DNA from: Clostridia bacterium
Lineage (GTDB): Bacteria; Bacillota; Clostridia; Oscillospirales; CAG-272
DNA length: 64,000 bases
Assembly: GCA_017462545.1 (NCBI GenBank)
Contig: JAFTQX010000001.1
Location: 2,380 to 66,379, forward strand
Direction: 5' to 3'
The notes below the pieces were generated by a model. That model was not told where the DNA came from, made no database searches, and saw only the letters and a program-made list of their open reading frames with translations. The number at the start of each line of letters is the position of its first letter. Positions within the stretch are counted from its first letter, which is position 1. Below are positions 1-64,000 of the stretch, piece after piece. The position numbers and the translations under genes are program-made.

Positions 1-111
1 GACAGCGACGAGACAACCGACGCTACCTATCGTGTCATCGAATTGACCGAACAGGCACACGAGACGAGCTCGGCGCGTTACCGTGTGATCGGGGTAGAGG
101 AGATGAAATAG
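1..111 (+). CDS. 3' end of an unidentified CDS entering from upstream (...ARYRVIGVEEMK*)
   Basis: Frame 1 is open from base 1 to TAG at 109-111. Only 36 codons are visible and no motif is recognisable. Confidence 0.3.
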   Translation, partial: DSDETTDATYRVIELTEQAHETSSARYRVIGVEEMK

Positions 112-273
112 GACGAGGGATGTGTCGAAAATTTTATCGGAAAGGATATGCCGGCCGCTTGTTCTTCGGTAGGGGACGGCGCCACGACGTCCCGCAAGCA
201 AGCACCGGCGAAAAATAGAATGGCGCGAGAATCCATGTGATTCTAATGGCTTCCGTGCCGAAAAGAATAAAAA

Positions 274-315
274 ACAAGGCTTGCAAGGGTAATCCCTTGC
301 AAGCCTTGTTTTTTC
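274..315. terminator. Bidirectional intrinsic-terminator-like hairpin
   Basis: 16-bp perfect stem ACAAGGCTTGCAAGGG / CCCTTGCAAGCCTTGT with a 4-nt loop, an A-run before and a T-run after. Confidence 0.6.
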
Positions 316-364
316 TGTGCGGTTGTTTTGTGGGGGCGGGAGGTAAACGGCGGCGACACCCGAA

Positions 365-547
365 TGGGTGTCATTCTGAGCGGAGTGCCTTCACAAGATC
401 CTGCCACCTAACGGTGGCCCCCTACGGGGTTCGACTTCGGGCTACGCCCTGCGCTCAGGATGACAGTGTGAAGGCACACAGTCGAACCCGCAGGGCACCG
501 CTGTAGGCGGTGGAATCTTGCCGCCGAATGATCTGTTCCTGCGGCAA
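365..547. repeat. Densely structured non-coding element with four interleaved inverted-repeat pairs plus three local hairpins
   Basis: Pairs: A 370-382/452-464 (12/13), B 385-395/467-477 (11/11), C 427-436/480-489 (10/10), D 446-451/491-496. Local hairpins at 404-417, 496-512 and 518-547. Confidence 0.5.
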
Positions 548-552
548 CAAAA

Positions 553-616
553 CTTTTATCCATAAAGGTTTTTGAAGGTGCAGGAAACTTTTTTCAAAAA
601 GTTTCCGCAAATCTCC
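553..616 (-). repeat. Palindromic gene-3'-end element, type 1, copy C (reverse orientation)
   Basis: Core GGAAACTTTTTTCAAAAAGTTTCC at 583-606. The reverse complement aligns with copies at 29838 and 58378, including the tail CTTCAAAAACCTTTATGGATAAAAG. It lies 8 nt beyond the stop of the minus-strand ABC ATPase gene. Confidence 0.7.
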
Positions 617-624
617 TCCGCGTT

Positions 625-1200
625 CTACTCCATTTTCAGCAGCGAGGCACCGAGGGCGGCAATCTCCTCTTCATCGTGCGTGACAAGCACCACCGTTCTG
701 TTGTGTGCCATGCGGCGTACAACAGCCATGACCGAGAGGCGTGTTTCTTCATCCAGCCCTTTAAACGGCTCGTCCAGCAAAAGCAGCTCGCCCTCTGCCA
801 TCAGCGCGCGGGCAATGGTCACGCGGCGGCGCATGCCACCCGAAAGCTCACGCACGGGGCGGTCAAGATCGGTGGCAAGGCCAAGAGCTGAAAGGCATTC
901 CTCGATCGCGGCTCGCGGCGTTTTACGCGGTGCGGCAATGGCTACATTGACCACGGCCGAAAACTCGTCACACAGCCGATCCTCTTGAAACACCGCGCTG
1001 ATGCGCGGGGGCAGCCCCTCGATGATGCCGCCATCTGTCTTCTCTAACCCCAGCAGGATGCGCAGCAGGGTAGTCTTGCCACAGCCGGATTCCCCCATGA
1101 TACCAAAGACGCTGCCGGCGGGGATCTTGGCGGAAAAATCGGTCAATACCTGCTTTTCTCCAAACCGCTTGCAAAGATTCTTGATGATGATATCCTTCAT
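625..1200 (-). CDS. ABC transporter ATP-binding protein (nitrate/sulfonate/taurine-type, short form)
   Basis: 191 aa with Walker A GESGCGKTT, signature LSGGMRRRV, Walker B LLLLDEPF and H-loop VTHD. The start overlaps the permease stop (ATGA). Confidence 0.9.
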   Translation of the reverse strand: MKDIIIKNLCKRFGEKQVLTDFSAKIPAGSVFGIMGESGCGKTTLLRILLGLEKTDGGIIEGLPPRISAVFQEDRLCDEFSAVVNVAIAAPRKTPRAAIEECLSALGLATDLDRPVRELSGGMRRRVTIARALMAEGELLLLDEPFKGLDEETRLSVMAVVRRMAHNRTVVLVTHDEEEIAALGASLLKME

Positions 1201-1952
1201 TTCCGATACCCCCCAAGCACAAAGCGCAACAGCACCGTCAGCAGCTTTTCACACACCAAGCTGCCCAGCACGATGACCAAGGTCCAGGCAAAAAGCGCGG
1301 GTGTATCCAGATACAGCTTGGCGTGATACAGCTCGTTACCGATCGAGCCGTCCGGCATGCCGAACAGCTCGGCTGCGATGCCCGACTTCCACGCAAGCCC
1401 GATGGAGGTGGTTGCCGCTGCCAGCAACGCGGGGCGCACCTGCGGCACATAGATGCAGCGCAGCCGATCAAAAAAAGAAACGTGAAAGACCTGCGCCATC
1501 TCGTTTAACTGCCGATCGGTTGCCTGCAGGGCAACCAGCACACCGTTATACACAATGGGCAGCACGATCAAAAAGGCAATAAAGCCGGACAGCATGGCAG
1601 AGGACAGCCACAAGAGTGCCAGCACCACAAAGGAGGCAACCGGCACCGAGCGGATGGTAATCATATAGGGATACAGCAGCGTCTCGGCCAGTGGGAAACG
1701 AGCGGCTAAAACCGCCAGCAGACAGCCGAGCAAAAGTCCGGCAAAAAAACCGATTAGTACCCGACCAAGGCTGTAAAAAAAGATGGCGAAAAAGGAAAGC
1801 TCCCCAAGTAGCGAAACAAACCGTATTGCCACGTCAATGGGCGATGGCACGAAGACCTTTTCATCCACCAGCAGGGCAGCAGCCTGCCAGACAATAAGCG
1901 CAATGGCAAAGGCCAGCAGCCTTTGCCATTGCTTTTTGTTATTCCTTAACAT
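1197..1952 (-). CDS. ABC transporter permease (SsuC/TauC-like)
   Basis: 251 aa, multi-TM, overlapping both neighbours in an operon. The family is assigned from general sequence character. Confidence 0.8.
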   Translation of the reverse strand: MLRNNKKQWQRLLAFAIALIVWQAAALLVDEKVFVPSPIDVAIRFVSLLGELSFFAIFFYSLGRVLIGFFAGLLLGCLLAVLAARFPLAETLLYPYMITIRSVPVASFVVLALLWLSSAMLSGFIAFLIVLPIVYNGVLVALQATDRQLNEMAQVFHVSFFDRLRCIYVPQVRPALLAAATTSIGLAWKSGIAAELFGMPDGSIGNELYHAKLYLDTPALFAWTLVIVLGSLVCEKLLTVLLRFVLGGYRK

Positions 1953-2955
1953 AGTAGAAGCCGTCTGCCGGCAGGCTGCCGCCGATCGACTGCGGATTCT
2001 GATTGTAAAGCGTTGTCAGATAGCCGGTCAGGGCCGTCTTCATGTCTGCACCGGCAAGGAATGCCAGATTGCAGTTGGGAAGAGCTTTTTTCGCCAGCGG
2101 CACAGCATCCATAATGCCGTACTTGACCACCAGCTCGGCGGCGGCATCTGTCTCGGTCTTGGCGTAGTTGATCGAGGCCTCATATTCCGCAAGGAAAGCG
2201 GCAACAGCCTCCGGGTTCTTTTCTACAAATTCGGTACGCGCGACCAGCACGCCGGTGATAAACTGGCTGCCGTTGTTCAGCTTGTTCCACTCCTCATTGA
2301 GGCTCAGCGCAACACGAAGCCCCTCTACCTGCACCTGTGCTGCGGTGACAAACGGCTGCGGGATCATGGCAATGGCGTTTTCTTGTGCCTTGAGGAGAGG
2401 CAAAATTTCGGTGGCCTCATTCTTCCACTCGATATCCAGATCGGAAATCGACATCCCATTCTGCGAAAGGATATAGGAGAGGCCGTATTCGGGCGTTGTG
2501 CCCTTGCCTACGGCATAGATCTTTTTACCGGCAAGGTCGGTAAGCGACTGCACGCTGTCTCCCTTTTCTACAACATACACCACGCCAAGCGTGTTGACGG
2601 CCAGCACGGTGATGGCACCATCTGTTTTGCCGTATACGGTAGCGGCGGCATTAGCTGGCAGGGCTGCCATATCCAATTCCCCCTTGATGAGCTTGGGGGT
2701 GATCTCGTCAGCCTTGGTGTAGATGTTGAATTCATATTTGTTCTGCGAGGTGCCTGCGGCATTATCCTCCATCAGCTTGACAAGGCCGAGAGAGGTGGGA
2801 CCCTTCATACCGGCGGCGCGGATGGTCAGCTTTTCGGCGGGCGCATCGCCCCCTTCATTGCCGCCTGCATCCGGCGTCGTGCCGGCAGGGGCACAGGCAA
2901 CCAGCGTGAGGAGCAACATGCAAAGAACAAGGAGAAGTGCAAATAGTTCTTTCAT
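1939..2955 (-). CDS. ABC transporter substrate-binding lipoprotein (NMT1/THI5- or SsuA-like)
   Basis: Start moved to ATG 2955. MKELFALLLVLCMLLLTLVACAP is a lipoprotein signal with a lipobox Cys. First gene of the SBP-permease-ATPase operon. Confidence 0.7.
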   Translation of the reverse strand: MKELFALLLVLCMLLLTLVACAPAGTTPDAGGNEGGDAPAEKLTIRAAGMKGPTSLGLVKLMEDNAAGTSQNKYEFNIYTKADEITPKLIKGELDMAALPANAAATVYGKTDGAITVLAVNTLGVVYVVEKGDSVQSLTDLAGKKIYAVGKGTTPEYGLSYILSQNGMSISDLDIEWKNEATEILPLLKAQENAIAMIPQPFVTAAQVQVEGLRVALSLNEEWNKLNNGSQFITGVLVARTEFVEKNPEAVAAFLAEYEASINYAKTETDAAAELVVKYGIMDAVPLAKKALPNCNLAFLAGADMKTALTGYLTTLYNQNPQSIGGSLPADGFYYVKE

Positions 2956-3025
2956 GGTCTTTCTCTTTCCGACCGTTTTACACGGTCTTTTTGTTTTTTC
3001 GTTAATATTATAACAATGTAAACGC

Positions 3026-3054
3026 AAAAAGTTGGTTGCATATGCAACCAACTT
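3026..3054 (-). terminator. Perfect 26-nt palindrome after the Crp-family gene (terminator and/or operator of the ABC operon)
   Basis: AAGTTGGTTGCATATGCAACCAACTT at 3029-3054, 24 nt after the stop at 3078, followed by a T-run on the minus strand. Confidence 0.45.
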
Positions 3055-3077
3055 AAAGAGATTTTACAAGAATATGC

Positions 3078-3764
3078 TTAAAACAAGAGCTTGAAGCTGT
3101 TCCGATAAAACGCAATCATTCCTTCCCGCTGCATGGCTGACAACTCACGCGATAGCGCGGTGCGATTGACCCCAAGATACACGGCAAGGGCGGCGCGGTC
3201 GAAGGGGATCTGAAAGGTCTTTTGCCCGTTGCGGCGTTCACAGCCCGCAAAAAAGGTAAGCAGCTTATCCCGCAGGGTGATCTTGGAAAGGATCTGAATA
3301 CGCTCGTTCATCTCCAGCGTGCGAGAGGCCAGCATCGCGGTGAAACGAGAGAAAGTGGTATAGACAAACGGATCTGTACCGTGCTCACCGCGAAAGGGGG
3401 AGACATCCAGCCACAGCACCTCTGCCCCGTCAGCGGTCAGAATATACAAATGCGTGGCTACCCGCTGCAAATAACAAAGCGATTCGCCAAAGGTCTCGCC
3501 CGGCGTAACGCTCGCCATCATGACCTGATTGCCCTCTATATCGTCGGTATAGACCTGCACCGTACCTGCAAGCACCAGGCCAAAATGGGTAAGCGGCTCA
3601 CCCATACGGCAAAGATAGTCCCCCCGCGCGTAGAGACGGCGAGTGGCGGCCAGGAGAGATAACGTGCGTGCAAGTGTTGCATCCGGCAGATCGGCAAACA
3701 GCGGGGAACGGCGTAAAATCGGATAGTGCGCGGGCGAAAGTGCTTCGGGTTTTTCAGGCATCAC
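3078..3764 (-). CDS. Crp/Fnr family transcriptional regulator
   Basis: 228 aa with an N-terminal cNMP-binding-like beta-roll (GEPLTHFGLVLAGTVQVY...GETFGE) and a C-terminal HTH (LAVYLGVNRTALSRELSAMQREGMI). Confidence 0.85.
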   Translation of the reverse strand: MMPEKPEALSPAHYPILRRSPLFADLPDATLARTLSLLAATRRLYARGDYLCRMGEPLTHFGLVLAGTVQVYTDDIEGNQVMMASVTPGETFGESLCYLQRVATHLYILTADGAEVLWLDVSPFRGEHGTDPFVYTTFSRFTAMLASRTLEMNERIQILSKITLRDKLLTFFAGCERRNGQKTFQIPFDRAALAVYLGVNRTALSRELSAMQREGMIAFYRNSFKLLF

Positions 3765-3837
3765 GCGACCTCTCTTTCTTGGATATATCGATCACCGCAT
3801 CACGGAAATTTGTCTGCGCCCGAGCGACGGTATCCCA

Positions 3838-4590
3838 TTACTTGCCGTATTTTTCCATGAGCAGCGGCAGAGCTGCGGCGGCAGCCGCCGCCTTGGCCTT
3901 GGCACCGCTCCCACCCTGACCCCTGGCGATCAGCTCGTCATGGACATAGCAGGCAAAAACATAGGTGCGCTCATGCTCCGGGCCAAAATGCTCGATCTCC
4001 GAAAAGGAAAACGGCAGCTTGCGCGCCTGGCAAAATTCCTGCAGCGCGTTATAGGGGCTGGCTGCCTGACGCACGGCATTCTTTTTGAGATATTCCTCGG
4101 TATCCAGCAAGCGGCCGATCAGCTCGATCATCACACGCATATCCTTGCCGCAATCAAAATACACAGCACCGATGATGCTCTCAAAGAGATCCTCCATAAC
4201 CGAGGGCTGGTTGATGATGCCGCGGCTGGCATCCCCGCGCCCGACAAGCAGATATTTCTCCAGCCCCAGCTCACCGATCCTTTGGCTGAGCATGGTCTTG
4301 TTGGTCAGATTGCTCTTGATGACAGTAAAGCTGCCCTCATCCAGCTCGGTCGAGAGACCAAAGGCGGCACGATTTGAGCACTTTTCCATCAGGATGCTGA
4401 TGATGGCGGCAGAGAGCACACTATCCCCGCAGAACTCCAGCACCTCATTGCTCTGAATCTGTCGGTTGCCTGCCTGGCGTGCCTCATTGCAGTAGGATTT
4501 GCGCGTAAAGGCCTGACGCAAGAGAGACGGGTCTTTAAAATGATACCCGATGATCTCCTCTATTTCCTTGATCGCTTGCTGAAATTCCAT
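3838..4590 (-). CDS. rnc: Ribonuclease III family protein (divergent signature) with C-terminal dsRBD
   Basis: Start moved to ATG 4590 (MEFQQAIKEIEEIIGYHF). RNase III signature variant NEVLEFCGDSVL, second catalytic block MEDLFESIIGAVY, dsRBD-like tail and an Ala-rich C-terminus. Confidence 0.7.
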   Translation of the reverse strand: MEFQQAIKEIEEIIGYHFKDPSLLRQAFTRKSYCNEARQAGNRQIQSNEVLEFCGDSVLSAAIISILMEKCSNRAAFGLSTELDEGSFTVIKSNLTNKTMLSQRIGELGLEKYLLVGRGDASRGIINQPSVMEDLFESIIGAVYFDCGKDMRVMIELIGRLLDTEEYLKKNAVRQAASPYNALQEFCQARKLPFSFSEIEHFGPEHERTYVFACYVHDELIARGQGGSGAKAKAAAAAAALPLLMEKYGK

Positions 4591-4702
4591 CCGTTTCTCC
4601 TGCCGTCTTTTTTCTATATTATACCATGAGACGACAAGACCTGTCAAGGCGGGCAACCCGTAAAAAATGCAAGAAAAACCGAAAAAAACAGGAGAAAACG
4701 CA

Positions 4703-4731
4703 TTGACAACCCGATGTAAATGTGCTACTAT
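4703..4731 (+). promoter_or_regulatory. Sigma-A-type promoter for the GH28-like gene
   Basis: TTGACA 4703-4708, 17-nt spacer, TGcTACTAT with the -10 at 4726-4731. Confidence 0.5.
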
Positions 4732-4768
4732 GTACATGATTTTTCTATCACCGCAAAGGAGAAAAACC

Positions 4769-5845
4769 ATGAGCCAAGCCTTTCAGCGAAACGGCGCAGC
4801 CTACATCCGCGAGCAGCTTCGCGCGGCACGCGAGGGCGGTAAAAGCGAAGTCGTGATTTCCGGCAATTACGAGGTCGAGGATACGATCCTCCTCCCCTCA
4901 GACACCACGCTGATCCTGTCGGATTGCCACCTGCGCATGAGGGACGGCACCTTCTGCCAGATGTTCCGCAACGAGCACAGCACCCCCGGTGAGCGTCACG
5001 ATGGCAAGTGCCCCGATCGCAACATTCGTCTGCTTGGCCGCGGGCGTGCCATTTTAGACGGCGGCGAGTACAACGGCCTTTCCGAAAAGACGAGCGGCAA
5101 GGACGGTATGCCGTACATTGCGCAAAACAACATGGTTCTTTTCTGTAATGTAGAGGGCTTTGAGATCGGCGGTCTTTCAATACGAAACCAACGTTGGTGG
5201 GCACTCAACCACTATTTCTGCCGCCACGGCCATCTGCACGATCTGGAATTTATCTCCGACTACACCCGCATAGATGAAAACGGCAAGCGCGTGGTCGGGC
5301 TTGACCGCTCGCTCTACACGCAGACCTATATCAAAAACTCGGATGGCATTGACCTGCGCGCGGGCTGCCACGATATTCTTATTGAGAACATCACCGGCTT
5401 CACCGAGGATGACACTGTTGCCCTGACCGGTCTCTCTGGCAAGGGCGAGCGCGAGCTGTATCGCGCAGAGGGGCTTTCTACCGATATATACAATGTCATC
5501 ATCCGCAACATCCGCTCGGCGGCCTACTGCACGCAGGTGCGCCTTCTCAACCAAGGCGGCGTGCGGCTGTATAACATTCTTGTTGACGGCGTGACCGACG
5601 CCTCGCAGAACTGCCCTTACTATGTTGGGCGCGGCGTGGCGGGTGTGCGTATCGGTGACCTGCATCTATACGGGGAGCGGCACAGCACGAAGGACGAGAC
5701 CTTCAACATTGTGGTGCGTAATGTTTTTTCCCGCGCGGAGACCGCGCTGCGTCTGGCGGGTGCCATGACCGATTGCCATTTTGACGGCATTTACGGCTTT
5801 GACGGTTGCCCCTGCATCATTGATGACCAAACCATCAAGGAATAA
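4769..5845 (+). CDS. Right-handed beta-helix protein, glycoside hydrolase family 28-like (no signal peptide)
   Basis: Start moved to ATG 4769 (SD AAAGGAGA). NSDGIDL...ILIENITGFTEDDTVAL resembles the GH28 NTDGxD / GDDC blocks. 358 aa. Confidence 0.6.
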   Translation: MSQAFQRNGAAYIREQLRAAREGGKSEVVISGNYEVEDTILLPSDTTLILSDCHLRMRDGTFCQMFRNEHSTPGERHDGKCPDRNIRLLGRGRAILDGGEYNGLSEKTSGKDGMPYIAQNNMVLFCNVEGFEIGGLSIRNQRWWALNHYFCRHGHLHDLEFISDYTRIDENGKRVVGLDRSLYTQTYIKNSDGIDLRAGCHDILIENITGFTEDDTVALTGLSGKGERELYRAEGLSTDIYNVIIRNIRSAAYCTQVRLLNQGGVRLYNILVDGVTDASQNCPYYVGRGVAGVRIGDLHLYGERHSTKDETFNIVVRNVFSRAETALRLAGAMTDCHFDGIYGFDGCPCIIDDQTIKE

Positions 5846-5868
5846 TTTTTACAACGGAGAAATTCAGT

Positions 5869-6420
5869 ATGCCTTTTGATCTTTCTACCATTGACTGGGG
5901 CTTTGTCGGTATTCAATTGATCGGCTTTGTTGCCATGGGGCTTGGTATCGGTTCCTTTCAGGCAAAGCGCCGTACCACCATTCTCACCATACAGATCTCT
6001 GCCAGCGTGTTGTGGTGCCTACAGTTCTTTTTGCTCAACAGCCCTGCCGGGCTGATCAACAACGTGCTGGGCATTGCCCGCAACACCGTCTATTCCCAAA
6101 AGGAACGCTGGGTCTGGGTACGCTCTATCTTTGTACCCATCGGCTTTATGGCAGCCTTTGTGGCAGCGGGTATTTACACCTATACGCTGGAGGGGCTGAT
6201 CAGCCTGTTGCCTACGGTGGCCATGATCATTCAAACCGCCGCCTACTACATCACAAACGAGAAGATCCTTCGCATCTGCTCGCTCTTTGTTTCACCGCTT
6301 TGGCTGATCTACGATGCTATCCAGCTGTCTGCTGCCGGCGTGCTATGTGAATCCTTTACCATTATATCGATTATCATTGCCCTTATCCGTTACCGCGAAA
6401 AAAGGGAGAAGACGGTATGA
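5869..6420 (+). CDS. YgjV-like inner membrane protein
   Basis: 183 aa, about 5 TM, with overall resemblance to the YgjV family. A paralog lies at 52821-53357. The stop overlaps the next start (ATGA). Confidence 0.55.
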   Translation: MPFDLSTIDWGFVGIQLIGFVAMGLGIGSFQAKRRTTILTIQISASVLWCLQFFLLNSPAGLINNVLGIARNTVYSQKERWVWVRSIFVPIGFMAAFVAAGIYTYTLEGLISLLPTVAMIIQTAAYYITNEKILRICSLFVSPLWLIYDAIQLSAAGVLCESFTIISIIIALIRYREKREKTV

Positions 6421-7595
6421 ATTTTTCAAGATTGACGAGCTTTTTGCACCATCTGGTCGATGAGGTGCATATTCCTTCTGTTTGTATGCAGGTATACAAG
6501 GAGGGCGTACAGGTGTACAGCCACTCCTACGGCACACCGGAGGGGATGGAGGTCACGCCGGACACCACCTACAACCTCTACTCGGTTTCCAAGGTCATTA
6601 CTTGTACAGCCGCTTTGCAGCTGCTGGAGCAAGGAAAATACCTGCTCACAGACCCGCTGTATGACTATTTTCCGCAATTTCGCGAGATGTATGTCAAGTG
6701 CGGTGGGGGCGAGGATGTTGGCAATCGTGTCGCGCAGGGGGAGCGCATTTTGTATGAGGATGGCAAGACTGAGGTCGTGCCTGCCAAAAATCCCATCCTC
6801 ATTCGCGATCTGTTCAATATGTCGGCCGGCTTTAACTATAACTATAACGCTCCCGCTTTTCAAAAGATCCTTGCCGAGACGGGCGGCAGGTTTCCCACCC
6901 TGCGAATTGCCGACGCGCTGGCGGCCGAGCCGCTGGAATATGAGCCCGGCACGCGTTGGGGGTATAGCCTTGCCCACGACATGATCGGCGCGCTGATCGA
7001 AAGGATCAGCGGCATGTCATTTGGCGAATATCTGCAAAAGAACATTTTTGATCCGCTCGGGATGAAGAGTTTTACCTTCCACCGCAACGAGTCGGTGTAT
7101 GCCAATATGGCACCGCAGTATCTCTATAACTACGAGACCAAGCATCCCGAGCTTGGCACAAAGGAAAACCCCATGCTGATCGGTGAGGGGTTTGAAAGTG
7201 GCGGCGCGGGTCTTGTCGGCAGCGTGGCCGATTACGCCAAGTTTGCCAATGCGATGTCTCTCTTTGGTACGTCACCGCAGGGCGTGCGCATCCTATCGCG
7301 CGCAACGATCGATCTGATGCGTACGAATTTCCTGACGGCGGAAATGGCGCCGTATTTCAACTGGGAGCAGTTTGTTGGCTACGGCTACGGCCTTGGCGTG
7401 CGTACCCACGTCAGCCACGCAAAAAGCGGCGGTCTTTCCCCGCTTGGTGAATTCGGCTGGGGCGGCGCAGCCGGCGCATACGTGCTCATTGACCCGGATA
7501 ACCGCGTGGCCGCCGTTTACGGGCAGCACATGCGCAACAACCTGGAGCCATATGTGCATCCCCGCTTGCGGAATATCGTGTATGGGTGCTTGTGA
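6417..7595 (+). CDS. Serine hydrolase, beta-lactamase (class C/esterase) fold
   Basis: 392 aa with SxxK motif YSVSKVITCTAAL near the N-terminus. No signal peptide. Confidence 0.8.
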   Translation: MNFSRLTSFLHHLVDEVHIPSVCMQVYKEGVQVYSHSYGTPEGMEVTPDTTYNLYSVSKVITCTAALQLLEQGKYLLTDPLYDYFPQFREMYVKCGGGEDVGNRVAQGERILYEDGKTEVVPAKNPILIRDLFNMSAGFNYNYNAPAFQKILAETGGRFPTLRIADALAAEPLEYEPGTRWGYSLAHDMIGALIERISGMSFGEYLQKNIFDPLGMKSFTFHRNESVYANMAPQYLYNYETKHPELGTKENPMLIGEGFESGGAGLVGSVADYAKFANAMSLFGTSPQGVRILSRATIDLMRTNFLTAEMAPYFNWEQFVGYGYGLGVRTHVSHAKSGGLSPLGEFGWGGAAGAYVLIDPDNRVAAVYGQHMRNNLEPYVHPRLRNIVYGCL

Positions 7596-7606
7596 GACGG
7601 GGGAAG

Positions 7607-7667
7607 GCGAGAGGCTTTTTGAAAAAGCCCCTCGCGCTCCGCAAAAAAATTTACGGAATAAAAGGTT
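7607..7667 (+). repeat. Palindromic gene-3'-end element, type 2, copy D
   Basis: GCGAGAGGCTTTTTGAAAAAGCCCCTCGC (7607-7635) followed by GCTCCGCAAAAAAATTTACGGAATAAAAGG. It starts 12 nt after the stop at 7595. A near-copy in reverse lies at 57263-57317. Confidence 0.7.
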
Positions 7668-7715
7668 TTATCGCCGCAGCAATGAAACGAAAAATGTCGT
7701 TCACTTTCTGCCTCG

Positions 7716-7755
7716 ACCAAACAAGGCTTGCAAAAGGATGAAAGCCTTGTTTGGT
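7716..7755 (+). terminator. Hairpin (14-bp stem ACCAAACAAGGCTT / AAGCCTTGTTTGGT)
   Basis: 12-nt loop followed by TCTTT. The stem shares ACAAGGCTTGCAA with the hairpin at 274-315. Confidence 0.45.
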
Positions 7756-7785
7756 TCTTTAGAGGCAGCCATAAGAGCGTGGTGT

Positions 7786-7820
7786 AAACAGCCGATACGG
7801 GAAATCCGTATCGGCTGTTT
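7786..7820 (+). terminator. Intrinsic terminator-like hairpin
   Basis: 15-bp perfect stem AAACAGCCGATACGG / CCGTATCGGCTGTTT with loop GAAAT. Confidence 0.55.
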
Positions 7821-7846
7821 CTTGTCGGGCGCGCGCCCGATTTCTC

Positions 7847-7876
7847 TTGACAAGCAACCGCCGGTCATGATATAAT
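7847..7876 (+). promoter_or_regulatory. Sigma-A-type promoter for the HAD hydrolase operon
   Basis: TTGACA 7847-7852, 18-nt spacer, extended -10 TGaTATAAT (7868-7876). Confidence 0.55.
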
Positions 7877-7904
7877 AAAAGGGAAAAAGAAAGGCGGTGA
7901 CGCC

Positions 7905-8609
7905 ATGATCAAGACCATTTTGTGGGATATTGACGGCACGATTCTTGATTTTCTCGCGGCAGAAAAGGTAGCCATCCGTTCTCTGTTTGCCGAGCTTTCT
8001 CTCGGTGAATGCACCGACGAGATGATCTCGCGCTATTCCGCTATCAATAAAACATACTGGCGCATGCTGGAAGAGGGAAGGATGACTAAGCCCGAGATTC
8101 TCATTGGCCGCTTTCACGAGTTTTTTGAGGGGGAGGGCATCAAGACCGACGCCGATTATTTTAACAAAACCTATCAGGTGCGCCTTGGTGATACCATTGT
8201 ATTTATTGACCGCGCAGACGAGCTTTTGCGTGAGCTGAAGACGGCGGGGCTGCGGCAGTACGCCGTGACAAACGGCACGCGCGTGGCGCAGCGCAAAAAG
8301 TTGACAAACGCCAATCTGTGGGAGGTCTTTGACGGGGTGTTTATCTCGGATGAGATCGGGACAGAGAAGCCGAGCCGCGAATTTTTTGACCACGTCTTTT
8401 CCGAAATTGGTGACGCGAAACGAGAAGAGACCCTGATCGTGGGTGACTCGCCCTCCAGCGACATGCGTGGCGGCATCGCGGCGGGCATTCGTACCTGCTG
8501 GTACAATCCAAAAGGCGATCAGCTACCTGACGGTATGCGGGTAGATGCGGAAATAACAAATTTATGGGATGTGCGGGCGTTGCTTGCCGCCCTCCCGGAA
8601 CAGGAGTAA
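7905..8609 (+). CDS. HAD-IA family hydrolase (YjjG-like nucleotidase)
   Basis: 234 aa with motif I WDIDGTILDF and a C-terminal GDSPSSDMRGG block. Confidence 0.8.
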   Translation: MIKTILWDIDGTILDFLAAEKVAIRSLFAELSLGECTDEMISRYSAINKTYWRMLEEGRMTKPEILIGRFHEFFEGEGIKTDADYFNKTYQVRLGDTIVFIDRADELLRELKTAGLRQYAVTNGTRVAQRKKLTNANLWEVFDGVFISDEIGTEKPSREFFDHVFSEIGDAKREETLIVGDSPSSDMRGGIAAGIRTCWYNPKGDQLPDGMRVDAEITNLWDVRALLAALPEQE

Positions 8610-8613
8610 TCTT

Positions 8614-9654
8614 ATGGATCTGAAACCTTTACGCCTGGGCGTTGCCTACCACGGCAACCGTATGCCCTCACACGCACGGCAGGACTTTATCGAGATTGCC
8701 AAAAACGGCATGAACCTGGTCGTGCACATGCTCTCGCACACAGACTGGGAGAGGCATAAGAACGTTGTGCGTGATATGGTAGCCATGTCGCAGGATGCGG
8801 GACTTGAGGTATGGATGGATAACTGGGGCTTGGGTGGCCCTCCCGGTGATAAATCGCACTTCCTTGGCTACTATCCCGATAGCCATATGTATTATTCGGA
8901 TGGCGAAATGCTGCCCTCGCACGTCTGCCTGCGCAGCCCGGACTTTATGCGCTTTATGCGCGACTGGGTAGATACCGTGGCTTGGATGGGCGTGAAGACC
9001 ATCTTCTGGGATGAGCCGCATCTGCCGAACAAGGAAAAGGACGGCAAGCAATACTATGGCTGCTGCTGCCCGCGTTGCCGCCGTCTGTTTGAAGAAAAGT
9101 ACGGCCGCCCGATGCCCGAGGTGCTGGATAAGGAGGCCGAGACCTTTGTGGTAGATGGTCTGATCGATTATTTCCGTGAGATCACGGCATACAGCGCCTC
9201 CAAGGGGATCGAGAACGTGGTTTGCGTCATGCTTGGCACCTTTGGCATGAGCCTGTCGGCCGCCGATAAGATCTGCACCCTGCCCACCATTGATAACATC
9301 GGCTCTGACCCCTACTGGGTAGGTGGCGAGACCCCTGCTTACGAGTTTGTGTACCGTGGTGCGAAGGAAAACATCGAGCTGTGCAACCGCTACAAAAAGG
9401 ATCACAACATTTGGATTCAGTGCTATAACAACCCCCGCGGCAAGGAGGAGGAGATCGTGGAGGCGGCCGAGGCGGCGTATGACGCCGGCGCCCGCACCAT
9501 CCTCGCCTGGGGCTACCGCGGCAGCGAGTCGAATGATTATCATGCCCACAATCCCGAGGTGGTCTGGGCCAAGACCTGTGAGGCGATGCGCCGTGTGCAG
9601 GATATGGAGAGAGACCGCCTGCTGGCGATCTATCGCGAGAAATATCGTAAATAA
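8614..9654 (+). CDS. Hypothetical protein, possibly a TIM-barrel glycoside-hydrolase-like enzyme
   Basis: Start moved to ATG 8614 (MDLKPLRLGVAYHGN). 346 aa with Cys cluster CCCPRC and alternating beta/alpha character. Function not recognised. Confidence 0.45.
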   Translation: MDLKPLRLGVAYHGNRMPSHARQDFIEIAKNGMNLVVHMLSHTDWERHKNVVRDMVAMSQDAGLEVWMDNWGLGGPPGDKSHFLGYYPDSHMYYSDGEMLPSHVCLRSPDFMRFMRDWVDTVAWMGVKTIFWDEPHLPNKEKDGKQYYGCCCPRCRRLFEEKYGRPMPEVLDKEAETFVVDGLIDYFREITAYSASKGIENVVCVMLGTFGMSLSAADKICTLPTIDNIGSDPYWVGGETPAYEFVYRGAKENIELCNRYKKDHNIWIQCYNNPRGKEEEIVEAAEAAYDAGARTILAWGYRGSESNDYHAHNPEVVWAKTCEAMRRVQDMERDRLLAIYREKYRK

Positions 9655-9659
9655 TATAC

Positions 9660-9687
9660 AAAGAGGCGAGCGATTGCTCGCCTCTTT
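9660..9687 (+). terminator. Intrinsic terminator
   Basis: AAAGAGGCGAGC-GATT-GCTCGCCTCTTT immediately after the stop at 9654. Confidence 0.65.
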
Positions 9688-9690
9688 GTG

Positions 9691-9718
9691 CGTTTTGTAT
9701 AAAAAATCGTTTTGTACA
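9691..9718 (+). promoter_or_regulatory. Direct repeat CGTTTTGTA x2 abutting the -35 of giant gene 1
   Basis: CGTTTTGTA at 9691-9699 and 9708-9716 (17-nt period). CGTTTTGTACA resembles the inverted TGTACAAAAACG at 33860-33871. Confidence 0.35.
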
Positions 9719-9747
9719 ATGACGAAATTAAGGTTGTGTGGTATAAT
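9719..9747 (+). promoter_or_regulatory. Candidate promoter of giant esterase gene 1
   Basis: ATGACG 9719-9724 (4/6 to the -35 consensus), 17-nt spacer, extended -10 TGgTATAAT (9739-9747). Confidence 0.45.
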
Positions 9748-9815
9748 AAACTGCATTTTTATTATTAAACGAGGAAAAGCTGCGGTTTTTCCTCCAAAAA
9801 AGAGAGGAACAAATC

Positions 9816-12800
9816 ATGAAAAAGCGTATGTTGTCCCTACTCCTTGCGCTTTGCATGCTGCTTACCAGCGTACCGCTCCTGGTACTGCCGGTCGTGGCAA
9901 CAGAGGCAGAGGAGAATAACGTGACCGTTACCTTCCGCACAGCGGACGGTACCGTTGTCTGCACGCGTGAGCACCCTGCAGGCTACATGTGGCTCAAGGC
10001 CCCTACGGAGGCCGAGATGACTGCTGCAGGTCTGACCGAGGACGAGATCGGTGAGATCCTTGGCTGGTTCTACATGGCGCCTGATGGCAAGTATTATGAC
10101 ATCAGCGCGTTTACCAGCATCTATTTGGAGAAGGATATCATCATCTCCCCCTTCACCAAGACATCGACCCTGCACCGTACCGGCAAGCTTTCTTGGCCGC
10201 TGTACACCGTGCCGGCAGATGCCGCTGCGGGTGATATTCTGCCTCTTGATTGTTGGCAGGGCGGCTTTACAATGGGCTACGCCAACCGTAACGATCTGCT
10301 GAACACCTATACCCTGTACGATGAGGTGCAGCTCTATTCGTTGACGGGTACTCATCTGCTACGGTATGCCGAGCAGTGGACAGAGGGTGGCTTATATTTG
10401 CTTGACAGCCAGGGCTTTGTTATGCCGAACCTGACGGATAAGGATAAAAACACCGTCATTGCCTGGAATGCGCTTGTCAGCGGTACAGTCAATATTTCTG
10501 TGGATATTCCCGCGTCGCATGCCCCTGCCTTTATCGTTGTCAAGAACGACAAGATCGTATATCCCGCATCGACCGATGAAGTGACCGTTTCTGCCGATGA
10601 CCGTACCACCTGGGCTGCCAAGACCGATACCTCTACCGCGTGGGATGATAAGGCACTGCTGGAGGCGCTAACCGTGACCGCCGGTGACCAGATCCGCTTT
10701 ATTCTGTCGCGGCGCGACGGCGGTACCAGCACGACCGGCTTCTGGCCTACCATCACCTATACAAGCGATCTCTCCACCCCCACCTTCTCGGATGAGATCC
10801 TGTACGGTGGTACCACCTCTTTTGATAAGAATTTCCCTACATACGATAAGACCAACGATGTGGTCACCTGGAACGGTGGCTGGCAGCTCGTGTACTATCC
10901 CGGCATCAGTGATATCGCAGGCGGCAAGGCCCAGCTTCTCGAAAAGGGCATGAATCTGGATGGTGCCAACAATGCACTCTCTATTTCTGACAACGATGAT
11001 AAGGGGCTTGGTGATGTCAGCGTGCTTGCCGCCGTAACATCGAACAGCGGCTGGGGCGGTAATGATAAGTTTGCTTTTGCTATCAAGAACAACGTGGTAG
11101 CCGGCTACCGCTATATCTCTGACCGGACGGGTACGCTTTCCATTGATTTTACTACCCTCGGCCGTATCGGCACGATGAACGTAAAAGCAGCGGATGTCAG
11201 CTTCGCTATTTACGTGGACGGCGTGAAGGTCTGGCCTGTCAGCACAACAGAGCAGGATGCGGATATCAACGCAAACGGCTGGTATTCGCTTGGCGAACTG
11301 ACGGCAAGTCAGAAAAAGATCGTGACAGACGATGCCAATGCAACCGACGTGGCTGCGCGCCGCGGTATCAAGGTCAACAAGGGCAGCCGCGTAGAGATTC
11401 TGTGTACCAATAGCGGCGGCAGCATTTATGCCGGAGCCGGCCTTACCATGTTTGCCGACCTGACCTACGAAAAGGCGGCTGATTTGGTAACCTCCTTCAA
11501 CGAAAACAAGCCTACCTACGATAAGACCAACGATATCGTCACCTGGAACGGCGGCTGGTCACTCGTTCACTACAACCATGTAGATGCCATTGCCGGCGGC
11601 GAGGCAGACTTCCTCACCAAGGGCATGCATATCAATAATGATAGAGACTCGCTGACGATCCCCGCCAATGCGGGTACCTCGTCAGATAATCCCAGTACCA
11701 TCCTGGCAACGGCCGGCATTTCGGCAAGCTCCTGGTCCTATGGCTCGTATACTTACAGCATCTCGGCCGCAAAGGGACACGTGGGCGGCTACCGCTACAC
11801 AACAGAGGCAACCGGTTTTATCGATATTGATTTCACCAAGCTGGGACACTTCTGTGATATGGCCTCCTCCGACACCATGGTTTACGCGATTTACGTAGAC
11901 GGCCAAAAGGTTTGGCCCACAGGTGACGCTTGGTATGGCCGCGCCGGCGGTAACGGCACGATCGACGTGACCGCGGCCGCGAACGCGACCGATGAGGCCG
12001 CCCGCCGTAACATCTTTGTACGCAAGGGCAGCCGCGTAGAGTTCCTCTGCACCAGCACCGATACCTCCAAAACCATTTGGGGTACCGCCGGCAACCTGAT
12101 GTATGCCGATATTACCATGAACACGGTTGACCCGCAGCTTTCGGTAGCCGGTACGGTAGGCAGCGCCTTTGCCATGAACCTGACGGTTGGCAACCGCGCC
12201 TCCTATAAGGATCTTACCGTGAAGATCAACGGCGAGAAGATCACCCCCGCAAACGGCATCTATACCCTTGCCGGCATTGCCGCCAAGGATATGAAAAAGG
12301 CCATCACCTATGAGGTGACCGGTAAGGTCTACGGTGTAGATGTTACGATCGCCAAGGGCGAGACCACCTTTGCCGATTACCTGACCGCATTGACCAAAAA
12401 CACCGCATTGGCAACCAATATTCGCATGCTGGCACAGGCTACGCTCAGCTACGGCGAGGCTGCTGAAAAGTACTTTACAAATGGTAGCCTGAATGCCACC
12501 GAGCAAGCTCTGATTGCGAACGCACCGAGCACGAACGGCACGATGAACATTGTAAAAAATGCCGATCAAAGCGCGAATAAGTTCGAATTCTACGGCGTCT
12601 CTCTTTTGCTCAATGACGAGATCGATATCAAGCTGTACGTGGATGCCCTGACCGAGCAGGCCTCGCTTGACGGCTATACCATCCGCGTGACGAGCAACAA
12701 GGTAAACGGCAACGGCTGGACTTTGCAGCCGCGTGGAGACGTTAACGACAATTGGCACTTCAAGTCGATTATCAACGGTATCCCCGCTTCGGCATACGGC

Positions 12801-15800
12801 TCTGATCTTTCCATCACCGTGATGGAGGGCGAGACTGCCGTGAGCGACACGCTCGTATACAGCGTAGACGCGTATATTGCCCGTATGTACAGCACCCGCA
12901 CCGATCTGGAAAAGAATCTGCTGCACGCCATTGCTACGATGGGTGATGCCGCAGGCGGCGCGCATATCCATGTATACGGCGAATGGATGCTGGGTGAGGT
13001 AGACGGGGATAACAATCAGACCGAATACCGCATCTGTACCCTGTGCGAGCATAGGGATGAGCGTCTTTGCGAAGAGATTGAGATCGTTTATCAAGACACC
13101 TACACCTTTGCAAGCCCTGTTCTCTCGATCGAGAAGGAGATCGTTACCTCTACCGATCTGCTGACCGGCGCAGCAGACAGCCACGTGCTGATCAAGTCGG
13201 CAGAGAACGAGATCTATGCTACCGGTACCGGCAGCGCGTTGGTCAAGACCGCAGACGGCTACGTTATGGTGACGGTTTCTGCCGCCCCCATCAACATGCT
13301 CTTCCTCTCCGGTCAGTCGAATGCCGAGGGTGCTTCTGCTGCCGGTGCAACCCCCAATGAAAATAATAAGTACGATTATGCGGATTACGGCAAGTACTTC
13401 CTGCGTTCGCCCGATCGCATGGCGTATTACACCTACACCTACCACAGCCTGGATATTACGGCCGAGGAGAGCACCGGTCGTACCCCTGCTTCCTACGTTG
13501 TTAAGTCTCTGAAATGGGGCGATAACACCCGTTACAGCAGCGTTTCGAGCGGCCCCAGCGTGACTACCCTGTGCGATGAAGGCAGTACCTTTGCCTCCGC
13601 CGGTGTCGGTGCCGCGCTGACGGCAGAATGGATCAAGCAGACCGGTGAGCGTGTTTGGCTGGTCAACTCCGCCCACGGCGGTCACCCCATTCAGAACTTC
13701 TTGCCCCTCGGCTCGGAGGGCGTTGGTGATGTGCCTGTAGAGCGCTACAACGACTACGAGCAGGCAGTTGCCGTCTTCGGTCTTGCCATGCAAACGCTGG
13801 AGAATGAGATCAAGGCCGGCCACTTTACGCTCAGCCACATGGCCTTCTACTGGTTCCAGGGTGAGAGCGACAGCTCCTCGAACGACCTCTACTACCTTGA
13901 GCAGTTTGATCGTGTATACAGCGAGCTGCAGAAGGATGTACAGCTTGACGGTAAGAGCTTCGACTTCGGCGGTCTGTTTACCCTGCGCTCCTGCAAGGAT
14001 AACAGCGGCAACTCCGAGGCCGAGCTGTATATGACCGGCCCGCGTATCGCGCAGTATGAGATCGGCGCGGATAACAGCACCGAGAACGCCTACTCCAATG
14101 TGTATGTTGTTACCAATGCAACCGAGCAATGGACCTCTACCGATGCGGATGTCAAGCAGTATTTCTTGGATATCTACGGCTCGGAGGAGAACTTTAAGTC
14201 CATCTTCGGCTACGATATCCCCGATACCCGCGCCATGATGCACCCCAACATTCACTACGCGATCTACGGTCAGAATGAGATGGGTATTGATGCGGCCAGA
14301 AACTCGCTGCTGATCATGAATCAGCTTGGTCTTACCAACTACGATCTTTCCTATGCCGTGCAGGATGCCAAGACCGAGATCCGCCTGCTGAACGTGGACG
14401 GTTATACCGATCTCACCGAGATCTCGATTGACGTGACCAAGAATGTTGGCTACGTCATTCCGCAGATCACCCCGATCTACCGTGTGGCACAGGGTGTGAC
14501 GCTGGTCTCCGAGACCGACGGTTACGTATTTGACCAGTTCCGCGTGGGCGTAGATAAGACCTATGAGGGCAACCTGGCAGACCAGATCACCTTCTCGGTT
14601 TACCTCGGCGGCGTTTGGCTGCAGCGCTACGACATGCCCATCAAGATCGTTTCCTCCATCCTGCTGGATAGCGACGTGACCTACGCGCAGTACGGCGGCG
14701 ACCTGGCCGAGAACCCGGAAAGAGAGACCAAGATCTACTCTGAGGGCAGTTGGGCTCGCGGCTGGATCGATTATGCCGATGGCTCGCTTCACCTCTTTGA
14801 TTACTACAATACCGAAAACGGCTGGTACTATTCGACCGGTGACGTGCTGTGGGGCAACCCCTTCCACGGCGCGTATTCCTCGCAGGGGCTGGCTCTGAGC
14901 GGTGCAGCCGGTAGCGGCGCGGCGGTATATTGGACTGCTGAGATCGGTGGCACGGTCACTCCCTTCTTTGACAACCTCGACACCAACCTGGGTGACGTCA
15001 ATATTGCGATCATGGTCAACGGTTATGTGGTATGGCCGGAGACGGCATCTCGCCTGAACTACGACGAGCACAGTGGTTGGTATCACGCCTATAATGGCGA
15101 CGCCGAGGGCGAGACCAAGACAACGACGGCCACCATCAACGAGGCCCTTGCCGATTGTAAGATCAAGGTCAACGCAGGAGATGAGATCGCCTTTGTGTTT
15201 GAACGTGTATCCAGCGTGTGCAATATGACGGCATTGCCCGGCCTGCAGTACCTGACCGGCGAGGTGACCGATGCGATCACCGTTCCCACCACCCCCTATT
15301 CTGCGCCTGTAGAGACGGTTACCTTTACCACAAGCGGCTTTGACCCTGTCAATAATACCACCCCGTGGGATTTCGGCTATCTGACCTACGCCACCAACAC
15401 CTTCAAGGAGTTTACCGTTATAGATGGCAACGGTTGGCTGCATGAGGAAGGCGAGAGCATGTGGGATAGTGATTGGCACGGTGCATTTTGGCAGAGCAGC
15501 TCGTATTCGATAGCTGTCAGCGGAAATAAAGGTGAGGACGCTGCCATTCGCTACACCGTGGAGAAGGACGGCATCATCGTGCCGCAGCTTGGAACATTGA
15601 GCGGAACGGGCACGGATACGTATTTTGCCATTTATGTCAGAAAGGCGAACGGCAATTATGTGCCTGTATTCCCGAGTACCGATACCGGTATCGACGGGAA
15701 TGGCTGGTACACGATCTATGATGGAACAGGCGAGGGAGAAACGGCTACCACCGCTGCGATGATGAATATCCTGTTGGATGACATCAGCATTGAGGTAGAG

Positions 15801-15899
15801 GCCGGTGATGAAATTCTGTTCCTCTTTGCAAAGCTGGGCAACCAGAATACCTACATCAAGTGCTATCCCTCCATCGTTTATACCACCATAAAGGAGTGA
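9816..15899 (+). CDS. Giant secreted multi-repeat protein with an internal sialate-O-acetylesterase (SASA/GQSN)-type domain
   Basis: 2027 aa. Sec signal MKKRMLSLLLALCMLLTSVPLLVLPVVATEAEE; SD GAGAGGA 7 nt upstream. Five unassigned ~90-aa modules (core FAIYVDGxKVWP) at ~10450-10720, 11095-11410, 11780-12055, 14915-15205 and 15538-15830. Esterase domain ~13285-14330 (GQSNAEG 13311-13331, WFQGESD 13851-13871). No LPXTG, SLH or dockerin seen. Confidence 0.9.
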   Translation: MKKRMLSLLLALCMLLTSVPLLVLPVVATEAEENNVTVTFRTADGTVVCTREHPAGYMWLKAPTEAEMTAAGLTEDEIGEILGWFYMAPDGKYYDISAFTSIYLEKDIIISPFTKTSTLHRTGKLSWPLYTVPADAAAGDILPLDCWQGGFTMGYANRNDLLNTYTLYDEVQLYSLTGTHLLRYAEQWTEGGLYLLDSQGFVMPNLTDKDKNTVIAWNALVSGTVNISVDIPASHAPAFIVVKNDKIVYPASTDEVTVSADDRTTWAAKTDTSTAWDDKALLEALTVTAGDQIRFILSRRDGGTSTTGFWPTITYTSDLSTPTFSDEILYGGTTSFDKNFPTYDKTNDVVTWNGGWQLVYYPGISDIAGGKAQLLEKGMNLDGANNALSISDNDDKGLGDVSVLAAVTSNSGWGGNDKFAFAIKNNVVAGYRYISDRTGTLSIDFTTLGRIGTMNVKAADVSFAIYVDGVKVWPVSTTEQDADINANGWYSLGELTASQKKIVTDDANATDVAARRGIKVNKGSRVEILCTNSGGSIYAGAGLTMFADLTYEKAADLVTSFNENKPTYDKTNDIVTWNGGWSLVHYNHVDAIAGGEADFLTKGMHINNDRDSLTIPANAGTSSDNPSTILATAGISASSWSYGSYTYSISAAKGHVGGYRYTTEATGFIDIDFTKLGHFCDMASSDTMVYAIYVDGQKVWPTGDAWYGRAGGNGTIDVTAAANATDEAARRNIFVRKGSRVEFLCTSTDTSKTIWGTAGNLMYADITMNTVDPQLSVAGTVGSAFAMNLTVGNRASYKDLTVKINGEKITPANGIYTLAGIAAKDMKKAITYEVTGKVYGVDVTIAKGETTFADYLTALTKNTALATNIRMLAQATLSYGEAAEKYFTNGSLNATEQALIANAPSTNGTMNIVKNADQSANKFEFYGVSLLLNDEIDIKLYVDALTEQASLDGYTIRVTSNKVNGNGWTLQPRGDVNDNWHFKSIINGIPASAYGSDLSITVMEGETAVSDTLVYSVDAYIARMYSTRTDLEKNLLHAIATMGDAAGGAHIHVYGEWMLGEVDGDNNQTEYRICTLCEHRDERLCEEIEIVYQDTYTFASPVLSIEKEIVTSTDLLTGAADSHVLIKSAENEIYATGTGSALVKTADGYVMVTVSAAPINMLFLSGQSNAEGASAAGATPNENNKYDYADYGKYFLRSPDRMAYYTYTYHSLDITAEESTGRTPASYVVKSLKWGDNTRYSSVSSGPSVTTLCDEGSTFASAGVGAALTAEWIKQTGERVWLVNSAHGGHPIQNFLPLGSEGVGDVPVERYNDYEQAVAVFGLAMQTLENEIKAGHFTLSHMAFYWFQGESDSSSNDLYYLEQFDRVYSELQKDVQLDGKSFDFGGLFTLRSCKDNSGNSEAELYMTGPRIAQYEIGADNSTENAYSNVYVVTNATEQWTSTDADVKQYFLDIYGSEENFKSIFGYDIPDTRAMMHPNIHYAIYGQNEMGIDAARNSLLIMNQLGLTNYDLSYAVQDAKTEIRLLNVDGYTDLTEISIDVTKNVGYVIPQITPIYRVAQGVTLVSETDGYVFDQFRVGVDKTYEGNLADQITFSVYLGGVWLQRYDMPIKIVSSILLDSDVTYAQYGGDLAENPERETKIYSEGSWARGWIDYADGSLHLFDYYNTENGWYYSTGDVLWGNPFHGAYSSQGLALSGAAGSGAAVYWTAEIGGTVTPFFDNLDTNLGDVNIAIMVNGYVVWPETASRLNYDEHSGWYHAYNGDAEGETKTTTATINEALADCKIKVNAGDEIAFVFERVSSVCNMTALPGLQYLTGEVTDAITVPTTPYSAPVETVTFTTSGFDPVNNTTPWDFGYLTYATNTFKEFTVIDGNGWLHEEGESMWDSDWHGAFWQSSSYSIAVSGNKGEDAAIRYTVEKDGIIVPQLGTLSGTGTDTYFAIYVRKANGNYVPVFPSTDTGIDGNGWYTIYDGTGEGETATTAAMMNILLDDISIEVEAGDEILFLFAKLGNQNTYIKCYPSIVYTTIKE

Positions 15900-15904
15900 T
15901 CGAT

Positions 15905-16021
15905 ATGAAACCATACGAAACCCCCACATGGCAGCTGATTGCGCTCTCGTCCGACCTGTTGATGGCATCGGATGAGAACGAGCTTGCCATTGATAAGCTT
16001 TCTTCGATCTTTGATTTCTGA
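15905..16021 (+). CDS. 38-aa micro-protein coupled to giant gene 1 (MKPYETPTWQLIALSSDLLMASDENELAIDKLSSIFDF)
   Basis: SD AAGGAG at 15891-15896, ATG 15905, TGA 16019-16021, then a terminator. Residues 17-38 are identical to the ORF at 40134-40250, with 10 synonymous and 0 nonsynonymous differences. Confidence 0.75.
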   Translation: MKPYETPTWQLIALSSDLLMASDENELAIDKLSSIFDF

Positions 16022-16040
16022 TTAGAAAGCAACACAAAAA

Positions 16041-16079
16041 ACAAGCCGATATGGGAAATCCCATATCGGCTTGTTTTTT
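16041..16079. terminator. Bidirectional intrinsic terminator
   Basis: ACAAGCCGATATGGG-AAAT-CCCATATCGGCTTGT with an A-run before and TTTTT after. It lies between the convergent micro-ORF and MFS gene. Confidence 0.8.
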
Positions 16080-16085
16080 GCTTGC

Positions 16086-17396
16086 TTATGAACGCTTTTC
16101 GTTTTTCATCAACAGCAGCAGAGGAATGACGGCAGGCACAGCCACGATCGCGGCAGCCAGAAAAATGTTGTAGGTCGGCATAAAGTCGGCACCGTTGATG
16201 CCCATGGCATCCAGACCGATGCACAGGGAGATGATCGGGCCTACGATCATGGGAATCAGTACGGTAAAGCACATCCGCACCCCTTGAAAGCGGCCGGTGT
16301 AGCCTGTTGGGATGTAGTCCTGGAAGGCCGCCGTCAGCGCACCGCTGAGCGAAAGCAGGCCGCCCATCATCAGCACGCCGCCGCCAAAAAGCAGGATCGA
16401 AAAGAGCGTGCCCTCCACATATTGCAGTGAAAAGAAGGCAAGAATACCAAGCACCGCCGACAGCAGCAGCGGCAGGTAAAAGCGTGCACGTCCAAATCGG
16501 TCAAACAGCACGCCCATGACCCCGGTGAAGATGGCCGCGCCGGGAATGATGACCGCCATAGGTACGACAAAGCCATCACCAAAGCCGAGCGTCTTGATGA
16601 CAAAATTCATCAGGTAGGAGAAAAAGGTCTGCTGCGAGATGCCTACCAAGGCAGCACCGGCAAGACATACATACATCAGGCGGTTTTCTCGAATCACAGA
16701 GGGGCGAAAGCCGTAAAAGGTCTCACGGGCGGTGGTGGCACTCTTTTCAATGGTTTTGGCATCACGGAAAAACAAGAACGCCAGCAGCCCCGCCACGATC
16801 GGAATGATGCCCAGGGTGATAAAGAAGGCGGCATTGCTTTGGTTTTCTGTGCTGTACAGCGGGCCGATCAGCAAAAAGACCAGCACGACCGAAAGAACCG
16901 GCAGGGTAGAGAGAATGGCGTTCAGCTTGCCGCGGTTGGTCTTGTCGGTGTTGTCGGCTACCCAGGCATTGAAGGCGGCATCGTTGGCGGTAGAGCCGGC
17001 AAAGGTCATCAGGCAGTCAAAGACGACCAAGGCCGTGGCAACCATTGCCAGCATCGAGCTCTCTGCCCGCATGGGCAACAGGGCAAACAGCATGATGGTC
17101 GCGCCCCAAGCAAGATAGCCGTAGGCAACAAATGGCTTGCGTTTTCCCACACGGTCGCATAGTCCCCCTGCCCACACGGTGGTGGCTGTGGCCGTCAGCG
17201 CAGAGCAGATCACCATCAGCGTGGTGACGATGTAGGAAAGATCGTGCCGTCCGGAGGCGGCAAAAATGTCTTGCGAGAGCGTGGCGAAATACATGTTTTC
17301 CACCACCCATGCGATCTGCCCTACCAGCCCAAAAAAGAGGGCAGAGAGCCATACGCGTCCCCCAAGCGGGGTTTGGTGATTTTTCTTGTTGTGCAT
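16086..17396 (-). CDS. MFS transporter (sugar/glycoside-type)
   Basis: Start moved to ATG 17396 (GGAGG 7 nt upstream). 436 aa, about 12 TM. Confidence 0.8.
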   Translation of the reverse strand: MHNKKNHQTPLGGRVWLSALFFGLVGQIAWVVENMYFATLSQDIFAASGRHDLSYIVTTLMVICSALTATATTVWAGGLCDRVGKRKPFVAYGYLAWGATIMLFALLPMRAESSMLAMVATALVVFDCLMTFAGSTANDAAFNAWVADNTDKTNRGKLNAILSTLPVLSVVLVFLLIGPLYSTENQSNAAFFITLGIIPIVAGLLAFLFFRDAKTIEKSATTARETFYGFRPSVIRENRLMYVCLAGAALVGISQQTFFSYLMNFVIKTLGFGDGFVVPMAVIIPGAAIFTGVMGVLFDRFGRARFYLPLLLSAVLGILAFFSLQYVEGTLFSILLFGGGVLMMGGLLSLSGALTAAFQDYIPTGYTGRFQGVRMCFTVLIPMIVGPIISLCIGLDAMGINGADFMPTYNIFLAAAIVAVPAVIPLLLLMKNEKRS

Positions 17397-17398
17397 AG

Positions 17399-19843
17399 TC
17401 AGTCCTCCGTTGTTTGCTTGTTTTCCGCGCTCACCTCTCGCCAAAAGCGGCGGAACAGCGTGCCGGCAGAGGCGGCGTCACCTGCCAGCTTCAGATGTCG
17501 CCAATGTCGCGGGATCAGCGTGCGATAAAGCGGATCGCCAAAGCGGTCATCAATGAGCAGCAGCGTGCCGTAGTCCTCCTCGGTGCGGATGACGCGCCCT
17601 GCCGCCTGCAGGACACGATTCATGCCGGGGTAAAAGTAGGCAAACTGCTTGCCCTGCTCGTATACGTCCTGATAATAGGCACACATGGCCTCCCGCTCGG
17701 GTGAGGGCTGGGGGATGCCTACTCCCACCACCGCCGCACCGATCAGGCGGCTGCCGGCCAGGTCAATGCCCTCGGCAAACACACCACCCGTGACGCAAAA
17801 GCCGACCAAGGTCTCCTTTGGTTCCGCTGCGAATTGGGAAAGAAACTCCTCACGCGCTCGTGTGCTTGCGCCTCTCTTTTGCAGGGCGAGCCGCACCTGC
17901 GGATAGAGCTGATGGTATGCGCGTGCCACCTCCTCCATATAGGAGAACGAGGGGCAAAAAACAAAATAGTTGCCTGTTTTGGCCGCTACCATGGCGTGTA
18001 TCGCCGCCGCGATGGATGGCGCGCTTTCGGTGCGCGCGGTAAAGCGGGTGCTGACCTTATCCATCACCGCCACGCAAAGATGCTCCTCTTCAAAGGGGGA
18101 ATCAAGCAAAAGCTCCTCGCCATCCCGGCCGCCCAGAACTGCGCGATAATAGTCCAGCGGTGTCAGCGTGGCAGAAAAGAGCACGGCACTTTCGCAAAGC
18201 GAGAGACGGCGATCGATCATGTCGGCCGGGTCGAGACAGACGGTGCGCAGGGTGTACTCCTCACCGTCCTGCATGTAAAAGGTCTCAAAGCGGTTGCTGT
18301 ACAGCTCGGCGCGGTCGGCAAAGTCGCGCAGCGGGTAGCAGGCGTGGCGCAGCTTGTCCCGCAGGGCAAGCGGCACGCGACGGTCGCATGCGGTGCGCAG
18401 CCCCTCCTCGGCCAGGGCGCGCACGCTGTCTGTTAAAGCATCGGGCGCGGTGCGCGAGGCGGCAAAGGCATGCTTGATGCCATCCCCATCCTCATACTGC
18501 CGTTCGCCGTGCAAGGAACCCTTGAGCAGGCGCAAAAAGAGCGTACGCGCCTCGCTTGCCTTGGCAGCCAGCTCAGAAAGAGGTGCCTGCTCACGACATA
18601 GCGTGGCCATGTTGGTTAAGGCAGATAGCGTCAGACTACCCGAATACATCTCTCGTGCCCGCTCAACAAGGTCGTGCGCCTCATCCACCAGCACGCAGTA
18701 GCGTCCCGGCTCGTCGAAATAGCGGCGCAGATAGACACGGGTGTCAAACAGGTAGTTATAGTCACCGATGATGACATCACAAAACAAGCTGTAACGCAGG
18801 GAAAGCTCATAGGGGCAAACGCCGAATTTCGCCGCTACCTCGCCAATCTCCCGCTCGGTGATGGGAACTGCTTGCAGGGCAAGTAACGCCTCGGCCGCCT
18901 GTTCCTCCCGCTCACCCCCCGCGCGGGAAAAGCGACAGGGAGAGGGCAGCTCACGGCAAGCCATCTTTTGGGTGCAGAGCCGCTCCTTTGCCGAGAGGCA
19001 TACAGCGCGCAGCCGTCCACCGGCCCTTGCAAAGCGGGCAAGCGTGTCTGCTGCCGCGCGAGCGGTGGTGGTCTTGGGGGTCAGATAAAATACGCGATCA
19101 CAAATGCCAGCCCCCAGCGCGCGCAGCGCAGGGTAGAGCGCGGCTGCCGTTTTGCCCGTGCCCGTGGGGGCGCAAGCATACAGCCGCCTTCCTTGACGGA
19201 TGGCGCGGTAGGCTGCCTGGATCATTTCCTCCTGTGCTGCACGGCGGCCGCGATAGGGGAAGGGGAGCTTGTTCAAGGTGGGCAGGCGGCGGGAAACGCG
19301 GTCGATCTCCTCCCCCGCTCTCTTGCCAAGCGTGGTACAAAGGCGGGCAAAAAATGCTTCAGACGCGGTACGCGTGACCGTTTCCTCTATGATGGCCTCG
19401 GTGTCACGCAGCGGATTGCGCAGATAGATCTTGGTACGTACCGTTTTTGCAGGGGAGGTGGATGTCATATACAAAAAGGCCAGCAGAAAGGCCTCGCCGC
19501 GCACACGGCGCAGGGTATCGCGGTCGGGGTTTTGCGGATCGCCGCTCGTTTCCTTGAGCACGGTCAGACAGGGGAGAGTGCCGGTCAGCCCGACAGGCGG
19601 CTCGGTCAGGCCGTCTGCGCTGCCTTGCAGCAAAAAGCGGTGCCCTCCTTCGGAGAAGGGGTAGGAAAACTCACGCCGCTCTCCGATTCCCAAGGGACGA
19701 TAGCTTTTTGGGGGCGATTTCAGGGCATTCTGCTCCCGCTCGTTGGCCGTTTCGCTTGCAAAGCGGTGCAGAGAGATGGCGATAAATTCGCCAAGTGGCA
19801 GCAAAATGACACTGTTTTCCTCATCGTAGCGCAGTTTTCTCAC
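17399..19843 (-). CDS. ATP-dependent DNA helicase, DinG/Rad3 (XPD) family, with an unassigned ~200-aa N-terminal domain
   Basis: 814 aa with Walker A CAPTGTGKTAAAL and DEAH box VLVDEAHDL. Four Cys (CLSAKERLCTQKMACRELPSPC) resemble an FeS-domain insert. The GTG start is uncertain. Confidence 0.8.
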   Translation of the reverse strand: MRKLRYDEENSVILLPLGEFIAISLHRFASETANEREQNALKSPPKSYRPLGIGERREFSYPFSEGGHRFLLQGSADGLTEPPVGLTGTLPCLTVLKETSGDPQNPDRDTLRRVRGEAFLLAFLYMTSTSPAKTVRTKIYLRNPLRDTEAIIEETVTRTASEAFFARLCTTLGKRAGEEIDRVSRRLPTLNKLPFPYRGRRAAQEEMIQAAYRAIRQGRRLYACAPTGTGKTAAALYPALRALGAGICDRVFYLTPKTTTARAAADTLARFARAGGRLRAVCLSAKERLCTQKMACRELPSPCRFSRAGGEREEQAAEALLALQAVPITEREIGEVAAKFGVCPYELSLRYSLFCDVIIGDYNYLFDTRVYLRRYFDEPGRYCVLVDEAHDLVERAREMYSGSLTLSALTNMATLCREQAPLSELAAKASEARTLFLRLLKGSLHGERQYEDGDGIKHAFAASRTAPDALTDSVRALAEEGLRTACDRRVPLALRDKLRHACYPLRDFADRAELYSNRFETFYMQDGEEYTLRTVCLDPADMIDRRLSLCESAVLFSATLTPLDYYRAVLGGRDGEELLLDSPFEEEHLCVAVMDKVSTRFTARTESAPSIAAAIHAMVAAKTGNYFVFCPSFSYMEEVARAYHQLYPQVRLALQKRGASTRAREEFLSQFAAEPKETLVGFCVTGGVFAEGIDLAGSRLIGAAVVGVGIPQPSPEREAMCAYYQDVYEQGKQFAYFYPGMNRVLQAAGRVIRTEEDYGTLLLIDDRFGDPLYRTLIPRHWRHLKLAGDAASAGTLFRRFWREVSAENKQTTED

Positions 19844-19872
19844 CTCTTTTTTGTAAAAATTTTAAAAACCCC

Positions 19873-19901
19873 TTGCCAAATGGCAAAAAATGTGCTATAC
19901 T
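19873..19901 (+). promoter_or_regulatory. Promoter of tRNA-Val
   Basis: TTGCCA 19873-19878, 17-nt spacer, extended -10 TGcTATACT (19893-19901). The tRNA starts 13 nt later. Confidence 0.6.
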
Positions 19902-19913
19902 ATCTTTCGTCAC

Positions 19914-19990
19914 GGAGGCATAGCTCAGTTGGTTAGAGTACTTGCTTGACATGCAAGGGGTCACTGGTTCGAGTCCAGTTGTCTCCACCA
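19914..19990 (+). tRNA. tRNA-Val (anticodon GAC)
   Basis: 77 nt. Acceptor GGAGGCA/TGTCTCC, D-arm GCTCAGTTGGTTAGAGT, anticodon loop TTGACAT, T-arm ACTGGTTCGAGTCCAGT, encoded CCA. Confidence 0.9.
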
Positions 19991-19991
19991 A

Positions 19992-20019
19992 AAATCCTGC
20001 ACGCAAGTGCGGGATTTTT
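19992..20019 (+). terminator. Intrinsic terminator after tRNA-Val
   Basis: AAATCCTGCAC-GCAA-GTGCGGGATTT (one G-U pair), then a T-rich run. Confidence 0.65.
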
Positions 20020-20168
20020 ACTTTTTCGCTTGATGGAAACACGCTTGGTGTTATGCCATCATAACAGGACTATCCCTCATCGAATCGTTTTCCTTTTTCC
20101 AGTATACCACTTTTTTCGCCGCAGCGCAAGAGGCGCAGGGCATTTTTATCATCAACGGGGGCGTTCTT

Positions 20169-21125
20169 GTGAAAAAACAGCTTTCCTCGGTCGCAGCGAC
20201 CGCGCTTTTATTTGTAACCGCCATGATCTGGGGCTTTGCCTTTTCTGCGCAGCGCACAGCGGGGGAGGCATTTGGTGTGATTACCATCATTTGCTTGCGC
20301 TCGATCATTGCCTGCTTGGTGCTGATTCCTGTGGTCATGCTCTTTGACCGCTTGAGCGGTAATGGGCGGCATCTGTTCGTCCTCGCAAGCGGTCGCGTGC
20401 GGCTCGATATCACTCGTACAGAGTGGATAGGGGGCATTTTGTGCGGTCTTTCCCTGGGGGTAGCCTCCCTGCTTCAGCAGCTTGGTATGCAGCTGAACCA
20501 AAGCGCAGGAAAAACCGCCTTTATCACCGCACTTTATGTGGCTCTTGTGCCGCTTTTGGGTGCCTTTCTCGGTCGAAAAACAGGGGTGCTTGTCTGGCTG
20601 GGCGTGCTTGGCTCGGTAGGCGGAGCGTTTTTGCTCGCCTTTGATTTTTCAGGCAACGAGCAATTTGGTCTTGCTGTGGGGGATCTGCTTGTGCTGATCT
20701 GCGCTGTTATCTTTGCCATACAAATTTTGGTGATCGACCGGTTTTCTCCCCGCGGGGACGGTATTCGCATGTCACTGTTGCAGTTTTTGACGGTCTCGAT
20801 CATTTCACTACCCTTTATGCTGGTTTTAGAGCCGAACGGACTGACAGCCGCTGCCTTCATGCAGGGGGGCTTGCCGCTTCTCTTTCTTGGTGTTATGTCC
20901 AGCGGTGTGGCCTATACGCTACAGATCATCGGGCAAAAAAAGACACACCCTGCCGTTGCCAGCGTGGTGCTCTCGCTTGAGTCGGTCTTTGGCCTGGTGG
21001 GCGGTGCGCTTTTTCTTGGCGAAACATTGGAAAAAACCACCGAGATTGTTGGCTGCATGCTGTTGTTTGCCTCTGTGCTGCTGACGCAGATTGGTGGTTT
21101 TATCGGAAGAAAGGAGAATGGATAG
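20169..21125 (+). CDS. DMT superfamily transporter (EamA family)
   Basis: 318 aa, about 10 TM in two EamA-like halves. GTG start, TAG stop. Confidence 0.8.
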   Translation: MKKQLSSVAATALLFVTAMIWGFAFSAQRTAGEAFGVITIICLRSIIACLVLIPVVMLFDRLSGNGRHLFVLASGRVRLDITRTEWIGGILCGLSLGVASLLQQLGMQLNQSAGKTAFITALYVALVPLLGAFLGRKTGVLVWLGVLGSVGGAFLLAFDFSGNEQFGLAVGDLLVLICAVIFAIQILVIDRFSPRGDGIRMSLLQFLTVSIISLPFMLVLEPNGLTAAAFMQGGLPLLFLGVMSSGVAYTLQIIGQKKTHPAVASVVLSLESVFGLVGGALFLGETLEKTTEIVGCMLLFASVLLTQIGGFIGRKENG

Positions 21126-21935
21126 TTGAAAAGGTTTGTTTATCTGCACCCGGTGCTTGCTGTACTTTTGCCCCTTCTGCCCTGTGTGGCAGTGATGGGC
21201 GTGCTGTGCTTTTATCGGGTCATGACACTGCCATTGTTGTTCTTTTTTACCGCATGGCTCTTGTTACTCTTCACCTTGCCCGTGCGGCGTGCGTTTCCCT
21301 TATTGATGGCAGATGCCTCACGCAAGCTGCAGGAGCAGTGCGATGTGCAAGGCTTTCTTGCCGTGATGGACGTGCTGCGTGCGAAAAAGCATCTGCCTAC
21401 GGAGCGGCGGCTCTTGATTGAGGCCAACTATGCCCTGGGGTTGGATGCCGGTGGGTATACCGATGAGGCCATGGCTTGCCTCTGTGCCTGCGGAACGGCG
21501 CGTGAAGCAGTCTCTCCCTATGTCCGCTACCAGTTGGACATGGCATATGCCTGTGTCTGCGCCCATGCCGAGCAGGCGCGGGCAGAGCTGCCCAACTGGC
21601 TATCCATGCTGGAGCAGGGCTTTTCCACCATCCCCTTTCCGCCACCCGTACGCGAGATGCTGCGCCGTAATCTGGACAACCTGCAGGATATCGCGCAATA
21701 CCATCGCGGAGACTACGATGGTCTGCGTGAGCGCTTTGTTGCCAGGATCGAGGCATACCGCGACCGTCCCGGTATGCGCCGCGGGATGCTGATGGCCTGC
21801 CTGTGGCTTGCCCGCGTGTATGAAAAGGAGGGGAGTATGCGTGAGGCTGCCGCGATGTACCGCTATGTGGTTGAAAACGGCAATACGCTTGGCGCGGTGA
21901 ATGAGGCGAAGCAGGCGCTCGCTTCTTTTGGATAA
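21126..21935 (+). CDS. Hypothetical membrane-anchored protein with a helical-repeat (TPR-like) C-terminal region
   Basis: 269 aa. TTG start directly after the upstream TAG, with AAGGAG 10 nt upstream. Two N-terminal TM segments. Confidence 0.5.
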   Translation: MKRFVYLHPVLAVLLPLLPCVAVMGVLCFYRVMTLPLLFFFTAWLLLLFTLPVRRAFPLLMADASRKLQEQCDVQGFLAVMDVLRAKKHLPTERRLLIEANYALGLDAGGYTDEAMACLCACGTAREAVSPYVRYQLDMAYACVCAHAEQARAELPNWLSMLEQGFSTIPFPPPVREMLRRNLDNLQDIAQYHRGDYDGLRERFVARIEAYRDRPGMRRGMLMACLWLARVYEKEGSMREAAAMYRYVVENGNTLGAVNEAKQALASFG

Positions 21936-22045
21936 TGCCGATATTTTCTATTTCTTTTTTTGTGAAACGGTTGACATTTCTTGAAAAAACAGATATAATG
22001 AAAGTGTCCCCACGGGGGAAAATACAAAAAAGGAGTACATATGAT

Positions 22046-22504
22046 ATGAAAAAAGTTGTGTCTTTGGCTTTGGCAGCTCTGATGCTTGTGTCGGCCATGC
22101 TGACGCTGACCGCATGCGGCTCGGCTTACCCGGGCATTGAAAAGAATTTTGTAGATGCCGGCTTCAAGGTGGTAGATACCACCGATGAAGATGGTAAAAA
22201 CTACCTCAGCTTCATCAAGACGCTGGAGGAGGGGGAGATCTCCTGCACCATTCATGTTTTGAAGAAGGGCTCTCTTTTGAAGAACAATCTGCTGTTTGCC
22301 GTTATCGCCGAATATGATGCCGATAAGGATGCAGCCGCCGCGCTGGATGAGTATTTGGATGGCGGCTTGGCCTCTACCTTGAAGGATCTGGATGAATCCA
22401 AGATCGTAAAGGGTAACTGCCTGCTCATTCCGATCAACGCGAATATGGATATTGTGAACGCAGAAGAAAACATTGAAAATATGATCGAGCTTTTCAATCA
22501 ATAA
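22046..22504 (+). CDS. Hypothetical lipoprotein
   Basis: Start moved to ATG 22046 (SD AGGAG). MKKVVSLALAALMLVSAMLTLTACGS is a lipobox signal. 152 aa. Confidence 0.7.
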   Translation: MKKVVSLALAALMLVSAMLTLTACGSAYPGIEKNFVDAGFKVVDTTDEDGKNYLSFIKTLEEGEISCTIHVLKKGSLLKNNLLFAVIAEYDADKDAAAALDEYLDGGLASTLKDLDESKIVKGNCLLIPINANMDIVNAEENIENMIELFNQ

Positions 22505-22513
22505 TTCCTTTGA

Positions 22514-22559
22514 CCCCAAAAAGGAGCGGGGCGCATATGCGCCCCGCTCCTTTTTGGGG
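22514..22559. terminator. Bidirectional terminator (46-nt perfect palindrome)
   Basis: CCCCAAAAAGGAGCGGGGCGCAT|ATGCGCCCCGCTCCTTTTTGGGG between convergent genes. Confidence 0.8.
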
Positions 22560-22568
22560 TATGTTCGT

Positions 22569-22670
22569 TCAGTTGTTGCAGCAGCAGCAGAAAACCAGAA
22601 TGAGGGCAAGGATGATGATCCAGGTGCTGCAATCGTCAAAGATGTGGCAAAGACAGTTGTTGTTATTCAT
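22569..22670 (-). CDS. 33-aa Cys-rich hydrophobic micro-protein (MNNNNCLCHIFDDCSTWIIILALILVFCCCCNN)
   Basis: Not in the ORF track. Strong SD AGGAGGA 10 nt before ATG 22670, TGA at 22569-22571, and the bidirectional terminator immediately downstream. Confidence 0.5.
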   Translation of the reverse strand: MNNNNCLCHIFDDCSTWIIILALILVFCCCCNN

Positions 22671-22821
22671 AAAACCGTTTTCCTCCTAAAAGATCATAGG
22701 GCGATGCCCTACGCTATTATCCTATGAAGGCGATTTTCTTTTGTGCGTGCACGAGAAAGACGGCTTTTTTTGCTTTTCATCAGAAAGCCTCTTGTATGCC
22801 CGCCTGAATGGCAGAAAAAAC

Positions 22822-22850
22822 AAAAAAGGCTGTAAAAACAGCCTTTTTTT
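22822..22850. terminator. Terminator downstream of tpiA
   Basis: AAAAAAGGCTGT-AAAA-ACAGCCTTTTTTT, 12 nt past the tpiA stop. Confidence 0.7.
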
Positions 22851-22861
22851 GTTTTTATCAA

Positions 22862-23617
22862 TTAGTTTGCCGCATCCACGATGGCAGTAAACTTCTCCGT
22901 AACCATAGAGGCACCGCCGATCAGACCGCCGTCAACATTCTCCTTGGCAAGGAGCTCTGCAGCGTTCTTATCGTTCATAGAGCCGCCGTACTGAACGGTG
23001 GTCTCGGCAGCAATGGCATCACCAAACATCTCGGCAACAGCCGCGCGTACGTAGCCGTTCCCCTCGTCTGCCTGGTCAGCGGTAGCGGTTACACCGGTGC
23101 CGATGGCCCAAACAGGCTCGTATGCGATGATGACGTTCTTCATTTGCTCGGCCGTCACGTTGGTCAGCGCGATCTTGGTCTGGTACTTCAGCAGCGTCTC
23201 GGTGTAGCCAAGCTCTCTCTGCTCCAGCGTCTCGCCTACGCAAACGATGGCCTTGAGGCCTGCGTTCAGCGCAGCCAGGGTACGAAGGTTAACCGTCTGG
23301 TCGGTCTCACCGAAGTACTGTCTTCTCTCGCTGTGACCGATGACAACATACTCCACGCCGGTCTCTACCAGCATCTCGGCAGAGATCTCGCCGGTGTAAG
23401 CACCCGATGCCTTGAAGTGCACATTCTCGGCGCCGATCTTGATGTTGGTGCCCTTGGCAGCCTCGGTAGCGGCGGCAATGTCAACATAGGGAACGCAAAG
23501 CACGATGTCGCACTTGTCCTTGCCTGCCACCATGGGGGCAAGCTCCTTGATGAAGGTGCGGGCAGCCGAAGGGGTCATGTTCATCTTCCAGTTGCCGGCA
23601 ATAACAGTCTTTCTCAT
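22862..23617 (-). CDS. tpiA: Triose-phosphate isomerase
   Basis: Start moved to ATG 23617 (MRKTVIAGNWKMN). 251 aa with GHSERR and the GGASL-like C-terminal block. Directly downstream of pgk. Confidence 0.9.
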   Translation of the reverse strand: MRKTVIAGNWKMNMTPSAARTFIKELAPMVAGKDKCDIVLCVPYVDIAAATEAAKGTNIKIGAENVHFKASGAYTGEISAEMLVETGVEYVVIGHSERRQYFGETDQTVNLRTLAALNAGLKAIVCVGETLEQRELGYTETLLKYQTKIALTNVTAEQMKNVIIAYEPVWAIGTGVTATADQADEGNGYVRAAVAEMFGDAIAAETTVQYGGSMNDKNAAELLAKENVDGGLIGGASMVTEKFTAIVDAAN

Positions 23618-23631
23618 TTCACGCACCTCAC

Positions 23632-24948
23632 TTATTTGTTCTGCAGGCAAGCAATGCCGGGCAGCTCAAGACCCTCAAGGAACTCAAGCGAAGCACCGCC
23701 GCCGGTGGAGATGTGGGTAATGCGATCAGCAAAGCCGAGCTGCTCGCAAGCAGCGGCAGAGTCACCACCACCAACAATGGTAGTAGCAGAGGACTCAGCC
23801 AGTGCCTTGGCAACGGCAATGGTGCCGGCTGCCAGCGTGGGGTTCTCAAATACGCCCATCGGGCCGTTCCATACAACGGTCTGCGCGTTCTTGATGGCAT
23901 CAGCAAACAGCTCTCTGGTCTTTTCGCCGATATAAAGGCCCATCTTGTCAGCGGGGATCTCGCTGGAGGAAACGGTGGTTATCTCGATGGCAGCATCGAT
24001 CGGGTTCGGGAAGTCTGCGGTGATCACGGTGTCGATCGGCAGCAGCAGGCGAACGCCCTTCTCCTCTGCCTTTGCCATCATGTCGCGGCAGTAGTCAACC
24101 TTCTCGGAATCAAAGAGGGAGGTACCGATGGAGTAGCCCTTGGCAGCCAGGAAGGTGTAAGCCATACCGCCGCCGATGATCAGGGTGTCAACCTTTGTCA
24201 GCAGGTTGTTGATAACATTCAGCTTGTCCGAAACCTTTGCGCCGCCGAGGATGGCAACGAAGGGACGGTTCGGGTTCTCCAGGGCCTTACCCATGACAGA
24301 GATTTCCTTCTTGATCAGGTAGCCGCAGTATGCGGGCAGGTAATCAGCAACACCTGCGGTGGTAGCGTGTGCACGGTGTGCGGTGCCGAATGCATCGTTG
24401 ACATAGATCTCGGCCAGGTCAGCCAGCTCTTTGGCAAAGGTAGGGTCATTCTTCTCCTCGCGTGCATCAAAGCGTACGTTCTGCAGCAGAACAGCCTCGC
24501 CGTCCTTCATAGCGGCGATCTTTGCCTTGGCATCCTCGCCCGTGATATCAGCGGCAAAAGCAACCTTGCCTGCGCCCAGCAGCTCGTTGAGCTTGTCGGC
24601 AACCGGCTGCAGGGTGAACTTCTTCACATCGCCCTTTGCCTTCTCAAGATACTCGGCCTTTGCAGCAGCCTGCTCGCCCTCGGGCAGCTTTTCAACTGCC
24701 TTCTATTCCTAATTTGTCAGGCCAAAGCCGGGGGTCAGGATGTTGTGCGGCTTGCCCATGTGGGAGCAAAGGATCACGCGGGCACCCTTGTCCAGCAGGA
24801 AACGGATGGTAGGCAGCGCCTCTACGATTCTCTTTTCGCTGGTGATCACACCGTCCTTGAGCGGAACGTTGAAGTCGCAGCGAACGAGCACGCGCTTGCC
24901 TGCCAGGCACTCGATGTCTTCAATGGTCTTCTTGTTGTACATAGACAT
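23632..24948 (-). pseudogene. pgk: Phosphoglycerate kinase interrupted by two in-frame TAG codons (24709-24711 and 24703-24705)
   Basis: One continuous frame reads ...RCDFNVPL...[57 protein letters not shown]... The track splits it into 24709-24948 and 23632-24627. Strong promoter and SD are present. Confidence 0.8.
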
Positions 24949-24986
24949 GATACGTATACCTCACAAAAATAAAATTTAACATATAT

Positions 24987-25015
24987 AATATACCACAAAT
25001 TCCCTCGCCAGTCAA
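24987..25015 (-). promoter_or_regulatory. Promoter of pgk-tpiA
   Basis: On the minus strand: TTGACT (25015-25010), 17-nt spacer, extended -10 TGgTATATT (-10 at 24992-24987). Confidence 0.6.
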
Positions 25016-25153
25016 GACCAAGCGTTAAATTTCTGACAAAAAGACAAAATTTTTCCAAGGATAGGTCTCCTTTGGCTTTTAACAATTTGTTCACATTTGC
25101 CGTGGGGGGATTTGTTATAATGAAAAGAGAAGAAAACGACTGCGGAGGATGGG

Positions 25154-25891
25154 ATGGAACGCGAGGATTTTTTGCTGTTTTGTGAAGAATTGAGGGCTGT
25201 TTTTTTGAAAAATGACCTGGGCGAGCTGCTCACGCCGGCGGCGTGTGAGCAATTCTATCGCTTGACGGCACATATGCTGGAGGAAAACGAGCATTATAAT
25301 CTGACGGCCATTAAGGATCGCGCCGGCATCATCCTGCGCCATTATGCCGATAGCCTGCTCTGTGCCCGCTATCTTGCTCCCGGCACGCGCCTCTTGGATG
25401 TGGGCTGCGGCGCGGGCTTTCCCACGCTGCCGCTGGCCATCTGTCGCCCGGATTTGCAGATCACCGCGCTGGATGCGACCGAAAAGCGTGTGCGCTATGT
25501 GGCCGGGTGCGCCGAGCTGCTTGGGCTTTCCAATGTAGAGACGGTTTGTGCCCGCGCTGAGGAATATGCCAAGGGGCAAGCACGCGAGAGCTTTGATTGC
25601 GTCACCGCCCGTGCCGTAGCCGAGCTGCGCACCTTGGCCGAGCTGTGCATCCCCTGTGTGAGGAACGGCGGGCTTTTTTTAGCCATGAAGGCCAAAAATG
25701 CCGAGGAGGAGCTGGCTGCTGCCGCGCCCGGCATTGGCACTCTAGGCTGCCGCTTGACAAAGAAGGAGAATGTCACGCTTTACGGCGGCGAGGAGACACT
25801 GAGCCGTACGGCGTTGCTGTTTACCAAGATCAAGAATACCCCTGAAAATTACCCGCGCCCCTATGCGCGTATGCTGAAAAAACCGCTATAA
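25154..25891 (+). CDS. rsmG: 16S rRNA (guanine527-N7)-methyltransferase
   Basis: 245 aa with SAM motif LLDVGCGAGFPTLPLAI and a GidB-like N-terminal region. Confidence 0.85.
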   Translation: MEREDFLLFCEELRAVFLKNDLGELLTPAACEQFYRLTAHMLEENEHYNLTAIKDRAGIILRHYADSLLCARYLAPGTRLLDVGCGAGFPTLPLAICRPDLQITALDATEKRVRYVAGCAELLGLSNVETVCARAEEYAKGQARESFDCVTARAVAELRTLAELCIPCVRNGGLFLAMKAKNAEEELAAAAPGIGTLGCRLTKKENVTLYGGEETLSRTALLFTKIKNTPENYPRPYARMLKKPL

Positions 25892-25901
25892 GAGGATCAA
25901 G

Positions 25902-27953
25902 ATGAATCGTTCGTCACGTCTGCCCGAATTGCTTGCCCCTGCCGGCTCCCCCGAGGCGCTTCGCGCCGCGGTGGCCGCAGGGGCTGATGCCGTTTATCTT
26001 GGCGGCAGCGGCTTTAACGCGCGGGCAAACGCGGTGAATTTTGATGAAAATGCCATGGCCGAGGCAGTTGCGTATTGCCACGCCTACGGTGTGAAGGTAT
26101 ATGTCACCCTTAACACGCTGCTCTACGATCGTGAATTAGAGGCGTTTCTTTCCTATGCCGCCACGCTGTACCGCCTGGGGGTGGATGCCGTGATCGTGGC
26201 AGATCGCGGTGCGATGCGTTTGCTCTCTCGCTATATTCCCGCCTTGCCCGTGCACGCCAGCACGCAGGCCTCCGCGCATTCGGTAGCGGGGGTGGATGAT
26301 TTGGTTGCGCTTGGGGCGACCCGTGTGGTGCCCGCGCGTGAGCTCTCGCTTGCCGATATTCGCACGGTGGTGGCGCAGTCAAAGGCCGAGATCGAGGTCT
26401 TCTTGCACGGCGCGCTTTGCGTGTCTTACTCCGGGCAATGCCTCTTTTCCTCGCTGGTTGGTGGTCGCAGCGGCAACCGTGGCGAATGTGCCCAGCCCTG
26501 CCGTCTGCCCTATAACGGTGCCTATCCCATCAGCCTCAAGGACTTGTCGCTTGCCGACCACATTCCCGCCTTGATCGATAGCGGCGTGGCCTCGCTGAAG
26601 ATCGAGGGGCGCATGAAAAGCCCTGCCTACGTTTACGGCGTGACCGAGATCTACCGCCGCCTGCTGGACGAGGGCCGTGCCGCCACGCGGGAGGAAAATC
26701 ATCGCTTGCGGGAGCTGTTTTCTCGCGGCGGCTTTACCGATGGCTATTTTGTTGGCCGCGCGGGGAAACCGATGACAGGCACCCGCTCCGAGCAGGATAA
26801 GGCGGATAGTCGTGCCTTGGGCGAGCTCTCGTTCCCCGAACGAAAAATACCGCTTCGCGGCGAGGTCTGTATCGCAGAAGGGCAACCTGCCGCCTTGACC
26901 CTTTCTACAGCAGATGGGCGCACCGCCCATGTAACGGGAGATATCCCCGCTGCGGCAAAAAACGCCCCCTTGACCGAAGAAGGGCTTCGCGATCGGCTTT
27001 GCCGCATGGGCGGCACGCCCTTTTCACTTGCCCCGTCTGATCTCTGCGTGACGCTCTCTCCCGGGCTGAATCTTTCACCCGGGGCCATCAACGCCCTGCG
27101 CCGTGCGGCACTTGCCTCCTTTACCGCGCCAAACGAGGCGCGTGCCACCTTTGCCTTGCCGCAGGGGGCGGGCCGCCCTGTTCCTGCTAAACAGATTGAA
27201 AAGCCCCTGCGCACCGCGCTGTTCTATTCCCACCGTCAATCGGACGCGATCGGGGAAGGGCTTCTCTATTTTGATCTCTTCTTTCTCCCGCTTGATGAAT
27301 GGGAGAGGGCCATGCTGCCGCCAAGCGGCGTGTATATTCCCCCCATCGTGCACGACCACGAGCTGAAAGAGGTGCTTGCCCTGCTGAAAAAGGCGTACGA
27401 CGCCGGCATACGCTATGCCCTGTGCGGCAACGCGGGTATGGTCAAGGCTGCCAAGGAGATCGGCTTTGCCGTGATAGGCGACTTCCGCCTGAACGTGACA
27501 AACCGGGAAAGTGCCGCCGCCCTGCGTGAAGCGGGACTCTTTTCCTGCGTTCTCTCGCCGGAGCTTGCCATGCCGCAGCTGCGCGATATCGGTTGGGGCA
27601 ATGCGATCGTGTACGGTCGCATCCCGCTGATGCTGACAGAGCGCTGCTTTATGAAGGAGAATTTTGGCTGCGAACGATGCGGCAACGCCGCACTCACTGA
27701 CCGCCGTGCGGTGAAATTTCCCATGCTACGGGAATACCCGCACCGCAACCTCATCTGCAATAGTCTGCCCACCTATATGGGTGATAAAAGGGCTGCGCTT
27801 GATGCCATTGCACCGATTGGTGAGCACTTCATTTTTACGATTGAAACCGAAAAAGAGGCTACCCGTGTGTTGCAAGCCTACCGTGCGGGCAGCCCGCTCG
27901 CGGGAGAGGTGCGGCGCATTGCCGCTGCCCCGCAAAAGGAGAAAAGGACATGA
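25902..27953 (+). CDS. Peptidase U32 family protein (long form)
   Basis: 683 aa with U32 signature EVFLHGALCVSYSGQCLFS. Confidence 0.85.
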   Translation: MNRSSRLPELLAPAGSPEALRAAVAAGADAVYLGGSGFNARANAVNFDENAMAEAVAYCHAYGVKVYVTLNTLLYDRELEAFLSYAATLYRLGVDAVIVADRGAMRLLSRYIPALPVHASTQASAHSVAGVDDLVALGATRVVPARELSLADIRTVVAQSKAEIEVFLHGALCVSYSGQCLFSSLVGGRSGNRGECAQPCRLPYNGAYPISLKDLSLADHIPALIDSGVASLKIEGRMKSPAYVYGVTEIYRRLLDEGRAATREENHRLRELFSRGGFTDGYFVGRAGKPMTGTRSEQDKADSRALGELSFPERKIPLRGEVCIAEGQPAALTLSTADGRTAHVTGDIPAAAKNAPLTEEGLRDRLCRMGGTPFSLAPSDLCVTLSPGLNLSPGAINALRRAALASFTAPNEARATFALPQGAGRPVPAKQIEKPLRTALFYSHRQSDAIGEGLLYFDLFFLPLDEWERAMLPPSGVYIPPIVHDHELKEVLALLKKAYDAGIRYALCGNAGMVKAAKEIGFAVIGDFRLNVTNRESAAALREAGLFSCVLSPELAMPQLRDIGWGNAIVYGRIPLMLTERCFMKENFGCERCGNAALTDRRAVKFPMLREYPHRNLICNSLPTYMGDKRAALDAIAPIGEHFIFTIETEKEATRVLQAYRAGSPLAGEVRRIAAAPQKEKRT

Positions 27954-28546
27954 GCGACTACCGTTTTCATCTTCTGCAAGGGGCATCCTTGATCCTTGCC
28001 TCTGCCTCGCCCCGCCGTCGTGAGTTGCTATCCGCCATGGGGCTTACCTTTTCCGTTTGCCCCTGCGATGTAGACGAGAGCGTGCCGCAGGGCATGCACC
28101 CCGCCGAGGCGGTTGTGCTGCTTGCCCGCCGCAAGGCAGAGGCGGTGGCCGCGCTTCATCCCGATGCTATCATTCTTGCCTCGGATACGCTGGTCGAAAT
28201 CGACGCGCTGCCGCTTGGTAAGCCGCAGGACAAGGGGGATGCCGTGCGTACGCTGATGCGCCTCTCCGGCAATGAGCATCGCGTGCATTCCGGTGTGGCT
28301 GTGATCTACCGCGGACGTGCTCTTGCGGAAAAGGATACCACCCGTGTGTTCATGCGCCCCTTTGACGAGGAGGAGGCACGCGCCTATGTGCAGACGGGCG
28401 AGCCGATGGATAAGGCCGGTGCCTACGGCATTCAAGGCCTTGGCGGTCGTCTCGTTGACCGTATTGAGGGGTGCTATGATACCGTAGTCGGTCTGCCTAC
28501 TCGTCTTGTGGACGATATGCTTTGCCGTCTTGTGGAGATTTCTTGA
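27950..28546 (+). CDS. maf: Maf-like nucleoside triphosphate pyrophosphatase
   Basis: 198 aa with LILASASPRRRELL and KAGAYGIQG motifs. ATGA overlaps at both ends. Confidence 0.85.
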   Translation: MSDYRFHLLQGASLILASASPRRRELLSAMGLTFSVCPCDVDESVPQGMHPAEAVVLLARRKAEAVAALHPDAIILASDTLVEIDALPLGKPQDKGDAVRTLMRLSGNEHRVHSGVAVIYRGRALAEKDTTRVFMRPFDEEEARAYVQTGEPMDKAGAYGIQGLGGRLVDRIEGCYDTVVGLPTRLVDDMLCRLVEIS

Positions 28547-29214
28547 TGAAAGCTTTGACCAAAACCGAAAAAAAACAGCGCATGGCCGCCATTATTGAGC
28601 GATTGAAGCAACGCTATCCGGAGGCGACCTGTGCGCTGGAATATGAAGGTGACCCGTGGCGGCTGCTCGTGATGGGCAGACTTTCCGCCCAATGCACCGA
28701 TGCGCGCGTGAATATCGCCTGCCGCGATCTCTTTGCCCACTTTCCAACTGCCAAGGCACTTGCCGACGCGCCGCTTGCGGCGGTAGAGGAGGATATCCGC
28801 TCTTGTGGGCTTTACCATGTTAAGGCGCAGAATATCATAGACGCCTCTCGCATGCTGGTAGAGGAATATCACGGCATTTTGCCAAACAGCATGGAGGAGC
28901 TTTTGCGTTTTCCCGGTGTGGGGCGCAAGGTGGCTAACCTGCTGCTGGGGGATATTTATCATCAGCCTGCTGTGGTGACTGACACACATTGCATCCGCAT
29001 TTGTGGGCGCTTGGGGATGTATCCGGAGAGCGAAAAGAATCCACCGAGGATCGAAAACATTCTCGCCGCGCTGATCGAGCCATGCGAGCAGTCTGACTTT
29101 TGCCATCGCATTGTGCATTTTGGACGTGAGGTCTGCACGGCACGCTCACCCGCCTGCGAGGGCTGCGAGCTTGCCGATCTTTGCCGCCATGCCGAGGCGC
29201 AAAAAGCGCGTTAG
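28546..29214 (+). CDS. nth: Endonuclease III
   Basis: Start moved to ATG 28546 (ATGA overlap with maf). HhH-GPD block LLRFPGVGRKVANLLLG and FeS cluster loop CTARSPACEGCELADLC. Confidence 0.9.
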   Translation: MKALTKTEKKQRMAAIIERLKQRYPEATCALEYEGDPWRLLVMGRLSAQCTDARVNIACRDLFAHFPTAKALADAPLAAVEEDIRSCGLYHVKAQNIIDASRMLVEEYHGILPNSMEELLRFPGVGRKVANLLLGDIYHQPAVVTDTHCIRICGRLGMYPESEKNPPRIENILAALIEPCEQSDFCHRIVHFGREVCTARSPACEGCELADLCRHAEAQKAR

Positions 29215-29246
29215 GCGGCACCCGTGTGTTGCGCAAGGAGGGAAAT

Positions 29247-29858
29247 ATGACCGAAAAATTAAAAATAGACCGTCCTGTGATCGTGGAAGGGAAGTATGAT
29301 AAGATCACCCTCTCTGCGGTGCTGGATGCGCATATTATTCCCACGGGTGGCTTTTCCATCTTCAATCAAAAGGAAAAGCTGGCACTCATTCGCCGCTTGG
29401 GCGAGGAGAGAGGTGTCATTGTGCTGACGGATAGTGACGGCGCGGGCAAGCTGATCCGCGCGCATCTTTCGTCTGCGTTGCCAAAGGATAAGATCATTCA
29501 TCTGTACACCCCTGCCATCGCGGGGAAGGAAAGCCGCAAAAAAGCCCCCTCCAAGGAAGGCCTGCTTGGGGTCGAGGGGATGGAGGCTGCCCGCCTGCGT
29601 GAGATCTTTGCCCCCTTTGCGATTGGCGGGGAGGCGAAAAGACCGCGCGGCCGCGCCGTAGAAAAGCGGGATTTTTATGCCGATGGGCTCTCCGGTGGCG
29701 CAGGTGCTGCCGAGAAGCGAGAGCGGCTTGCCGCGCACTTTTCGTTGCCGCGCGGCATGTCGGCAAACGCCCTTCTTGAGGCAATCAATCTGCTCTACGA
29801 TTATGATGCATACCGCGCCGCGCTGGATGCGGGTGGGGAAGATGTGGAAACTTTTTGA
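29247..29858 (+). CDS. Toprim domain protein (DUF4093 / RNase M5-like)
   Basis: Start moved to ATG 29247 (SD AAGGAGG). VIVEGKYDKITL...VIVLTDSDGAGKLIR is a Toprim E...DxD pattern. The last six codons and the stop lie inside palindromic repeat copy A. Confidence 0.6.
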   Translation: MTEKLKIDRPVIVEGKYDKITLSAVLDAHIIPTGGFSIFNQKEKLALIRRLGEERGVIVLTDSDGAGKLIRAHLSSALPKDKIIHLYTPAIAGKESRKKAPSKEGLLGVEGMEAARLREIFAPFAIGGEAKRPRGRAVEKRDFYADGLSGGAGAAEKRERLAAHFSLPRGMSANALLEAINLLYDYDAYRAALDAGGEDVETF

Positions 29859-29877
29859 AAAAAGTTTCCACATCTTC
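29838..29877 (+). repeat. Palindromic gene-3'-end element, type 1, copy A (40-nt perfect palindrome)
   Basis: GAAGATGTGGAAACTTTTTGAAAAAAGTTTCCACATCTTC. The TGA at 29856-29858 in its centre is the stop of the Toprim gene. Confidence 0.8.
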
Positions 29878-29999
29878 AAAAACTTTGGGGATTTTTTCTG
29901 TGATAAGCGAGAGGTATTTTTCTACACGATTTAACCGCGGGTAACCCATTTCGTTCTCGCGAAATTGGCACCGAAAAAGAGTAAAAAGGGGAGAAACGT

Positions 30000-30920
30000 A
30001 TGGATTTTTTGCATTGGTTGGCCGGCATCCGCAATCCTGTGCTGGATGCGTTTTTTGGCGCGATCACATACCTTGGCAGCGAGATGGGGCTGATCGCCAT
30101 TGGGCTGCTGTTCTTTTGGTGTATTGGAAAAAAACAGGGCTATTACGTTCTGTTTGTGGGCTTTACCGGCACCATTTTTAATCAGTTTTTCAAGCTCTTG
30201 TTCCGCGTAGAGCGCCCCTGGGTGCTGGATCCCTCCTTCAAGCCGGTTGAATCGGCGATTGGTGATGCCGGTGGATTTTCCTTCCCCAGCGGTCACACGC
30301 AGGCATCGGTTGGGCTGTTTGGCTCGATGCTGTTTATCCTGCGCCGTCGGTGGCTGCGCATTTTGTGCGTGGTGATGATGGTTTTGGTGCCCTTTTCTCG
30401 GATGTATCTTGGTGTGCATACCCCGGCAGATGTCTGTTTCTCGTTTGGCCTTGCTATTTTGCTCGTGTTTGTATTTTATTATGTGCTCGAAAAGGCATGG
30501 GGCAGCCACAAGCGCATGGCTGTGTTGTTTGGCACGGTGATCGCGCTGTCGGTGGCCTACCTTCTCTATGTGTTGCTTTTCCCGTTCCCGGCAGACATGA
30601 ATGCCGCCAACCTCGACTCCGGGCGTAAAAATGCCTTTACGCTGCTCGGCTCGCTGCTTGGCATCGCGTTGGTGTATTTCCTTGACGAGAAATATTTGCA
30701 CTTTGATGTGCGCGCGCCGTTGCCCGGGCAGATCCTCAAGCTGGTGCTGGGGGCTGCGATCGTTCTTGGCATCAAGTCGCTCCTCAAGGCGCCCCTGACC
30801 GCGCTGGTGGGGAACGATCTGCAAAACACCCTGCGCTACTTTATTTTGGTGGTGTTTGCCGGTGCCGTGTGGCCGCTGACCTTCCGCTTCTTTGCAAAAA
30901 TTGGTGCGAAAAAGGAATAA
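30000..30920 (+). CDS. PAP2 family phosphatase (membrane)
   Basis: 306 aa with motifs KLLFRVERPW, FPSGHT and SRMYLGVHTPADV. Confidence 0.85.
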   Translation: MDFLHWLAGIRNPVLDAFFGAITYLGSEMGLIAIGLLFFWCIGKKQGYYVLFVGFTGTIFNQFFKLLFRVERPWVLDPSFKPVESAIGDAGGFSFPSGHTQASVGLFGSMLFILRRRWLRILCVVMMVLVPFSRMYLGVHTPADVCFSFGLAILLVFVFYYVLEKAWGSHKRMAVLFGTVIALSVAYLLYVLLFPFPADMNAANLDSGRKNAFTLLGSLLGIALVYFLDEKYLHFDVRAPLPGQILKLVLGAAIVLGIKSLLKAPLTALVGNDLQNTLRYFILVVFAGAVWPLTFRFFAKIGAKKE

Positions 30921-30922
30921 AG

Positions 30923-30949
30923 AAAACAGCCGCGAAAGCGGCTGTTTTT
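30923..30949. terminator. Bidirectional terminator
   Basis: AAAACAGCCGC-GAAA-GCGGCTGTTTTT between the convergent PAP2 and alaX-like genes. Confidence 0.75.
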
Positions 30950-30951
30950 CT

Positions 30952-32106
30952 TTATAGGGATTTTTCAAAAAATGCGGTCACTTGTTCCTTTTCGGCCGTG
31001 CTGCTGCCCTGTAACAGGTCGTCCGTTCCGCCGCCGCGTGCAGCAAGTGCCTCGCGGATAGCGGCAGCCTTTTCACGCAGCCTGATCTGCTGGGAGGCGA
31101 TCATAAACCGATACCCCCCGCCCGCCGGGAAGAAGACGGCGCATACGCCATCTGCCCGCTCAGCGCCGCCAAGGGCGATCTTACGCGCCATCAGCTCATC
31201 GTTTTCCGTCAGAAAATACAGGATATTTCCTGCGGCATTGGGGGAGAGAGAGGCGACACGCGCCTCGGCCAGCTCGCGTGATAGGGCGGTGGCGTTTGCC
31301 TTTTTCTCTTCAAATTCGGCAAGCAGACGGTCAACACCGGCGGCACATTCCGCCTGCGGCACCGACAGGGCGCGGGAAACGGCAGATACCTCGCGGTATT
31401 TTTCGCGGTAGTCAAGCAACGCGCGTTTGCCCGCTGCCAGCCAAATACGGACACCACCCTTGTAATGGATGAAATCCAGCAGCTTGATCAGCCCGATCTC
31501 TCCCGTTCTTGCGACGTGCGGCGCACAGCAGGCACAGCAATCGTACCCCTCAATGGTGACAATGCGCACCTCGCCCGAAAGCTCCTTTTTCGAGCGGTAG
31601 TCAAGCGTGGCCAGCTGCTCTTTGGTTGGATATTCGCACAAAATCGGCAGGTTATGCCAGATCGCCTCGTTTGCCTGCTCCTCCACACGGTCAAGCTGCT
31701 CGCGGTCAAGCACGCCGTTAAAATCTAACGTCGTCTCGGTCTCTCCCAGGTGAAAGCCCACATTATCAAGCCCGTAGAGCGCATGCACCAGCCCAGAGAC
31801 AATGTGCTCGCCGCTGTGGTTTTGCATGCGATCATAGCGAAGCGCGAAATCAATGTGGCAGGGGTATGCCGCGCCGATCTCGCATGGCAGGTCGGTCAGG
31901 TGAAGGATCTCTCCCCCCTCCTCCTGCGTGTCACGCACGGGAATGTGCCCGATGCTGCCGCTGTCACCGCTCTGGCCACCTCCCTCGGGGAAAAAGGCGG
32001 TGCGGTCAAGCAGCACGGCGTAGCCGTCCCCGTAGGAACGGCAATCGGTTACCACCGCTTCAAAGGAGGATACATATGCGTTTTTATCATATAAGCGATC
32101 TGTCAT
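30952..32106 (-). CDS. Alanyl-tRNA editing protein (AlaX-L type, with DHHA1-like C-terminus)
   Basis: 384 aa with zinc/editing motifs HSGEHIVSG and CCACCAPH. The N-terminus MTDRLYDKNAYVSSFEAVV is typical of AlaX. Confidence 0.75.
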   Translation of the reverse strand: MTDRLYDKNAYVSSFEAVVTDCRSYGDGYAVLLDRTAFFPEGGGQSGDSGSIGHIPVRDTQEEGGEILHLTDLPCEIGAAYPCHIDFALRYDRMQNHSGEHIVSGLVHALYGLDNVGFHLGETETTLDFNGVLDREQLDRVEEQANEAIWHNLPILCEYPTKEQLATLDYRSKKELSGEVRIVTIEGYDCCACCAPHVARTGEIGLIKLLDFIHYKGGVRIWLAAGKRALLDYREKYREVSAVSRALSVPQAECAAGVDRLLAEFEEKKANATALSRELAEARVASLSPNAAGNILYFLTENDELMARKIALGGAERADGVCAVFFPAGGGYRFMIASQQIRLREKAAAIREALAARGGGTDDLLQGSSTAEKEQVTAFFEKSL

Positions 32107-32115
32107 AGGGCCTCC

Positions 32116-32982
32116 TTATACAAGCGAGAGTAGTGTGCCCAAGCCCGTTACATCTACAAGAATGCCAATTGCCACACCAATGGTGTAGAGGGTCAGCAGG
32201 ATCAGCAGGTTTTCCTTTAGGTGTCTGTTGACACGGAAGAGGACGAGCAGACCAACCCCCGCGCCAACCAGCAGCCCCGAAAGCATCGCGCCAAGCGACA
32301 GCGCACCGGCAAGGTGCAGCTCTGTCAGAATGACCGAGGCGGCGCAGTTGGGAATCAGACCGATCAGGCCCGCCAGCAGCGAGCCGAGCACGGGACGGTT
32401 GAGCACAAGCGAGGCAAGCGTTTCTTCGCCCACCAGCTCGATGATGATGCCGAGCGCAAAGGTGGCAAGCAGAATAAAGCCCGCTACCTGCAGCGTGTGA
32501 AAAAGGGCAGAGAGAAAAACGCTTTTTCCCTCGCAATGGCAGCCCTCCGCACGGCAAAGCTCTTCTACATGCTCCTCCTTTTTGGGGCGATAGAGCAGGT
32601 CTACAACAAAGCCGATCAGTACAGCAACCGCCGCCTTGGTGCCGATCAAGGCCAGCACGGAGGGTAGCGGCAGCTGCTTGGAAAGCAGAATGGGCAGCAT
32701 CTCGTCCGAGGTGGAGAGAAAGACAGCCAGCATGGTGCCAAGGCTCACGATTCGTCCCGCATACAGCGAGGCGGCCGCAGCTGAGAAGCCGCATTGCGGC
32801 AGCATACCAAGCAAGCCGCCTGCCAAGGGCCCTACGCGGCCCGAGCGGCGGATCAGCGCATTCACGCGATCACCCGCCTTATGCTCCAGCAGCTCCATGA
32901 GTAGATAGGTCAGATATAAAAAGGGAAGCAGCGGTAGGGTGTCCTTGACCGCGTGCAGTAATGCATGAAAAATAAAGGTCAA
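32116..32982 (-). CDS. Putative metal efflux permease (ArsP_2 / putative manganese exporter-like)
   Basis: 288 aa, about 8-10 TM with a central His/Cys/Glu-rich loop EEHVEELCRAEGCHCEG. Sits 5 nt downstream of the Fur-family gene. Confidence 0.5.
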   Translation of the reverse strand: MTFIFHALLHAVKDTLPLLPFLYLTYLLMELLEHKAGDRVNALIRRSGRVGPLAGGLLGMLPQCGFSAAAASLYAGRIVSLGTMLAVFLSTSDEMLPILLSKQLPLPSVLALIGTKAAVAVLIGFVVDLLYRPKKEEHVEELCRAEGCHCEGKSVFLSALFHTLQVAGFILLATFALGIIIELVGEETLASLVLNRPVLGSLLAGLIGLIPNCAASVILTELHLAGALSLGAMLSGLLVGAGVGLLVLFRVNRHLKENLLILLTLYTIGVAIGILVDVTGLGTLLSLV

Positions 32983-32987
32983 ATTCG

Positions 32988-33392
32988 TTACTCCTTTCCT
33001 GCGGCCGCGCAGGCATCACACCGCCCAAACAGCAGCGTGCGGCTATCGTCTAAATAAAATTGGTTATGTGTGAGCAGCGTGCCGGCAAACAGGCGAGAAA
33101 TCTCCTCGCTCAGGTGGATCACCCTGCCGCAAACGGTGCAGCGCAGATGCAGGTGGCTGTGGCATTCCTTGCGCTCTAAATATTGGTAGGTATAGCCGCG
33201 CCCCTCTTCACGCGCGTAGCGGCGAATAGCCCCCTCCTCGGTCAGGCGGGCAACCAAGCGGTAGACCGTGCTTTTGCCGACGCCACATTCGGTCATCACG
33301 GCACCGAGCTCCTCCAGCGTGAAGGCGCGGTCGGCATGCGAGGAAAGATAGGTCAAGAGCAGCTTTTTCTGTTCTGTCTGATATCCCTTCAT
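32988..33392 (-). CDS. Fur family transcriptional regulator
   Basis: 134 aa with a winged HTH (KSTVYRLVARLTEEGAIRRY) and two CxxC pairs (CTVCGRV, CDACAA). SD AAGGAGG. Confidence 0.85.
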   Translation of the reverse strand: MKGYQTEQKKLLLTYLSSHADRAFTLEELGAVMTECGVGKSTVYRLVARLTEEGAIRRYAREEGRGYTYQYLERKECHSHLHLRCTVCGRVIHLSEEISRLFAGTLLTHNQFYLDDSRTLLFGRCDACAAAGKE

Positions 33393-33421
33393 GACGGCCT
33401 CCTTTTTGAAAAGTCTTCGTT

Positions 33422-33450
33422 ATTATACGCCTACTTTTCACGTTTGTCAA
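33422..33450 (-). promoter_or_regulatory. Promoter of the fur-family/metal exporter operon
   Basis: On the minus strand: TTGACA (33450-33445), 17-nt spacer, TATAAT (33427-33422). Confidence 0.65.
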
Positions 33451-33452
33451 TA

Positions 33453-33491
33453 GAATTTGAAAATAATTCTCAAATTCATTCTCGAAAATGA
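33453..33491. promoter_or_regulatory. AT-rich palindromes just upstream of the fur promoter (candidate Fur-family operator)
   Basis: GAATTTGAAAAT-A-ATTCTCAAATTC at 33453-33477 (11/12 arms), containing the 7-1-7 repeat TGAAAATaATTCTCA at 33458-33472. A second imperfect repeat TCATTCTCGAAAATGA lies at 33476-33491. Confidence 0.4.
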
Positions 33492-33619
33492 AAGAATTTA
33501 CAAACCGGGGGGAAAAAGACAAAAATCGTTCTTTTTGCGAAGAAAAGGACGATGAAAAAATTGAAAAAAACAGGTTTTTTCAAAAAATCGTGCAAGTTGC
33601 ACAATTGGGACATGTGTGG

Positions 33620-33742
33620 GTTTTCCACAGGTCAGGCTGTTGAAACTGTTGAAAACTGCCCGTTACAGCAAAACAACTGTGTAAAATCAGGGCAAAAGGA
33701 GGTCGGTTTTCAACATTTTCAACAGCCACATCGGTTGAAAAC
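33620..33742. promoter_or_regulatory. Array of six GTTTTCAACAG / CTGTTGAAAAC motifs (DnaA-box-like)
   Basis: Motifs at 33620-33630, 33637-33646, 33646-33656, 33706-33715, 33716-33725 and 33734-33742. The 21-nt arms 33636-33656 and 33706-33726 are 20/21 complementary. TTTTCCACA (33621-33629) fits TTWTNCACA. Confidence 0.5.
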
Positions 33743-33899
33743 TTTTTTGCGAATTTTTGTTTTTTCTACACATTGCCCTCTTGACAAAATCGGCTGTCTG
33801 TGACGGGTGGTAAAATTTGCGAAGTATTACCTAGACGGAAAAATTGCCTTTCGGCATTCTGTACAAAAACGCGGGGAAAAGTTTGGCGGTTTTCCCATC

Positions 33900-33928
33900 T
33901 AGACAATTTTTTACAAAGGGTGTATAAT
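33900..33928 (+). promoter_or_regulatory. Candidate promoter of giant esterase gene 2
   Basis: TAGACA 33900-33905 (5/6), 17-nt spacer, TATAAT 33923-33928. Leaves a ~95-nt AT-rich leader. Confidence 0.5.
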
Positions 33929-34026
33929 AATATGTAAATAAAAGTCAGTTCCCGGGCAAATAAAGCATGGAATTGCATTTTTTATTTATGATAAAATAAG
34001 TGAAAACACATGAAAGGATCAAATCA

Positions 34027-37000
34027 ATGAAAAAACGCATTCTCTCGTTGATTCTCGTGTTGTGCATGCTGCTGCCGATGGTGCCTACCACCCTCTTCGC
34101 GGCAGAGGCAGAGCCCATCGTGTATCAATATGCCGATGTGTACGGGAATTTTAACAAAACAATCTCCGAGACAGTTGCCAACGAGCAGGGACTTGCCGTT
34201 GACAAATATGAGGAGTGGCTGCGTCAAGCAGGCATTTTCGCGATTGACCAGGGCAATTATGACTGGAAGGTGGGTGACTTTGACCCGACCACCGGTGCCT
34301 TGGATCCCTTTGCGCGTGTGGCCTTTTTTGCCAATGACAATAAGACGACCTATAGGCATGATACTACCTGGGCCGTCACCGAGTCGGCATACCAGAAGAT
34401 GGTTGGCGATTACATGACCAGCTACAAGGCAAACGGTAACAAGTACGGTTCTGCCGACATCTGGGGCGGCTATGCGCTCTGCGGGCAGAACAGTTTTACC
34501 GGTCTGACCGCTTCAGGGAGCGGTGGCAAGTATTCTGCCATTGCCTACACAGTCGAGCAAGATGGTGCCTATACCTTCTCTCTTTCTTCGCTGAATGAGA
34601 CGGGTGGCCATACCTTTGCCATCTTTGTGGGCAGCGAGCCTGTTTGGCCTGCCGGTGCAACCGGAACCAAGACTTCTACCTGGTATGCCACCACGAAGGG
34701 CATGAGCATGAATACCGTTAACGCTGCTATGGCAGAGATGGAGGCGGTGAGCGTGCGGAAGGGGCAGACGATTTCTTTCGTCGTTTCTATCGGCACAAGC
34801 GGCAACCCGATGTACGTAGAGCCTGTCGTTACCCGTGTGGGTGACTATGTAGAAAAGCCGGAGATCTTTAAGTACAGCGATGCTGCCGGCAAGTTTACCA
34901 AAACGATCTCCGAGAGCAAGTGTGGCGCAACCGACGCCAACCTGGAGGACGGTTCTTATCTTGCATGGCTGCAGCAGGAGGGCATCTTTGCTGTGAACCA
35001 GGGCAACGCGCCTTGGAAGATCGGTGAGTTGAATCTGACCACCGGCGAACTCGCTCCTTTCTCCCGCGTAGCCTTCTTTGCGGATGATAATGATGATACT
35101 TCTGCTCACAATACTGCGTGGCTCGTCACCGAGGAGACCTATCAGCGTCTCTTACCCGGTTACATCAGCAGCCTGCAGAAGAACACGGGCGGCTTGTACT
35201 ACGGCAGCTCCAGCATTTGGAATGGCGAAGCCCTTTGCGGTATGAGCAGCTTCTATAAGATGGCATCCTCCTCTGCTACCAAGTATTCTGCCATGCAGTT
35301 TACCGCACCGGCAGACGGTGGCTATGCCTTCTCTTTGGCTACCTATTCCAATACCGATTCTCATTATTTCGCCGTGATGGTTGATAACACGGTGGTCTGG
35401 CCGACCGACGCCAAGGCAGACGATAAAACGACCTGGTACGTGGTTACATCCAGTACTACGGCGGCCGAGATCAATGCCGCGCTGTCCGCACTGCCGCTGC
35501 AGCAGCTTTCTGCCGGTCAGACCGTCTCTTATGTAATTGGTAAAAAAGACAAGTCGGATGCCCGTATTGATCTGGCTCCGGTTGTTTCCTACGTGCCGGA
35601 TGGATACGTGTGCATCAATTTGATCGATGAAACGCTCGGCACCTCCAAGACGGTATATCCCGCAATCGGCTCCTCCCTCAAGCTCCCCTATTATGTGGAC
35701 ATCATCGGTTGGGATACGAACGGTGACGGCGAGGTGGATTACCTCAACGGTGCCACCGTGGTCGTTCCCGCTACCGGCGGTAGCTGGAAGGCCGTTTATC
35801 CGCCCACTACCGTATTCAAGAAGGGTGAGAATCACCCGACGTGGGACGCCGAAAATAATAAGGTCGTTTTCTATGACAACTGGGACATTGGCGTCTACAA
35901 TAAGGCGCTCAACGTGTTTATGCCCGTGTACACCTCCAACGGCACCTTCCTGATCAGCGTAGCGGGCGGCCCGTGGAGCGGCAAGGGCTGTGGTCTTTAC
36001 ATGACCAATGATACAACCTCTCCGCACTACGGTCAGATGGCCGTTACCGGCTCGCTTTCAGAGAATAATTATCGCCACTCTATCCGCTATACCGCGCCCT
36101 ACAGCGGCAAGGTGGAGCTGAGCTGGGAGAGCTTTACCGGTATTCGTGAGGTGAATCCCAATGAGGCGGCCTCCAAGATCATCTTTGGCTTTGCCATTTA
36201 TAAGAATGGCGAAAAGATCTGGCCTACCTCCGAGGATTGGAAAATGTATGAAAGCGAAACCACCTATGATGTTGGTGTAGGCGGATCCTTGGATATCGGC
36301 GCGCTGATGGAGGCCGAGGGCATCTTCCCGATCACGGCTGACGTCAACGAGGGCGATCGCATCGAGTTCCGTACCCTGCAGGGCTCCGGTACGGTTTACA
36401 TGATGAAGTCCTCGCCGATGGTTTCTTATCAGTCGGTTACCACCGATTACTATGAGGATACCGTAGGCGGCAGCTCTTATAACCAGGGCGCCGGTATGTA
36501 CTGTATGGATGTTGATGCCCAGACGGGTAAGGTCATCATGCCGGCAGGCTGGTCCTTTGTCGGCTATAAGAATACCGGCTACGGTGTTGACCCGCTGGTG
36601 CTGGATACGCTGGTTGTCGCTTGTGAAGCAGGCACAGCATATACCTACGAGGAAGGCGTGGATATTTATAGCAGATGGGGCGACTCCTGGATCGTAGCTG
36701 CCTCCCGCGTAGGGAAACCCGCCGGTGGTCGTGGCGGTTATCCGGCGATCAACTGGGTGAGCGGTGTAGATGCCCGTTGGGATTACTGGGGCGGTCGCGG
36801 TTGTGTGGTGTCTAACAGCACCTACGATGCCGGCTATCAGTACACCGTTTCAAAGACCGGTTACGTCAATATTTCGATCGATAAGCTGGAGACTCGTGGT
36901 AGCCAAAACCGCTATGCCGCCATCTTTGTAGACGGCGTGATGGTATGGCCTACCGCTGGCGGCAGCTATACAAATAGTGCCGATTGGTGCAACCTGCAGA

Positions 37001-40000
37001 CCTATAAGACGGCAGGCAACACAAGCCGTGAGGATATTGCCCCCAAGCTGGGCGACCTCAGCTATCTGCGTGGCATCTACGTAGAGGCCGGCGATAAGGT
37101 GGAAATGCTCTTCCGTAATACAAGCGAAGGCCATACCGCCCGCGCCTACCTGACGGTAGAGGAGGTTGCGGTTCGTGATACCGCCTCCTATGTTGCCATC
37201 AAGGATGGCGTTGCGCGCATGTATCCCGCTTTGGCCGGTACGACCTTTACCGTACCCACCCACATGGCTCTTGACGGCTTTGGCGGTTGGGATGCAGACG
37301 GCAACGGCAAGCCCGATCTTGCCAACGGCGGCACGGTTCTCGTGGGTGCCAAGCCTACCGTGCTGACTCCCGTTTATAACGATGGCAGCGCTGATCGCTT
37401 TGATCAGAATCTCCCCTATACCTATGACGGTACGACCGTTACCGGCTATGATACCACCAACACCAACTGGCAGATCACCAAGGGTGACTGGAATGTCGAT
37501 TTTGTTGCCAACCCTGATACCAAGCTCACACTCAGCGGCCTGCGTGAGATGAGCAAGCTTTCAAGCGGTATCTTCCAGTATGACGGTGAGGGGCTGTGGG
37601 GCGCAAATGGCGGCGGTATGTATTCTTATCGTAAGTTTGCCGTGCGCGGCTCTGATTCCAAGATCGCCGTTGGTGCCACCTATGTAGCCCCCTACAGCGG
37701 CGTGGTCGACCTCGATTATACCAATGTTGCCGGCCGTTGGGAGATCAATGCCAATGACGGACACGAATATGTGACCGTTGACGGCGTGAAGTATTATGCC
37801 TATTACACAGCCAAGACCGATACGTCTACTGATTATTATTACTTTAAGGATAGAGTAGCGTATTCCCGTACCTTGTCTGAGGGCGGTGCGTACTATGCTT
37901 ATGACGGTACCACCATGACCGAAAAGACTGCCACCGCAGCCGATGCCGGTACAAAGAATGAAGTTTACATGTCTTATCAAACTGGTGCTTACTTTGCCAT
38001 CGTGCTCAACGGTGAGGTGATCTGGCCCTCAAACGGCAAGCCCTTCCACTATCAGAGTGATGACAAGAACAGCCCGTTCAGCCAGTCTGGCGGTGATGAT
38101 ACTGCCCTTGCCAAGATGCGTGCCTATGAGGCGTTCCCCACCAACCTGTATGTCAAGGCAGGGGATAAGATCTCCTTTGTTGCGACTCGCGATCACTGGC
38201 TCTCCAACATGGTATATATGGATCCCGTTGTTACCTATACGGCTGTGTATGAAAAGGTAGAGACCTCTGCCTCTGTCAGCCTTGGGGATAAGTTTGCGGT
38301 TGACTTCATCGCAAGCAATCGTGATCCTCGCGCTACCAAATACGGCGTGGAGATCATCTCCGGTATCTCGGAGGGCATCGTTGCCAAGAACCTTGATGCC
38401 GAGATCACCTACCGTCCCTATCAGATCATTGATGGCACGACCATCTATTTCGCAGAAAAGACCACCAGCCTTGCCGCGATCCTTTCCCTGTATGCCAACG
38501 ATACCACCGGTATAGTTACGGCAGACCAAAAGGCACTGGCCGAGGCACTGCTCCGCTATGGCGCAACGGCTGACAGCTACTTCAACGGGACACCTCTCTC
38601 CGCTGAGGATCTGGCAGCTCTTGCCGGTGTATCGGTGGATACCAGCAAGGAGGCGCAGGAGGTTGGTGCAACGCTTGACCCGAGCGTGACCGAGCGTACC
38701 TATGAGATGACGGCTGTTAAGCTGCTGCTGGAGGACGCCGTTGAGATCAAGGTCTTCTTTAAGGCGCTTTCGGGCGAGGCAGTTACTGATCTTTCGAGCT
38801 TCAAGCTGCTCGTTGCCAACGAATACGGCGTGACCAAGGCACTGGTTGATAGTGGCTTTGTCTACCGTGCGGGCACGGGTGAAAAGGAGATTGGCGCCAG
38901 CTTCTCTGTCCCCGCTACCGAATATAACGAGACACTGTACATCACCCTGCTTTCGGGTAACGCCATGGTCAGCGAGACGCGCACATACAGCGTCAAGACC
39001 TACATTGCCCGTAAATTTGGAACCGAAGAGGGAACCATGGATAACATTCTTCGCGCCATTACCGATGTGGCGAACAAGGCAAGCAAGATTCGCACGCAGA
39101 TTGTCGCTGCTACCGATACCACGACCTATAAGTACTGCGGCACCTGGGAGCCGAGCGGCACGAGCATGATCTCGCATTGGAACGAGTCTTACGTGGAGGT
39201 AGACTTCTATGGCACGAGTGTCACGCCCGTGTTTGGGAAGTCTTCGCCCATCAAGTATTCGATCGATGGCGGCAGCTACACCTCCACTACCGCAAACGGT
39301 GAATTGACCATCACGGCAGCGACCGATGGCAAGCACACCCTGCGCATCAAGACGCAGGGGCGCGGCAGTAACGTCTATTTTGCCGGTGTCAAGACCGAAT
39401 CCAAGCTGCTGCTCTCCCGTACAGCAGAGAAGGAGCATTATATCCACTTTATCGGTGACTCGATCTCGGATGATGGCAACAGCTTCTCTCGCCGCGTGGG
39501 CGATGTTCTCGGTTGGGACTACGCCACCACCGCCGTTGCCGGCATGGCGCTGGAGACCAACTACGGCTATTGGAAGAACAATAACCCTGCCATGTACGCA
39601 GAGCTGGGTATTAATGTCGGTATGGAGGATGCCTTCTTCAAGTACGGTCACCCGACCGATTCTTGGACCGGTGAAACAAGAGCGAAGTACCTCAACTACT
39701 ATACCGATTCCTCTCTCAACAATACCTACGAGACAGGCTATGCGCCGGATATCGTCTTTATCTTCCTTGGCACGAATGATGAGCTGGGTAAGGATACCGA
39801 TGCAACCCGCTTCACCGAGGCGTATGTGCAGTTTGTAGAAAATATTCTGGCCGTTTACGGTGCGGATACCGAGATCTGGGCATTGCAGGCACTCACCAAC
39901 TCGCAACCTACCATCAATGAAGCGTCCCCGCGTTTCACCTGCATCCGTGCCGCCGCAAACGCGCTCAAGGCCAAGTATGGTGATCAGATCAACTTCATTG

Positions 40001-40137
40001 ATTATGATGTTATCAAGACCTGGGGTGTGCAGATCAGCTCGGATAATACCCATCCCACGTTAGCCGGCTACAACACACTGACCAATGAGATCTCGGCGAT
40101 TCTTAAGGCATTTTATGAGGGGAAGGAGGAGGAATGA
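34027..40137 (+). CDS. Giant secreted multi-repeat protein with a C-terminal SGNH/GDSL esterase domain (paralog of 9816-15899)
   Basis: Start moved to ATG 34027 (signal MKKRILSLILVLCMLLPMVPTTLFAAEAE); 2036 aa. Five modules (FAIFVGSEPVWP, FAVMVDNTVVWP, FAIYKNGEKIWP, AAIFVDGVMVWP, FAIVLNGEVIWP) at ~34530-34790, 35284-35541, 36075-36380, 36829-37117 and 37669-38190. SGNH domain ~39430-40125 (GDS 39454-39462, GTND, DNTH). Confidence 0.9.
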   Translation: MKKRILSLILVLCMLLPMVPTTLFAAEAEPIVYQYADVYGNFNKTISETVANEQGLAVDKYEEWLRQAGIFAIDQGNYDWKVGDFDPTTGALDPFARVAFFANDNKTTYRHDTTWAVTESAYQKMVGDYMTSYKANGNKYGSADIWGGYALCGQNSFTGLTASGSGGKYSAIAYTVEQDGAYTFSLSSLNETGGHTFAIFVGSEPVWPAGATGTKTSTWYATTKGMSMNTVNAAMAEMEAVSVRKGQTISFVVSIGTSGNPMYVEPVVTRVGDYVEKPEIFKYSDAAGKFTKTISESKCGATDANLEDGSYLAWLQQEGIFAVNQGNAPWKIGELNLTTGELAPFSRVAFFADDNDDTSAHNTAWLVTEETYQRLLPGYISSLQKNTGGLYYGSSSIWNGEALCGMSSFYKMASSSATKYSAMQFTAPADGGYAFSLATYSNTDSHYFAVMVDNTVVWPTDAKADDKTTWYVVTSSTTAAEINAALSALPLQQLSAGQTVSYVIGKKDKSDARIDLAPVVSYVPDGYVCINLIDETLGTSKTVYPAIGSSLKLPYYVDIIGWDTNGDGEVDYLNGATVVVPATGGSWKAVYPPTTVFKKGENHPTWDAENNKVVFYDNWDIGVYNKALNVFMPVYTSNGTFLISVAGGPWSGKGCGLYMTNDTTSPHYGQMAVTGSLSENNYRHSIRYTAPYSGKVELSWESFTGIREVNPNEAASKIIFGFAIYKNGEKIWPTSEDWKMYESETTYDVGVGGSLDIGALMEAEGIFPITADVNEGDRIEFRTLQGSGTVYMMKSSPMVSYQSVTTDYYEDTVGGSSYNQGAGMYCMDVDAQTGKVIMPAGWSFVGYKNTGYGVDPLVLDTLVVACEAGTAYTYEEGVDIYSRWGDSWIVAASRVGKPAGGRGGYPAINWVSGVDARWDYWGGRGCVVSNSTYDAGYQYTVSKTGYVNISIDKLETRGSQNRYAAIFVDGVMVWPTAGGSYTNSADWCNLQTYKTAGNTSREDIAPKLGDLSYLRGIYVEAGDKVEMLFRNTSEGHTARAYLTVEEVAVRDTASYVAIKDGVARMYPALAGTTFTVPTHMALDGFGGWDADGNGKPDLANGGTVLVGAKPTVLTPVYNDGSADRFDQNLPYTYDGTTVTGYDTTNTNWQITKGDWNVDFVANPDTKLTLSGLREMSKLSSGIFQYDGEGLWGANGGGMYSYRKFAVRGSDSKIAVGATYVAPYSGVVDLDYTNVAGRWEINANDGHEYVTVDGVKYYAYYTAKTDTSTDYYYFKDRVAYSRTLSEGGAYYAYDGTTMTEKTATAADAGTKNEVYMSYQTGAYFAIVLNGEVIWPSNGKPFHYQSDDKNSPFSQSGGDDTALAKMRAYEAFPTNLYVKAGDKISFVATRDHWLSNMVYMDPVVTYTAVYEKVETSASVSLGDKFAVDFIASNRDPRATKYGVEIISGISEGIVAKNLDAEITYRPYQIIDGTTIYFAEKTTSLAAILSLYANDTTGIVTADQKALAEALLRYGATADSYFNGTPLSAEDLAALAGVSVDTSKEAQEVGATLDPSVTERTYEMTAVKLLLEDAVEIKVFFKALSGEAVTDLSSFKLLVANEYGVTKALVDSGFVYRAGTGEKEIGASFSVPATEYNETLYITLLSGNAMVSETRTYSVKTYIARKFGTEEGTMDNILRAITDVANKASKIRTQIVAATDTTTYKYCGTWEPSGTSMISHWNESYVEVDFYGTSVTPVFGKSSPIKYSIDGGSYTSTTANGELTITAATDGKHTLRIKTQGRGSNVYFAGVKTESKLLLSRTAEKEHYIHFIGDSISDDGNSFSRRVGDVLGWDYATTAVAGMALETNYGYWKNNNPAMYAELGINVGMEDAFFKYGHPTDSWTGETRAKYLNYYTDSSLNNTYETGYAPDIVFIFLGTNDELGKDTDATRFTEAYVQFVENILAVYGADTEIWALQALTNSQPTINEASPRFTCIRAAANALKAKYGDQINFIDYDVIKTWGVQISSDNTHPTLAGYNTLTNEISAILKAFYEGKEEE

Positions 40138-40250
40138 TGACCTACGAAGCACCGCTTTGTGAGATTCTCATTTTCCCCGCAGACCTTCTGATGGCCTCGG
40201 ATGAAAATGAGCTGGCTATTGATAAGCTCTCCTCTATCTTTGATTTCTAA
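40134..40250 (+). CDS. 38-aa micro-protein coupled to giant gene 2 (MMTYEAPLCEILIFPADLLMASDENELAIDKLSSIFDF)
   Basis: ATG 40134 overlaps the TGA of the giant gene (ATGA), with SD GGAAGGAGGAGG just upstream. TAA at 40248-40250, then a terminator. Paralog of 15905-16021. Confidence 0.75.
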   Translation: MMTYEAPLCEILIFPADLLMASDENELAIDKLSSIFDF

Positions 40251-40260
40251 AGATAACGAA

Positions 40261-40288
40261 AGGCCGCCCGAATCGGGCGGCCTTTTTA
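40261..40288. terminator. Bidirectional intrinsic terminator
   Basis: AGGCCGCCCG-AAT-CGGGCGGCCT followed by TTTTT, between the convergent micro-ORF and GH35 gene. Confidence 0.8.
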
Positions 40289-40297
40289 CTTGCCGTT

Positions 40298-42427
40298 TTA
40301 TATGGTATCAACTGCCACGGTATGGCGCAAGATCACGCGTGCGTCGTTCAGGCGGCAGCCCTTTGCCCGCTTGATGTCAAAGTAGCGGGGCGTTTCATCG
40401 TCGGTCAGTACCAGACGAAGAGAAACTGGGTTGCCGAGCATCGCAAGCGAGGGGCAGTAGGGAAGACCGGTGGTGATCCAGTCAGAGACCAAAAGCCCAT
40501 CCTCATCGTACAAATAGGCCTTATCACCCGTGTAGTCGATGAGCAGCATATGCTCGCCATCCTCGGAGTAGACAGGGGTCAGCAGATAGCTGCCGTCTGC
40601 CTGCTGCGCAACGGTGCAGCTGCCGCTGTATTCGCCGCTCTCGGCCTCTAAATACAGCACAGTCGGCTCGCCGCTTGCACCGTAAATGGTCACGCGGGTA
40701 TCCTTTACGATCTCGGCGTAAACGGTGCCCTCCTTCTCGTAGAGCGCACAGTCGGCAATGTACAGCTTATCACCAAAGCGATAGGCATGGCGCGAGTCCT
40801 TCTCCGAGAGGGTAATGATGTCGGGCAGGCTGGCCAGCGTGTCGCAGCCGCTGCTTGCAAATTCATAGATCGGCAGATCATCGGTGTAGAAGAAGTACCG
40901 GTTGCCGATGGCGGTCAGCGGGGTGGCGTTGGTGCGCTTTAAGATGGCCTTGCCAAGCGGCAGGTTGTAGGGCAGAATGTAGGTGTCGCCATCCTTGATG
41001 TCAAGCGGCAGGGTGTGAATGGTTTCGCCCGGCAGGCAAAGCTCCATGGAAAACTGCGGGTGCTCACGCAGCGTGCGCTTGCGCAGATAGTTGTTGATAA
41101 AGACAAAGCCGCAGCCGCTTTCGCTTTCGTGCCGCACAGAAAGGCGGATCGTCTCGCAGTCGCCTGCCTCCTTACAGCTGAAGGGCGGGATGTAGGTGTA
41201 GGAGCGCGCGATGATCTCTCCCCAGGTGTGCAAAAAGAGATGAAGACGGCGGGTCAGACCGTAGCTTTCACGCGGCATGCCCCATTCGCCAAGCGGGGCT
41301 TGGAAATCGTAAGAGCGAACGGGCAGGTCGTTCGGGTAGCCGGTATCGCGGCTTTCCTGCATGGTGGTCAGGCGGCCGATGGGATTGGTGCCGCCGTGGT
41401 ACATATAATAGCCAAGCAGGTTCGCGCCGGAGCCCAATTTGCAGAGACTTAGCGAGGCAATATCCTTGCCATAAGCTACCACACGACGGTGATCGGTAGG
41501 CTGCATGCCGCCACCCAGCTCGGCCGTCAGGTAGGGGTAGCGTTTTACGTCACAGGTGTATTCAAATTTTTGGGCAGATGACGAGCCGTCCTGCAGGTCA
41601 GAGCCAATGTTGGGGTCGTTCAGGGCGGGCTGCAGCGTAAAGCCGGGGTTTTCGGGCAGCTCGTTGATATGCTCGGCCCACGGGGCATCGCAGTAGCCGC
41701 CAAACATGGGCAGGGCCTCATTATCCGGTACGGCCGCGCCGCCCCAGCCGGTGGCGGTATAAATCGGCACGCGCAGGCCGTGCTCCAGCAGCATCTTCTT
41801 CAAGGTCAGCATGTGGCGCATGCGGCTGGGGGTGTCCGGCTCGCAGCGGTAGTATTCGTTCTCGATCTGAATGGCCACCACAGGACCGCCCTGCTCCCAC
41901 AAGAGCCCCTTGGTATGTGCGGCGATCTTCTCAAAATACTTGTCCACATAACCAAGATAGCGGGGATTGTTGGAGCGGAGCTTGTTACCGGTAACGCCGA
42001 GAACAGCATCCTTGTCCCCCTCGTCACGCAGCCAGTCCGGCAGACCGCCGTTGCGGCATTCGCCGTGTGCCCAAGGGCCAACGCGCAGGCAAACGTACAG
42101 TCCGTGCTTGCCGCAAAGCTCCACAAAGCGGCGCAGGTCGCAGTTGCCTTCAAAATTCCAAACGCCTTCTTCTTCCTCATGGTGGATCCAGAAAATATAG
42201 GAGGCAATGATCTCTACTCCGCCTGCCTTCATTTTTAAGATTTCGCGCTCCCACTCCTCGCAGGAATAGCGGGAAAAGTGAAATTCGCCCATGATCGGGT
42301 ACCAGGGCTTGTCGTTTTTCAAAAAATAGTGGTTGTTGACCGAAATGGTATCGCCGTTTGGTGCCTTTCCGTAAAAGGGCAGCGTCTCAAGGGCAACCTG
42401 CTTCGGCGTCATTTCAAAATGATACAT
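40298..42427 (-). CDS. Beta-galactosidase, glycoside hydrolase family 35
   Basis: 709 aa with GEFHFSRY, GPWAHGECRNGGLPDWL and IQIENEY blocks. No signal peptide. Confidence 0.85.
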   Translation of the reverse strand: MYHFEMTPKQVALETLPFYGKAPNGDTISVNNHYFLKNDKPWYPIMGEFHFSRYSCEEWEREILKMKAGGVEIIASYIFWIHHEEEEGVWNFEGNCDLRRFVELCGKHGLYVCLRVGPWAHGECRNGGLPDWLRDEGDKDAVLGVTGNKLRSNNPRYLGYVDKYFEKIAAHTKGLLWEQGGPVVAIQIENEYYRCEPDTPSRMRHMLTLKKMLLEHGLRVPIYTATGWGGAAVPDNEALPMFGGYCDAPWAEHINELPENPGFTLQPALNDPNIGSDLQDGSSSAQKFEYTCDVKRYPYLTAELGGGMQPTDHRRVVAYGKDIASLSLCKLGSGANLLGYYMYHGGTNPIGRLTTMQESRDTGYPNDLPVRSYDFQAPLGEWGMPRESYGLTRRLHLFLHTWGEIIARSYTYIPPFSCKEAGDCETIRLSVRHESESGCGFVFINNYLRKRTLREHPQFSMELCLPGETIHTLPLDIKDGDTYILPYNLPLGKAILKRTNATPLTAIGNRYFFYTDDLPIYEFASSGCDTLASLPDIITLSEKDSRHAYRFGDKLYIADCALYEKEGTVYAEIVKDTRVTIYGASGEPTVLYLEAESGEYSGSCTVAQQADGSYLLTPVYSEDGEHMLLIDYTGDKAYLYDEDGLLVSDWITTGLPYCPSLAMLGNPVSLRLVLTDDETPRYFDIKRAKGCRLNDARVILRHTVAVDTI

Positions 42428-42457
42428 ATCCTGTCTCCTTTGTTGTGATACAGTATT

Positions 42458-42486
42458 ATTATATTGTATTTTTCATCGGTTGTCAA
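42458..42486 (-). promoter_or_regulatory. Promoter of the GH35 gene
   Basis: On the minus strand: TTGACA (42486-42481), 17-nt spacer, TATAAT (42463-42458). Confidence 0.65.
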
Positions 42487-42525
42487 TGAAAATATCTTGC
42501 AAGAACTATAATGATCTTGCATAAA

Positions 42526-42554
42526 GGAAGGGGCTGATACCATCAGCCCCTTCC
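42526..42554 (-). terminator. Hairpin immediately after the sigG stop
   Basis: GGAAGGGGCTGAT-ACC-ATCAGCCCCTTCC. The U-tract on the minus strand is weak. Confidence 0.5.
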
Positions 42555-42555
42555 T

Positions 42556-43329
42556 CTATAACTGCTTTCTGATGCGCTCTAACGCGGATTTTTCCAGCCG
42601 CGAGACCTGCGCCTGCGAGATGCCGATCTCGGAGGCGATCTCCATTTGCGTTTTGCCGCGGTAAAAGCGCATTTCGATAATGGCGCGCTCGCGCTCGCCA
42701 AGGCGTTTCATCGCCTCGCGCAGGGCAATGTCCTCAATCCACGCTTCATCGCTGCTGTCGCGGTCGCAAAGCTGATCGATCACATAGATAGAATCCTCGC
42801 CGTCGTTGTAAACCGATTCGTAAAGGGAAACAGGCTCTACAATGGCCTCCATCGCGGCCGAGACCGCGCTTTTTTCCTCTCCCAGCTCTCGCGAAATCTC
42901 CTCTACGCTGGGATCTCGCAGGCTGGCGCGTGCCAGCTTATCCCGTGCCTGTAGGGCGCGGTAGGCCAGGTCACGCGTGGAGCGACTGACGCGAATGGAG
43001 TTGTTATCCCGCAAATAACGCCGTACCTCACCAATAATCATGGGCACGGCGTAGGTGCTGAATTTCACGTCTAAATCGGTATTAAAGTTGTCAATGGCCT
43101 TGATGAGCCCAATGCAGCCTACTTGAAACAGGTCGTCCAGGTTTTCCCGTCGCCCGGAAAAGCGTTGTACGATGCTCAGCACCAAGCGCAGATTCCCGCA
43201 AATCAGCTCGCGCCGTGCGTCCGTATCCCCCGTTCGCACGCGCAGCAGCAGACTGCGCTTTTCTTCTTCTGTCAAAACGCGCAGGGTCGCCGTATTGACC
43301 CCGCAAATTTCCACTTTATGATAATACAT
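42556..43329 (-). CDS. sigG: Sporulation sigma factor SigG (sigma-70 family, forespore type)
   Basis: Start moved to ATG 43329. KVEICGVNTATLRVL...GNLRLVLSIVQRF...DDLFQVGCIGLIKAIDNF...FSTYAVPMIIGEVRRYLRDNNSIRVSRS is a SigG-type sequence. TAG stop. Confidence 0.8.
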   Translation of the reverse strand: MYYHKVEICGVNTATLRVLTEEEKRSLLLRVRTGDTDARRELICGNLRLVLSIVQRFSGRRENLDDLFQVGCIGLIKAIDNFNTDLDVKFSTYAVPMIIGEVRRYLRDNNSIRVSRSTRDLAYRALQARDKLARASLRDPSVEEISRELGEEKSAVSAAMEAIVEPVSLYESVYNDGEDSIYVIDQLCDRDSSDEAWIEDIALREAMKRLGERERAIIEMRFYRGKTQMEIASEIGISQAQVSRLEKSALERIRKQL

Positions 43330-43356
43330 GCCACCCTCCTTTTTCGGGAGTAATGG

Positions 43357-43388
43357 GAGTATTGCCGCAGGTGCGGTGGGCTTATGCA
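43357..43388 (-). promoter_or_regulatory. Possible forespore (sigma-F/G-type) promoter of sigG
   Basis: On the minus strand: TGCATA (43388-43383), 16-nt spacer, GGCAATACTC (43366-43357). The consensus is WGCATA ... GGnnAnAHTW, and the spacer is about 1 nt long. Confidence 0.3.
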
Positions 43389-43408
43389 GGTCAAAAATTG
43401 GAAACAGA

Positions 43409-43442
43409 AATCGGCAACAGACACGCGGGTCTGTTGCCGATT
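43409..43442 (-). terminator. Intrinsic terminator after the GH43 gene
   Basis: AATCGGCAACAGAC-ACGCGG-GTCTGTTGCCGATT with a T-rich run following on the minus strand. Confidence 0.7.
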
Positions 43443-43445
43443 GAT

Positions 43446-44360
43446 TTATACGATACGATAGGTGTCGCCATCCTCCACAACGGTGAAAATGCGCGCGCGC
43501 TCCTCGGGCGGGCGCTCGGGGCAATGAATGCACATCTTGCGCGTGCCGTCAAAATCGTTAAAGAACATGGCGTGGCCGCCGTTACGGTCAAAGATGGGCT
43601 TTTCCAGATGCTGCCAAGGGCCGTGAATGCTGCCGCTTTTTGATACAGCGGCACATACCGTATAGTTTCCTGCCGGTATGGGTGACCATGTCAACAGCAG
43701 ACTGCCGCTTGAAAGACGCGAGAGAAAGGGGGCATCCGAGCCGTAACGGTGCGTATTCTCCGTTCCGATTGTGAGATCTGTCCATACACGGCCTGCCGAG
43801 GAAGAGGCAAACAGGATAAACGGCTCACCAACCGGCTCGGCCAGATCGGGCGAAAGCTGCTGGGCCCAGATCTCACCGTCATACGCGTCAAGCTCCTTAA
43901 CAAAATGGCTGGGCCAATCGCGGGAATAGACGATGTAGGGCGTATCGTTTTCGATATAGAGTGTACCGTCGATACAGCTTTGTGTCAGCGGTGTAGCCGC
44001 GCGATCGGCAATCGGCAGGAAGGTGCCGTCCGGGGTGTCGCAAACGGCGATCTGTGTGCCGCGGCGGCAAAACAGGCCGCGTGCTGTGGTGCTCTTGTCA
44101 GGCACAGAGACAAAGAGATAGAATTTCCCACGGTAGAAATGCACCTCCGAGGCCCACAGCTCACAATCTGCCCAGAAATCATCGGGAATGGTGAAGATCG
44201 CCTTCGGCTCTTCCCACTCGCGGCAGTCGCGGCTGACATAGACGTAGACAGAGCGATCGTTCATCTTGTCATTGATGACGGTCGAGCTATATAAATAATA
44301 TTTTCCCTCATGTGCAACGATATAGGGGTCACGTACACGGATATCCTCTGTTTTCAGCAT
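43446..44360 (-). CDS. Glycoside hydrolase family 43 protein
   Basis: 304 aa. N-terminal VRDPYIV catalytic-Asp block and five-bladed-propeller-like repeats. No signal peptide. Confidence 0.75.
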   Translation of the reverse strand: MLKTEDIRVRDPYIVAHEGKYYLYSSTVINDKMNDRSVYVYVSRDCREWEEPKAIFTIPDDFWADCELWASEVHFYRGKFYLFVSVPDKSTTARGLFCRRGTQIAVCDTPDGTFLPIADRAATPLTQSCIDGTLYIENDTPYIVYSRDWPSHFVKELDAYDGEIWAQQLSPDLAEPVGEPFILFASSSAGRVWTDLTIGTENTHRYGSDAPFLSRLSSGSLLLTWSPIPAGNYTVCAAVSKSGSIHGPWQHLEKPIFDRNGGHAMFFNDFDGTRKMCIHCPERPPEERARIFTVVEDGDTYRIV

Positions 44361-44447
44361 AAAGCTCTCCTTTGTTTTTTCTATTATATCGCAAAGCGTA
44401 CGGGATGTAAATGGAGGAACTGCGCAAGGAAATGAGGATATTGTGCA

Positions 44448-45161
44448 TTAAATATCCAAGCTATTGTGGTAACGCAGAGGCAACTCGTCTCCGTAGATGT
44501 GCGAAAGATCAGAAAGACACAAACATTGCGGATAGGCGATCTCATTGCCCGAGAAACGAATGATGGAAACCCCCGTGTGGCTGATATCAAAGCTGGTGGT
44601 GAAGATGTGGTAGGGGATATACAAGAGATGAGAGAGCCAATGCAGACCAAAGCACTGGTGGCAGAAGGCGGCAATGCGGCGGTCATTTCCCGCCGTGACA
44701 CGGTAGCCGTTGCCTCCGACCTCGCCTATGCGGGTGTATCCCAGGCGGGAGAGAAACTCATCCGAGGCGGCAGCAAGCTCACGCGCACCCTCGGCGGCCA
44801 GCGCCTCGTCATGGTAAAAGCCGTGGTGAAAGCTGTCACGGTCGGCATAATGCTCGTCCGCGCCAAGAATTTTGGCGCGTTGGTTGAAGGCCCATGTGTT
44901 GCGCCCGTCTGCCGTTTTGCAGCAAAAATGCTGCCAGGCGACGCTTTCGCTCATCCAAGGCTCAATGTGCATCGGGAGACCAAGTGCCTCGCAGGTCGGC
45001 TGCGCAGTCTGCTTGGCACGGCCAAGGGGTGAGGCATAGATCTCGTCAATTCCGTGCACGGCCAAGCGACGGGCAACGGCCTTGGCTTGCAATTCACCGT
45101 CCGGGGTGAGGGTGTCGGTTGCGTAATCGGGAATGCCGTGGCGTACAATGTAAAGAAGCAT
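44448..45161 (-). CDS. Histidine phosphatase family protein (phosphoglycerate mutase-like)
   Basis: 237 aa with an N-terminal LYIVRHG motif and a later H in the FCHQ block. Confidence 0.75.
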   Translation of the reverse strand: MLLYIVRHGIPDYATDTLTPDGELQAKAVARRLAVHGIDEIYASPLGRAKQTAQPTCEALGLPMHIEPWMSESVAWQHFCCKTADGRNTWAFNQRAKILGADEHYADRDSFHHGFYHDEALAAEGARELAAASDEFLSRLGYTRIGEVGGNGYRVTAGNDRRIAAFCHQCFGLHWLSHLLYIPYHIFTTSFDISHTGVSIIRFSGNEIAYPQCLCLSDLSHIYGDELPLRYHNSLDI

Positions 45162-45173
45162 GGCGGGTTCTCC

Positions 45174-45929
45174 TTATACGAATTTTTCAATAATGGTATT
45201 CTGCTTGCCCTTGCGGGAAAGACCTTCAAAGCCTACATAGCGTAGGCGGCCAAAGCCGCGTGCGGTCAGGATATCACCCTCTCGCAAAAGGGTGCTTCCG
45301 TCAAGACAGGCGCGGCCGTTGATGAAGACCCGCCGCGCGGGAAACAGGTCGCCGCTTTCACCGCGTGAGAGATTGTAGGCACGCGAGAGGATCGCGTCAG
45401 CCCGCGGCGAGGAGACCTGTATCCGTTCCCGTTCCACGCGTGCAATGACAGATTTTGGCGGGTCACAGCGAGAAACGCGTACCCCCGTGTGTCGCACACG
45501 GGTGAGATGTTCACATAAATAGTCGGCAAGCTGCTCCTCACAAAAAAGGAAAAAGCCGCCGTCCTCCGGGCAGATATCGCCAAGGCATTCCCGCTTGATG
45601 CCAAGATTCATCAATGCGCCTAAGCAATCGCGATGAGAAAGCTCCTCGGCGAATTTCGGCGCGGCAGGCTTGATGGCCAAGCAGGCAATGGGGAATGGCT
45701 CTTGGGCGTAGCCAAGGCTTTCTTCATCGCCAAAGCGCACCATCACACGTTCGCACCCCTCCGCGCCGCCAAAGACGGTGTAGGGAACATAAGAAAAATC
45801 AGAGGCGGCACGGTAGAATAAGTCTTCCTCTGAAAGACCCAGAAAATCGGTAAAGGTATAGCGCCCTCTTGCATAGCAGGTCTCTGCCAGCTCGCAAAAG
45901 CGGTGCATCATCAGCTCTTCCTCTGTCAT
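45174..45929 (-). CDS. ylmH: YlmH-like RNA-binding (S4 domain) protein
   Basis: 251 aa. The N-terminal region resembles YlmH and the C-terminus is S4-like (RADAILSRAYNLSRGESGDLFPARRVFINGR). Confidence 0.6.
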   Translation of the reverse strand: MTEEELMMHRFCELAETCYARGRYTFTDFLGLSEEDLFYRAASDFSYVPYTVFGGAEGCERVMVRFGDEESLGYAQEPFPIACLAIKPAAPKFAEELSHRDCLGALMNLGIKRECLGDICPEDGGFFLFCEEQLADYLCEHLTRVRHTGVRVSRCDPPKSVIARVERERIQVSSPRADAILSRAYNLSRGESGDLFPARRVFINGRACLDGSTLLREGDILTARGFGRLRYVGFEGLSRKGKQNTIIEKFV

Positions 45930-46078
45930 ACGCGCCCCCTCTTGTCAGTTATCTTCATTATAATGCTTTTTGACATGTCTGTCAAGGAAAAAGAGAGGAC
46001 TTCTTTTTGAAAAAATTCATGCTTTGTGCATTGTAATTTCGGAAAGGCTGTGCTATACTTTTGTTGAGGTGATGAGAA

Positions 46079-46582
46079 ATGAAAAACGAAATTACCGAGG
46101 TTGACGTAAAAAAGATCAACGAGGAGCTTGCCCACCGCAAATATGTGCTGCGGCCGCAGCTGCATGAGGAGGTCAAGCGTACGCGTGAATACGGCGACCT
46201 GAGCGAAAATGATGAATACCGCACTGCCAAGCGTGAGCGAAACCGCAACGAGAGCCGCATTCGCTATCTTGACCGTCTGCTGCTGACCGCTACCGTGGTC
46301 AAGGCGGGCAATGCGCGCGGCGGCATTGGCCTGTTTGATATCGTAACCTTCCGCAATGAGCGCACAGGCAGCGAGCGCAAGATTCAGCTGGTAACCAGCC
46401 TGCGCCAGGACGCCCTGAAGGGCTTTATCAGTAAGGAGTCGCCTGTTGGGCGTGCCCTTTTCGGTCACCGCGTGGGTGACTGCGTGCATGTAGAGATTGC
46501 CCCGGGTAACGAATACGATATTACCATTCTTGCCGTTGAGGCGGGAGAGGATAATGAAGATCTGCCGATCAGCAGCTATTGA
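46079..46582 (+). CDS. greA: Transcription elongation factor GreA
   Basis: 167 aa with the YGDLSENDEYRTAKRE acidic-tip motif. SD GAGGTGA. Confidence 0.9.
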   Translation: MKNEITEVDVKKINEELAHRKYVLRPQLHEEVKRTREYGDLSENDEYRTAKRERNRNESRIRYLDRLLLTATVVKAGNARGGIGLFDIVTFRNERTGSERKIQLVTSLRQDALKGFISKESPVGRALFGHRVGDCVHVEIAPGNEYDITILAVEAGEDNEDLPISSY

Positions 46583-46590
46583 GGTGACAT

Positions 46591-47373
46591 ATGCTTACAA
46601 CGATTCAAGAGCTCGCGCGCCGCGCGGGCGATATCATCCTGCGCGCCGAGCATGAGGATTTGCGCGTGAAAAACAAAAGTGGCTCTGCCGATTTTGTCAC
46701 TGCCTACGATGTGGAGGTGCAGACCTTTCTGATGGGTGAGCTTGCTGCTCGTTATCCTGCTGCGCAGTTTCTTTGCGAGGAAAAGGAAAACGATGCCATG
46801 ACCGCCGCCCCCACCTTCGTCATTGATCCCATTGACGGCACCACCAACTTTATCCGCGGTCTGCGGCACAGCTGTGTGTCTATCGGTTATTACGAGGGGG
46901 GCGAGGTGCAGCTTGGTGTGGTCTATGACCCCTATTCGGATGAAATGTTTTATGCCACCCGTGGCGGTGGTGCCTACCTGACATGTGGCGGTAAAACACG
47001 CCGCGTGCAGCGAGAGGACAAGCCGCTTGCCGAAACGCTTGTTGTCATCGGCACCTCGCCGTATTATAAGGAGAGAACAGGCAAGGAAACGGTTCGTATT
47101 TTCGAGGAGCTGCTTTACCGCACGCTGGATATCCGCCGCAGCGGCTCTGCCGCGTTGGATCTGGCCTATGTGGCAGACGGGCGATACGACCTGTTCTTTG
47201 AGGCCGTGCTCTCCCCCTGGGATTTTGGTGCCGGTCGCCTGCTGGTTACCGAGGCCGGCGGCGTGATTACCTGCCCGGATGGCAGCAAGATGCCCATGGC
47301 ACCCGTGCCGATCTTGGCAGGGGCACCTACCGCACATCAAGAATTTCAACAATTGATCGGTTATCACGGTTGA
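46591..47373 (+). CDS. Inositol monophosphatase family protein
   Basis: 260 aa with FVIDPIDGTTNF and WDFGAG motifs. Confidence 0.85.
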   Translation: MLTTIQELARRAGDIILRAEHEDLRVKNKSGSADFVTAYDVEVQTFLMGELAARYPAAQFLCEEKENDAMTAAPTFVIDPIDGTTNFIRGLRHSCVSIGYYEGGEVQLGVVYDPYSDEMFYATRGGGAYLTCGGKTRRVQREDKPLAETLVVIGTSPYYKERTGKETVRIFEELLYRTLDIRRSGSAALDLAYVADGRYDLFFEAVLSPWDFGAGRLLVTEAGGVITCPDGSKMPMAPVPILAGAPTAHQEFQQLIGYHG

Positions 47374-47415
47374 GCCTCCCCCCGGCGGCTTGACCGCCGA
47401 GAAAGGAGCAACAAA

Positions 47416-49257
47416 ATGGATCTTTTACAGCAAAAACGCGGGCTTGACCTGCTTTACGATTTGTTTATTCGTGGCAAGGGGGATGTGCTGCGCATTCCTT
47501 ATACGCCGTCCAAAATCGCCATGCCCGAGCCGGCCCCCGATTATTTTCCCCGCGCCACGCCCGAATCCTGCGGGATCGAGAGTGACCGACTGCGCCGTAT
47601 GCTGGCTGCTTTAGAGGCACATCCGCACGTGAATATGCACGCCATCACGGTGCTGTGCGATGGGGCTGTGATATGCGAGGCATCTGCCCCCGCCTATGAC
47701 CGCTCTCTGCCGCATATCACCTATTCAATGTGCAAATCGGTCGTTTCGCTGGCAATCGGCCTTTTGTGGGATGAGGGGCGTATTGATCTTGATAAGCCGG
47801 CCTATCGCTATTTTCCGCAGACAGATCTGCCACGCCTGTCGGGCAAGATGAAAAATGTGACCGTGCGTCACCTGCTGACCATGTCCAGCGGTGTCTCCTT
47901 CGCCGAGACCGGTCTAGCAACCGACACCGATTGGGTGCGCGCCTTCTTTTCCTCTGACCTGAGGTTTGAGCCGGGCAGCGATTTTGCCTACAACAGCATG
48001 AATACCTATATTCTCTCTGCCCTGGTGCGTGCCATCACGGGGGAGGGGCTTTCCGATTATCTGCGCCCGCGCCTGTTTGAGCCGCTGCATATCCGCCACG
48101 TCTTTTGGGAGACCTGCCCGCGTGGGATCGAAAAGGGCGGCTGGGGGCTTTATATTGCGCAGGAGGATATGGCCAAGATCGGCTGGATGTGCCTGTCTCT
48201 TGGTATGTTTGAAGGAAAGCGCATCCTCTCTGAAGAATGGCTTCGCGAGGCAACAGAGACCAAGCGTATCGTACCGAATGAGGCGGGGGATTATAATTAT
48301 GCCTATCAGATCTGGCCCGCACGAGATGAAGGTAGCTATCTCTTTAACGGTATGCTGGGGCAGAACACCTGGATCTGCCCGCAAAACCGCATTGTGGTGG
48401 TGGTTAACGCGGGAAACGTGGAGTTTTTCCAGCAGAGTGCGATGCTGACCATCATTGCCGAGGCTCTTGGCGGGGCAAACGTCCGCGCCGGTACGCCACG
48501 CAAGCCAAGCAAAAAGGCATTGCGCGCCCTTCGTATGGCCGAGGAGAGCTTTTGCCGCCATCGCGCATGGGTCAAGCCGTTGCCGCAGCCGGGGCTGTTT
48601 GCACGCCTGTTGCGCCGTTTGCGTAAGGAGACACCCCTGCCGCTGCCGCCTGCATGTGATGCGCTGGTCGGCAAACGCTACACCTGGCAGAAGAATAACA
48701 GTGGCATTCTCCCGCTGCTTGTCCGCCTGCAGCAGAATAACCATACAAAAGGTCTGCAAGCACTCTCCTGTGAGAGGCAGGGGGAACGCTTTATCGCCTG
48801 CTTTGATGAGGGAGAGGACGCGATTTATCGTGTGGAATTTGGTTTTTACGACTATCGCCGCGCCTGCCTTGCGATCGGGGGCGAGCACTATCGTGTTGCC
48901 TGTGCTGCCGCCTTTACCGTAGACGAGGAGGGGCGCCGCCTGCTGATGCTGCACATGGTGTTTCCCGAGCTGGCGCATGACCGCCGTATCAAGCTCTACT
49001 ATGAGGGAGATCCTGTCTGCCTGCGCTTGCGGGAAAATCCGGGCAAGGAGACGCTTACCAGCCTCCTGCGCGGCATGGCGGTCAGTACGCCCCGCTCACG
49101 CGGGATTCTCGGCTTTCTTAGCAGTCGGTTGAATATGGATTACCTGATGATGAAGGCCTATGATAAATTTGAGCCGCTGCTGCTTGCTGCCGGGGCAGAG
49201 GAGAATCTGCCGCCGGAAGAGGATCTTTCCGTACCGGAAGAAGAACTGGAACCGTAA
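47416..49257 (+). CDS. Serine hydrolase, beta-lactamase fold, with a long C-terminal extension
   Basis: 613 aa with SxxK motif YSMCKSVVSLAIGLL. SD AAAGGAG. Confidence 0.75.
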   Translation: MDLLQQKRGLDLLYDLFIRGKGDVLRIPYTPSKIAMPEPAPDYFPRATPESCGIESDRLRRMLAALEAHPHVNMHAITVLCDGAVICEASAPAYDRSLPHITYSMCKSVVSLAIGLLWDEGRIDLDKPAYRYFPQTDLPRLSGKMKNVTVRHLLTMSSGVSFAETGLATDTDWVRAFFSSDLRFEPGSDFAYNSMNTYILSALVRAITGEGLSDYLRPRLFEPLHIRHVFWETCPRGIEKGGWGLYIAQEDMAKIGWMCLSLGMFEGKRILSEEWLREATETKRIVPNEAGDYNYAYQIWPARDEGSYLFNGMLGQNTWICPQNRIVVVVNAGNVEFFQQSAMLTIIAEALGGANVRAGTPRKPSKKALRALRMAEESFCRHRAWVKPLPQPGLFARLLRRLRKETPLPLPPACDALVGKRYTWQKNNSGILPLLVRLQQNNHTKGLQALSCERQGERFIACFDEGEDAIYRVEFGFYDYRRACLAIGGEHYRVACAAAFTVDEEGRRLLMLHMVFPELAHDRRIKLYYEGDPVCLRLRENPGKETLTSLLRGMAVSTPRSRGILGFLSSRLNMDYLMMKAYDKFEPLLLAAGAEENLPPEEDLSVPEEELEP

Positions 49258-49262
49258 TGATG

Positions 49263-49298
49263 AAAAACAAGCCTGTGCTATCGCACAGGCTTGTTTTT
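49263..49298. terminator. Bidirectional terminator
   Basis: AAAAACAAGCCTGTGC-TATC-GCACAGGCTTGTTTTT. Confidence 0.75.
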
Positions 49299-49757
49299 AT
49301 CGGCCAAACGGCAAAGCACGCCGTCCTTTATGTATAAATCGCCCTTGCCGCGCGGTATACGAAAGCCACGCAAGCGAAGGGAGAACGGCGTGCACAGGGC
49401 ACCCGTGTGTTGTAAAAACACCTCGGCTGCTTGCCGCTCTGCTAGGATCTTTCCGCCACGCAGCAGCCTGATGTGGCGCACAGCCGAAAAGAAATCGGCA
49501 CTCTCCTCGGTCACCGTGACCGAAACGGACAGACGATAGAAGGAAAAGGAAAACCGCTTGCGCGGGCTTGAAAGGGTAGTGTATTCCTCGCGTGCTATCC
49601 CTTCCAGTTGGTCGAGAAATGCCTTCGTTTCTTCCTCCAAGCGGTGGTAAAAGGCGGCTATACGTTGTTCCCCTTTCGTTTTTTCGGGCAAGACCGGAAA
49701 ATCGGTTTCCCACAAAAGCATCACAACCCCCGCCTCTTTTTTTGCTCCGCGCTCCAT
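49278..49757 (-). CDS. Hypothetical protein
   Basis: 159-aa ORF with no recognisable motif. Its TAG stop sits in the terminator loop. The start could instead be 49721. Confidence 0.4.
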   Translation of the reverse strand: MERGAKKEAGVVMLLWETDFPVLPEKTKGEQRIAAFYHRLEEETKAFLDQLEGIAREEYTTLSSPRKRFSFSFYRLSVSVTVTEESADFFSAVRHIRLLRGGKILAERQAAEVFLQHTGALCTPFSLRLRGFRIPRGKGDLYIKDGVLCRLADKNKPVR

Positions 49758-49815
49758 ATCACCACCCCCTTAAACCATTTTATGAGCGGGGGAAAAGGGA
49801 AATGCAGGGCAAATC

Positions 49816-49846
49816 AAAAAAGCCCGACTGCTTGTCGGGCTTTTTT
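49816..49846. terminator. Bidirectional terminator
   Basis: AAAAAAGCCCGAC-TGCTT-GTCGGGCTTTTTT. Confidence 0.7.
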
Positions 49847-49907
49847 GGTGGCTGTCGGGCATTGTGCTGCCCGAAACAGCCTGTTCAATGCTTTTGTTCC
49901 AAGCCTG

Positions 49908-50999
49908 TCAGCCTTTCACCGTCTCTTTTTCACGATACAGGTGCTTGTAGATGATGAGTGCCAGCGTTAGCGCACAGGCCCCCGCAATCAGCTTGCCAAC
50001 GATCATAGGGGCCAGGTAGGTCGGGTCAAAGGCCAGCGTAAAGGCAAGGTGCCCTGCAAAGGTAAAGGCGGCCGAGGTGGCAAAGGCAGAATTGAGCAGC
50101 GTCCCTTTTTTATCCATCTTTTCCATCAGACCAAAGGTGGTCGCGCTGGTAGCAAGTGAGGAAACGAAGCCAACAGCGGCGTGCTCGTTAATGCCCATCA
50201 GGTTGCCCAGCTTTTTCAAGGGACGCGCAAAAACGCGAGAAATGATATACATCAGCGGGAATGCGCCGCTCATGACAATAGAGGCATTGACGCAGACATC
50301 AGCACCCTCTTCAATCGGGGCAAGCCCCTTGATCGGCTCAAGGCCTGTGAGAAATTTCAGAATGCCGAGCGCAAGACCTATCGTGATGAGAATGGTCATG
50401 CACTTGCCGAACACGGCAAAGATTTTGACGCAGGCGTTGGGGACAAGGATCAGCCCTACGGCAATGATGCCCGAAAACAGCACCAAGGGCAAAAGATCCA
50501 GCAACAATGCGCCGATCGGCAGCGCACACATAAAGCCGGCAATAAGAGATCCGATCGGAATGGTAACAACGCCGCAAAGCAGCCCCAGCAGCACCTCACG
50601 GTGCTGCTCCTGTTTTACCACTCCCAGCGCATAGGGGATGGTGAAGGAGACCGTGCAGCCCATCATGGAGGAGATGACCAGCGCGTTGTAAAGTCCCATC
50701 TTTGGATCGGTCGCCACTTCTACCGAGAGGGGAGCACCGCCCATGTCATTGGCAAACAGCGAGGCGGGAATGATCGAGGGATCGAAGTGCAGCACGCCTG
50801 AGACAAAGCCAAAGACCGGCTGCAGCAGATCGGCGATCAGCGGGGAGATGATAATCATACCGGTCATGGAAAGCATCATCGTGCCAAGCAGCATAAAGCC
50901 GCGGTCAAATTCCTTTCCAAGCCCCAGACGGCTACCAAACATGCGGTCAACGGCCGCGATCATCGAAAAGATGACCATGATGATAGAAACAACAGTCAT
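49908..50999 (-). CDS. eutH: EutH-family (ethanolamine utilisation) permease
   Basis: 363 aa, about 10 TM, with an N-terminus and overall pattern typical of EutH. No other eut genes are nearby. Confidence 0.65.
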   Translation of the reverse strand: MTVVSIIMVIFSMIAAVDRMFGSRLGLGKEFDRGFMLLGTMMLSMTGMIIISPLIADLLQPVFGFVSGVLHFDPSIIPASLFANDMGGAPLSVEVATDPKMGLYNALVISSMMGCTVSFTIPYALGVVKQEQHREVLLGLLCGVVTIPIGSLIAGFMCALPIGALLLDLLPLVLFSGIIAVGLILVPNACVKIFAVFGKCMTILITIGLALGILKFLTGLEPIKGLAPIEEGADVCVNASIVMSGAFPLMYIISRVFARPLKKLGNLMGINEHAAVGFVSSLATSATTFGLMEKMDKKGTLLNSAFATSAAFTFAGHLAFTLAFDPTYLAPMIVGKLIAGACALTLALIIYKHLYREKETVKG

Positions 51000-51002
51000 G
51001 TG

Positions 51003-51824
51003 TTACAGCTCCACGGCCCTAAAGCCGGTTTTTGTCAAAATATAACGCTCGCGGAAGCCGGCCTCGGCAAGCAGCTCGCGTGCTGTCTCAAAGCCGAAGT
51101 CTAAATAGCGGTTGTCGTGACAATCAGAGGAGATGATCGCCCCAAAGCCAAGTCGGCGCAGCTCCTTCATCAAAAACAGGGGCGGGTAGGGAACGCATCG
51201 CCCGTAGCGGGACATAGCCCCCGTATTGACCTCAAAGAAGGGGATTTTCCCGGCAAGCGCCTCGGCGGCCTCCAAGGCGGCGCGGCGGTAAACGGGGGCC
51301 TCCTCATCAAAGAACCGCACCTTCTCTGCATGCTTGGTAATGATGTCGAAGTGACCGATGATGTCAAATTTTCCGTACTGCGGCAGCTCGGCCAGCGTGC
51401 GGTAATAGGCAAGCGCGTAGGCCATGCCGTCACCGCCAAAATGGGTGTTGATGATGCTTTGCACGACCTCGGCAGAGCGATCAAAGCCGATGGGCTCACC
51501 GTCTATCTTCAGGTAATGCACCGAGCCGATGATGTAGTCGTAATCCGTCAGATCACAGATCGAGTACATGTCAAATTCAAGGCCGCAGAAGATGTCAATG
51601 CGCCCCTCATACGCCTTTTGCAAGCGGCGGATCTCGGCGCGATAATCTCGGTCGCCGGGGGCCTTCATCGGCACGGCAAAGCTGGGCGTGTAATACATAT
51701 AAGAGTGCGATGAAAAGCCGATCGAGTCAAAGCCGCGCTCAATGGCTACCTGAACTGTCTCCTCAGGGGTGTTGCGCCCGTCACAGAAGGTAGAGTGCAT
51801 GTGTAGATTTTGTAAATGCTCCAT
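51003..51824 (-). CDS. PHP-domain histidinol-phosphatase family protein
   Basis: 273 aa with HMHSTFCDG and later His/Asp PHP motifs. Confidence 0.8.
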   Translation of the reverse strand: MEHLQNLHMHSTFCDGRNTPEETVQVAIERGFDSIGFSSHSYMYYTPSFAVPMKAPGDRDYRAEIRRLQKAYEGRIDIFCGLEFDMYSICDLTDYDYIIGSVHYLKIDGEPIGFDRSAEVVQSIINTHFGGDGMAYALAYYRTLAELPQYGKFDIIGHFDIITKHAEKVRFFDEEAPVYRRAALEAAEALAGKIPFFEVNTGAMSRYGRCVPYPPLFLMKELRRLGFGAIISSDCHDNRYLDFGFETARELLAEAGFRERYILTKTGFRAVEL

Positions 51825-51878
51825 AGATTCCTCTCGTCAAGTAGGCAATGCCGTGCTTTGGGCACGGCATTGTTTCTT

Positions 51879-52742
51879 TTACAGCTTTTCAAACATATCA
51901 GCAAGACGATGGGCGGCGTCGGCCATGTTTTTGATGCCGTCAAAAACGGTATCCTTGTTAAAAGCGTTCAGGTAGGCGTCTGCCTCCAGCGTGAAGTAGC
52001 CTTGGTAGTTGATCTCCTTCAGGGCGCGTACGATGGCGTCAAAATCCATCTGCATGGAGAAGGGGATCTGGTGGCTGTCATGCCAGCGGTCATTGTCGTG
52101 AATGTGCAGGGCCTGCAAATGCTTGCCCAGCGTGAGAATGCTCTCTTTTGCGGTGGTGTCAAGCCCCTTCATTTCGGCGTGACCAAGGTCAAGGCAGGCA
52201 ACCAGATAGGGGTCATTGACCGCCTTAATGTGCGCGAGAAAATTGTCATGGTGCGAGCAGGCGGCAGGGGCGGCCTGGTCTAACTCCTTGTTCCAGTTCC
52301 ACATGTTCTCGGTTGCGATCTTCACGCCGTGCTCCTTGGCAAAGGGCAACAGCTCAAGATACATCTCGGCGTTTTCCTCGGGGGATTTATTGTTGTCGGG
52401 GTGAATGATGCAGATCTCGCCACCGGCGATGGCTGTGCACTCAATGGCACGCTTGAGGTAATCGCGGATTTCGGGAACCGATACCGGGAAGGGAGCGTGC
52501 GACTGGTTGCAGACGATGCCGTTGTCAAGACCAACCTGACGAAGGCGCTTGGCAAAGGCTGCATACTCGTTTGAACGGAGGGGGTGACCGTTATCCACAA
52601 GGCACTTGTTGGCCCAATCCCAGCGTGCCATATTGAACATCGAAAAATCCCATGCGTCAAAGCCTGCGCGGGCGATCAGCTCAATGGCCTTTTCCTCGCC
52701 TACATGCTTAGCGGCCGATGCAATTTCGGTTGAAATTTTCAT
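51879..52742 (-). CDS. Sugar phosphate isomerase/epimerase (xylose isomerase-like TIM barrel)
   Basis: 287 aa with the AP_endonuc_2-like pattern (..IHPDN.., ..LDLGHAEM.., ..HIHDND..). Confidence 0.7.
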   Translation of the reverse strand: MKISTEIASAAKHVGEEKAIELIARAGFDAWDFSMFNMARWDWANKCLVDNGHPLRSNEYAAFAKRLRQVGLDNGIVCNQSHAPFPVSVPEIRDYLKRAIECTAIAGGEICIIHPDNNKSPEENAEMYLELLPFAKEHGVKIATENMWNWNKELDQAAPAACSHHDNFLAHIKAVNDPYLVACLDLGHAEMKGLDTTAKESILTLGKHLQALHIHDNDRWHDSHQIPFSMQMDFDAIVRALKEINYQGYFTLEADAYLNAFNKDTVFDGIKNMADAAHRLADMFEKL

Positions 52743-52820
52743 AGCTTCATTCCTGCCTTTTTGTGAAATCGGATGGTATTTTGTTTTGCAAGGTCATTAT
52801 AGCACATTCACCCTGCCAAG

Positions 52821-53357
52821 TCAATCAAAACGGCGGTTTTTTTGTGCGTTGGTGCGAAAACGGATGATGCCGATGATCGAAGAGACGATGGCAACAATCT
52901 CGTTTGCCATGCCGCCGATCGAGAAGACAAAAATGTTGTACAAGAGGATCAAGGTGGATGTCAGCAGAATGCTCTTGCGCAGAAGCTGCGGGCTGCCAAG
53001 CGACATAAACAGGGTGTTGAGCGCCAGCGCAATGATGATCAGCAGCGAAACCGGCCCCTGCCAGGAGAAGGCACCCAATACCGTCATCGCCGCTGCCAGC
53101 AGCAAGGCGGATATGCGGTTTGCCGTTGTGCGCGGCTTTTGAAAATAATAGATGACATTGCGCAGGATACAAACGATATTCAGCGCAAAGCCGGAGCTTG
53201 CCTGTAAAAACAGGTAAGATAGACAATTGGATAAGGTGGCCGCCGTTTGTACGACAAGCAGGCGGCGGTTGCTGTTGGTCTGGTAAGAGAGCAGGGTGAT
53301 AACGGTCGCCAATACGCCAAGTGCTTGACCGATGATGAGCTTTGCTTCTTCTGTCAT
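52821..53357 (-). CDS. YgjV-like inner membrane protein (paralog of 5869-6420)
   Basis: 178 aa, about 5 TM. Sits 9 nt downstream of the SASA esterase gene in the same operon. Confidence 0.55.
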   Translation of the reverse strand: MTEEAKLIIGQALGVLATVITLLSYQTNSNRRLLVVQTAATLSNCLSYLFLQASSGFALNIVCILRNVIYYFQKPRTTANRISALLLAAAMTVLGAFSWQGPVSLLIIIALALNTLFMSLGSPQLLRKSILLTSTLILLYNIFVFSIGGMANEIVAIVSSIIGIIRFRTNAQKNRRFD

Positions 53358-53366
53358 AGGGATCTG

Positions 53367-54101
53367 TTACAGCAGCTCCATGGCGGTGCGCGCAAGGGCA
53401 TCCCCGCTGCTTGCGTGTTCTGTCATGGTTCTTCCTTTCGTCAGCTTTTTATAGACCTCGTAATAACGCAGACCAAACTCATAGAGAGAGGGAGAATCAA
53501 AGTGCAGCGCATCACCGCGGTCGGTAAGCCCTGTTGCCGGGACAAAGCCGTAGCGTGCATCCTCGGCGGCAATTTGTTCCAAGGTGCGGTTGATCACACC
53601 GGTTGGTTCGCCGTAGGTCAAAAAATCACCAAGACCGCCTAACAAAAACGGCACATCCTGCAGCCCCAGCGCACCGCGTAGTGCCTCTGCCATGCAGAGA
53701 AACCGTTCACGGTAGGTCGAGGCCAGGGGCTCACGGCAGTCCGCCTCGCCCTGATGCCATAAAATGCCCACGATCTCGGCGCTGCGCTGTGCAAGACGCG
53801 CGCAGTTGACGGCGTTTTCAAACAGCTCGCCCCCCTCTTGCCATTGGTCAAGCGAGGTGCCGCCGTCCGAGCAGGGAATCAGCCCCACATCGCAGCCATG
53901 CTCGGCGGCATACCGCTCGGCAAAGCTCTCGGCAAGGCAAACGCCGGCAAACGATCTGTCCGGCACCACAGGGCGGAACATTTGTTGCCATCTGCCGTTG
54001 CGCTGCATGTAGATGTGCTCGGTGTTGATGTCCTTGGCATCGGCCAGATAGCCGCGCCCCGACATATTGGACTGCCCGATCATGAGAAACGCGTGGATCA
54101 T
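53367..54101 (-). CDS. Sialate O-acetylesterase (SASA/GQSN) family esterase, cytoplasmic
   Basis: Start moved to ATG 54101 (MIHAFLMIGQSNMSGRG). 244 aa with GQSN and WHQGEAD blocks. Confidence 0.8.
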   Translation of the reverse strand: MIHAFLMIGQSNMSGRGYLADAKDINTEHIYMQRNGRWQQMFRPVVPDRSFAGVCLAESFAERYAAEHGCDVGLIPCSDGGTSLDQWQEGGELFENAVNCARLAQRSAEIVGILWHQGEADCREPLASTYRERFLCMAEALRGALGLQDVPFLLGGLGDFLTYGEPTGVINRTLEQIAAEDARYGFVPATGLTDRGDALHFDSPSLYEFGLRYYEVYKKLTKGRTMTEHASSGDALARTAMELL

Positions 54102-54132
54102 GGTAGAGCTCCTTCCCCCTTGAGATGAGAAC

Positions 54133-54161
54133 AGTATAGCATATAAAAGGGAAATAAGCAA
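54133..54161 (-). promoter_or_regulatory. Promoter of the esterase-ygjV operon
   Basis: On the minus strand: TTGCTT (54161-54156), 17-nt spacer, extended -10 TGcTATACT (-10 at 54138-54133). Confidence 0.55.
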
Positions 54162-54216
54162 GGGGGAAAAAGGATAACAAAGCGAGATTTTTGACCACTT
54201 GCTCCTGCAAGGCACG

Positions 54217-54280
54217 CATCATTAGGCGTAGCCGTCATCATTGGTGTAGCCAACATCATTTGCCGAAGGCAAACATCATT
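54217..54280. repeat. Four direct CATCATT repeats at 18-20-nt spacing upstream of the esterase promoter
   Basis: CATCATT at 54217, 54236, 54254 and 54274. The first two extend to CATCATT(A)GGYGTAGCC. Confidence 0.5.
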
Positions 54281-54281
54281 T

Positions 54282-54321
54282 AAAAAACGCACCTTTGTCG
54301 GTAGACAAAAGTGCGTTTTTT
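54282..54321 (-). terminator. Terminator after tRNA-Met
   Basis: AAAAAACGCAC...GTGCGTTTTTT outer stem with an inner CTTTGTC/GACAAAA stem, beginning 3 nt after the tRNA 3' end. Confidence 0.7.
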
Positions 54322-54323
54322 GT

Positions 54324-54400
54324 TGGTGGGCCATCGGGGACTCGAACCCAGGACCAACCGGTTATGAGCCGGTAGCTCTAACCAACTGAGCTAATGGCCC
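54324..54400 (-). tRNA. tRNA with CAT anticodon (elongator Met or lysidine-type Ile2)
   Basis: 77 nt. Acceptor GGGCCAT/ATGGCCC, D-arm GCTCAGTTGGTTAGAGC, anticodon arm ACCGG-CTCATAA-CCGGT, T-loop TTCGAGT (one T-C mismatch in the T-stem), encoded CCA. Confidence 0.85.
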
Positions 54401-54524
54401 GCTTGCGCGGTGCGCCTATATAGCGCAACGCTTATTATAGCAGAGATATATGAACAAAAAATGTATATATCGTGAAAACAATATGAACGACTGCGTTTGG
54501 GGCAGGGAAAAAGAGAAAAAGATA

Positions 54525-54553
54525 TTGACACTCCCCCTCAAAGGTGTTATAAT
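54525..54553 (+). promoter_or_regulatory. Promoter of alaS
   Basis: TTGACA 54525-54530, 17-nt spacer, TATAAT 54548-54553. Confidence 0.7.
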
Positions 54554-54590
54554 ATAATGTAATTTTATGCGTTCCGGAGGAATGAAAGCT

Positions 54591-57215
54591 ATGAAATGGA
54601 CCTCTCTTAACGACCTGCGTGAAAAGTATCTCTCCTTTTTTGAGAGCAAGGGGCATTTGCGCTTGCCCAGCTTTCCGCTGGTTCCGATTCGCGATAAATC
54701 GCTGCTGCTGATCAACTCGGGCATGGCGCCGATGAAGAAGTACTTCACGGGCGAGGAAGAGCCGCCCCGCAGCCGCGTAACGACCTGTCAGAAGTGTATC
54801 CGCACGCCCGACCTTGAGCGTGTTGGCCATACCGCGCGCCACGGCTCCTTCTTTGAGATGCTGGGCAACTTCTCCTTTGGTGATTATTTCAAGGACGAGG
54901 CCATTCCGTGGGCGTGGGAGTTTTTGACAAAGACGCTGGAGATCCCGGTTGATCTGCTTTGGCCTTCTATTTATGAAAACGACGAGGAGGCCTATGACCT
55001 GTGGGTCAACAAGGTAGGCGTAGACCCCAAGAAGGTCGTTCGCCTTGGTAAGGCCGATAACTTCTGGGAGCATGGCTCCGGCCCCTGCGGCCCTTGCTCC
55101 GAGATCTATTTTGACCGTGGCGAGAAGTACGGCTGTGGCTCGCCCGACTGTAAGCCGGGCTGCGATTGCGACCGCTTTATGGAGATCTGGAACAATGTAT
55201 TCTCCCAGTTCAACAACGATGGCAACGGCAACTATACCGACCTGGCACAGAAGAACATTGATACCGGCATGGGCCTTGAGCGTCTTGCTTGCGTCATGCA
55301 GGGTGTTGATAACATGTTCGAGGTTGACTCGATCCGTAAGATCATTGACGAGGTCTGCGCCATTGCCGGCAAGACCTATGGCGTTAACAAGAAAGAGGAT
55401 GTTTCCATCCGCGTGATCACCGACCACATTCGCGGCGCCATGTTCATGATCGCAGACGGTGTCATTCCCTCCAACGAGGGGCGTGGCTATGTGCTTCGCC
55501 GCATTCTGCGCCGTGCTTGCCGCCATGGTAAGCTGCTGGGCATTGACCATCCCTTCCTTGTTCGTATGTGCGAGGTTGCCATTGGTGAAAGCGTTGCCGC
55601 ATACCCCGAGCTGGCTACCCGCGGCGATTATGTCAAGAAGGTCATCTCGATGGAGGAGGAGCGCTTTGACGCCACCATCGATGCCGGTCTTGGCATGCTG
55701 AATAAAATTATTGAGTATTGTCGCACCTCTGACCGTGATACGGTCGATGGTGCAGAGGTGTTCCGCCTGTATGATACCTACGGCTTCCCGCTTGACCTGA
55801 CCAGTGAGATCATTGCGGAGGCAGGCTTGGAGGTAGATGAGGAAGGCTTCCATAAGCTGATGCAGGAGCAGCGTGAGCGCGCACGCGCCGCACGTGGCAA
55901 TATCAGCGGCTGGAGCAGCATGGAGGAAAGCGGCCTGGGCGACCTGCCGAAGACCACCTTCCTTGGTTATGAAGAAAATGCGTGTGATGCCAAGATCCTC
56001 GCCATCCTCGGCGGGGAAGACGGCCGTGAGCTGCTGGAGGAGGTTTCCGAGGGCGAATGCACCATCGTGCTGGATGCCACTACCTTCTACGGCGAAAGCG
56101 GCGGTCAGGTGGGTGACACCGGTGTGCTGAACGCCGCAGGCGGCAGCGCCGAGGTGCTGGACACCAAAAAGACCGACGGTATTTTCCTGCACGTCTGCCG
56201 CCTGAGCGGCGGTGTGCTGCGCGTGGGCGAGACCGTGCGTGCCGAGATCGACACCGCACGCCGTGCCGCTATCATGCGTAATCACTCCTGCTGCCATCTG
56301 CTGCAGGCTGCCTTGCGTGAGGTGCTTGGCACGCATGTGGAGCAGGCAGGCTCGTACGTTGAGCCCGGTTATTTCCGTTTTGACTTTACCCATTACGCTG
56401 CCGTTACGGCAGAGGAGCAGGCCCGCGTTGAGGCGATCGTAAACGCGCATATTCTGGCAGGTGAACCCGGCTCTATGACCGAAATGGCGCTGGAGGAGGC
56501 ACAAAAGCTGGGGGCTATGGCCCTCTTTGGCGAGAAGTACGGCAAGACCGTACGCGTTGTGCGCATGGGTGATTCCTCGATCGAATTCTGCGGCGGTACG
56601 CATGTAGACAGCACCGGCAAGATCGGTCTCTTCAAGATCGTGTCCGAGAGCTCGGTTGCCGCGGGTGTGCGCCGTATTGAGGGCACCACCGGCTACGGCG
56701 TGCTGGCGCTGATGGGCAAAAAGGACGCCCTGATCGCCGAGACCGCCAAGGAGCTGAAGGTTGCCAACCCCGCTGATGTCGCCAAGCGTGCTGCCCAGCT
56801 GGAAAATGAGCTGAAGGAGACCAAGCGTGAGCTGGAATCGGCAAACGCCAAGCTTTCCTCCGCCAAGCTGGCTGCCATTATTGATAAGGCAACGCAGGTA
56901 GGTGCGTACAAGCTGTTGACGGCCCGCCTGGAAATGAAGGTGGATGCCGCACGTACGCTGTGTGACAGCATTCGTGCCGACCATCCCGATATGGTTGCCG
57001 TGTTTGCGTTGGTCAACGATGGCAAGCTGAACTTTATCGCCTGCTGCGGTGCTGATGCCGTTAAGGCAGGTGCGCATGCGGGCAACATTCTCCGCTCTGT
57101 TTCCGCCATCTGCGGCGGTAAGGGCGGCGGCCGTCCCGATAGCGCCATGAGCGGCGGTAGCGATCTCTCCAAGATCGACGAGGCACTTGCCTCGGTGGCC
57201 GGTCTGCTCGGTTAA
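54591..57215 (+). CDS. alaS: Alanine--tRNA ligase
   Basis: Start moved to ATG 54591 (MKWTSLNDLREKYLSFFESKGH; GGAGG 10 nt upstream). 874 aa with the HxxxH/CGGTH editing-domain zinc motifs and a DHHA1 end. Confidence 0.95.
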   Translation: MKWTSLNDLREKYLSFFESKGHLRLPSFPLVPIRDKSLLLINSGMAPMKKYFTGEEEPPRSRVTTCQKCIRTPDLERVGHTARHGSFFEMLGNFSFGDYFKDEAIPWAWEFLTKTLEIPVDLLWPSIYENDEEAYDLWVNKVGVDPKKVVRLGKADNFWEHGSGPCGPCSEIYFDRGEKYGCGSPDCKPGCDCDRFMEIWNNVFSQFNNDGNGNYTDLAQKNIDTGMGLERLACVMQGVDNMFEVDSIRKIIDEVCAIAGKTYGVNKKEDVSIRVITDHIRGAMFMIADGVIPSNEGRGYVLRRILRRACRHGKLLGIDHPFLVRMCEVAIGESVAAYPELATRGDYVKKVISMEEERFDATIDAGLGMLNKIIEYCRTSDRDTVDGAEVFRLYDTYGFPLDLTSEIIAEAGLEVDEEGFHKLMQEQRERARAARGNISGWSSMEESGLGDLPKTTFLGYEENACDAKILAILGGEDGRELLEEVSEGECTIVLDATTFYGESGGQVGDTGVLNAAGGSAEVLDTKKTDGIFLHVCRLSGGVLRVGETVRAEIDTARRAAIMRNHSCCHLLQAALREVLGTHVEQAGSYVEPGYFRFDFTHYAAVTAEEQARVEAIVNAHILAGEPGSMTEMALEEAQKLGAMALFGEKYGKTVRVVRMGDSSIEFCGGTHVDSTGKIGLFKIVSESSVAAGVRRIEGTTGYGVLALMGKKDALIAETAKELKVANPADVAKRAAQLENELKETKRELESANAKLSSAKLAAIIDKATQVGAYKLLTARLEMKVDAARTLCDSIRADHPDMVAVFALVNDGKLNFIACCGADAVKAGAHAGNILRSVSAICGGKGGGRPDSAMSGGSDLSKIDEALASVAGLLG

Positions 57216-57224
57216 CAGAGAATA

Positions 57225-57260
57225 AAGAGGGCAAGTGCCATCGGCACTTGCCCTCTTTTC
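57225..57260 (+). terminator. Intrinsic terminator of alaS
   Basis: AAGAGGGCAAGTGCC-ATC-GGCACTTGCCCTCTT followed by TTC. Confidence 0.8.
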
Positions 57261-57262
57261 TA

Positions 57263-57317
57263 TCATGCTTATCCGTTTTTGCGGAGCGCGAGTGGCTTTT
57301 TTCAAAAAGCCACTCGC
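57263..57317 (-). repeat. Palindromic gene-3'-end element, type 2, copy E (reverse orientation)
   Basis: GCGAGTGGCTTTTTTCAAAAAGCCACTCGC at 57288-57317. The reverse complement aligns with copy D, including CGCGCTCCGCAAAAA. It starts 10 nt past the stop of the minus-strand gene 57327-57569. Confidence 0.7.
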
Positions 57318-57326
57318 ATTCCCCCG

Positions 57327-57569
57327 TCAGCACTGCCTGTGCTGCATCAGATGCTCCATGTTGTCAATGGCATCCTCGGTCATGTCACACACGTTTTCCA
57401 CGCACTCACATCCCATGCTCTTGGCCGCCTTGGCCAGGCGCTTTTTCTTTTTCTTCACCGCCATCACCACGCCGCAAATGCCGATGACCGCAAAGCCCAC
57501 GATCGCGCCGCAGATGACAGGGTGAGCAAGTACCCCACACGGCTCGCATTTCTTTTTGTTACCGCACAT
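57327..57569 (-). CDS. Hypothetical 80-aa Cys-rich single-pass membrane protein
   Basis: Start moved to ATG 57569 (SD AAGGAGG). MCGNKKKCEPCG, one TM, a KKKKKR stop-transfer stretch and a Cys-rich tail. Confidence 0.5.
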   Translation of the reverse strand: MCGNKKKCEPCGVLAHPVICGAIVGFAVIGICGVVMAVKKKKKRLAKAAKSMGCECVENVCDMTEDAIDNMEHLMQHRQC

Positions 57570-57675
57570 ATACCGCACCTCCTTTTTTTCATAGTATATC
57601 CTATTCAAAAGCCGCTATGCGGGTGACAGGTGTAATTTTCGCCCGCGTGGGTATACTGATGAAAAAGGAGATTTT

Positions 57676-58395
57676 ATGTGTAAAAAGAGAAAAAGACAAA
57701 CGATCATGTTTGCCCTACTGATAGCCGCTCTTGCCTTGGTTTCCACCCTTCGTCTCGCCGCATCTTCCAAGCAAGTGGCACAACCGTTGCCGTCTGTCCC
57801 CGTCCTTTCACGCATTTATCTTGATCCGGGGCACGGCGGGTTTGATTTTGGCGCGGTTGGTAAGCTGCCGAACGGAGACGACTTGGCAGAAAAGGATCTG
57901 GTGCTGAACATCGCGCTTACTTGCGGCGAGCAACTGGCTCGCGCGGGGCATGAGGTGCTTTTTTCCCGCATGGGGGAAGAGCGACTAACGAATACCACCG
58001 CCGCCGATGAGGTGCGCGCACGCCGCGCATCGGCCAAGGAGCAGGCGGCAGATCTGATCGTTTCGGTGCATGCCAATGCCTATGCGGGGGAAGGGCGGGC
58101 GTACGGCGCGCGTGTCTACTACAATCCCACAAGCCCGGTATCCCGCGTGGTGGCTGAGCGTATTGCTGCCGCCATCACACGACACACGGGTGCCTATATC
58201 GGGCGGGAATGCCGCACCGTGGCCGATGGTACCTACTATATGGTCGGAGACGAGAGCATGCCGGCTGTGCTGATCGAGCTTGGCTTTTTATCGGATGAGC
58301 GAGAATGTGCCCTGCTTGGCGAGGGCTGGTATCGCACGGCCTTGGCAACCGCGATTGCCGAGGGGGTGGGGGATAGGGATGTGGAAACTTTTTGA
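57676..58395 (+). CDS. cwlD: N-acetylmuramoyl-L-alanine amidase, CwlD-like (Amidase_3)
   Basis: 239 aa with an N-terminal TM and LDPGHGGFDFGAVG, VSVHANA and LIELGFLSD blocks. The last codons and stop lie inside palindromic repeat copy B. Confidence 0.7.
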   Translation: MCKKRKRQTIMFALLIAALALVSTLRLAASSKQVAQPLPSVPVLSRIYLDPGHGGFDFGAVGKLPNGDDLAEKDLVLNIALTCGEQLARAGHEVLFSRMGEERLTNTTAADEVRARRASAKEQAADLIVSVHANAYAGEGRAYGARVYYNPTSPVSRVVAERIAAAITRHTGAYIGRECRTVADGTYYMVGDESMPAVLIELGFLSDERECALLGEGWYRTALATAIAEGVGDRDVETF

Positions 58396-58435
58396 AAAAA
58401 GTTTCCACACCTTCAAAAGCTTTTATGGAATAAAG
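58378..58435 (+). repeat. Palindromic gene-3'-end element, type 1, copy B
   Basis: GATGTGGAAACTTTTTGAAAAAAGTTTCCACACCTTCAAAAGCTTTTATGGAATAAAG. The central TGA (58393-58395) is the cwlD stop. Confidence 0.8.
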
Positions 58436-58466
58436 ATGTTTATGGCATACATCCCCGAAAAAACAA

Positions 58467-58495
58467 CGGAGACGACCATGGTCGTCTCCGCTTTT
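58467..58495. terminator. Bidirectional terminator
   Basis: CGGAGACGACC-AT-GGTCGTCTCCG with an A-run before and CTTTTGTT after. Confidence 0.65.
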
Positions 58496-58496
58496 G

Positions 58497-59342
58497 TTAT
58501 ACGTTTACCGTGCTGCCGGGGGTTTGGTCAGCTGCCAGAATAGCATCGCGCAGGCGCATAACGGCCAGCGTTTGCTCATTCGGTACGGGGGTTTTGCTGC
58601 AATCCGTAAAGAAACGGAGAATGTCAGCCATCAGACCGTCAAAGAACCCGCCGCCAACGGTGGCGTGCTTGGCGTTGCTGCTTGCATCCTCACCCGTAAT
58701 GGCATAGCCGAGGGCGGGGGAATAGAGTAGGGTGGTCTTGGCACCGCCCTCGTGGTCGATGTGGCAGATGCGCTGGTTGCCCTGGCGAACGACCGTCACG
58801 GTTTTTGCCGCCTCCGGCTGCAGGCAGATCACCATTTCTACCAGATGGATGACATATTCGGGCAGGTTGGAGCCGCCGCCCGAGATCATTAGCTGCTTCG
58901 GCGCGGAAAACTCCTTCAGCGCGTCTGCGTAGCGCAGGGCCGAGGTGCTGAAGAAGGGGGTGTGATACTGTGCCGAGAGGCGCATGATCTCCTCTGCTGT
59001 GGCCGTATCAGGGGCAAAGGTCTTATCAATGTAGGTCGGCTTGCCATAAGGCAGTACGGCCTGTGCATAGCGCAGATGCGTATCGGGATCAGAGGGAGCC
59101 AAAATGATCAGCGCGTCGCTCTTCTCGCATACCTCGGCAATGCTCGCGCATTGCGTAATGCCGTTCTTTTCACACCAGGTGGCGGTATCTACGCCGTCAA
59201 CCGGGGAGATCTCCCGCTCTGCCCATGCGTAGCTGACGGTAAAATCGGTGCCGAGGTCAGCGTTCAGCCGTGTGATCCAAGCGGGGTAATTATTGGCATG
59301 CCACTCGCTGATGTAATAGTCGATCAGACCAATGTGCTTCAT
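58497..59342 (-). CDS. Hypothetical protein, Gfo/Idh/MocA-like (no clear GxGxxG)
   Basis: 281 aa, overlapping the upstream oxidoreductase gene by 1 nt. Shows weak resemblance to the oxidoreductase fold. Confidence 0.45.
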   Translation of the reverse strand: MKHIGLIDYYISEWHANNYPAWITRLNADLGTDFTVSYAWAEREISPVDGVDTATWCEKNGITQCASIAEVCEKSDALIILAPSDPDTHLRYAQAVLPYGKPTYIDKTFAPDTATAEEIMRLSAQYHTPFFSTSALRYADALKEFSAPKQLMISGGGSNLPEYVIHLVEMVICLQPEAAKTVTVVRQGNQRICHIDHEGGAKTTLLYSPALGYAITGEDASSNAKHATVGGGFFDGLMADILRFFTDCSKTPVPNEQTLAVMRLRDAILAADQTPGSTVNV

Positions 59343-60412
59343 CAGAAGGAAAGCTCCTTTCTTTCAGTGGCGGAGGCATACAGGGCATCCAGCAGCTTGG
59401 CACTTTCCAGAATGTTGTCGATATGGCTGCGGTTCTTTTCGCCCGTCTCGGTCGATTCCAAGAAGGCAATGTCCTCGCACAGATACATGTTGGGAATCTC
59501 GTATTCCTCCTTGGTGGTCTCCAGCGTGGCACCATCATAGAACTCAAACAGCTGACCGTAGGCCAGACGTGCGCCGCCCTTGTCGCCAAGGAAGTCAATG
59601 AACATCTCATCCTTTTTGATGTTCTGTGCCCAAGCACCATTGAAGGAGATGCTGGCCTTGTCGGTACGGATGTAGCCGGTGATATAGTCGTCTACGTCGT
59701 TTGTGCCATTCTCAATATCGGCCGTATCCTCCGCCCACATCGAGGTGTAGCGGTAGCTCTTCATATCCTTGGCCATTTCGCAATAAGCGTCGCAGGTCAG
59801 GTTTTGGAGCTTGGCACCGCCGAGAATGTAGAGGATCAGGTCAAAGAAGTGTACGCCCCAGTCGATCAGCACGCCGCCGCCCGACTGCTCCTTGGTGGTA
59901 AAGGCACCGCCAAGACCGGGGATAGAACGGAAGGAGCGGAAGGAGCAATATACATGGTACAGATTGCCAAACTTACCCTCGCGCACCATCTGCTCCAGCT
60001 TTTCCACCGAGCGGTGGTAGCGGTTGCAAACGCCGATGTTCAGCATCAGGCCGCGCTTGTTGGCCTCTTCTGCCATCTCGCAGGAAAGGGCGTAGTTGAC
60101 GGTAATGGGCTTCTCGCAGAAGACGTGCTTGCCGGCACGCAGCGCGTCCATGGTTACGGTGTAGTGGGCATAGTTGGGGGTGAGCACGTAAACGGTGTCA
60201 ACCTCCTCGTCTGCCAAGGCGATCTTGTAGTCGGTGATGACATTTTCAACAACGGTGGGATAGGTCTCCTTCATGTAGGCTGCCTTTTCCTCGATCAGAT
60301 CGCAGGCGTATTTGATGCGAACACCCTCAATCTGTGTCAGGGCGGGGAAGTGTGCGTTTTTTGCGATACGGCCACAGCCGATCACGGCAAGAACATGCTC
60401 TTTCATTTTCAT
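59342..60412 (-). CDS. Gfo/Idh/MocA family oxidoreductase
   Basis: 356 aa with N-terminal Rossmann motif LAVIGCGRIAKNAHFPAL and an EKP block (FCEKPI). Confidence 0.85.
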   Translation of the reverse strand: MKMKEHVLAVIGCGRIAKNAHFPALTQIEGVRIKYACDLIEEKAAYMKETYPTVVENVITDYKIALADEEVDTVYVLTPNYAHYTVTMDALRAGKHVFCEKPITVNYALSCEMAEEANKRGLMLNIGVCNRYHRSVEKLEQMVREGKFGNLYHVYCSFRSFRSIPGLGGAFTTKEQSGGGVLIDWGVHFFDLILYILGGAKLQNLTCDAYCEMAKDMKSYRYTSMWAEDTADIENGTNDVDDYITGYIRTDKASISFNGAWAQNIKKDEMFIDFLGDKGGARLAYGQLFEFYDGATLETTKEEYEIPNMYLCEDIAFLESTETGEKNRSHIDNILESAKLLDALYASATERKELSF

Positions 60413-60567
60413 GCATCCTTTCTGTTTGCCCCGTGGGGCAGGTTTCTGACTGTATTATATATCCGTTTATATTGCTTGTCAATGTCAGTATTTCAGCAAA
60501 ACTTATCATTTTTTCATGTAAATGCGAAAAAAATGCCAAAAAAGTAAAAAAAAGTTATGTTTTTTTC

Positions 60568-60595
60568 TTGACTTTACAAAATGTTATTTTATAAT
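60568..60595 (+). promoter_or_regulatory. Promoter of the AraC-family gene
   Basis: TTGACT 60568-60573, 16-nt spacer, TATAAT 60590-60595. Confidence 0.6.
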
Positions 60596-60613
60596 GGTAG
60601 TGGAGGTGAGCGT

Positions 60614-61492
60614 ATGGAATCGCACTACCATTTGGATAAAAGCTATCTGTGGGCCCCTGTGGATTATGAGGGGATACGCCTATGCCAGATCGGCCGACTG
60701 TACTGCAGCCCGCACACGGTGGTTGACACCCACATTCACCTGAATTGGTTCGAGCTGACGGTGGTGACCGATGGGCGCGGCGAAATTGAGACCAACGGTG
60801 TGGTCTGTCCGGTAGGGCGGGGAGATATTTACCTGTCGCTGCCGTGTGACGCACACAAGATCACCTCGGATGAGAAGGAGCCGCTGAAATACGATTTCTT
60901 TTCCTTTTATACCGAGCGGGAGGATTATCACCGCGAGGAGGAGCGCATTGCCGAGGAATATCTGTCTACCGACCGCCGCGTCTTTCGGGATGAACGGATT
61001 CGCTCCTTGATCGGAGACGCGATCGCTGCCTTTTCACAGGAAGGAAATTATACGCAGGATCTGCTTGCCTCGATCTTTCGTCAGATCGTGCTCTATCTCT
61101 TCCGCGACCTGGCAGGGCAAGCGCCGACACCTCGCTCGCATACCGTGCTGCCGGCAGAAATGCTCTGCTATCGGATGATGAACTATATCGATACCCACAT
61201 CTATTCCTTAAAAAGTCTGGGCGAGCTTTCTACCCTAACCGGCTATAGCTACGGCTATCTTTCTACGCTGTTCAAAAAAACGACCGGTGAAACGCTGGCG
61301 GAATATTATCATAAAAAACGCTTGGAGCTTTCGCGCCTGCTGATTTTGGAAGGGCGCTTGACCATTACCGAAATTGCCGAGGCACTCAATTACGCCTCTG
61401 TGTACGTATTCAGCCGCGCCTTCTCGGCGCGCTTTGGCCTCTCGCCTCGCTGCTATCGGCAAAGCGAGCGGGAAAAGAAACATCAACTGTAG
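60614..61492 (+). CDS. AraC family transcriptional regulator (cupin sensor + HTH)
   Basis: Start moved to ATG 60614 (SD GGAGGTGA). C-terminal double HTH (...ITEIAEALNYASVYVFSRAFSARFGLSPRCYR). TAG stop. Divergent from the oxidoreductase pair. Confidence 0.85.
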   Translation: MESHYHLDKSYLWAPVDYEGIRLCQIGRLYCSPHTVVDTHIHLNWFELTVVTDGRGEIETNGVVCPVGRGDIYLSLPCDAHKITSDEKEPLKYDFFSFYTEREDYHREEERIAEEYLSTDRRVFRDERIRSLIGDAIAAFSQEGNYTQDLLASIFRQIVLYLFRDLAGQAPTPRSHTVLPAEMLCYRMMNYIDTHIYSLKSLGELSTLTGYSYGYLSTLFKKTTGETLAEYYHKKRLELSRLLILEGRLTITEIAEALNYASVYVFSRAFSARFGLSPRCYRQSEREKKHQL

Positions 61493-61506
61493 AAAAGGAG
61501 AACCAA

Positions 61507-63051
61507 ATGCTTTCCAAGGTATATACAGCCGGGCTTTGCGGTATAGACGGCTTTGAGGTACAGGTAGAGTGCAGCGGCTGGGACAGGCTGCCGCGCTTTG
61601 AGGTGGTTGGTCTGCCTGACCTGGCCGTCAAGGAGGCAAAGGAGCGTGTGCGCGCCGCGTGCGAGAACAGCGGCATATTCTTTCCCTCAATGGATTTGAC
61701 CGTCAACCTCGCCCCTGCCAACCGCAAAAAAGAGGGCTCTGCCTTTGACCTCGCCATCCTTTGCGCCATTCTGCAATGTGATGGCAAGATCCCGCGCAAG
61801 CTCTCGCTTGAGGATAAGAGCTTTATCGGTGAGCTTTCCCTCTCCGGTGAGGTGCGCCCATTGAGCGGTGTGCTGTGCCTTACCTTGGCTGCCCGTGCAG
61901 CCGGGCGGCGTGAGGTCTTTGTGCCCGCCGCCAACGCGCGCGAGGCGGCTGTGGTAGAGGGGGTTACCGTTTACGGTGTGGAGAGCGTGCGGCAGCTGCT
62001 TGCTCACCTGTGTGGCGGGGTGCCGATCACACCCACCGTGTATGACCGTGCCGAGTTTGACGGCAGAGCGGGTCAACACGCCTTGGATTTTGCCGATGTG
62101 CGCGGTCAGTTCCGTGCCAAGCGCGCGATGGAGATCGCGGCGGCGGGTGGTCATAATATTCTGCTCATCGGCCCGCCGGGATCGGGCAAATCCATGCTGG
62201 CCAAGCGCCTGCCCACCATCTTGCCTGATCTTTCCTTTGAGGAGGCGGTGGAAACGACCAAGATTCATTCCATTGCGGGAATGCTGCAGGAAAACCTCGT
62301 CACCGAGCGCCCCTTCCGCTCGCCCCATCACAGCGTCAGCGTGCCCGGCCTTGTCGGCGGCGGTACCAGCCCGCGCCCGGGGGAAATTTCACTGGCGCAC
62401 AACGGCGTGCTGTTTTTGGACGAGCTGCCCGAATTCAATAAGGCTCTTACCGAATCGTTGCGTCAGCCGCTTGAGGACGGTGCTGTATCGGTTACTCGCG
62501 CGGCGGCGCGCGTGCGCTATCCCTCCTCGTTTATGCTGGTATGCGCCATGAACCCCTGCCGTTGCGGCTATTACGGTGATCCCACCAAAAAGTGCACCTG
62601 CCGTCAGGATGACGTGCAAAAATATCTCTCCCGTGTCAGCGGCCCGCTGCTTGACCGTATTGATATTCAGATCGAGCTGCCGGCCGTCTCCTTTGCTGAA
62701 ATGAGCGGCGAGACGGCAACGGGCGAGCGCTCGGCCGACGTGCGTGCCCGTGTGAATGCGGCACGTGCCTTTGCCCGCCGCCGCGCCGAGGCGGCCGGGG
62801 CACGGCATCTGTACAGCAATGCCGCCATGAGCCCCTCGGATGTTCGCCGCTTCTGCGAGCTGGAGGAGGATGCCCGTGCTATGCTGGCAGGTGCCTTTGA
62901 CGATCTTGGCCTTTCCGGCCGCGGGTATGACCGCATTTTGCGTGTCGCCCGCACCATTGCCGATCTGGCGGGGGCCGAGAAGATCGGCGTCCTGCACATT
63001 GCCGAGGCCATTCAGCTTCGGTCACTTGACCGCAAGTATTGGAGCAGATAA
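61507..63051 (+). CDS. comM: YifB/ComM family Mg-chelatase-like AAA+ ATPase
   Basis: 514 aa with a Lon-like N-domain, Walker A GPPGSGKSM, Walker B VLFLDELPEF and zinc-ribbon-like CRCGYYGDPTKKCTC. Confidence 0.9.
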   Translation: MLSKVYTAGLCGIDGFEVQVECSGWDRLPRFEVVGLPDLAVKEAKERVRAACENSGIFFPSMDLTVNLAPANRKKEGSAFDLAILCAILQCDGKIPRKLSLEDKSFIGELSLSGEVRPLSGVLCLTLAARAAGRREVFVPAANAREAAVVEGVTVYGVESVRQLLAHLCGGVPITPTVYDRAEFDGRAGQHALDFADVRGQFRAKRAMEIAAAGGHNILLIGPPGSGKSMLAKRLPTILPDLSFEEAVETTKIHSIAGMLQENLVTERPFRSPHHSVSVPGLVGGGTSPRPGEISLAHNGVLFLDELPEFNKALTESLRQPLEDGAVSVTRAAARVRYPSSFMLVCAMNPCRCGYYGDPTKKCTCRQDDVQKYLSRVSGPLLDRIDIQIELPAVSFAEMSGETATGERSADVRARVNAARAFARRRAEAAGARHLYSNAAMSPSDVRRFCELEEDARAMLAGAFDDLGLSGRGYDRILRVARTIADLAGAEKIGVLHIAEAIQLRSLDRKYWSR

Positions 63052-63128
63052 TAAAAAACGGAAGACGCAAAGGCTCGTATTCTTAAGGACAGTTTTTAAG
63101 TTCAACATAATATAGTACCTACCGACAG

Positions 63129-63172
63129 GAAAAGGACGAAGGGTTGTAGAAACTCCTCGTCCTCTTTTCTTT
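63129..63172 (+). terminator. Candidate terminator of comM
   Basis: Imperfect hairpin GAAAAGGACGAAGG ... CCTCGTCCTCTTTTC with a T-run. Confidence 0.45.
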
Positions 63173-63225
63173 GCAACTACTGACTAATTAAAGACACCAA
63201 AGTTTTGTCAAAATCTCAAGTTTTA

Positions 63226-63254
63226 TTGACAAGTCGGCAAAAATGTGGTAAAAT
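63226..63254 (+). promoter_or_regulatory. Promoter in the AT-rich segment after comM
   Basis: TTGACA 63226-63231, 17-nt spacer, extended -10 TGgTAAAAT (63246-63254). Confidence 0.6.
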
Positions 63255-63260
63255 ATACAC

Positions 63261-63361
63261 GCTACACAAATTGCATATTTTTAACCGTTGAAGGGAAAAT
63301 ACTTGGTAAAAAGTGTTTTCTCTCTTTCCTCATACCTTCAACGGTCGAGCATTTGTGTAGC
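63261..63361 (+). ncRNA. 101-nt three-tier stem-loop starting at the predicted TSS (structured leader or small RNA)
   Basis: Stem 1: 63261-63271/63351-63361 (11 bp). Stem 2: 63284-63294/63335-63345 (11 bp). Stem 3: 63295-63302/63313-63320 (8 bp, one G-U). Confidence 0.35.
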
Positions 63362-63434
63362 AACAATGAGAGGGATGCATTTTTTCGGTGCGTTCCTTTT
63401 GGGGCGCACTTTTTTATATGCTGAGGGGGAATAT

Positions 63435-63608
63435 ATGAACAATAATGATATACCAAGAAAGATAATAGATGTTACCGGCGTAGAACTTACGCCCGGAGAG
63501 CCTGCCGTTTGTCTTGGCAACGGAGAGCAAGGCTGTGAATGCTGTTGTGATGAATGCGACTACTTCTTGCTTTGTTTCCCCGAATTTGATCCAAGCAAAA
63601 AGAATTAA
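63435..63608 (+). CDS. 57-aa Cys-rich hypothetical protein (MNNNDIPRKIIDVTGVELTPGEPAVCLGNGEQGCECCCDECDYFLLCFPEFDPSKKN)
   Basis: Start moved to ATG 63435 (SD GAGGGGGA 4 nt upstream). Lies in the low-GC segment. Confidence 0.55.
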   Translation: MNNNDIPRKIIDVTGVELTPGEPAVCLGNGEQGCECCCDECDYFLLCFPEFDPSKKN

Positions 63609-63800
63609 CAAAACAAAAATTCCACGCACCCTACTATGAAAAAAGCAACGCAAAGTCACTTTTGACATCTGCATATCAAAAGTCTATATGTTTACCTTCC
63701 GAGAGGTAGAAAAAAGCCTCCCTTTACACAAGGGAGCCTTTTTTGGTTCGCCTATGCCTCGTCAATTTTCCTGACAAGCACTGCATTTGTGTCCACAAAT

Positions 63801-63838
63801 GCAAAATACGGCATACCTCTTTCGAGATATGCCGTATT
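63801..63838 (-). terminator. Terminator of the minus-strand gene entering from the right edge
   Basis: AATACGGCATA ... TATGCCGTATT (11-bp stem) followed by TTTT on the minus strand. Confidence 0.55.
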
Positions 63839-63890
63839 CTTGTAAAACTGTCCTTTAGAGTGACGCTCTAATGCGTCTTCCGGTTTTTTA

Positions 63891-64000
63891 TTATCCAATT
63901 TTATGGGGCGTTGCGTAGGTCGTATAGCCGCGCCAAGAGAACATATCGTCAAAGCGGCCGGCATCATCCGGCTTGCCGTCAATACGCAGGCGGGTGGCCT
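63891..64000 (-). CDS. 3' end of an unidentified CDS entering from downstream (...LRIDGKPDDAGRFDDMFSWRGYTTYATPHKIG*)
   Basis: Open to the window edge, with TAA at 63893-63891. Not listed in the ORF track because it is partial. Confidence 0.35.
   Translation of the reverse strand, partial: ATRLRIDGKPDDAGRFDDMFSWRGYTTYATPHKIG

Follow-up and report, generated by a model that had tools for sequence, protein, structure and literature searches.

An unannotated family of small acidic peptides encoded behind giant secreted esterase genes in Clostridia

Introduction

Several described groups of small bacterial proteins bear comparison with the two 38-codon ORFs that follow giant esterase genes in the 64-kb stretch of Clostridia DNA analysed here (the window), and with the peptide family to which they belong. 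The precursors of Firmicutes lasso peptides (LasA/PadeA type; PMC7533575, Table 3, and PMC5067487) resemble this family in their length of about 40 aa, the absence of Cys, a similar N-terminal pattern (M-K-x-aromatic-x-x-P-x-h-E-x-L-x-h), a small residue at the predicted +1 position, an Asp at +9 and an acidic core. Compared with them, however, the family has two more residues ahead of the predicted cleavage site, B1/B2/C/D genes are missing from its surroundings, the identical core is encoded by at least five dispersed genes, and these genes are translationally coupled to giant esterase genes. Many scattered precursor genes far from the maturase and an N-terminal module common to all of them are also found in the prochlorosins (ProcA/ProcM type). 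Classic dispersed RiPP precursor families combine a conserved leader with hypervariable cores, and prochlorosins, with their nearly identical leaders, are of this kind, whereas in the present family the core is invariant within a lineage and it is the N-terminal half that drifts (pN 0.30).

The Gram-positive pheromone precursors ComC, AgrD, SHP/XIP and PapR are likewise small, with a conserved N-terminal part for export and processing and an active C-terminal part that differs by lineage, and exo-enzyme regulons are typical targets of quorum sensing. The family departs from these precursors in that it lacks a double-glycine motif, a Sec signal and an SHP-like hydrophobic body, that neither a receptor nor AgrB nor an ABC transporter is encoded next to it, that NCBIfam gives no match, and that it is strongly acidic. 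The Tat REMPs (TorD) and T3SS chaperones share with the family a location in the operon of the cargo, acidity and the lack of an export signal. TorD-type escorts and T3SS chaperones are, however, folded proteins of 100-200 aa with one-cargo specificity, in contrast to 38-aa non-globular peptides with a conserved half that does not change between unrelated cargoes. In a more general sense, the small-protein families of the human microbiome (10.1101/494179) are comparable, being conserved genes of at most 50 aa that are known mainly from metagenome assemblies and are called 'hypothetical protein' if named at all.

The two operons of the window

Giant gene 1 (9816-15899, forward strand), which codes for 2027 aa and terminates with TGA at 15897-15899, is preceded by a promoter-like site, ATGACG-17-TATAAT with TG (9719-9747, forward strand). 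Since a terminator (9657-9690) is located upstream of this site, the operon consists of giant gene 1 and micro-ORF 1. The product of the giant gene begins with a Sec-type signal peptide (MKKRMLSLLLALCMLL...) and contains repeated beta-sandwich modules; aa 774-1052 form a bipartite domain (Ig-like plus helix), and aa 1259-1378 a SASA esterase domain. Its last codons are overlapped by the Shine-Dalgarno sequence AAGGAG (15891-15896, forward strand), which lies 8 nt 5' of the ATG (15905) of micro-ORF 1 (15905-16021, forward strand), an ORF of 38 codons plus TGA (16019-16021) with the translation MKPYETPTWQLIALSSDLLMASDENELAIDKLSSIFDF. Codons 1-21 (15905-15967, forward strand) encode the leader-like N-terminal module that is found family-wide (M1, Y4, P7, the hydrophobic strand, D17, M20), while codons 22-38 (15968-16018, forward strand) encode the acidic motif and the lineage-invariant tail, a putative core with the sequence SDENELAIDKLSSIFDF. 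The operon ends in a bidirectional intrinsic terminator with a 20-bp stem (16035-16080), 14 nt 3' of the micro-ORF 1 stop codon. When the coordinates were checked, the ORF and its AAGGAG, ATG and TGA proved to be located as in the original prediction, with a terminator behind them.

The second operon is organized in a similar way. A promoter-like site, TAGACA-17-TATAAT (11/12; 33900-33928, forward strand), is followed by giant gene 2 (34027-40137, forward strand), which encodes 2036 aa from ATG 34027 to the TGA at 40135-40137; the alternative start GTG 34000 would give 2045 aa. The signal peptide is of the same type as that of giant gene 1 (MKKRILSLILVLCMLL...), the repeated beta-sandwich modules and the bipartite domain are also present, and the esterase is a C-terminal one of the CE2-like/GDSL type. 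A run rich in Shine-Dalgarno sequences (GGGAAGGAGGAGGA; 40120-40133, forward strand) immediately precedes micro-ORF 2 (40134-40250, forward strand; 38 codons plus TAA at 40248-40250), the ATG of which (40134) overlaps the stop codon of giant gene 2 (ATGA). Translation of this ORF (MMTYEAPLCEILIFPADLLMASDENELAIDKLSSIFDF) bears out the claim that a second ORF of 38 codons follows the paralogous giant. A GC-rich hairpin of 12 pairs (9 G-C) and a subsequent T run (about 40259-40287) serve as the terminator of operon 2. The window harbours these two copies of the micro-ORF and no others, and the protein collection searched includes a gene call for only one of the two peptides, that of micro-ORF 2 (P0021).

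Selection on the peptide

Codon-by-codon comparison of the two copies showed that residues 17-38 are the same and that the codon pairs are those listed in the original prediction. The 66 nt in question (14.0 synonymous sites, 52.0 non-synonymous) show exactly 10 differences, none of which alters the amino acid; the chance of such an outcome with random changes is approximately (14/66)^10 = 2e-7. Codons 2-16, on the other side, contain 12 amino-acid changes. The flanks of the two copies are unrelated on either side (13-33% identity per 30-nt block), hence the similarity is limited to the ORF. A chance ORF or a repeat maintained at the DNA/RNA level is ruled out by these unrelated flanks together with the all-synonymous differences, and a mobile repeat element is ruled out because the conservation is solely at the protein level. 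Recent gene conversion as the source of the identical cores is ruled out as well, since 10 of the 14 synonymous sites differ, yet an old gene conversion may lie behind them.

The wider alignment agrees with the earlier claim that selection acts on the peptide. In the 10 homologues for which DNA was available, non-synonymous changes are rarer than synonymous ones in both halves, with pS 0.58 versus pN 0.07 in the C-terminal half and pS 0.67 versus pN 0.30 in the N-terminal half. Although synonymous sites approach saturation, 15 residues do not vary among 22 close homologues. Both 38-codon ORFs are genuine genes, and the signs that the family is functional are unusually clear.

The peptide family

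Searches yielded 23 close homologues and, with a profile, 76; altogether about 100 distinct homologues of 31-80 aa were collected from metagenomes and two uncultured Clostridia MAGs, the only sources known so far, and none of them is named. Genomes that carry the family include GCA_045543015.1 and GCA_965334415.1. Most members are 37-51 aa long as called, and they are acidic. A full HMM scan of 1.84 billion proteins gave 27 matches, all of 31-80 aa with the exception of two eukaryotic repeat artefacts; P0025 and P0044, being eukaryote-like repeat artefacts, were rejected as relatives. As all true matches are 31-80 aa long, there is no fused, longer form of the family. The possibility that the peptide is a split-off C-terminal domain of the giant was rejected, given that no in-frame fused homologues occur among the 1.84 billion representatives; the reading-frame offset between giant and micro-ORF also varies between loci.

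The conservation is modular. An N-terminal module of about 21 residues, consisting of M-K-x-Y-x-x-P, a hydrophobic strand and D-h-L-M-x, is conserved throughout the family and is followed by the acidic motif (S)-D-E-N-E-[L/T]-x-x-D. M1, Y4 and P7 are invariant family-wide, and D17, M20, S22, D23, E24, N25 and D30 are conserved in at least 90% of members, while the tail varies: it differs by subfamily, is an invariant KLSSIFD[F/L] in the lineage of the window, and some subfamilies have entirely different C-termini. In two robust variants (P0037 and L019b), five additional residues separate the N-terminal module from the DENE motif, and DENxxxxD is retained. The peptide is strongly acidic and has neither Cys nor an export signal. 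The AlphaFold2 model (pLDDT 75) is non-globular, with an extended N-terminal half and two short helices.

The original prediction could not place the peptide in any named family, and neither could the searches of Pfam, NCBIfam, PDB sequences and the literature. Pfam gave no match for either window peptide and nothing above noise for 35 members; NCBIfam, at E up to 10, gave nothing beyond noise for both window peptides and 31 family members, and the LEPR-XLL domain of NCBIfam was dismissed, as just two members match it (E 0.02). A family-profile search of PDB sequences returned 0 matches at E up to 10, and no match to the degenerate DxLMASDENE pattern or to the family pattern was found in JGI metagenome contigs. 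Full-text literature searches with literal peptide strings and keywords retrieved no paper on such a peptide, its function or its context. Features of class II bacteriocins and double-glycine peptides were absent, as there is no GG motif in register in the family peptides and no Peptidase_C39/ABC gene in the window or the annotated flanks; nor did NCBIfam yield an AgrD-type match (E up to 10; both window peptides and 31 members), and no AgrB-like neighbour was found. Resemblances to an EF-hand or dockerin-like calcium loop, and to an ssrA tag, SSB tail, clamp-binding motif or double-glycine leader, were discarded on account of wrong spacing or position relative to these motifs as generally known. 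Both window ORFs are members of a multi-copy peptide family that lacks annotation and is under very strong selection at the protein level.

Genomic context

At 14 distinct loci, including those of distant lineages, no more than 25 nt separate the start of the peptide gene from the stop codon of a gene for 485-2048 aa, or the two overlap, as in window copy 2. Nearly all of these upstream partners are secreted multidomain enzymes, and strong ribosome-binding sites are present at every giant/micro-ORF junction. The arrangement first seen in the window, a gene for a large secreted enzyme followed by a micro-ORF, is therefore a recurrent one. One MAG contains five close copies. The same C-terminal 17 residues are found behind partners of the SASA type, the GDSL/CE2 type and three unclassified types (1394/1364 aa; 1084 aa; the L010/L020 type). 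All partner proteins have in common the bipartite beta-sandwich plus helix domain, with approximately 25-30% identity among paralogues, and in several of them this domain forms the C-terminal end, directly 5' of the micro-ORF. The model of the domain (pLDDT 63) gave Foldseek matches to generic tandem-Ig folds, and the homology search with the domain gave two proteins, so that the domain model is shallow. Among the giants compared, only the signal peptide stands out, and no other segment is comparably conserved. In the signal peptide, 8-10 of 12 residues are identical in five of six comparisons (4-5 in the L020 partner), against about 6 of 12 elsewhere. The giants lack any recognisable anchor to the wall or the membrane.

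Neither the 64-kb window (Pfam, NCBIfam) nor the called genes within 10 kb at the Pfam-annotated loci contain a gene for a maturase, RRE/PqqD, peptidase-ABC exporter or receptor, and the earlier remark that no maturase or exporter is found nearby is correct for the window. The genes neighbouring the micro-ORFs in the window are convergent. The hairpin follows the stop codon after 9-14 nt in the window copies, and at the various loci this interval lies between about 10 and about 50 nt.

The peptide gene is also met in other arrangements. An intact copy is located behind the 105-aa remnant of a truncated giant (L018, the intact version of which is L036), a stand-alone gene is found on 16 contigs (L033-35), and L001 has a tandem second copy. 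Distant relatives are monocistronic, L023 with a perfect TTGACA-17-TGnTATAAT promoter. Conversely, a member of the giant family, a protein of 953 aa in L030, has no micro-ORF. The same type of signal peptide is present beside quite different peptide tails (the 768-aa partner in L019 and the 782-aa partner in L023). At one distant locus, the gene that follows the peptide gene encodes a membrane-anchored disordered protein, the extracytoplasmic C-terminus of which has the hxLPxhP also seen at the C-termini of distant family members.

Lineages A and B have S33/F38, lineages C and D G33(A33)/L38. S33G and F38L recur in parallel across orthologous paralogue types, with different synonymous codons, and such parallel, lineage-specific changes in all paralogues indicate one shared partner per genome. 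It was originally suggested that the peptide is a dedicated partner of the giant secreted esterases. In the sense of a giant-specific folding, immunity or anchoring adaptor, this does not agree with the occurrence of the same C-terminal 17 residues behind unrelated giants, with parallel substitutions in all paralogues of a genome, or with intact copies that stand alone, lie in tandem or follow the remnant of a giant. The idea that the N-terminal half binds one particular giant was discarded too, because orthologue pairs simply drift and keep the hydrophobic pattern. Moreover, since the peptide has no export signal and the giants have a Sec-type one, some other export route would be required for the peptide to form a stable complex with the folded enzyme. 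Judged by its sequence pattern, the combination of a family-wide conserved N-terminal module and a variable tail seems to fit a leader-core peptide with one shared partner better.

Possible functions

The candidate function to which we give most weight, with a probability of roughly 0.35, is that of a processed or exported leader-core peptide made with each exo-enzyme. The peptide would be a leader-plus-core precursor, in which a processing or export machine with genes elsewhere in the genome may recognize the N-terminal module as a handle, and the active product would be the invariant C-terminal 17-mer, acting on a single shared partner (a receptor, an enzyme or a machine). The predicted 17-residue product is that encoded by codons 22-38 of micro-ORF 1, the lineage form being SDENELAIDKLSSIFD[F/L]. 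The peptide gene is normally the last, translationally coupled cistron behind a very large, Sec-exported multidomain carbohydrate esterase/hydrolase, presumably with at least five such giant-plus-peptide modules per genome. Because the gene would be hard-wired to every giant exo-enzyme operon, output of the same peptide would be proportional to exo-enzyme synthesis, and the peptide could be a signal or feedback cue for a 'public-goods' regulon or a common extracellular accessory factor. Beyond the demonstrated genes, selection, modular conservation, synteny, multi-copy state and parallel lineage-specific substitutions, this reading calls for processing, export, a shared partner and a signalling role, all four of which we infer. 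Several features go against a leader-core peptide: the core is the invariant part within a lineage, whereas classic dispersed RiPP cores vary; the strong acidity is unlike most bacteriocins and pheromones; and a generic RiPP role leaves the long-term retention directly behind one secreted-enzyme family unexplained. The more specific proposal of a new ribosomal peptide system, coupled to the 3' ends of all giant exo-enzyme operons of a gut Clostridium, whose one 17-residue acidic product of unlinked processing and export reports or coordinates output of the enzymes via one receptor or serves as their common extracellular cofactor, is tentative and, taken with all its parts, somewhat unlikely.

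That the peptide is a bona fide lasso-peptide (or graspetide) precursor, cut before Ser22 and closed into a 9-residue Ser22-Asp30 macrocycle with an 8-residue tail by maturases encoded elsewhere, seems doubtful in spite of some likeness. Ser occupies +1 in 92 of the 96 unique members, Asp/Glu is found at core positions 7-9 in 92 of 96 (Asp at position 9 in 88), position -2 is conserved and -1 variable, the 17-residue core has bulky Ile/Phe in its tail, and the N-terminal half fits the pattern MKx[W/Y]xxPxhExLxh, which published lasso leaders of Firmicutes show. With an HMM built from 29 published ruminal Firmicutes lasso leaders only (PMC7533575, Table 3), family members were the top 8 of 9,738 six-frame segments, but only the best had E 0.012, the other seven having E >1; in the reciprocal search the lasso leaders were enriched among the top matches, though at noise-level scores. 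Position -2, however, is Met in 82 and Leu in 8 of the 96 members and never the canonical Thr; the title of PMC10368454 reports Ile as an exception at this position. Lasso precursors normally adjoin their cluster, whereas no lasso cyclase, leader peptidase or RRE is encoded in the 64-kb window or the annotated flanks, NCBIfam finds no lasso precursor among the window peptides and 31 members, and in the insertion variants P0037 and L019b the spacing between Ser and Asp is disrupted, which speaks against a fixed Ser22-Asp30 macrocycle.

The three remaining explanations place the action of the peptide in the cytoplasm, outside the cell and in the ribosome. An intracellular escort or adaptor, made 1:1 with the giant pre-protein and linking the unfolded giant or its signal peptide to a common machine (Sec targeting, chaperone or protease), is akin to the 'secretion adaptor' mentioned in the original prediction and is rather unlikely, even if it would account for gene starts within 25 nt of, or overlapping, the stop codon of a large signal-peptide gene at 14 distinct loci, for the lack of an export signal, for a peptide that, judging by its model, seems to fold only on binding, and for the signal peptide as the sole strongly conserved segment among giant paralogues; an invariant C-terminus with parallel substitutions would likewise suit a single common machine. 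Stand-alone, tandem and remnant-associated copies nevertheless stay intact, the 953-aa protein of L030 lacks a micro-ORF, and the tail is independent of the signal peptide, as the same type of the latter accompanies different tails in L019 and L023. A 38-aa peptide translated after some 2000 codons would also be an odd chaperone for co-translational targeting, and we know of no precedent for an escort peptide of this size. It appears improbable as well that the peptide, exported by an unlinked route, is an extracellular subunit or anchoring adaptor which binds the Ig-like plus helix domain of the giants and tethers them, either to one another or to the surface of the cell, like a dockerin in trans. 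The presence of this domain in all partners, in several of them at the C-terminus and next to the micro-ORF, the lack of a recognisable anchor on the giants and the membrane-anchored neighbour with a peptide-like hxLPxhP C-terminus at the distant locus are in line with such a role, but the domain is just 25-30% identical among paralogues against an invariant peptide core, its model is of low confidence (pLDDT 63) with generic tandem-Ig matches only, and neither an export signal nor an exporter was found. Least of all do we expect a cis-acting nascent peptide, the last 17 residues of which would arrest or pause in the ribosome and affect the terminator or the stability of the giant mRNA. Conservation up to the stop codon and an ORF end 9-14 nt before the terminator hairpin in both window copies would be consistent with it; this spacing, however, extends to about 50 nt at other loci, subfamilies have entirely different C-termini, stand-alone copies possess their own promoters, and the most widely conserved part is the N-terminal module, which would by then be outside the exit tunnel. 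The neighbouring genes being convergent, there is also nothing downstream that would need regulation.

Conclusions

Small proteins are largely absent from genome annotation. We could find no described counterpart of an arrangement in which every giant secreted esterase operon yields one and the same peptide, and the initial impression that a module of a giant esterase and a micro-protein is undescribed is consistent with the literature searched. If the peptide is a signal or a RiPP, peptide signalling would be tied to the glycan-degrading 'public goods' of uncultured gut Clostridia, and the rules of precursor mining would extend past cluster-adjacent genes. If it is an escort or a subunit, it would represent a new accessory factor that helps to export or deploy enzymes of 200 kDa. 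Under either reading, the predicted product SDENELAIDKLSSIFDF is directly testable.

Genomic context of the two micro-ORFs

Each of the two 38-codon genes in the window comes last in a two-gene operon, composed of a promoter-like site, a giant gene, the micro-ORF and a terminator. Micro-ORF 1 (ATG 15905 to TGA 16019-16021, + strand) is preceded by the Shine-Dalgarno sequence AAGGAG (15891-15896, +), which overlaps the last codons of the SASA-type giant gene 1 (9816-15899, +; 2027 aa), and is followed by a bidirectional terminator with a 20-bp stem (16035-16080). The start of micro-ORF 2 (ATG 40134 to TAA 40248-40250, +) is directly preceded by GGGAAGGAGGAGGA and overlaps the stop of the GDSL/CE2-type giant gene 2 (34027-40137, +; 2036 aa) in an ATGA; a GC-rich hairpin lies downstream (40259-40285). 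Residues 17-38 of the two products are identical, although their coding sequences differ at 10 of 66 nt, and 12 replacements are found in codons 2-16. All 10 changes are synonymous, which has a chance probability of ~2e-7 given 14.0 synonymous and 52.0 non-synonymous sites, and the DNA flanking the two copies is unrelated. Both ORFs, their coordinates, the AAGGAG, the 22-residue identity and the ten differences listed in the original prediction are present in the sequence, and its claim of selection on the peptide is further supported by ten homologues with available DNA (pS 0.58 and pN 0.07 in the C-terminal half; pS 0.67 and pN 0.30 in the N-terminal half). A third copy was sought throughout the 64-kb window and none was found.

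The neighbouring genes belong to housekeeping and sugar metabolism (MFS transporter, DEAD-family helicase, GH35, GH43, sigma-70 factor, Maf, endonuclease III and others), with no maturase, exporter or receptor candidate among the window genes, as had been noted for the first two. The window also codes for a stand-alone SASA-family esterase of 282 aa without a micro-ORF (53367-54215, -; Pfam E 3e-45), and its only Rfam matches are two tRNA genes (19914-19987, +; 54327-54400, -). Giant gene 2 and an ArsP-like gene are separated by about 1 kb, and this gap contains a perfect sigma-70 promoter, TTGACA-17-TATAAT (12/12; 33422-33450, -), directed away from the giant gene; the matching position of another locus (L024) is occupied by a Fur-family regulator. 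Two antisense "shadow" ORFs, one of 1460 aa opposite giant gene 1 and micro-ORF 1 (11682-16064, -) and one of 956 aa opposite an 882-aa plus-strand ORF (54435-57305, -), the latter with a low-complexity, Ala/Gly/Leu/Arg-rich translation, are probably not genes.

Peptide family

Twenty-three close homologues, nearly all exactly 38 aa long, came from a word-indexed search over 5.8 billion proteins, and the 27 matches of a profile search over 1.84 billion cluster representatives were all 31-80 aa long apart from two rejected as eukaryote-like repeat artefacts. A broader profile raised the match total to 76, and about 100 distinct family sequences were collected. The only name on any of them is "hypothetical protein", and searches of Pfam, NCBIfam, PDB sequences and the literature returned no match, in line with the earlier failure to place the peptide in a named family. 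The close subfamily is present in one of 185,579 species-representative genomes, a MAG ("Eubacteriales bacterium", GCA_045543015.1) that carries five copies.

M1, Y4 and P7 are invariant family-wide, while conservation reaches 90% or more at D17, M20, S22, D23, E24, N25 and D30; in the close subfamily the invariant residues are M1, Y4, P7, S22-L32 and S34-F36. Subfamilies are set by the residues after D30 (e.g. ...KLSSIFDF, ...ETPKDYVDGENLVISDIESI, ...VVDTLSDVFVVENIQ). S22 is preceded by a variable position, and the one before that holds Met in 82 of 96 sequences. No hydrophobic signal or membrane segment is present in the peptide, which is strongly acidic. AlphaFold2, run with a 51-sequence alignment, predicted no globular fold (pLDDT 75); the model is extended in its N-terminal half and has short helices at residues 16-20 and 28-36.

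Giant partner genes

At the loci named here, all outside the window, the peptide gene begins 4-22 nt past the stop of a long gene on the same strand. The partners include SASA orthologues of giant gene 1 (L003, L004, L007, L014 and L022; 1806-2048 aa, 76% identical) and GDSL orthologues of giant gene 2 (L021 and L024; about 2020-2047 aa), the latter with the same tRNA-SAD/ArsP genes upstream. The remaining partners measure 1394 aa (L001), >965 aa (L010), 1364 aa (L019, where a second module lies behind a 768-aa protein), about 1540 aa (L020), 782 aa (L023), >430 aa (L030) and 1084 aa (L036); that of L027 is a 485-aa GH43 protein whose called start lacks a signal peptide. The SASA-type orthologue is intact in L007 but broken close to the 5' end in L004 (3850-4051) and L014 (3850-3961), two assemblies of which one has a split ORF and the other an in-frame stop after the signal peptide; this could represent assembly error, a pseudogene or a phase variant.

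Full-length partners with an intact N-terminus share the signal peptide M[KQ]KR[IVM]LSLxLxx[CS]M[LV]L...VP...AEE, identical at 8-10 of 12 positions in five of six paralogue comparisons (4-5/12 for the L020 partner). Beta-sandwich modules in repeats and a bipartite domain, Ig-like plus helix, are likewise common to the partners. The signal peptide (9816-9905 and 34027-34116 in the window; also L001, L007, L019, L021, L023, L024 and L036) is the only strongly conserved segment among the giants, most paralogues being otherwise about 25% identical, and may mark a dedicated targeting route. The C-terminal part of giant gene 2 (aa about 1710-1944; 38023-40134) gives a match (E 5e-5) to CelE, endoglucanase E of C. 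thermocellum, in its CE2 esterase domain (PDB 2wao), so this part is probably a deacetylase module of the acetyl-xylan or glucomannan type.

The linkage has exceptions. In the MAG, an intact peptide gene follows a 105-aa C-terminal remnant of a truncated 1084-aa giant (L018, 7560-7980, +), whose intact counterpart is found in L036 (6808-10062), and this peptide gene is conserved on several contigs. The peptide gene stands alone in L033-35 (seen on 16 contigs), a 953-aa giant-family protein in L030 lacks it, and a tandem 42-aa family member, MKRYVAPLCEVLVLTSDVLMASNENELVVDTLSDVFVVENIQ, is located about 200 nt past the first micro-ORF in L001 (10316-10444, +) and L002 (1425-1553). A distant, monocistronic "type B" relative (L019, about 402-240, -; L023, 7371-7231, -) diverges from the module of the 768/782-aa protein plus micro-ORF, the L023 copy having a perfect promoter, TTGACA-17-TGnTATAAT; it keeps the N-terminal module and ends in ...GTIHLPPVPYR or ...GGLQLPVAPFKKSN. 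In L027, a gene overlapping the stop of the distant family member P0089 (5121-5558, +) encodes a 145-aa protein that is anchored in the membrane at its N-terminus, continues as a long, acidic and disordered linker and ends in ...NVIELPFVPIN; the hxLPxhP motif of this C-terminus also ends the distant peptides P0048, P0050 and type B.

Possible role of the peptide

The original prediction envisaged an adaptor, immunity factor or anchor dedicated to each giant. This idea is only partly supported: the tie to giant secreted esterases holds, but within a lineage the tails are alike across giants and change together. The core reads ...KLSSIFDF behind SASA, GDSL, 1394-aa and 1084-aa giants alike in the lineage of the window and in a related one; behind the orthologous giants of the MAG lineage and a fourth lineage it reads ...KLGSIFDL, with A33 in one giant type. 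Since paralogue cores vary in synonymous codons (AGC or TCT for S34, CTG or TTA for L38), recent gene conversion is ruled out; the alternatives are repeated fixation of the same two replacements and old conversions followed by drift. Both imply that all copies in a genome need the same tail for a single shared partner, and this concerted evolution argues against a tail recognising its own neighbouring giant. An intracellular escort delivering the giants to a common machine is a less favoured, somewhat unlikely alternative; an extracellular accessory subunit seems rather improbable, and a cis-acting nascent peptide more so still.

A true lasso or graspetide precursor, a reading that overlaps the preferred one, is about as doubtful as the accessory subunit. 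The N-terminal half loosely fits the pattern MKx[W/Y]xxPxhExLxh of lasso-peptide leaders from ruminal Lachnospiraceae and Ruminococcus (PMC7533575, Table 3), and Ser at +1 (S22) and Asp at +9 are compatible with lasso precursors. When an HMM built from 29 published leaders only was run against the window and the fetched loci in six frames (9,738 segments), the eight best matches were all family members (best E 0.012, the other seven above 1); in the reciprocal search the leaders scored at noise level, 9 of the 29 falling within roughly the 33 best non-family matches. However, position -2 is Met instead of the lasso Thr, no cyclase, peptidase or RRE is encoded nearby, NCBIfam gives no match, and in two well-supported variants, P0037 (29 contigs) and L019b, five extra residues follow the N-terminal module ahead of the DENxxxxD motif, which breaks the ring spacing with the motif kept. 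On this mixed evidence a leader-core-like precursor is the lead hypothesis, and lasso identity is unproven.

The micro-ORFs are genuine, hitherto undescribed genes under strong selection that are tied to giant secreted esterases; the original observation and its sense of novelty therefore stand. All facts are best covered, at a probability of roughly 0.35, by a modular peptide whose output would keep in step with every exo-enzyme operon. The N-terminal module found throughout the family would give processing or export machinery encoded elsewhere its handle, and the C-terminal 17-mer, invariant within a lineage, would have a single shared partner as its target.

Follow-up and report, generated by a model that had tools for sequence, protein, structure and literature searches.

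Class I chaperones of type III secretion systems are acidic cytoplasmic proteins of ~15 kDa that are rich in amphipathic helices and encoded beside their substrates, with many such pairs in one genome. A second arrangement is found with Lif and with the staphostatin and Spi partners, which are required for a secreted hydrolase or protect against it, and whose genes are co-transcribed directly downstream of the hydrolase gene, often with close or overlapping stop and start codons. Lif is a membrane-anchored protein of ~340 aa that acts outside the cytoplasm, and staphostatins are ~105-aa beta-barrels specific for one protease. The micro-protein family considered here resembles the type III chaperones in being small, acidic (pI about 4), and helical, in being encoded beside a secreted protein, and in forming many paralogous pairs. 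In contrast, its members are peptides of 4 kDa with no sequence or fold relationship to these chaperones, and their putative clients have Sec-type signal peptides; we know of no type III system in the Clostridia that carry them. The position of the gene immediately downstream of a secreted hydrolase gene is shared with Lif, staphostatin, and Spi, but here a 38-aa peptide follows giant proteins that have different catalytic domains or none. Precursors of lasso peptides and of RRE-dependent RiPPs (Y-x-x-P-x-L ... T-x) are also comparable in length (~40 aa), in the pattern M-K-K-x-Y-x-x-P followed by a hydrophobic stretch, and in their multicopy occurrence. The present family differs from them in a variable P+2 position, in Leu or Ile at -2, and in AF2-predicted helices instead of a strand.

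Proteins below 50 aa mostly escape annotation, and few of them have a testable context. Two microbiome catalogues, that of Sberro et al. (bioRxiv 10.1101/494179) and GMSC (PMC11364881), list thousands of anonymous small-protein families. The family studied here is like these in being a conserved gut-microbiome family of ≤50 aa without domain annotation, and it differs in its pairing with giant secreted proteins, which we have not found described. Such a gene neighbourhood is not mentioned in the main text of Sberro et al., and our literature search, including full-text searches with sequence strings that returned irrelevant matches only, yielded no account of the family itself either.

The window, which is the whole stretch of 64,000 nt of Clostridia DNA analysed here, contains two copies of the micro-ORF on the forward strand, each directly 3' of a giant gene, ahead of the terminator and on one transcript with that gene. 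Copy 2 (40134..40250, MMTYEAPLCEILIFPADLLMASDENELAIDKLSSIFDF) comprises 38 codons followed by TAA at 40248-40250, and its ATG at 40134-40136 overlaps the TGA of giant gene 2 at 40135-40137. The Shine-Dalgarno (SD) region of copy 2 (40121..40132, + strand, GGAAGGAGGAGG) lies within the final codons of the giant gene. The ATG at 40137 offers an alternative start with a 1-nt overlap (TGATG) and 37 codons; AGGAGG is 7 nt from it, and the ortholog in locus L004 begins with M-K-Y-E-A-P and also has 37 aa. As a start, ATG 40137 is at least equal to ATG 40134. A bidirectional intrinsic terminator hairpin (40258..40286, -24.7 kcal/mol, z = -4.4) starts 7 nt past the stop codon and is common to a convergent GH35 gene on the reverse strand (40298-42427). 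Copy 1 (15905..16021, MKPYETPTWQLIALSSDLLMASDENELAIDKLSSIFDF) has 38 codons plus TGA and begins 5 nt past the stop codon of giant gene 1 (15897-15899), with its SD sequence AAGGAG (15891..15896, + strand) in the final two codons of that gene. Its bidirectional terminator hairpin (16035..16080, -40.4 kcal/mol, z = -11.2) starts 13 nt past the stop codon, and the convergent gene on the reverse strand encodes an MFS transporter (16086-17444). The start/stop overlap, the 38 codons of each copy, the offset of 2 relative to both giant genes, and the hairpins were all part of the original prediction and are confirmed. A tblastn search found no third copy in the window, Rfam gave no match at either locus, and no significant RNA structure was detected over the two start regions (z = +0.5 for copy 2 and -1.15 for copy 1).

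The two copies resemble each other far more than chance would allow (tblastn E = 6e-14 within the window). Their last 22 codons differ at 11 synonymous and 0 nonsynonymous sites, leaving the 22-residue C-terminus identical, and among 13 distinct DNA copies the variable sites in codons 17-38 number 6, 3, and 19 at codon positions 1, 2, and 3, respectively. The known homologs, 28 close ones (E of 5e-21 to 5e-14) and ~60 more distant ones, are all free-standing proteins of 31-80 aa. The synonymous differences and the third-position variation bear out the proposal that the micro-ORF is a conserved coding unit in its own right and did not arise as part of a duplicated gene end, and comparative sequence evidence establishes 40134 (or 40137)-40250 as an independently initiated, translated micro-protein gene. 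A recent duplication or gene conversion as the source of copy identity is ruled out since half of the identical codons differ synonymously. A conserved RNA element in place of a peptide is likewise ruled out by the third-position variation, the unstructured starts, and the lack of an Rfam match.

Both window copies fit the family pattern, which consists of M-K-x-Y-x-x-P, 9-10 hydrophobic residues, D-h-h-M-A-S-D-E-N-E, and an acidic amphipathic tail within a total of 35-56 aa. When 1.84 billion proteins were searched exhaustively with a family profile, 25 real matches were returned; P0045, a plant TAXi-domain protein of 4941 aa, was a spurious hit of that search. The two window peptides have no match at E <= 10 in Pfam-A, NCBIfam, or PHROGs, and a PDB profile search with the family gave none at E <= 10. 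When 25 family members were scanned against curated families, only isolated matches at E 0.037-0.33 appeared, as expected by chance with 25 queries; the LEPR-XLL match (E = 0.037, one of the 25 queries) was discarded as such. By its sequence, the micro-protein clearly belongs to an unannotated superfamily. Across this superfamily the N-terminal 26 residues are conserved and the tails differ among subfamilies, with 12 to 30 residues after the conserved block depending on the subfamily, whereas no other part is as well conserved as the tail among members of one subfamily.

The micro-protein has a mass of 4.3 kDa, a net charge of -5 to -7, and a pI of about 4. Neither a signal peptide nor a membrane span of >=18 residues was found, and the highest 19-residue Kyte-Doolittle mean is 0.8-1.1. 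Its only hydrophobic stretch contains the conserved Asp17 and frequently Glu10, and members of sister families are highly charged in the corresponding stretch. AF2 predicts two helices, at residues 8-19 and 23-35, with a pLDDT of 68. The states of residues 33/38 (S/F or G/L) are common to the paralogs of one genome, L38 is encoded by CTG or TTA, and synonymous divergence is 6.3 of 18 codons within genomes vs 6.5 between genomes. The few C-terminal substitutions thus appear to follow the genome rather than the paralog, with no homogenisation of the DNA, a pattern comprising two residues and approximately three lineages; an old gene conversion followed by synonymous drift could conceivably also produce it.

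Giant gene 2 (34027..40137, + strand) encodes 2036 aa from its ATG, the earliest possible start being GTG 34000. Its product has a family-typical signal peptide (34027..34101, MKKRILSLILVLCMLLPMVPTTLFA) and beta-sandwich repeat modules. The shared region (37915..39102, about aa 1297-1692) includes motifs like LLRYGATADSYF and TYSVKTYIARKF, and the C-terminal domain is an esterase of the CE2/GDSL type that matches PDB 2wao over residues 1710-1944. Giant gene 1 (9816..15899, + strand) encodes 2027 aa, with a signal peptide, repeat modules, the shared region (11739..12974, about aa 642-1053), and a SASA-type esterase (PF03629, residues 1259-1378). The AF2 model of the shared region, built on a two-sequence alignment, has low confidence (pLDDT 55). 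The giants had been considered unrelated, and it is correct that their C-terminal ends differ, with a GDSL/CE2-like esterase in giant 2 vs a non-esterase repeat module in giant 1. However, they have the same signal peptide and share a region of ~400 aa with ~26% identity across the aligned ~390 aa, so that they are paralogs, and the giant gene and the micro-ORF are inherited together. The conserved unit is not the micro-ORF by itself, as first proposed, but the giant-family gene together with its micro-ORF. The shared region forms the extreme C-terminus of shorter paralogs, and additional domains stand between it and the micro-ORF in both window giants; the different C-termini reflect domains gained or lost at this place.

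A survey of ~35 junctions from uncultured gut Clostridia covered the window, five MAGs found via the micro-ORF, further MAGs found via a shared-domain search, and metagenome contigs. The micro-ORF is located -4 to +26 nt behind a large secreted paralog of 850-2500 aa, and the gene neighbourhoods are otherwise unrelated. The partner paralogs carry a MKKRxLSLLLxLCMLL-type signal peptide and a LNYGAAAQxYF-type shared region, as do the giants next to both window copies, and most of them (850-1400 aa) have no recognisable catalytic domain. Every micro-ORF copy has its own SD sequence, a terminator follows it at paired junctions, and the distance from the stop codon to the hairpin ranges from ~7 to 55 nt. 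Frame offsets of 0, 1, and 2 all occur among homologous junctions, and where the window has a gap of 5 nt behind giant 1 (offset 2), the gap behind the direct ortholog of this giant is 4 nt (offset 1); the shared offset, to which meaning had been attached, is thus a coincidence. The stop/start overlap is found only in copy 2, the remaining junctions having gaps of 4-26 nt. Copy 2 resembles translationally coupled gene pairs in which the stop and start codons overlap (ATGA 40134-40137 or TGATG 40135-40139, with the SD inside the upstream gene), but the family differs from these in lacking a conserved overlap, and neither window start region is structured. Since the window start regions are unsequestered, the overlap is not conserved, and two copies are solo, one of them with its own promoter, strict translational coupling is probably not a family feature but a local detail. 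The roughly fixed stoichiometry with the giant protein that was proposed earlier is at most possible.

The pairing of giant and micro-ORF is frequent but not obligatory. The loci fetched via the giant's domain, with a 4-sequence alignment because one of 11 sequences was too divergent, form an unbiased sample. In this sample, the micro-ORF is present in 8 of 20 long-architecture paralogs vs 0 of 46 truncated ones. One MAG contains at least 8 intact copies, each under purifying selection. Paralogs without a micro-ORF (L037 and L038) occur in the same MAGs as carriers, L047 probably holds a decayed micro-ORF remnant, and two solo copies stand without a giant. Of these, L031 has its own TTGACA-17-TACAAT promoter and terminator, and L024 is followed after 9 nt by a membrane-protein gene with no intervening terminator. 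The paralogs that lack a micro-ORF, the remnant, and the solo copies together indicate that the peptide is not essential for every giant. Three apparent exceptions, L002 (a 768-aa paralog), the first paralog of L030, and L046, proved to be followed by divergent micro-ORFs that the first pattern had missed.

Among the readings considered, we tentatively favor, at somewhat less than even probability, a cytoplasmic accessory or adaptor micro-protein that would escort the giant pre-protein made from the same mRNA. The peptide would remain in the cytoplasm and serve the pre-protein as a dedicated factor, and its translation straight after the giant's C-terminus would place it beside its client in approximately equal amounts. 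The C-terminal helix (ASDENELAIDKLSSIFDF), which hardly varies, would contact one common cellular partner in each genome, for example a component of the export or quality-control machinery, and contacts with the cognate giant may be made through the variable N-terminal half. In copy 2 the stop/start overlap would add translational coupling, which the family does not require. The genome-specific states of residues 33/38 point to a trans partner, and the presence of at least 8 selected copies in one MAG argues against the sufficiency of one trans-acting dose. On the other hand, the giants are exported and the peptide has no export signal, which would restrict contact to a short pre-export phase; the class-specific pattern of the N-terminal half could be explained by descent alone; and extra domains part the shared region from the micro-ORF in the window giants.

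Other explanations have to be weighed against the accessory factor. An exported or processed signalling peptide or RiPP-like precursor is unlikely. In this reading, the conserved N-terminal block (MKxYxxP...D-h-h-M-A-S) would be a leader read by maturation or export proteins whose genes lie elsewhere in the genome, and the tail would be a product reporting expression of the giant exoenzymes, in keeping with N-terminal 26 residues that are conserved superfamily-wide and tails that vary between subfamilies. Y-x-x-P plus the hydrophobic stretch loosely recalls RRE-binding leaders such as those of lasso peptides, prochlorosins are a precedent for dispersed multicopy precursors, and the genome-specific C-terminal states are also compatible with a single receptor. 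However, the tail within a subfamily is the most conserved part and not a variable core, and it forms no Cys-, Ser-, or Thr-rich core. Lasso peptides have Thr at -2 and an acidic residue within core positions 7-9; both features are missing here, the putative core from A21 having L, A, and I at positions 7-9 and hence no ring-forming Asp/Glu. The peptide has no signal peptide or double-glycine motif and matches no NCBIfam or Pfam model of RiPP precursors. No RRE, cyclase, or protease genes were found in the micro-ORF flanks, and in flanks of 7-10 kb from more than 10 different contexts, there is no recurrent gene for a maturation enzyme, a peptidase-type ABC exporter, or a receptor. Moreover, the location behind one specific giant family is left unexplained. 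It is rather improbable that the peptide acts as a cytoplasmic antidote or inhibitor that keeps the giant from folding too early or from doing harm by its activity before export, in the manner of staphostatins, Spi, or barstar. Its acidic and apparently cytoplasmic nature, the esterase domains of giants 1 and 2, and co-transcription directly downstream of a secreted enzyme gene, as for staphostatin genes, would suit such a role. Yet most partner paralogs have no recognisable catalytic domain, and a near-identical peptide stands beside a CE2/GDSL esterase, a SASA esterase, and esterase-free paralogs, which rules out specificity for one active site.

Instead of a free peptide, the translation of the ORF or a stalled nascent chain might control the terminator or the mRNA 3' end in cis. 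The ORF ends shortly ahead of a strong terminator, ~38 codons roughly equal the capacity of the ribosomal exit tunnel, and the extreme conservation of the C-terminal 22 residues is arrest-peptide-like. This reading is nevertheless very improbable: the variable distance to the hairpin and the different tail lengths of subfamilies leave no fixed geometry, MKxYxxP is conserved although it is far from the peptidyl-transferase centre, and read-through would have no target in the window, where the downstream genes are convergent. Judged by arrest peptides of the SecM, MifM, and TnaC type, there is neither a fixed distance from motif to stall site nor a regulated downstream target in the window. The solo copies, with no terminator before the next gene in L024, also disagree with a cis element, and the genome-specific residues suggest a partner in trans. 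The last alternative, in which the region is made solely by -1 frameshifting or read-through from the giant gene, is nearly without probability. The two window copies do have the same offset to their giants, and among the 9 copies that have the 'TDKDYV' tail, 6 share the reading frame of the upstream gene, but the use of all three offsets excludes a frameshift fusion, and orthologous junctions disagree with each other. The frame of copy 2 is closed by a TGA at 40116-40118, 15 nt before the ATG, and no X-XXY-YYZ slippery heptamer is present at the junction. In addition, each copy has its own start codon as well as its SD, L031 has its own promoter, and all database homologs are free-standing small proteins.

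Carried further, the accessory-factor reading would lead to a class of two-part adaptors in Gram-positive gut bacteria that has gone unrecognised, which we consider doubtful, though conceivable from the sequences. Every giant exoprotein gene would then come with a 4-kDa adaptor of its own. The variable N-terminal half would read the cognate pre-protein, and the invariant C-terminal helix would dock on a single common machine of the cell, such as the translocon, SecA, SRP, or a quality-control protease, so that very large proteins could be escorted through export or checked for completion. Such a module would be widespread in Oscillospiraceae and Lachnospiraceae, where the sister families MKKIYERP...DIITLSYMLPEMPID and MKFEQPKLTVIEFDVTDILT would represent it. 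A conserved unannotated micro-protein with a specific partner is of interest in that the partners are large multidomain proteins that are secreted, with carbohydrate esterases among them, from abundant uncultured gut Clostridia. If its role is that of an accessory factor in the synthesis or export of 1000-2500-aa proteins, it would point to a hitherto unknown step in giant-protein secretion by Gram-positive bacteria, with possible relevance to the expression of giant enzymes in other hosts. The pairing also supplies a defined protein pair for interaction studies, and in annotation it helps to recognise genuine micro-genes and to locate the correct 3' ends of the giant genes.

The signal peptide of the giants was also considered as a marker of micro-ORF presence and proved not to correlate strictly with it. 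In L030, the signal peptides of the two paralogs that lack a micro-ORF diverge further, an observation that is suggestive only. Among the paralogs, the signal peptides are ~53-70% identical vs ~25% for the remaining protein.

Micro-ORF copy 2 runs on the forward strand from ATG 40134-40136 to TAA 40248-40250 behind giant 2 (ATG 34027 to TGA 40135-40137, forward strand, 2036 aa), and copy 1 (15905-16021, forward strand) begins 5 nt past the stop of a 2027-aa ORF, giant 1. The sequence agrees with the original prediction in the overlap of ATG 40134-40136 with the giant 2 TGA, the preceding GGAAGGAGGAGG (40121-40132, forward strand), the equal length of 38 codons in both copies, and the presence of a hairpin 3' of each. 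Both hairpins are very stable: that at 40258-40286 (-24.7 kcal/mol, z = -4.4) is common to copy 2 and a convergent GH35 glycosidase gene, and that at 16035-16080 (-40.4 kcal/mol, z = -11.2) to copy 1 and a convergent MFS transporter gene. The start of copy 2 is ambiguous, as ATG 40137 (TGATG overlap, 37 codons) has the better spacing to the AGGAGG core and agrees with an ortholog starting M-K-Y-E-A-P at L004 (L-numbers are loci fetched from other genomes or metagenome contigs). The encoded peptides, MKPYETPTWQLIALSSDLLMASDENELAIDKLSSIFDF and MMTYEAPLCEILIFPADLLMASDENELAIDKLSSIFDF, represent the only two copies in the window and find each other by tblastn at E = 6e-14.

Judged by its substitution pattern, the micro-ORF codes for a protein, and purifying selection on it is strong. 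The last 22 codons of the two copies have 11 synonymous and 0 nonsynonymous differences, which rules out recent duplication as the source of their identity, and the first 16 codons have 11 nonsynonymous differences. Among 13 distinct DNA copies, taken both inside the window and at other loci, the variable sites in codons 17-38 number 6, 3, and 19 at codon positions 1, 2, and 3, and Rfam contains no RNA family matching either window micro-ORF locus. An RNA element is thereby ruled out, and the identity of the copies is kept at the protein level.

Approximately 35 junctions, counted by scanning the retrieved loci with the author's pattern and HMMs, place the micro-ORF start -4 to +26 nt from the stop of a large ORF of 850 to ~2500 aa; at L001 the upstream paralog is reduced to a 141-aa C-terminal fragment. 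Every surveyed junction has its own GGAGG-type SD and a terminator after the micro-ORF. The distance from stop to terminator is ~7 to 55 nt across loci, so the geometry is not fixed. The stop/start overlap is seen in copy 2 alone among these junctions, and no RNA structure sequesters either window start region (z = +0.5 and -1.15). The shared frame offset is true of both window copies and is not conserved beyond them, as offsets 0, 1, and 2 all occur; the equal offset in the window is therefore a one-in-three coincidence. At the direct ortholog of giant 1, which is 76% identical to it, the gap is 4 nt and the offset 1, compared with 5 nt and offset 2 in the window. The frame of copy 2 is closed by TGA 40116-40118, 15 nt 5' of the ATG, and its junction has no slippery site. 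Together with the varied offsets, these features exclude a frameshift or read-through fusion of the micro-ORF to the giant.

The upstream proteins at the micro-ORF junctions are all paralogs of one family. They have in common a signal peptide, repeated beta-sandwich-like modules, and a shared region of ~400 aa (11739-12974 in giant 1, 37915-39102 in giant 2), so the giants are related proteins. The micro-ORF itself is conserved as predicted, and it is not the conserved unit alone: given the paralogy of the upstream proteins, the co-inherited unit is a giant-family gene plus micro-ORF. The signal peptide (MKKRxLSLLLxLCMLLxxVPxLVLPxxA, then acidic residues) is unusually conserved and long, with ~53-70% identity between paralogs that are otherwise ~25% identical. 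It occurs at 9816-9899 and 34027-34101, on the two giants only within the 64-kb window, and at L002, L004, L006, L014, L016, L026, L029, L030, L116, and L117. It is far more conserved than the rest of the paralogs, which suggests that it is recognised more specifically than by the general Sec pathway. The shared region contains motifs such as LNYGAAAQxYF and YSVxxY and ends in ...AILALYDAAxAYxA; its predicted structure model is unreliable. It forms the extreme C-terminus of the shorter paralogs, and is followed by a SASA esterase and repeat modules in giant 1 and by a CE2/GDSL esterase related to PDB 2wao in giant 2. Gain or loss of domains in the stretch from the shared region to the micro-ORF accounts for the unlike C-terminal ends of the giants. 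Very long antisense ORFs overlap both giant genes on the minus strand (11682-16064, 1460 aa, also spanning micro-ORF copy 1; 38029-40053, 674 aa) and look like low-complexity shadow ORFs of the GC-rich, repeat-rich coding strand, not real genes.

Tandem arrays of large paralog, micro-ORF, and terminator comprise up to three units (L029 1-7141, with three in succession; L006 2456-8141; L030 18-9857), and L014 (10001-10444) has two consecutive micro-ORFs, the second (MKRYVAPLCEVLVLTSDVLMASNENELVVDTLSDVFVVENIQ) ~200 nt past the first. The specificity of the pairing was estimated from loci fetched via the shared region, independently of the micro-ORF. A recognisable micro-ORF follows 8 of the 20 proteins of longer architecture, versus none of the 46 that end early at ...VYGYYAKxYF, mostly from Faecousia and other Oscillospiraceae (hypergeometric ~2e-5, inflated by phylogenetic non-independence). 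The early-ending relatives are greatly expanded (L045, L048-L070, L073-L102, and others); a single Faecousia MAG has more than 15 such loci. They stop at ...AVYGYYAKxYF, roughly at the position of LNYGAAAQxYF in the window proteins, and have neither a micro-ORF nor the shared region's distal half. At L037 and L038, in MAGs carrying the family, the terminator directly follows the paralog stop codon with no micro-ORF between. Behind a class-d paralog at L047 (~3090-3150), the stretch LIYEAPLSIYERNEG, reading ...KGLIYEAPLSIYERNEGAYATKLFY*, looks like a decayed micro-ORF remnant; if so, the gene can be lost. Two solo micro-ORFs were found. The copy at L024 (7001-7117) lies 9 nt ahead of a DUF454 membrane-protein gene, with a DUF4491 membrane-protein gene next, divergent from a LacI-type regulator, and that at L031 (475-627) has its own TTGACA-17-TACAAT promoter and terminator. 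The surveyed loci show a pairing that is frequent, not absolute, with the micro-ORF dispensable for individual paralogs.

No entry in Pfam, NCBIfam, PHROG, or PDB matches the micro-protein. A search of 5.8 billion proteins returned 28 relatives of 37-45 aa, except one of 64 aa (P0003, called from an upstream alternative start), and any label present was 'hypothetical protein'. When 1.84 billion representatives were searched exhaustively with a profile, 26 matches resulted, all micro-proteins of 31-80 aa bar one spurious plant protein. In the wider set, conservation lies in the N-terminal 26 residues (M-K-x-Y-x-x-P, ~9 hydrophobic residues, D-h-h-M-A-S-D-E-N-E), and the acidic amphipathic tail depends on the subfamily, for example LAIDKLSSIFDF or TDKDYVDNENLVVDNIxxI. 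More distant sister families (MKKIYERPxxEALEVxxEDIITLSYMLPEMPID..., MKFEQPKLTVIEFDVTDILTAS..., and others) are carried by Lachnospiraceae, Acutalibacteraceae, and Ruminococcus MAGs. In a species-level genome collection, the narrow family occurs in at least five MAGs of uncultured gut Clostridia/Eubacteriales, of human and ruminant origin, a lower bound limited by the search pattern, and one MAG has at least 8 copies. Every carrier is an uncultured MAG or a metagenome contig. The 'TDKDYV'-tail subfamily (junctions of L006, L026, L029, and L030) has offset 0 in 6 of 9 junctions where one third is expected, and stop-codon read-through at the in-frame ones would yield a fusion; the excess may reflect only the shared ancestry of these paralogs.

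With a mass of ~4.3 kDa and a pI near 4, the peptide is strongly acidic; its net charge is -5 to -7, and related subfamilies reach -9. It has no hydrophobic span of membrane-helix or signal-peptide length, and its only hydrophobic stretch contains a conserved Asp. An AF2 model built on the family alignment has two predicted helices, at residues 8-19 and 23-35, with moderate confidence (pLDDT 68). Residues 1-20 cluster by class of the upstream giant, with 73% identity within a class across different genomes versus 47% between classes in the same genome, a grouping that common descent can explain. Residues 21-38 are nearly invariant, and the few changes, S33G and F38L, go with the genome whatever the class of the paralog, in a small sample of two residues and approximately three lineages. 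Paralog synonymous divergence is 6.3 of 18 codons within a genome versus 6.5 between genomes, and the Leu38 codon is CTG in some copies of one MAG and TTA in another, which argues against recent gene conversion. The pattern favours a model in which all copies within a genome would track one common partner.

Comparison of the loci shows the ORF to be an independent gene, evidently translated, for a cytoplasmic-type acidic micro-protein. It lies downstream of genes for one specific family of giant secreted proteins, apparently on the same transcript, and is maintained in many copies per genome. The reading tentatively preferred, still somewhat short of even odds, is a dedicated accessory or adaptor micro-protein. 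The peptide would be produced next to the just-completed giant pre-protein in matched amounts, and would use its invariant C-terminal helix to contact a common partner in the cell. That it is an exported signal or a RiPP-like precursor is unlikely, as no recurrent maturation, export, or receptor genes lie near the micro-ORFs and lasso-type leader features are missing. A cytoplasmic inhibitor of the giant is quite improbable, since giants beside the same peptide differ in their catalytic domains or lack one altogether. A nascent peptide with a cis-regulatory role is slightly more doubtful again, given the variable geometry and the absence of a downstream target, and fusion with the giant by frameshifting, refuted by the junction survey, has a negligible probability.

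In function, the nearest analogues are small acidic secretion chaperones whose genes adjoin those of their substrates, and Lif and the staphostatins, which are downstream partners of secreted hydrolases. In form, they are coupled gene pairs with an overlap and RiPP leaders of the RRE type. Defining features either speak against membership in each of these groups or leave it putative. Literature searches with sequence strings found no description of the micro-protein family or of its pairing with giants, and the main text of a human-microbiome small-protein survey (10.1101/494179) makes no mention of such a neighbourhood. An arrangement in which a secreted-protein gene is followed by its own small partner gene is of a known kind; the protein family itself is new.

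Elsewhere in the window, long ORFs occupy both strands of a ~2.8-kb region (54435-57305, minus, 956 aa; 54567-57215, plus, 882 aa), and the minus-strand ORF has no Pfam match at E <= 1e-5. A tRNA gene is located at 54327-54400 on the minus strand (Rfam RF00005, 66 bits). Another, at 19914-19987 on the plus strand (RF00005, 69 bits), lies between DinG-type helicase and EamA transporter genes, in the same gene order as at L007 and L018.
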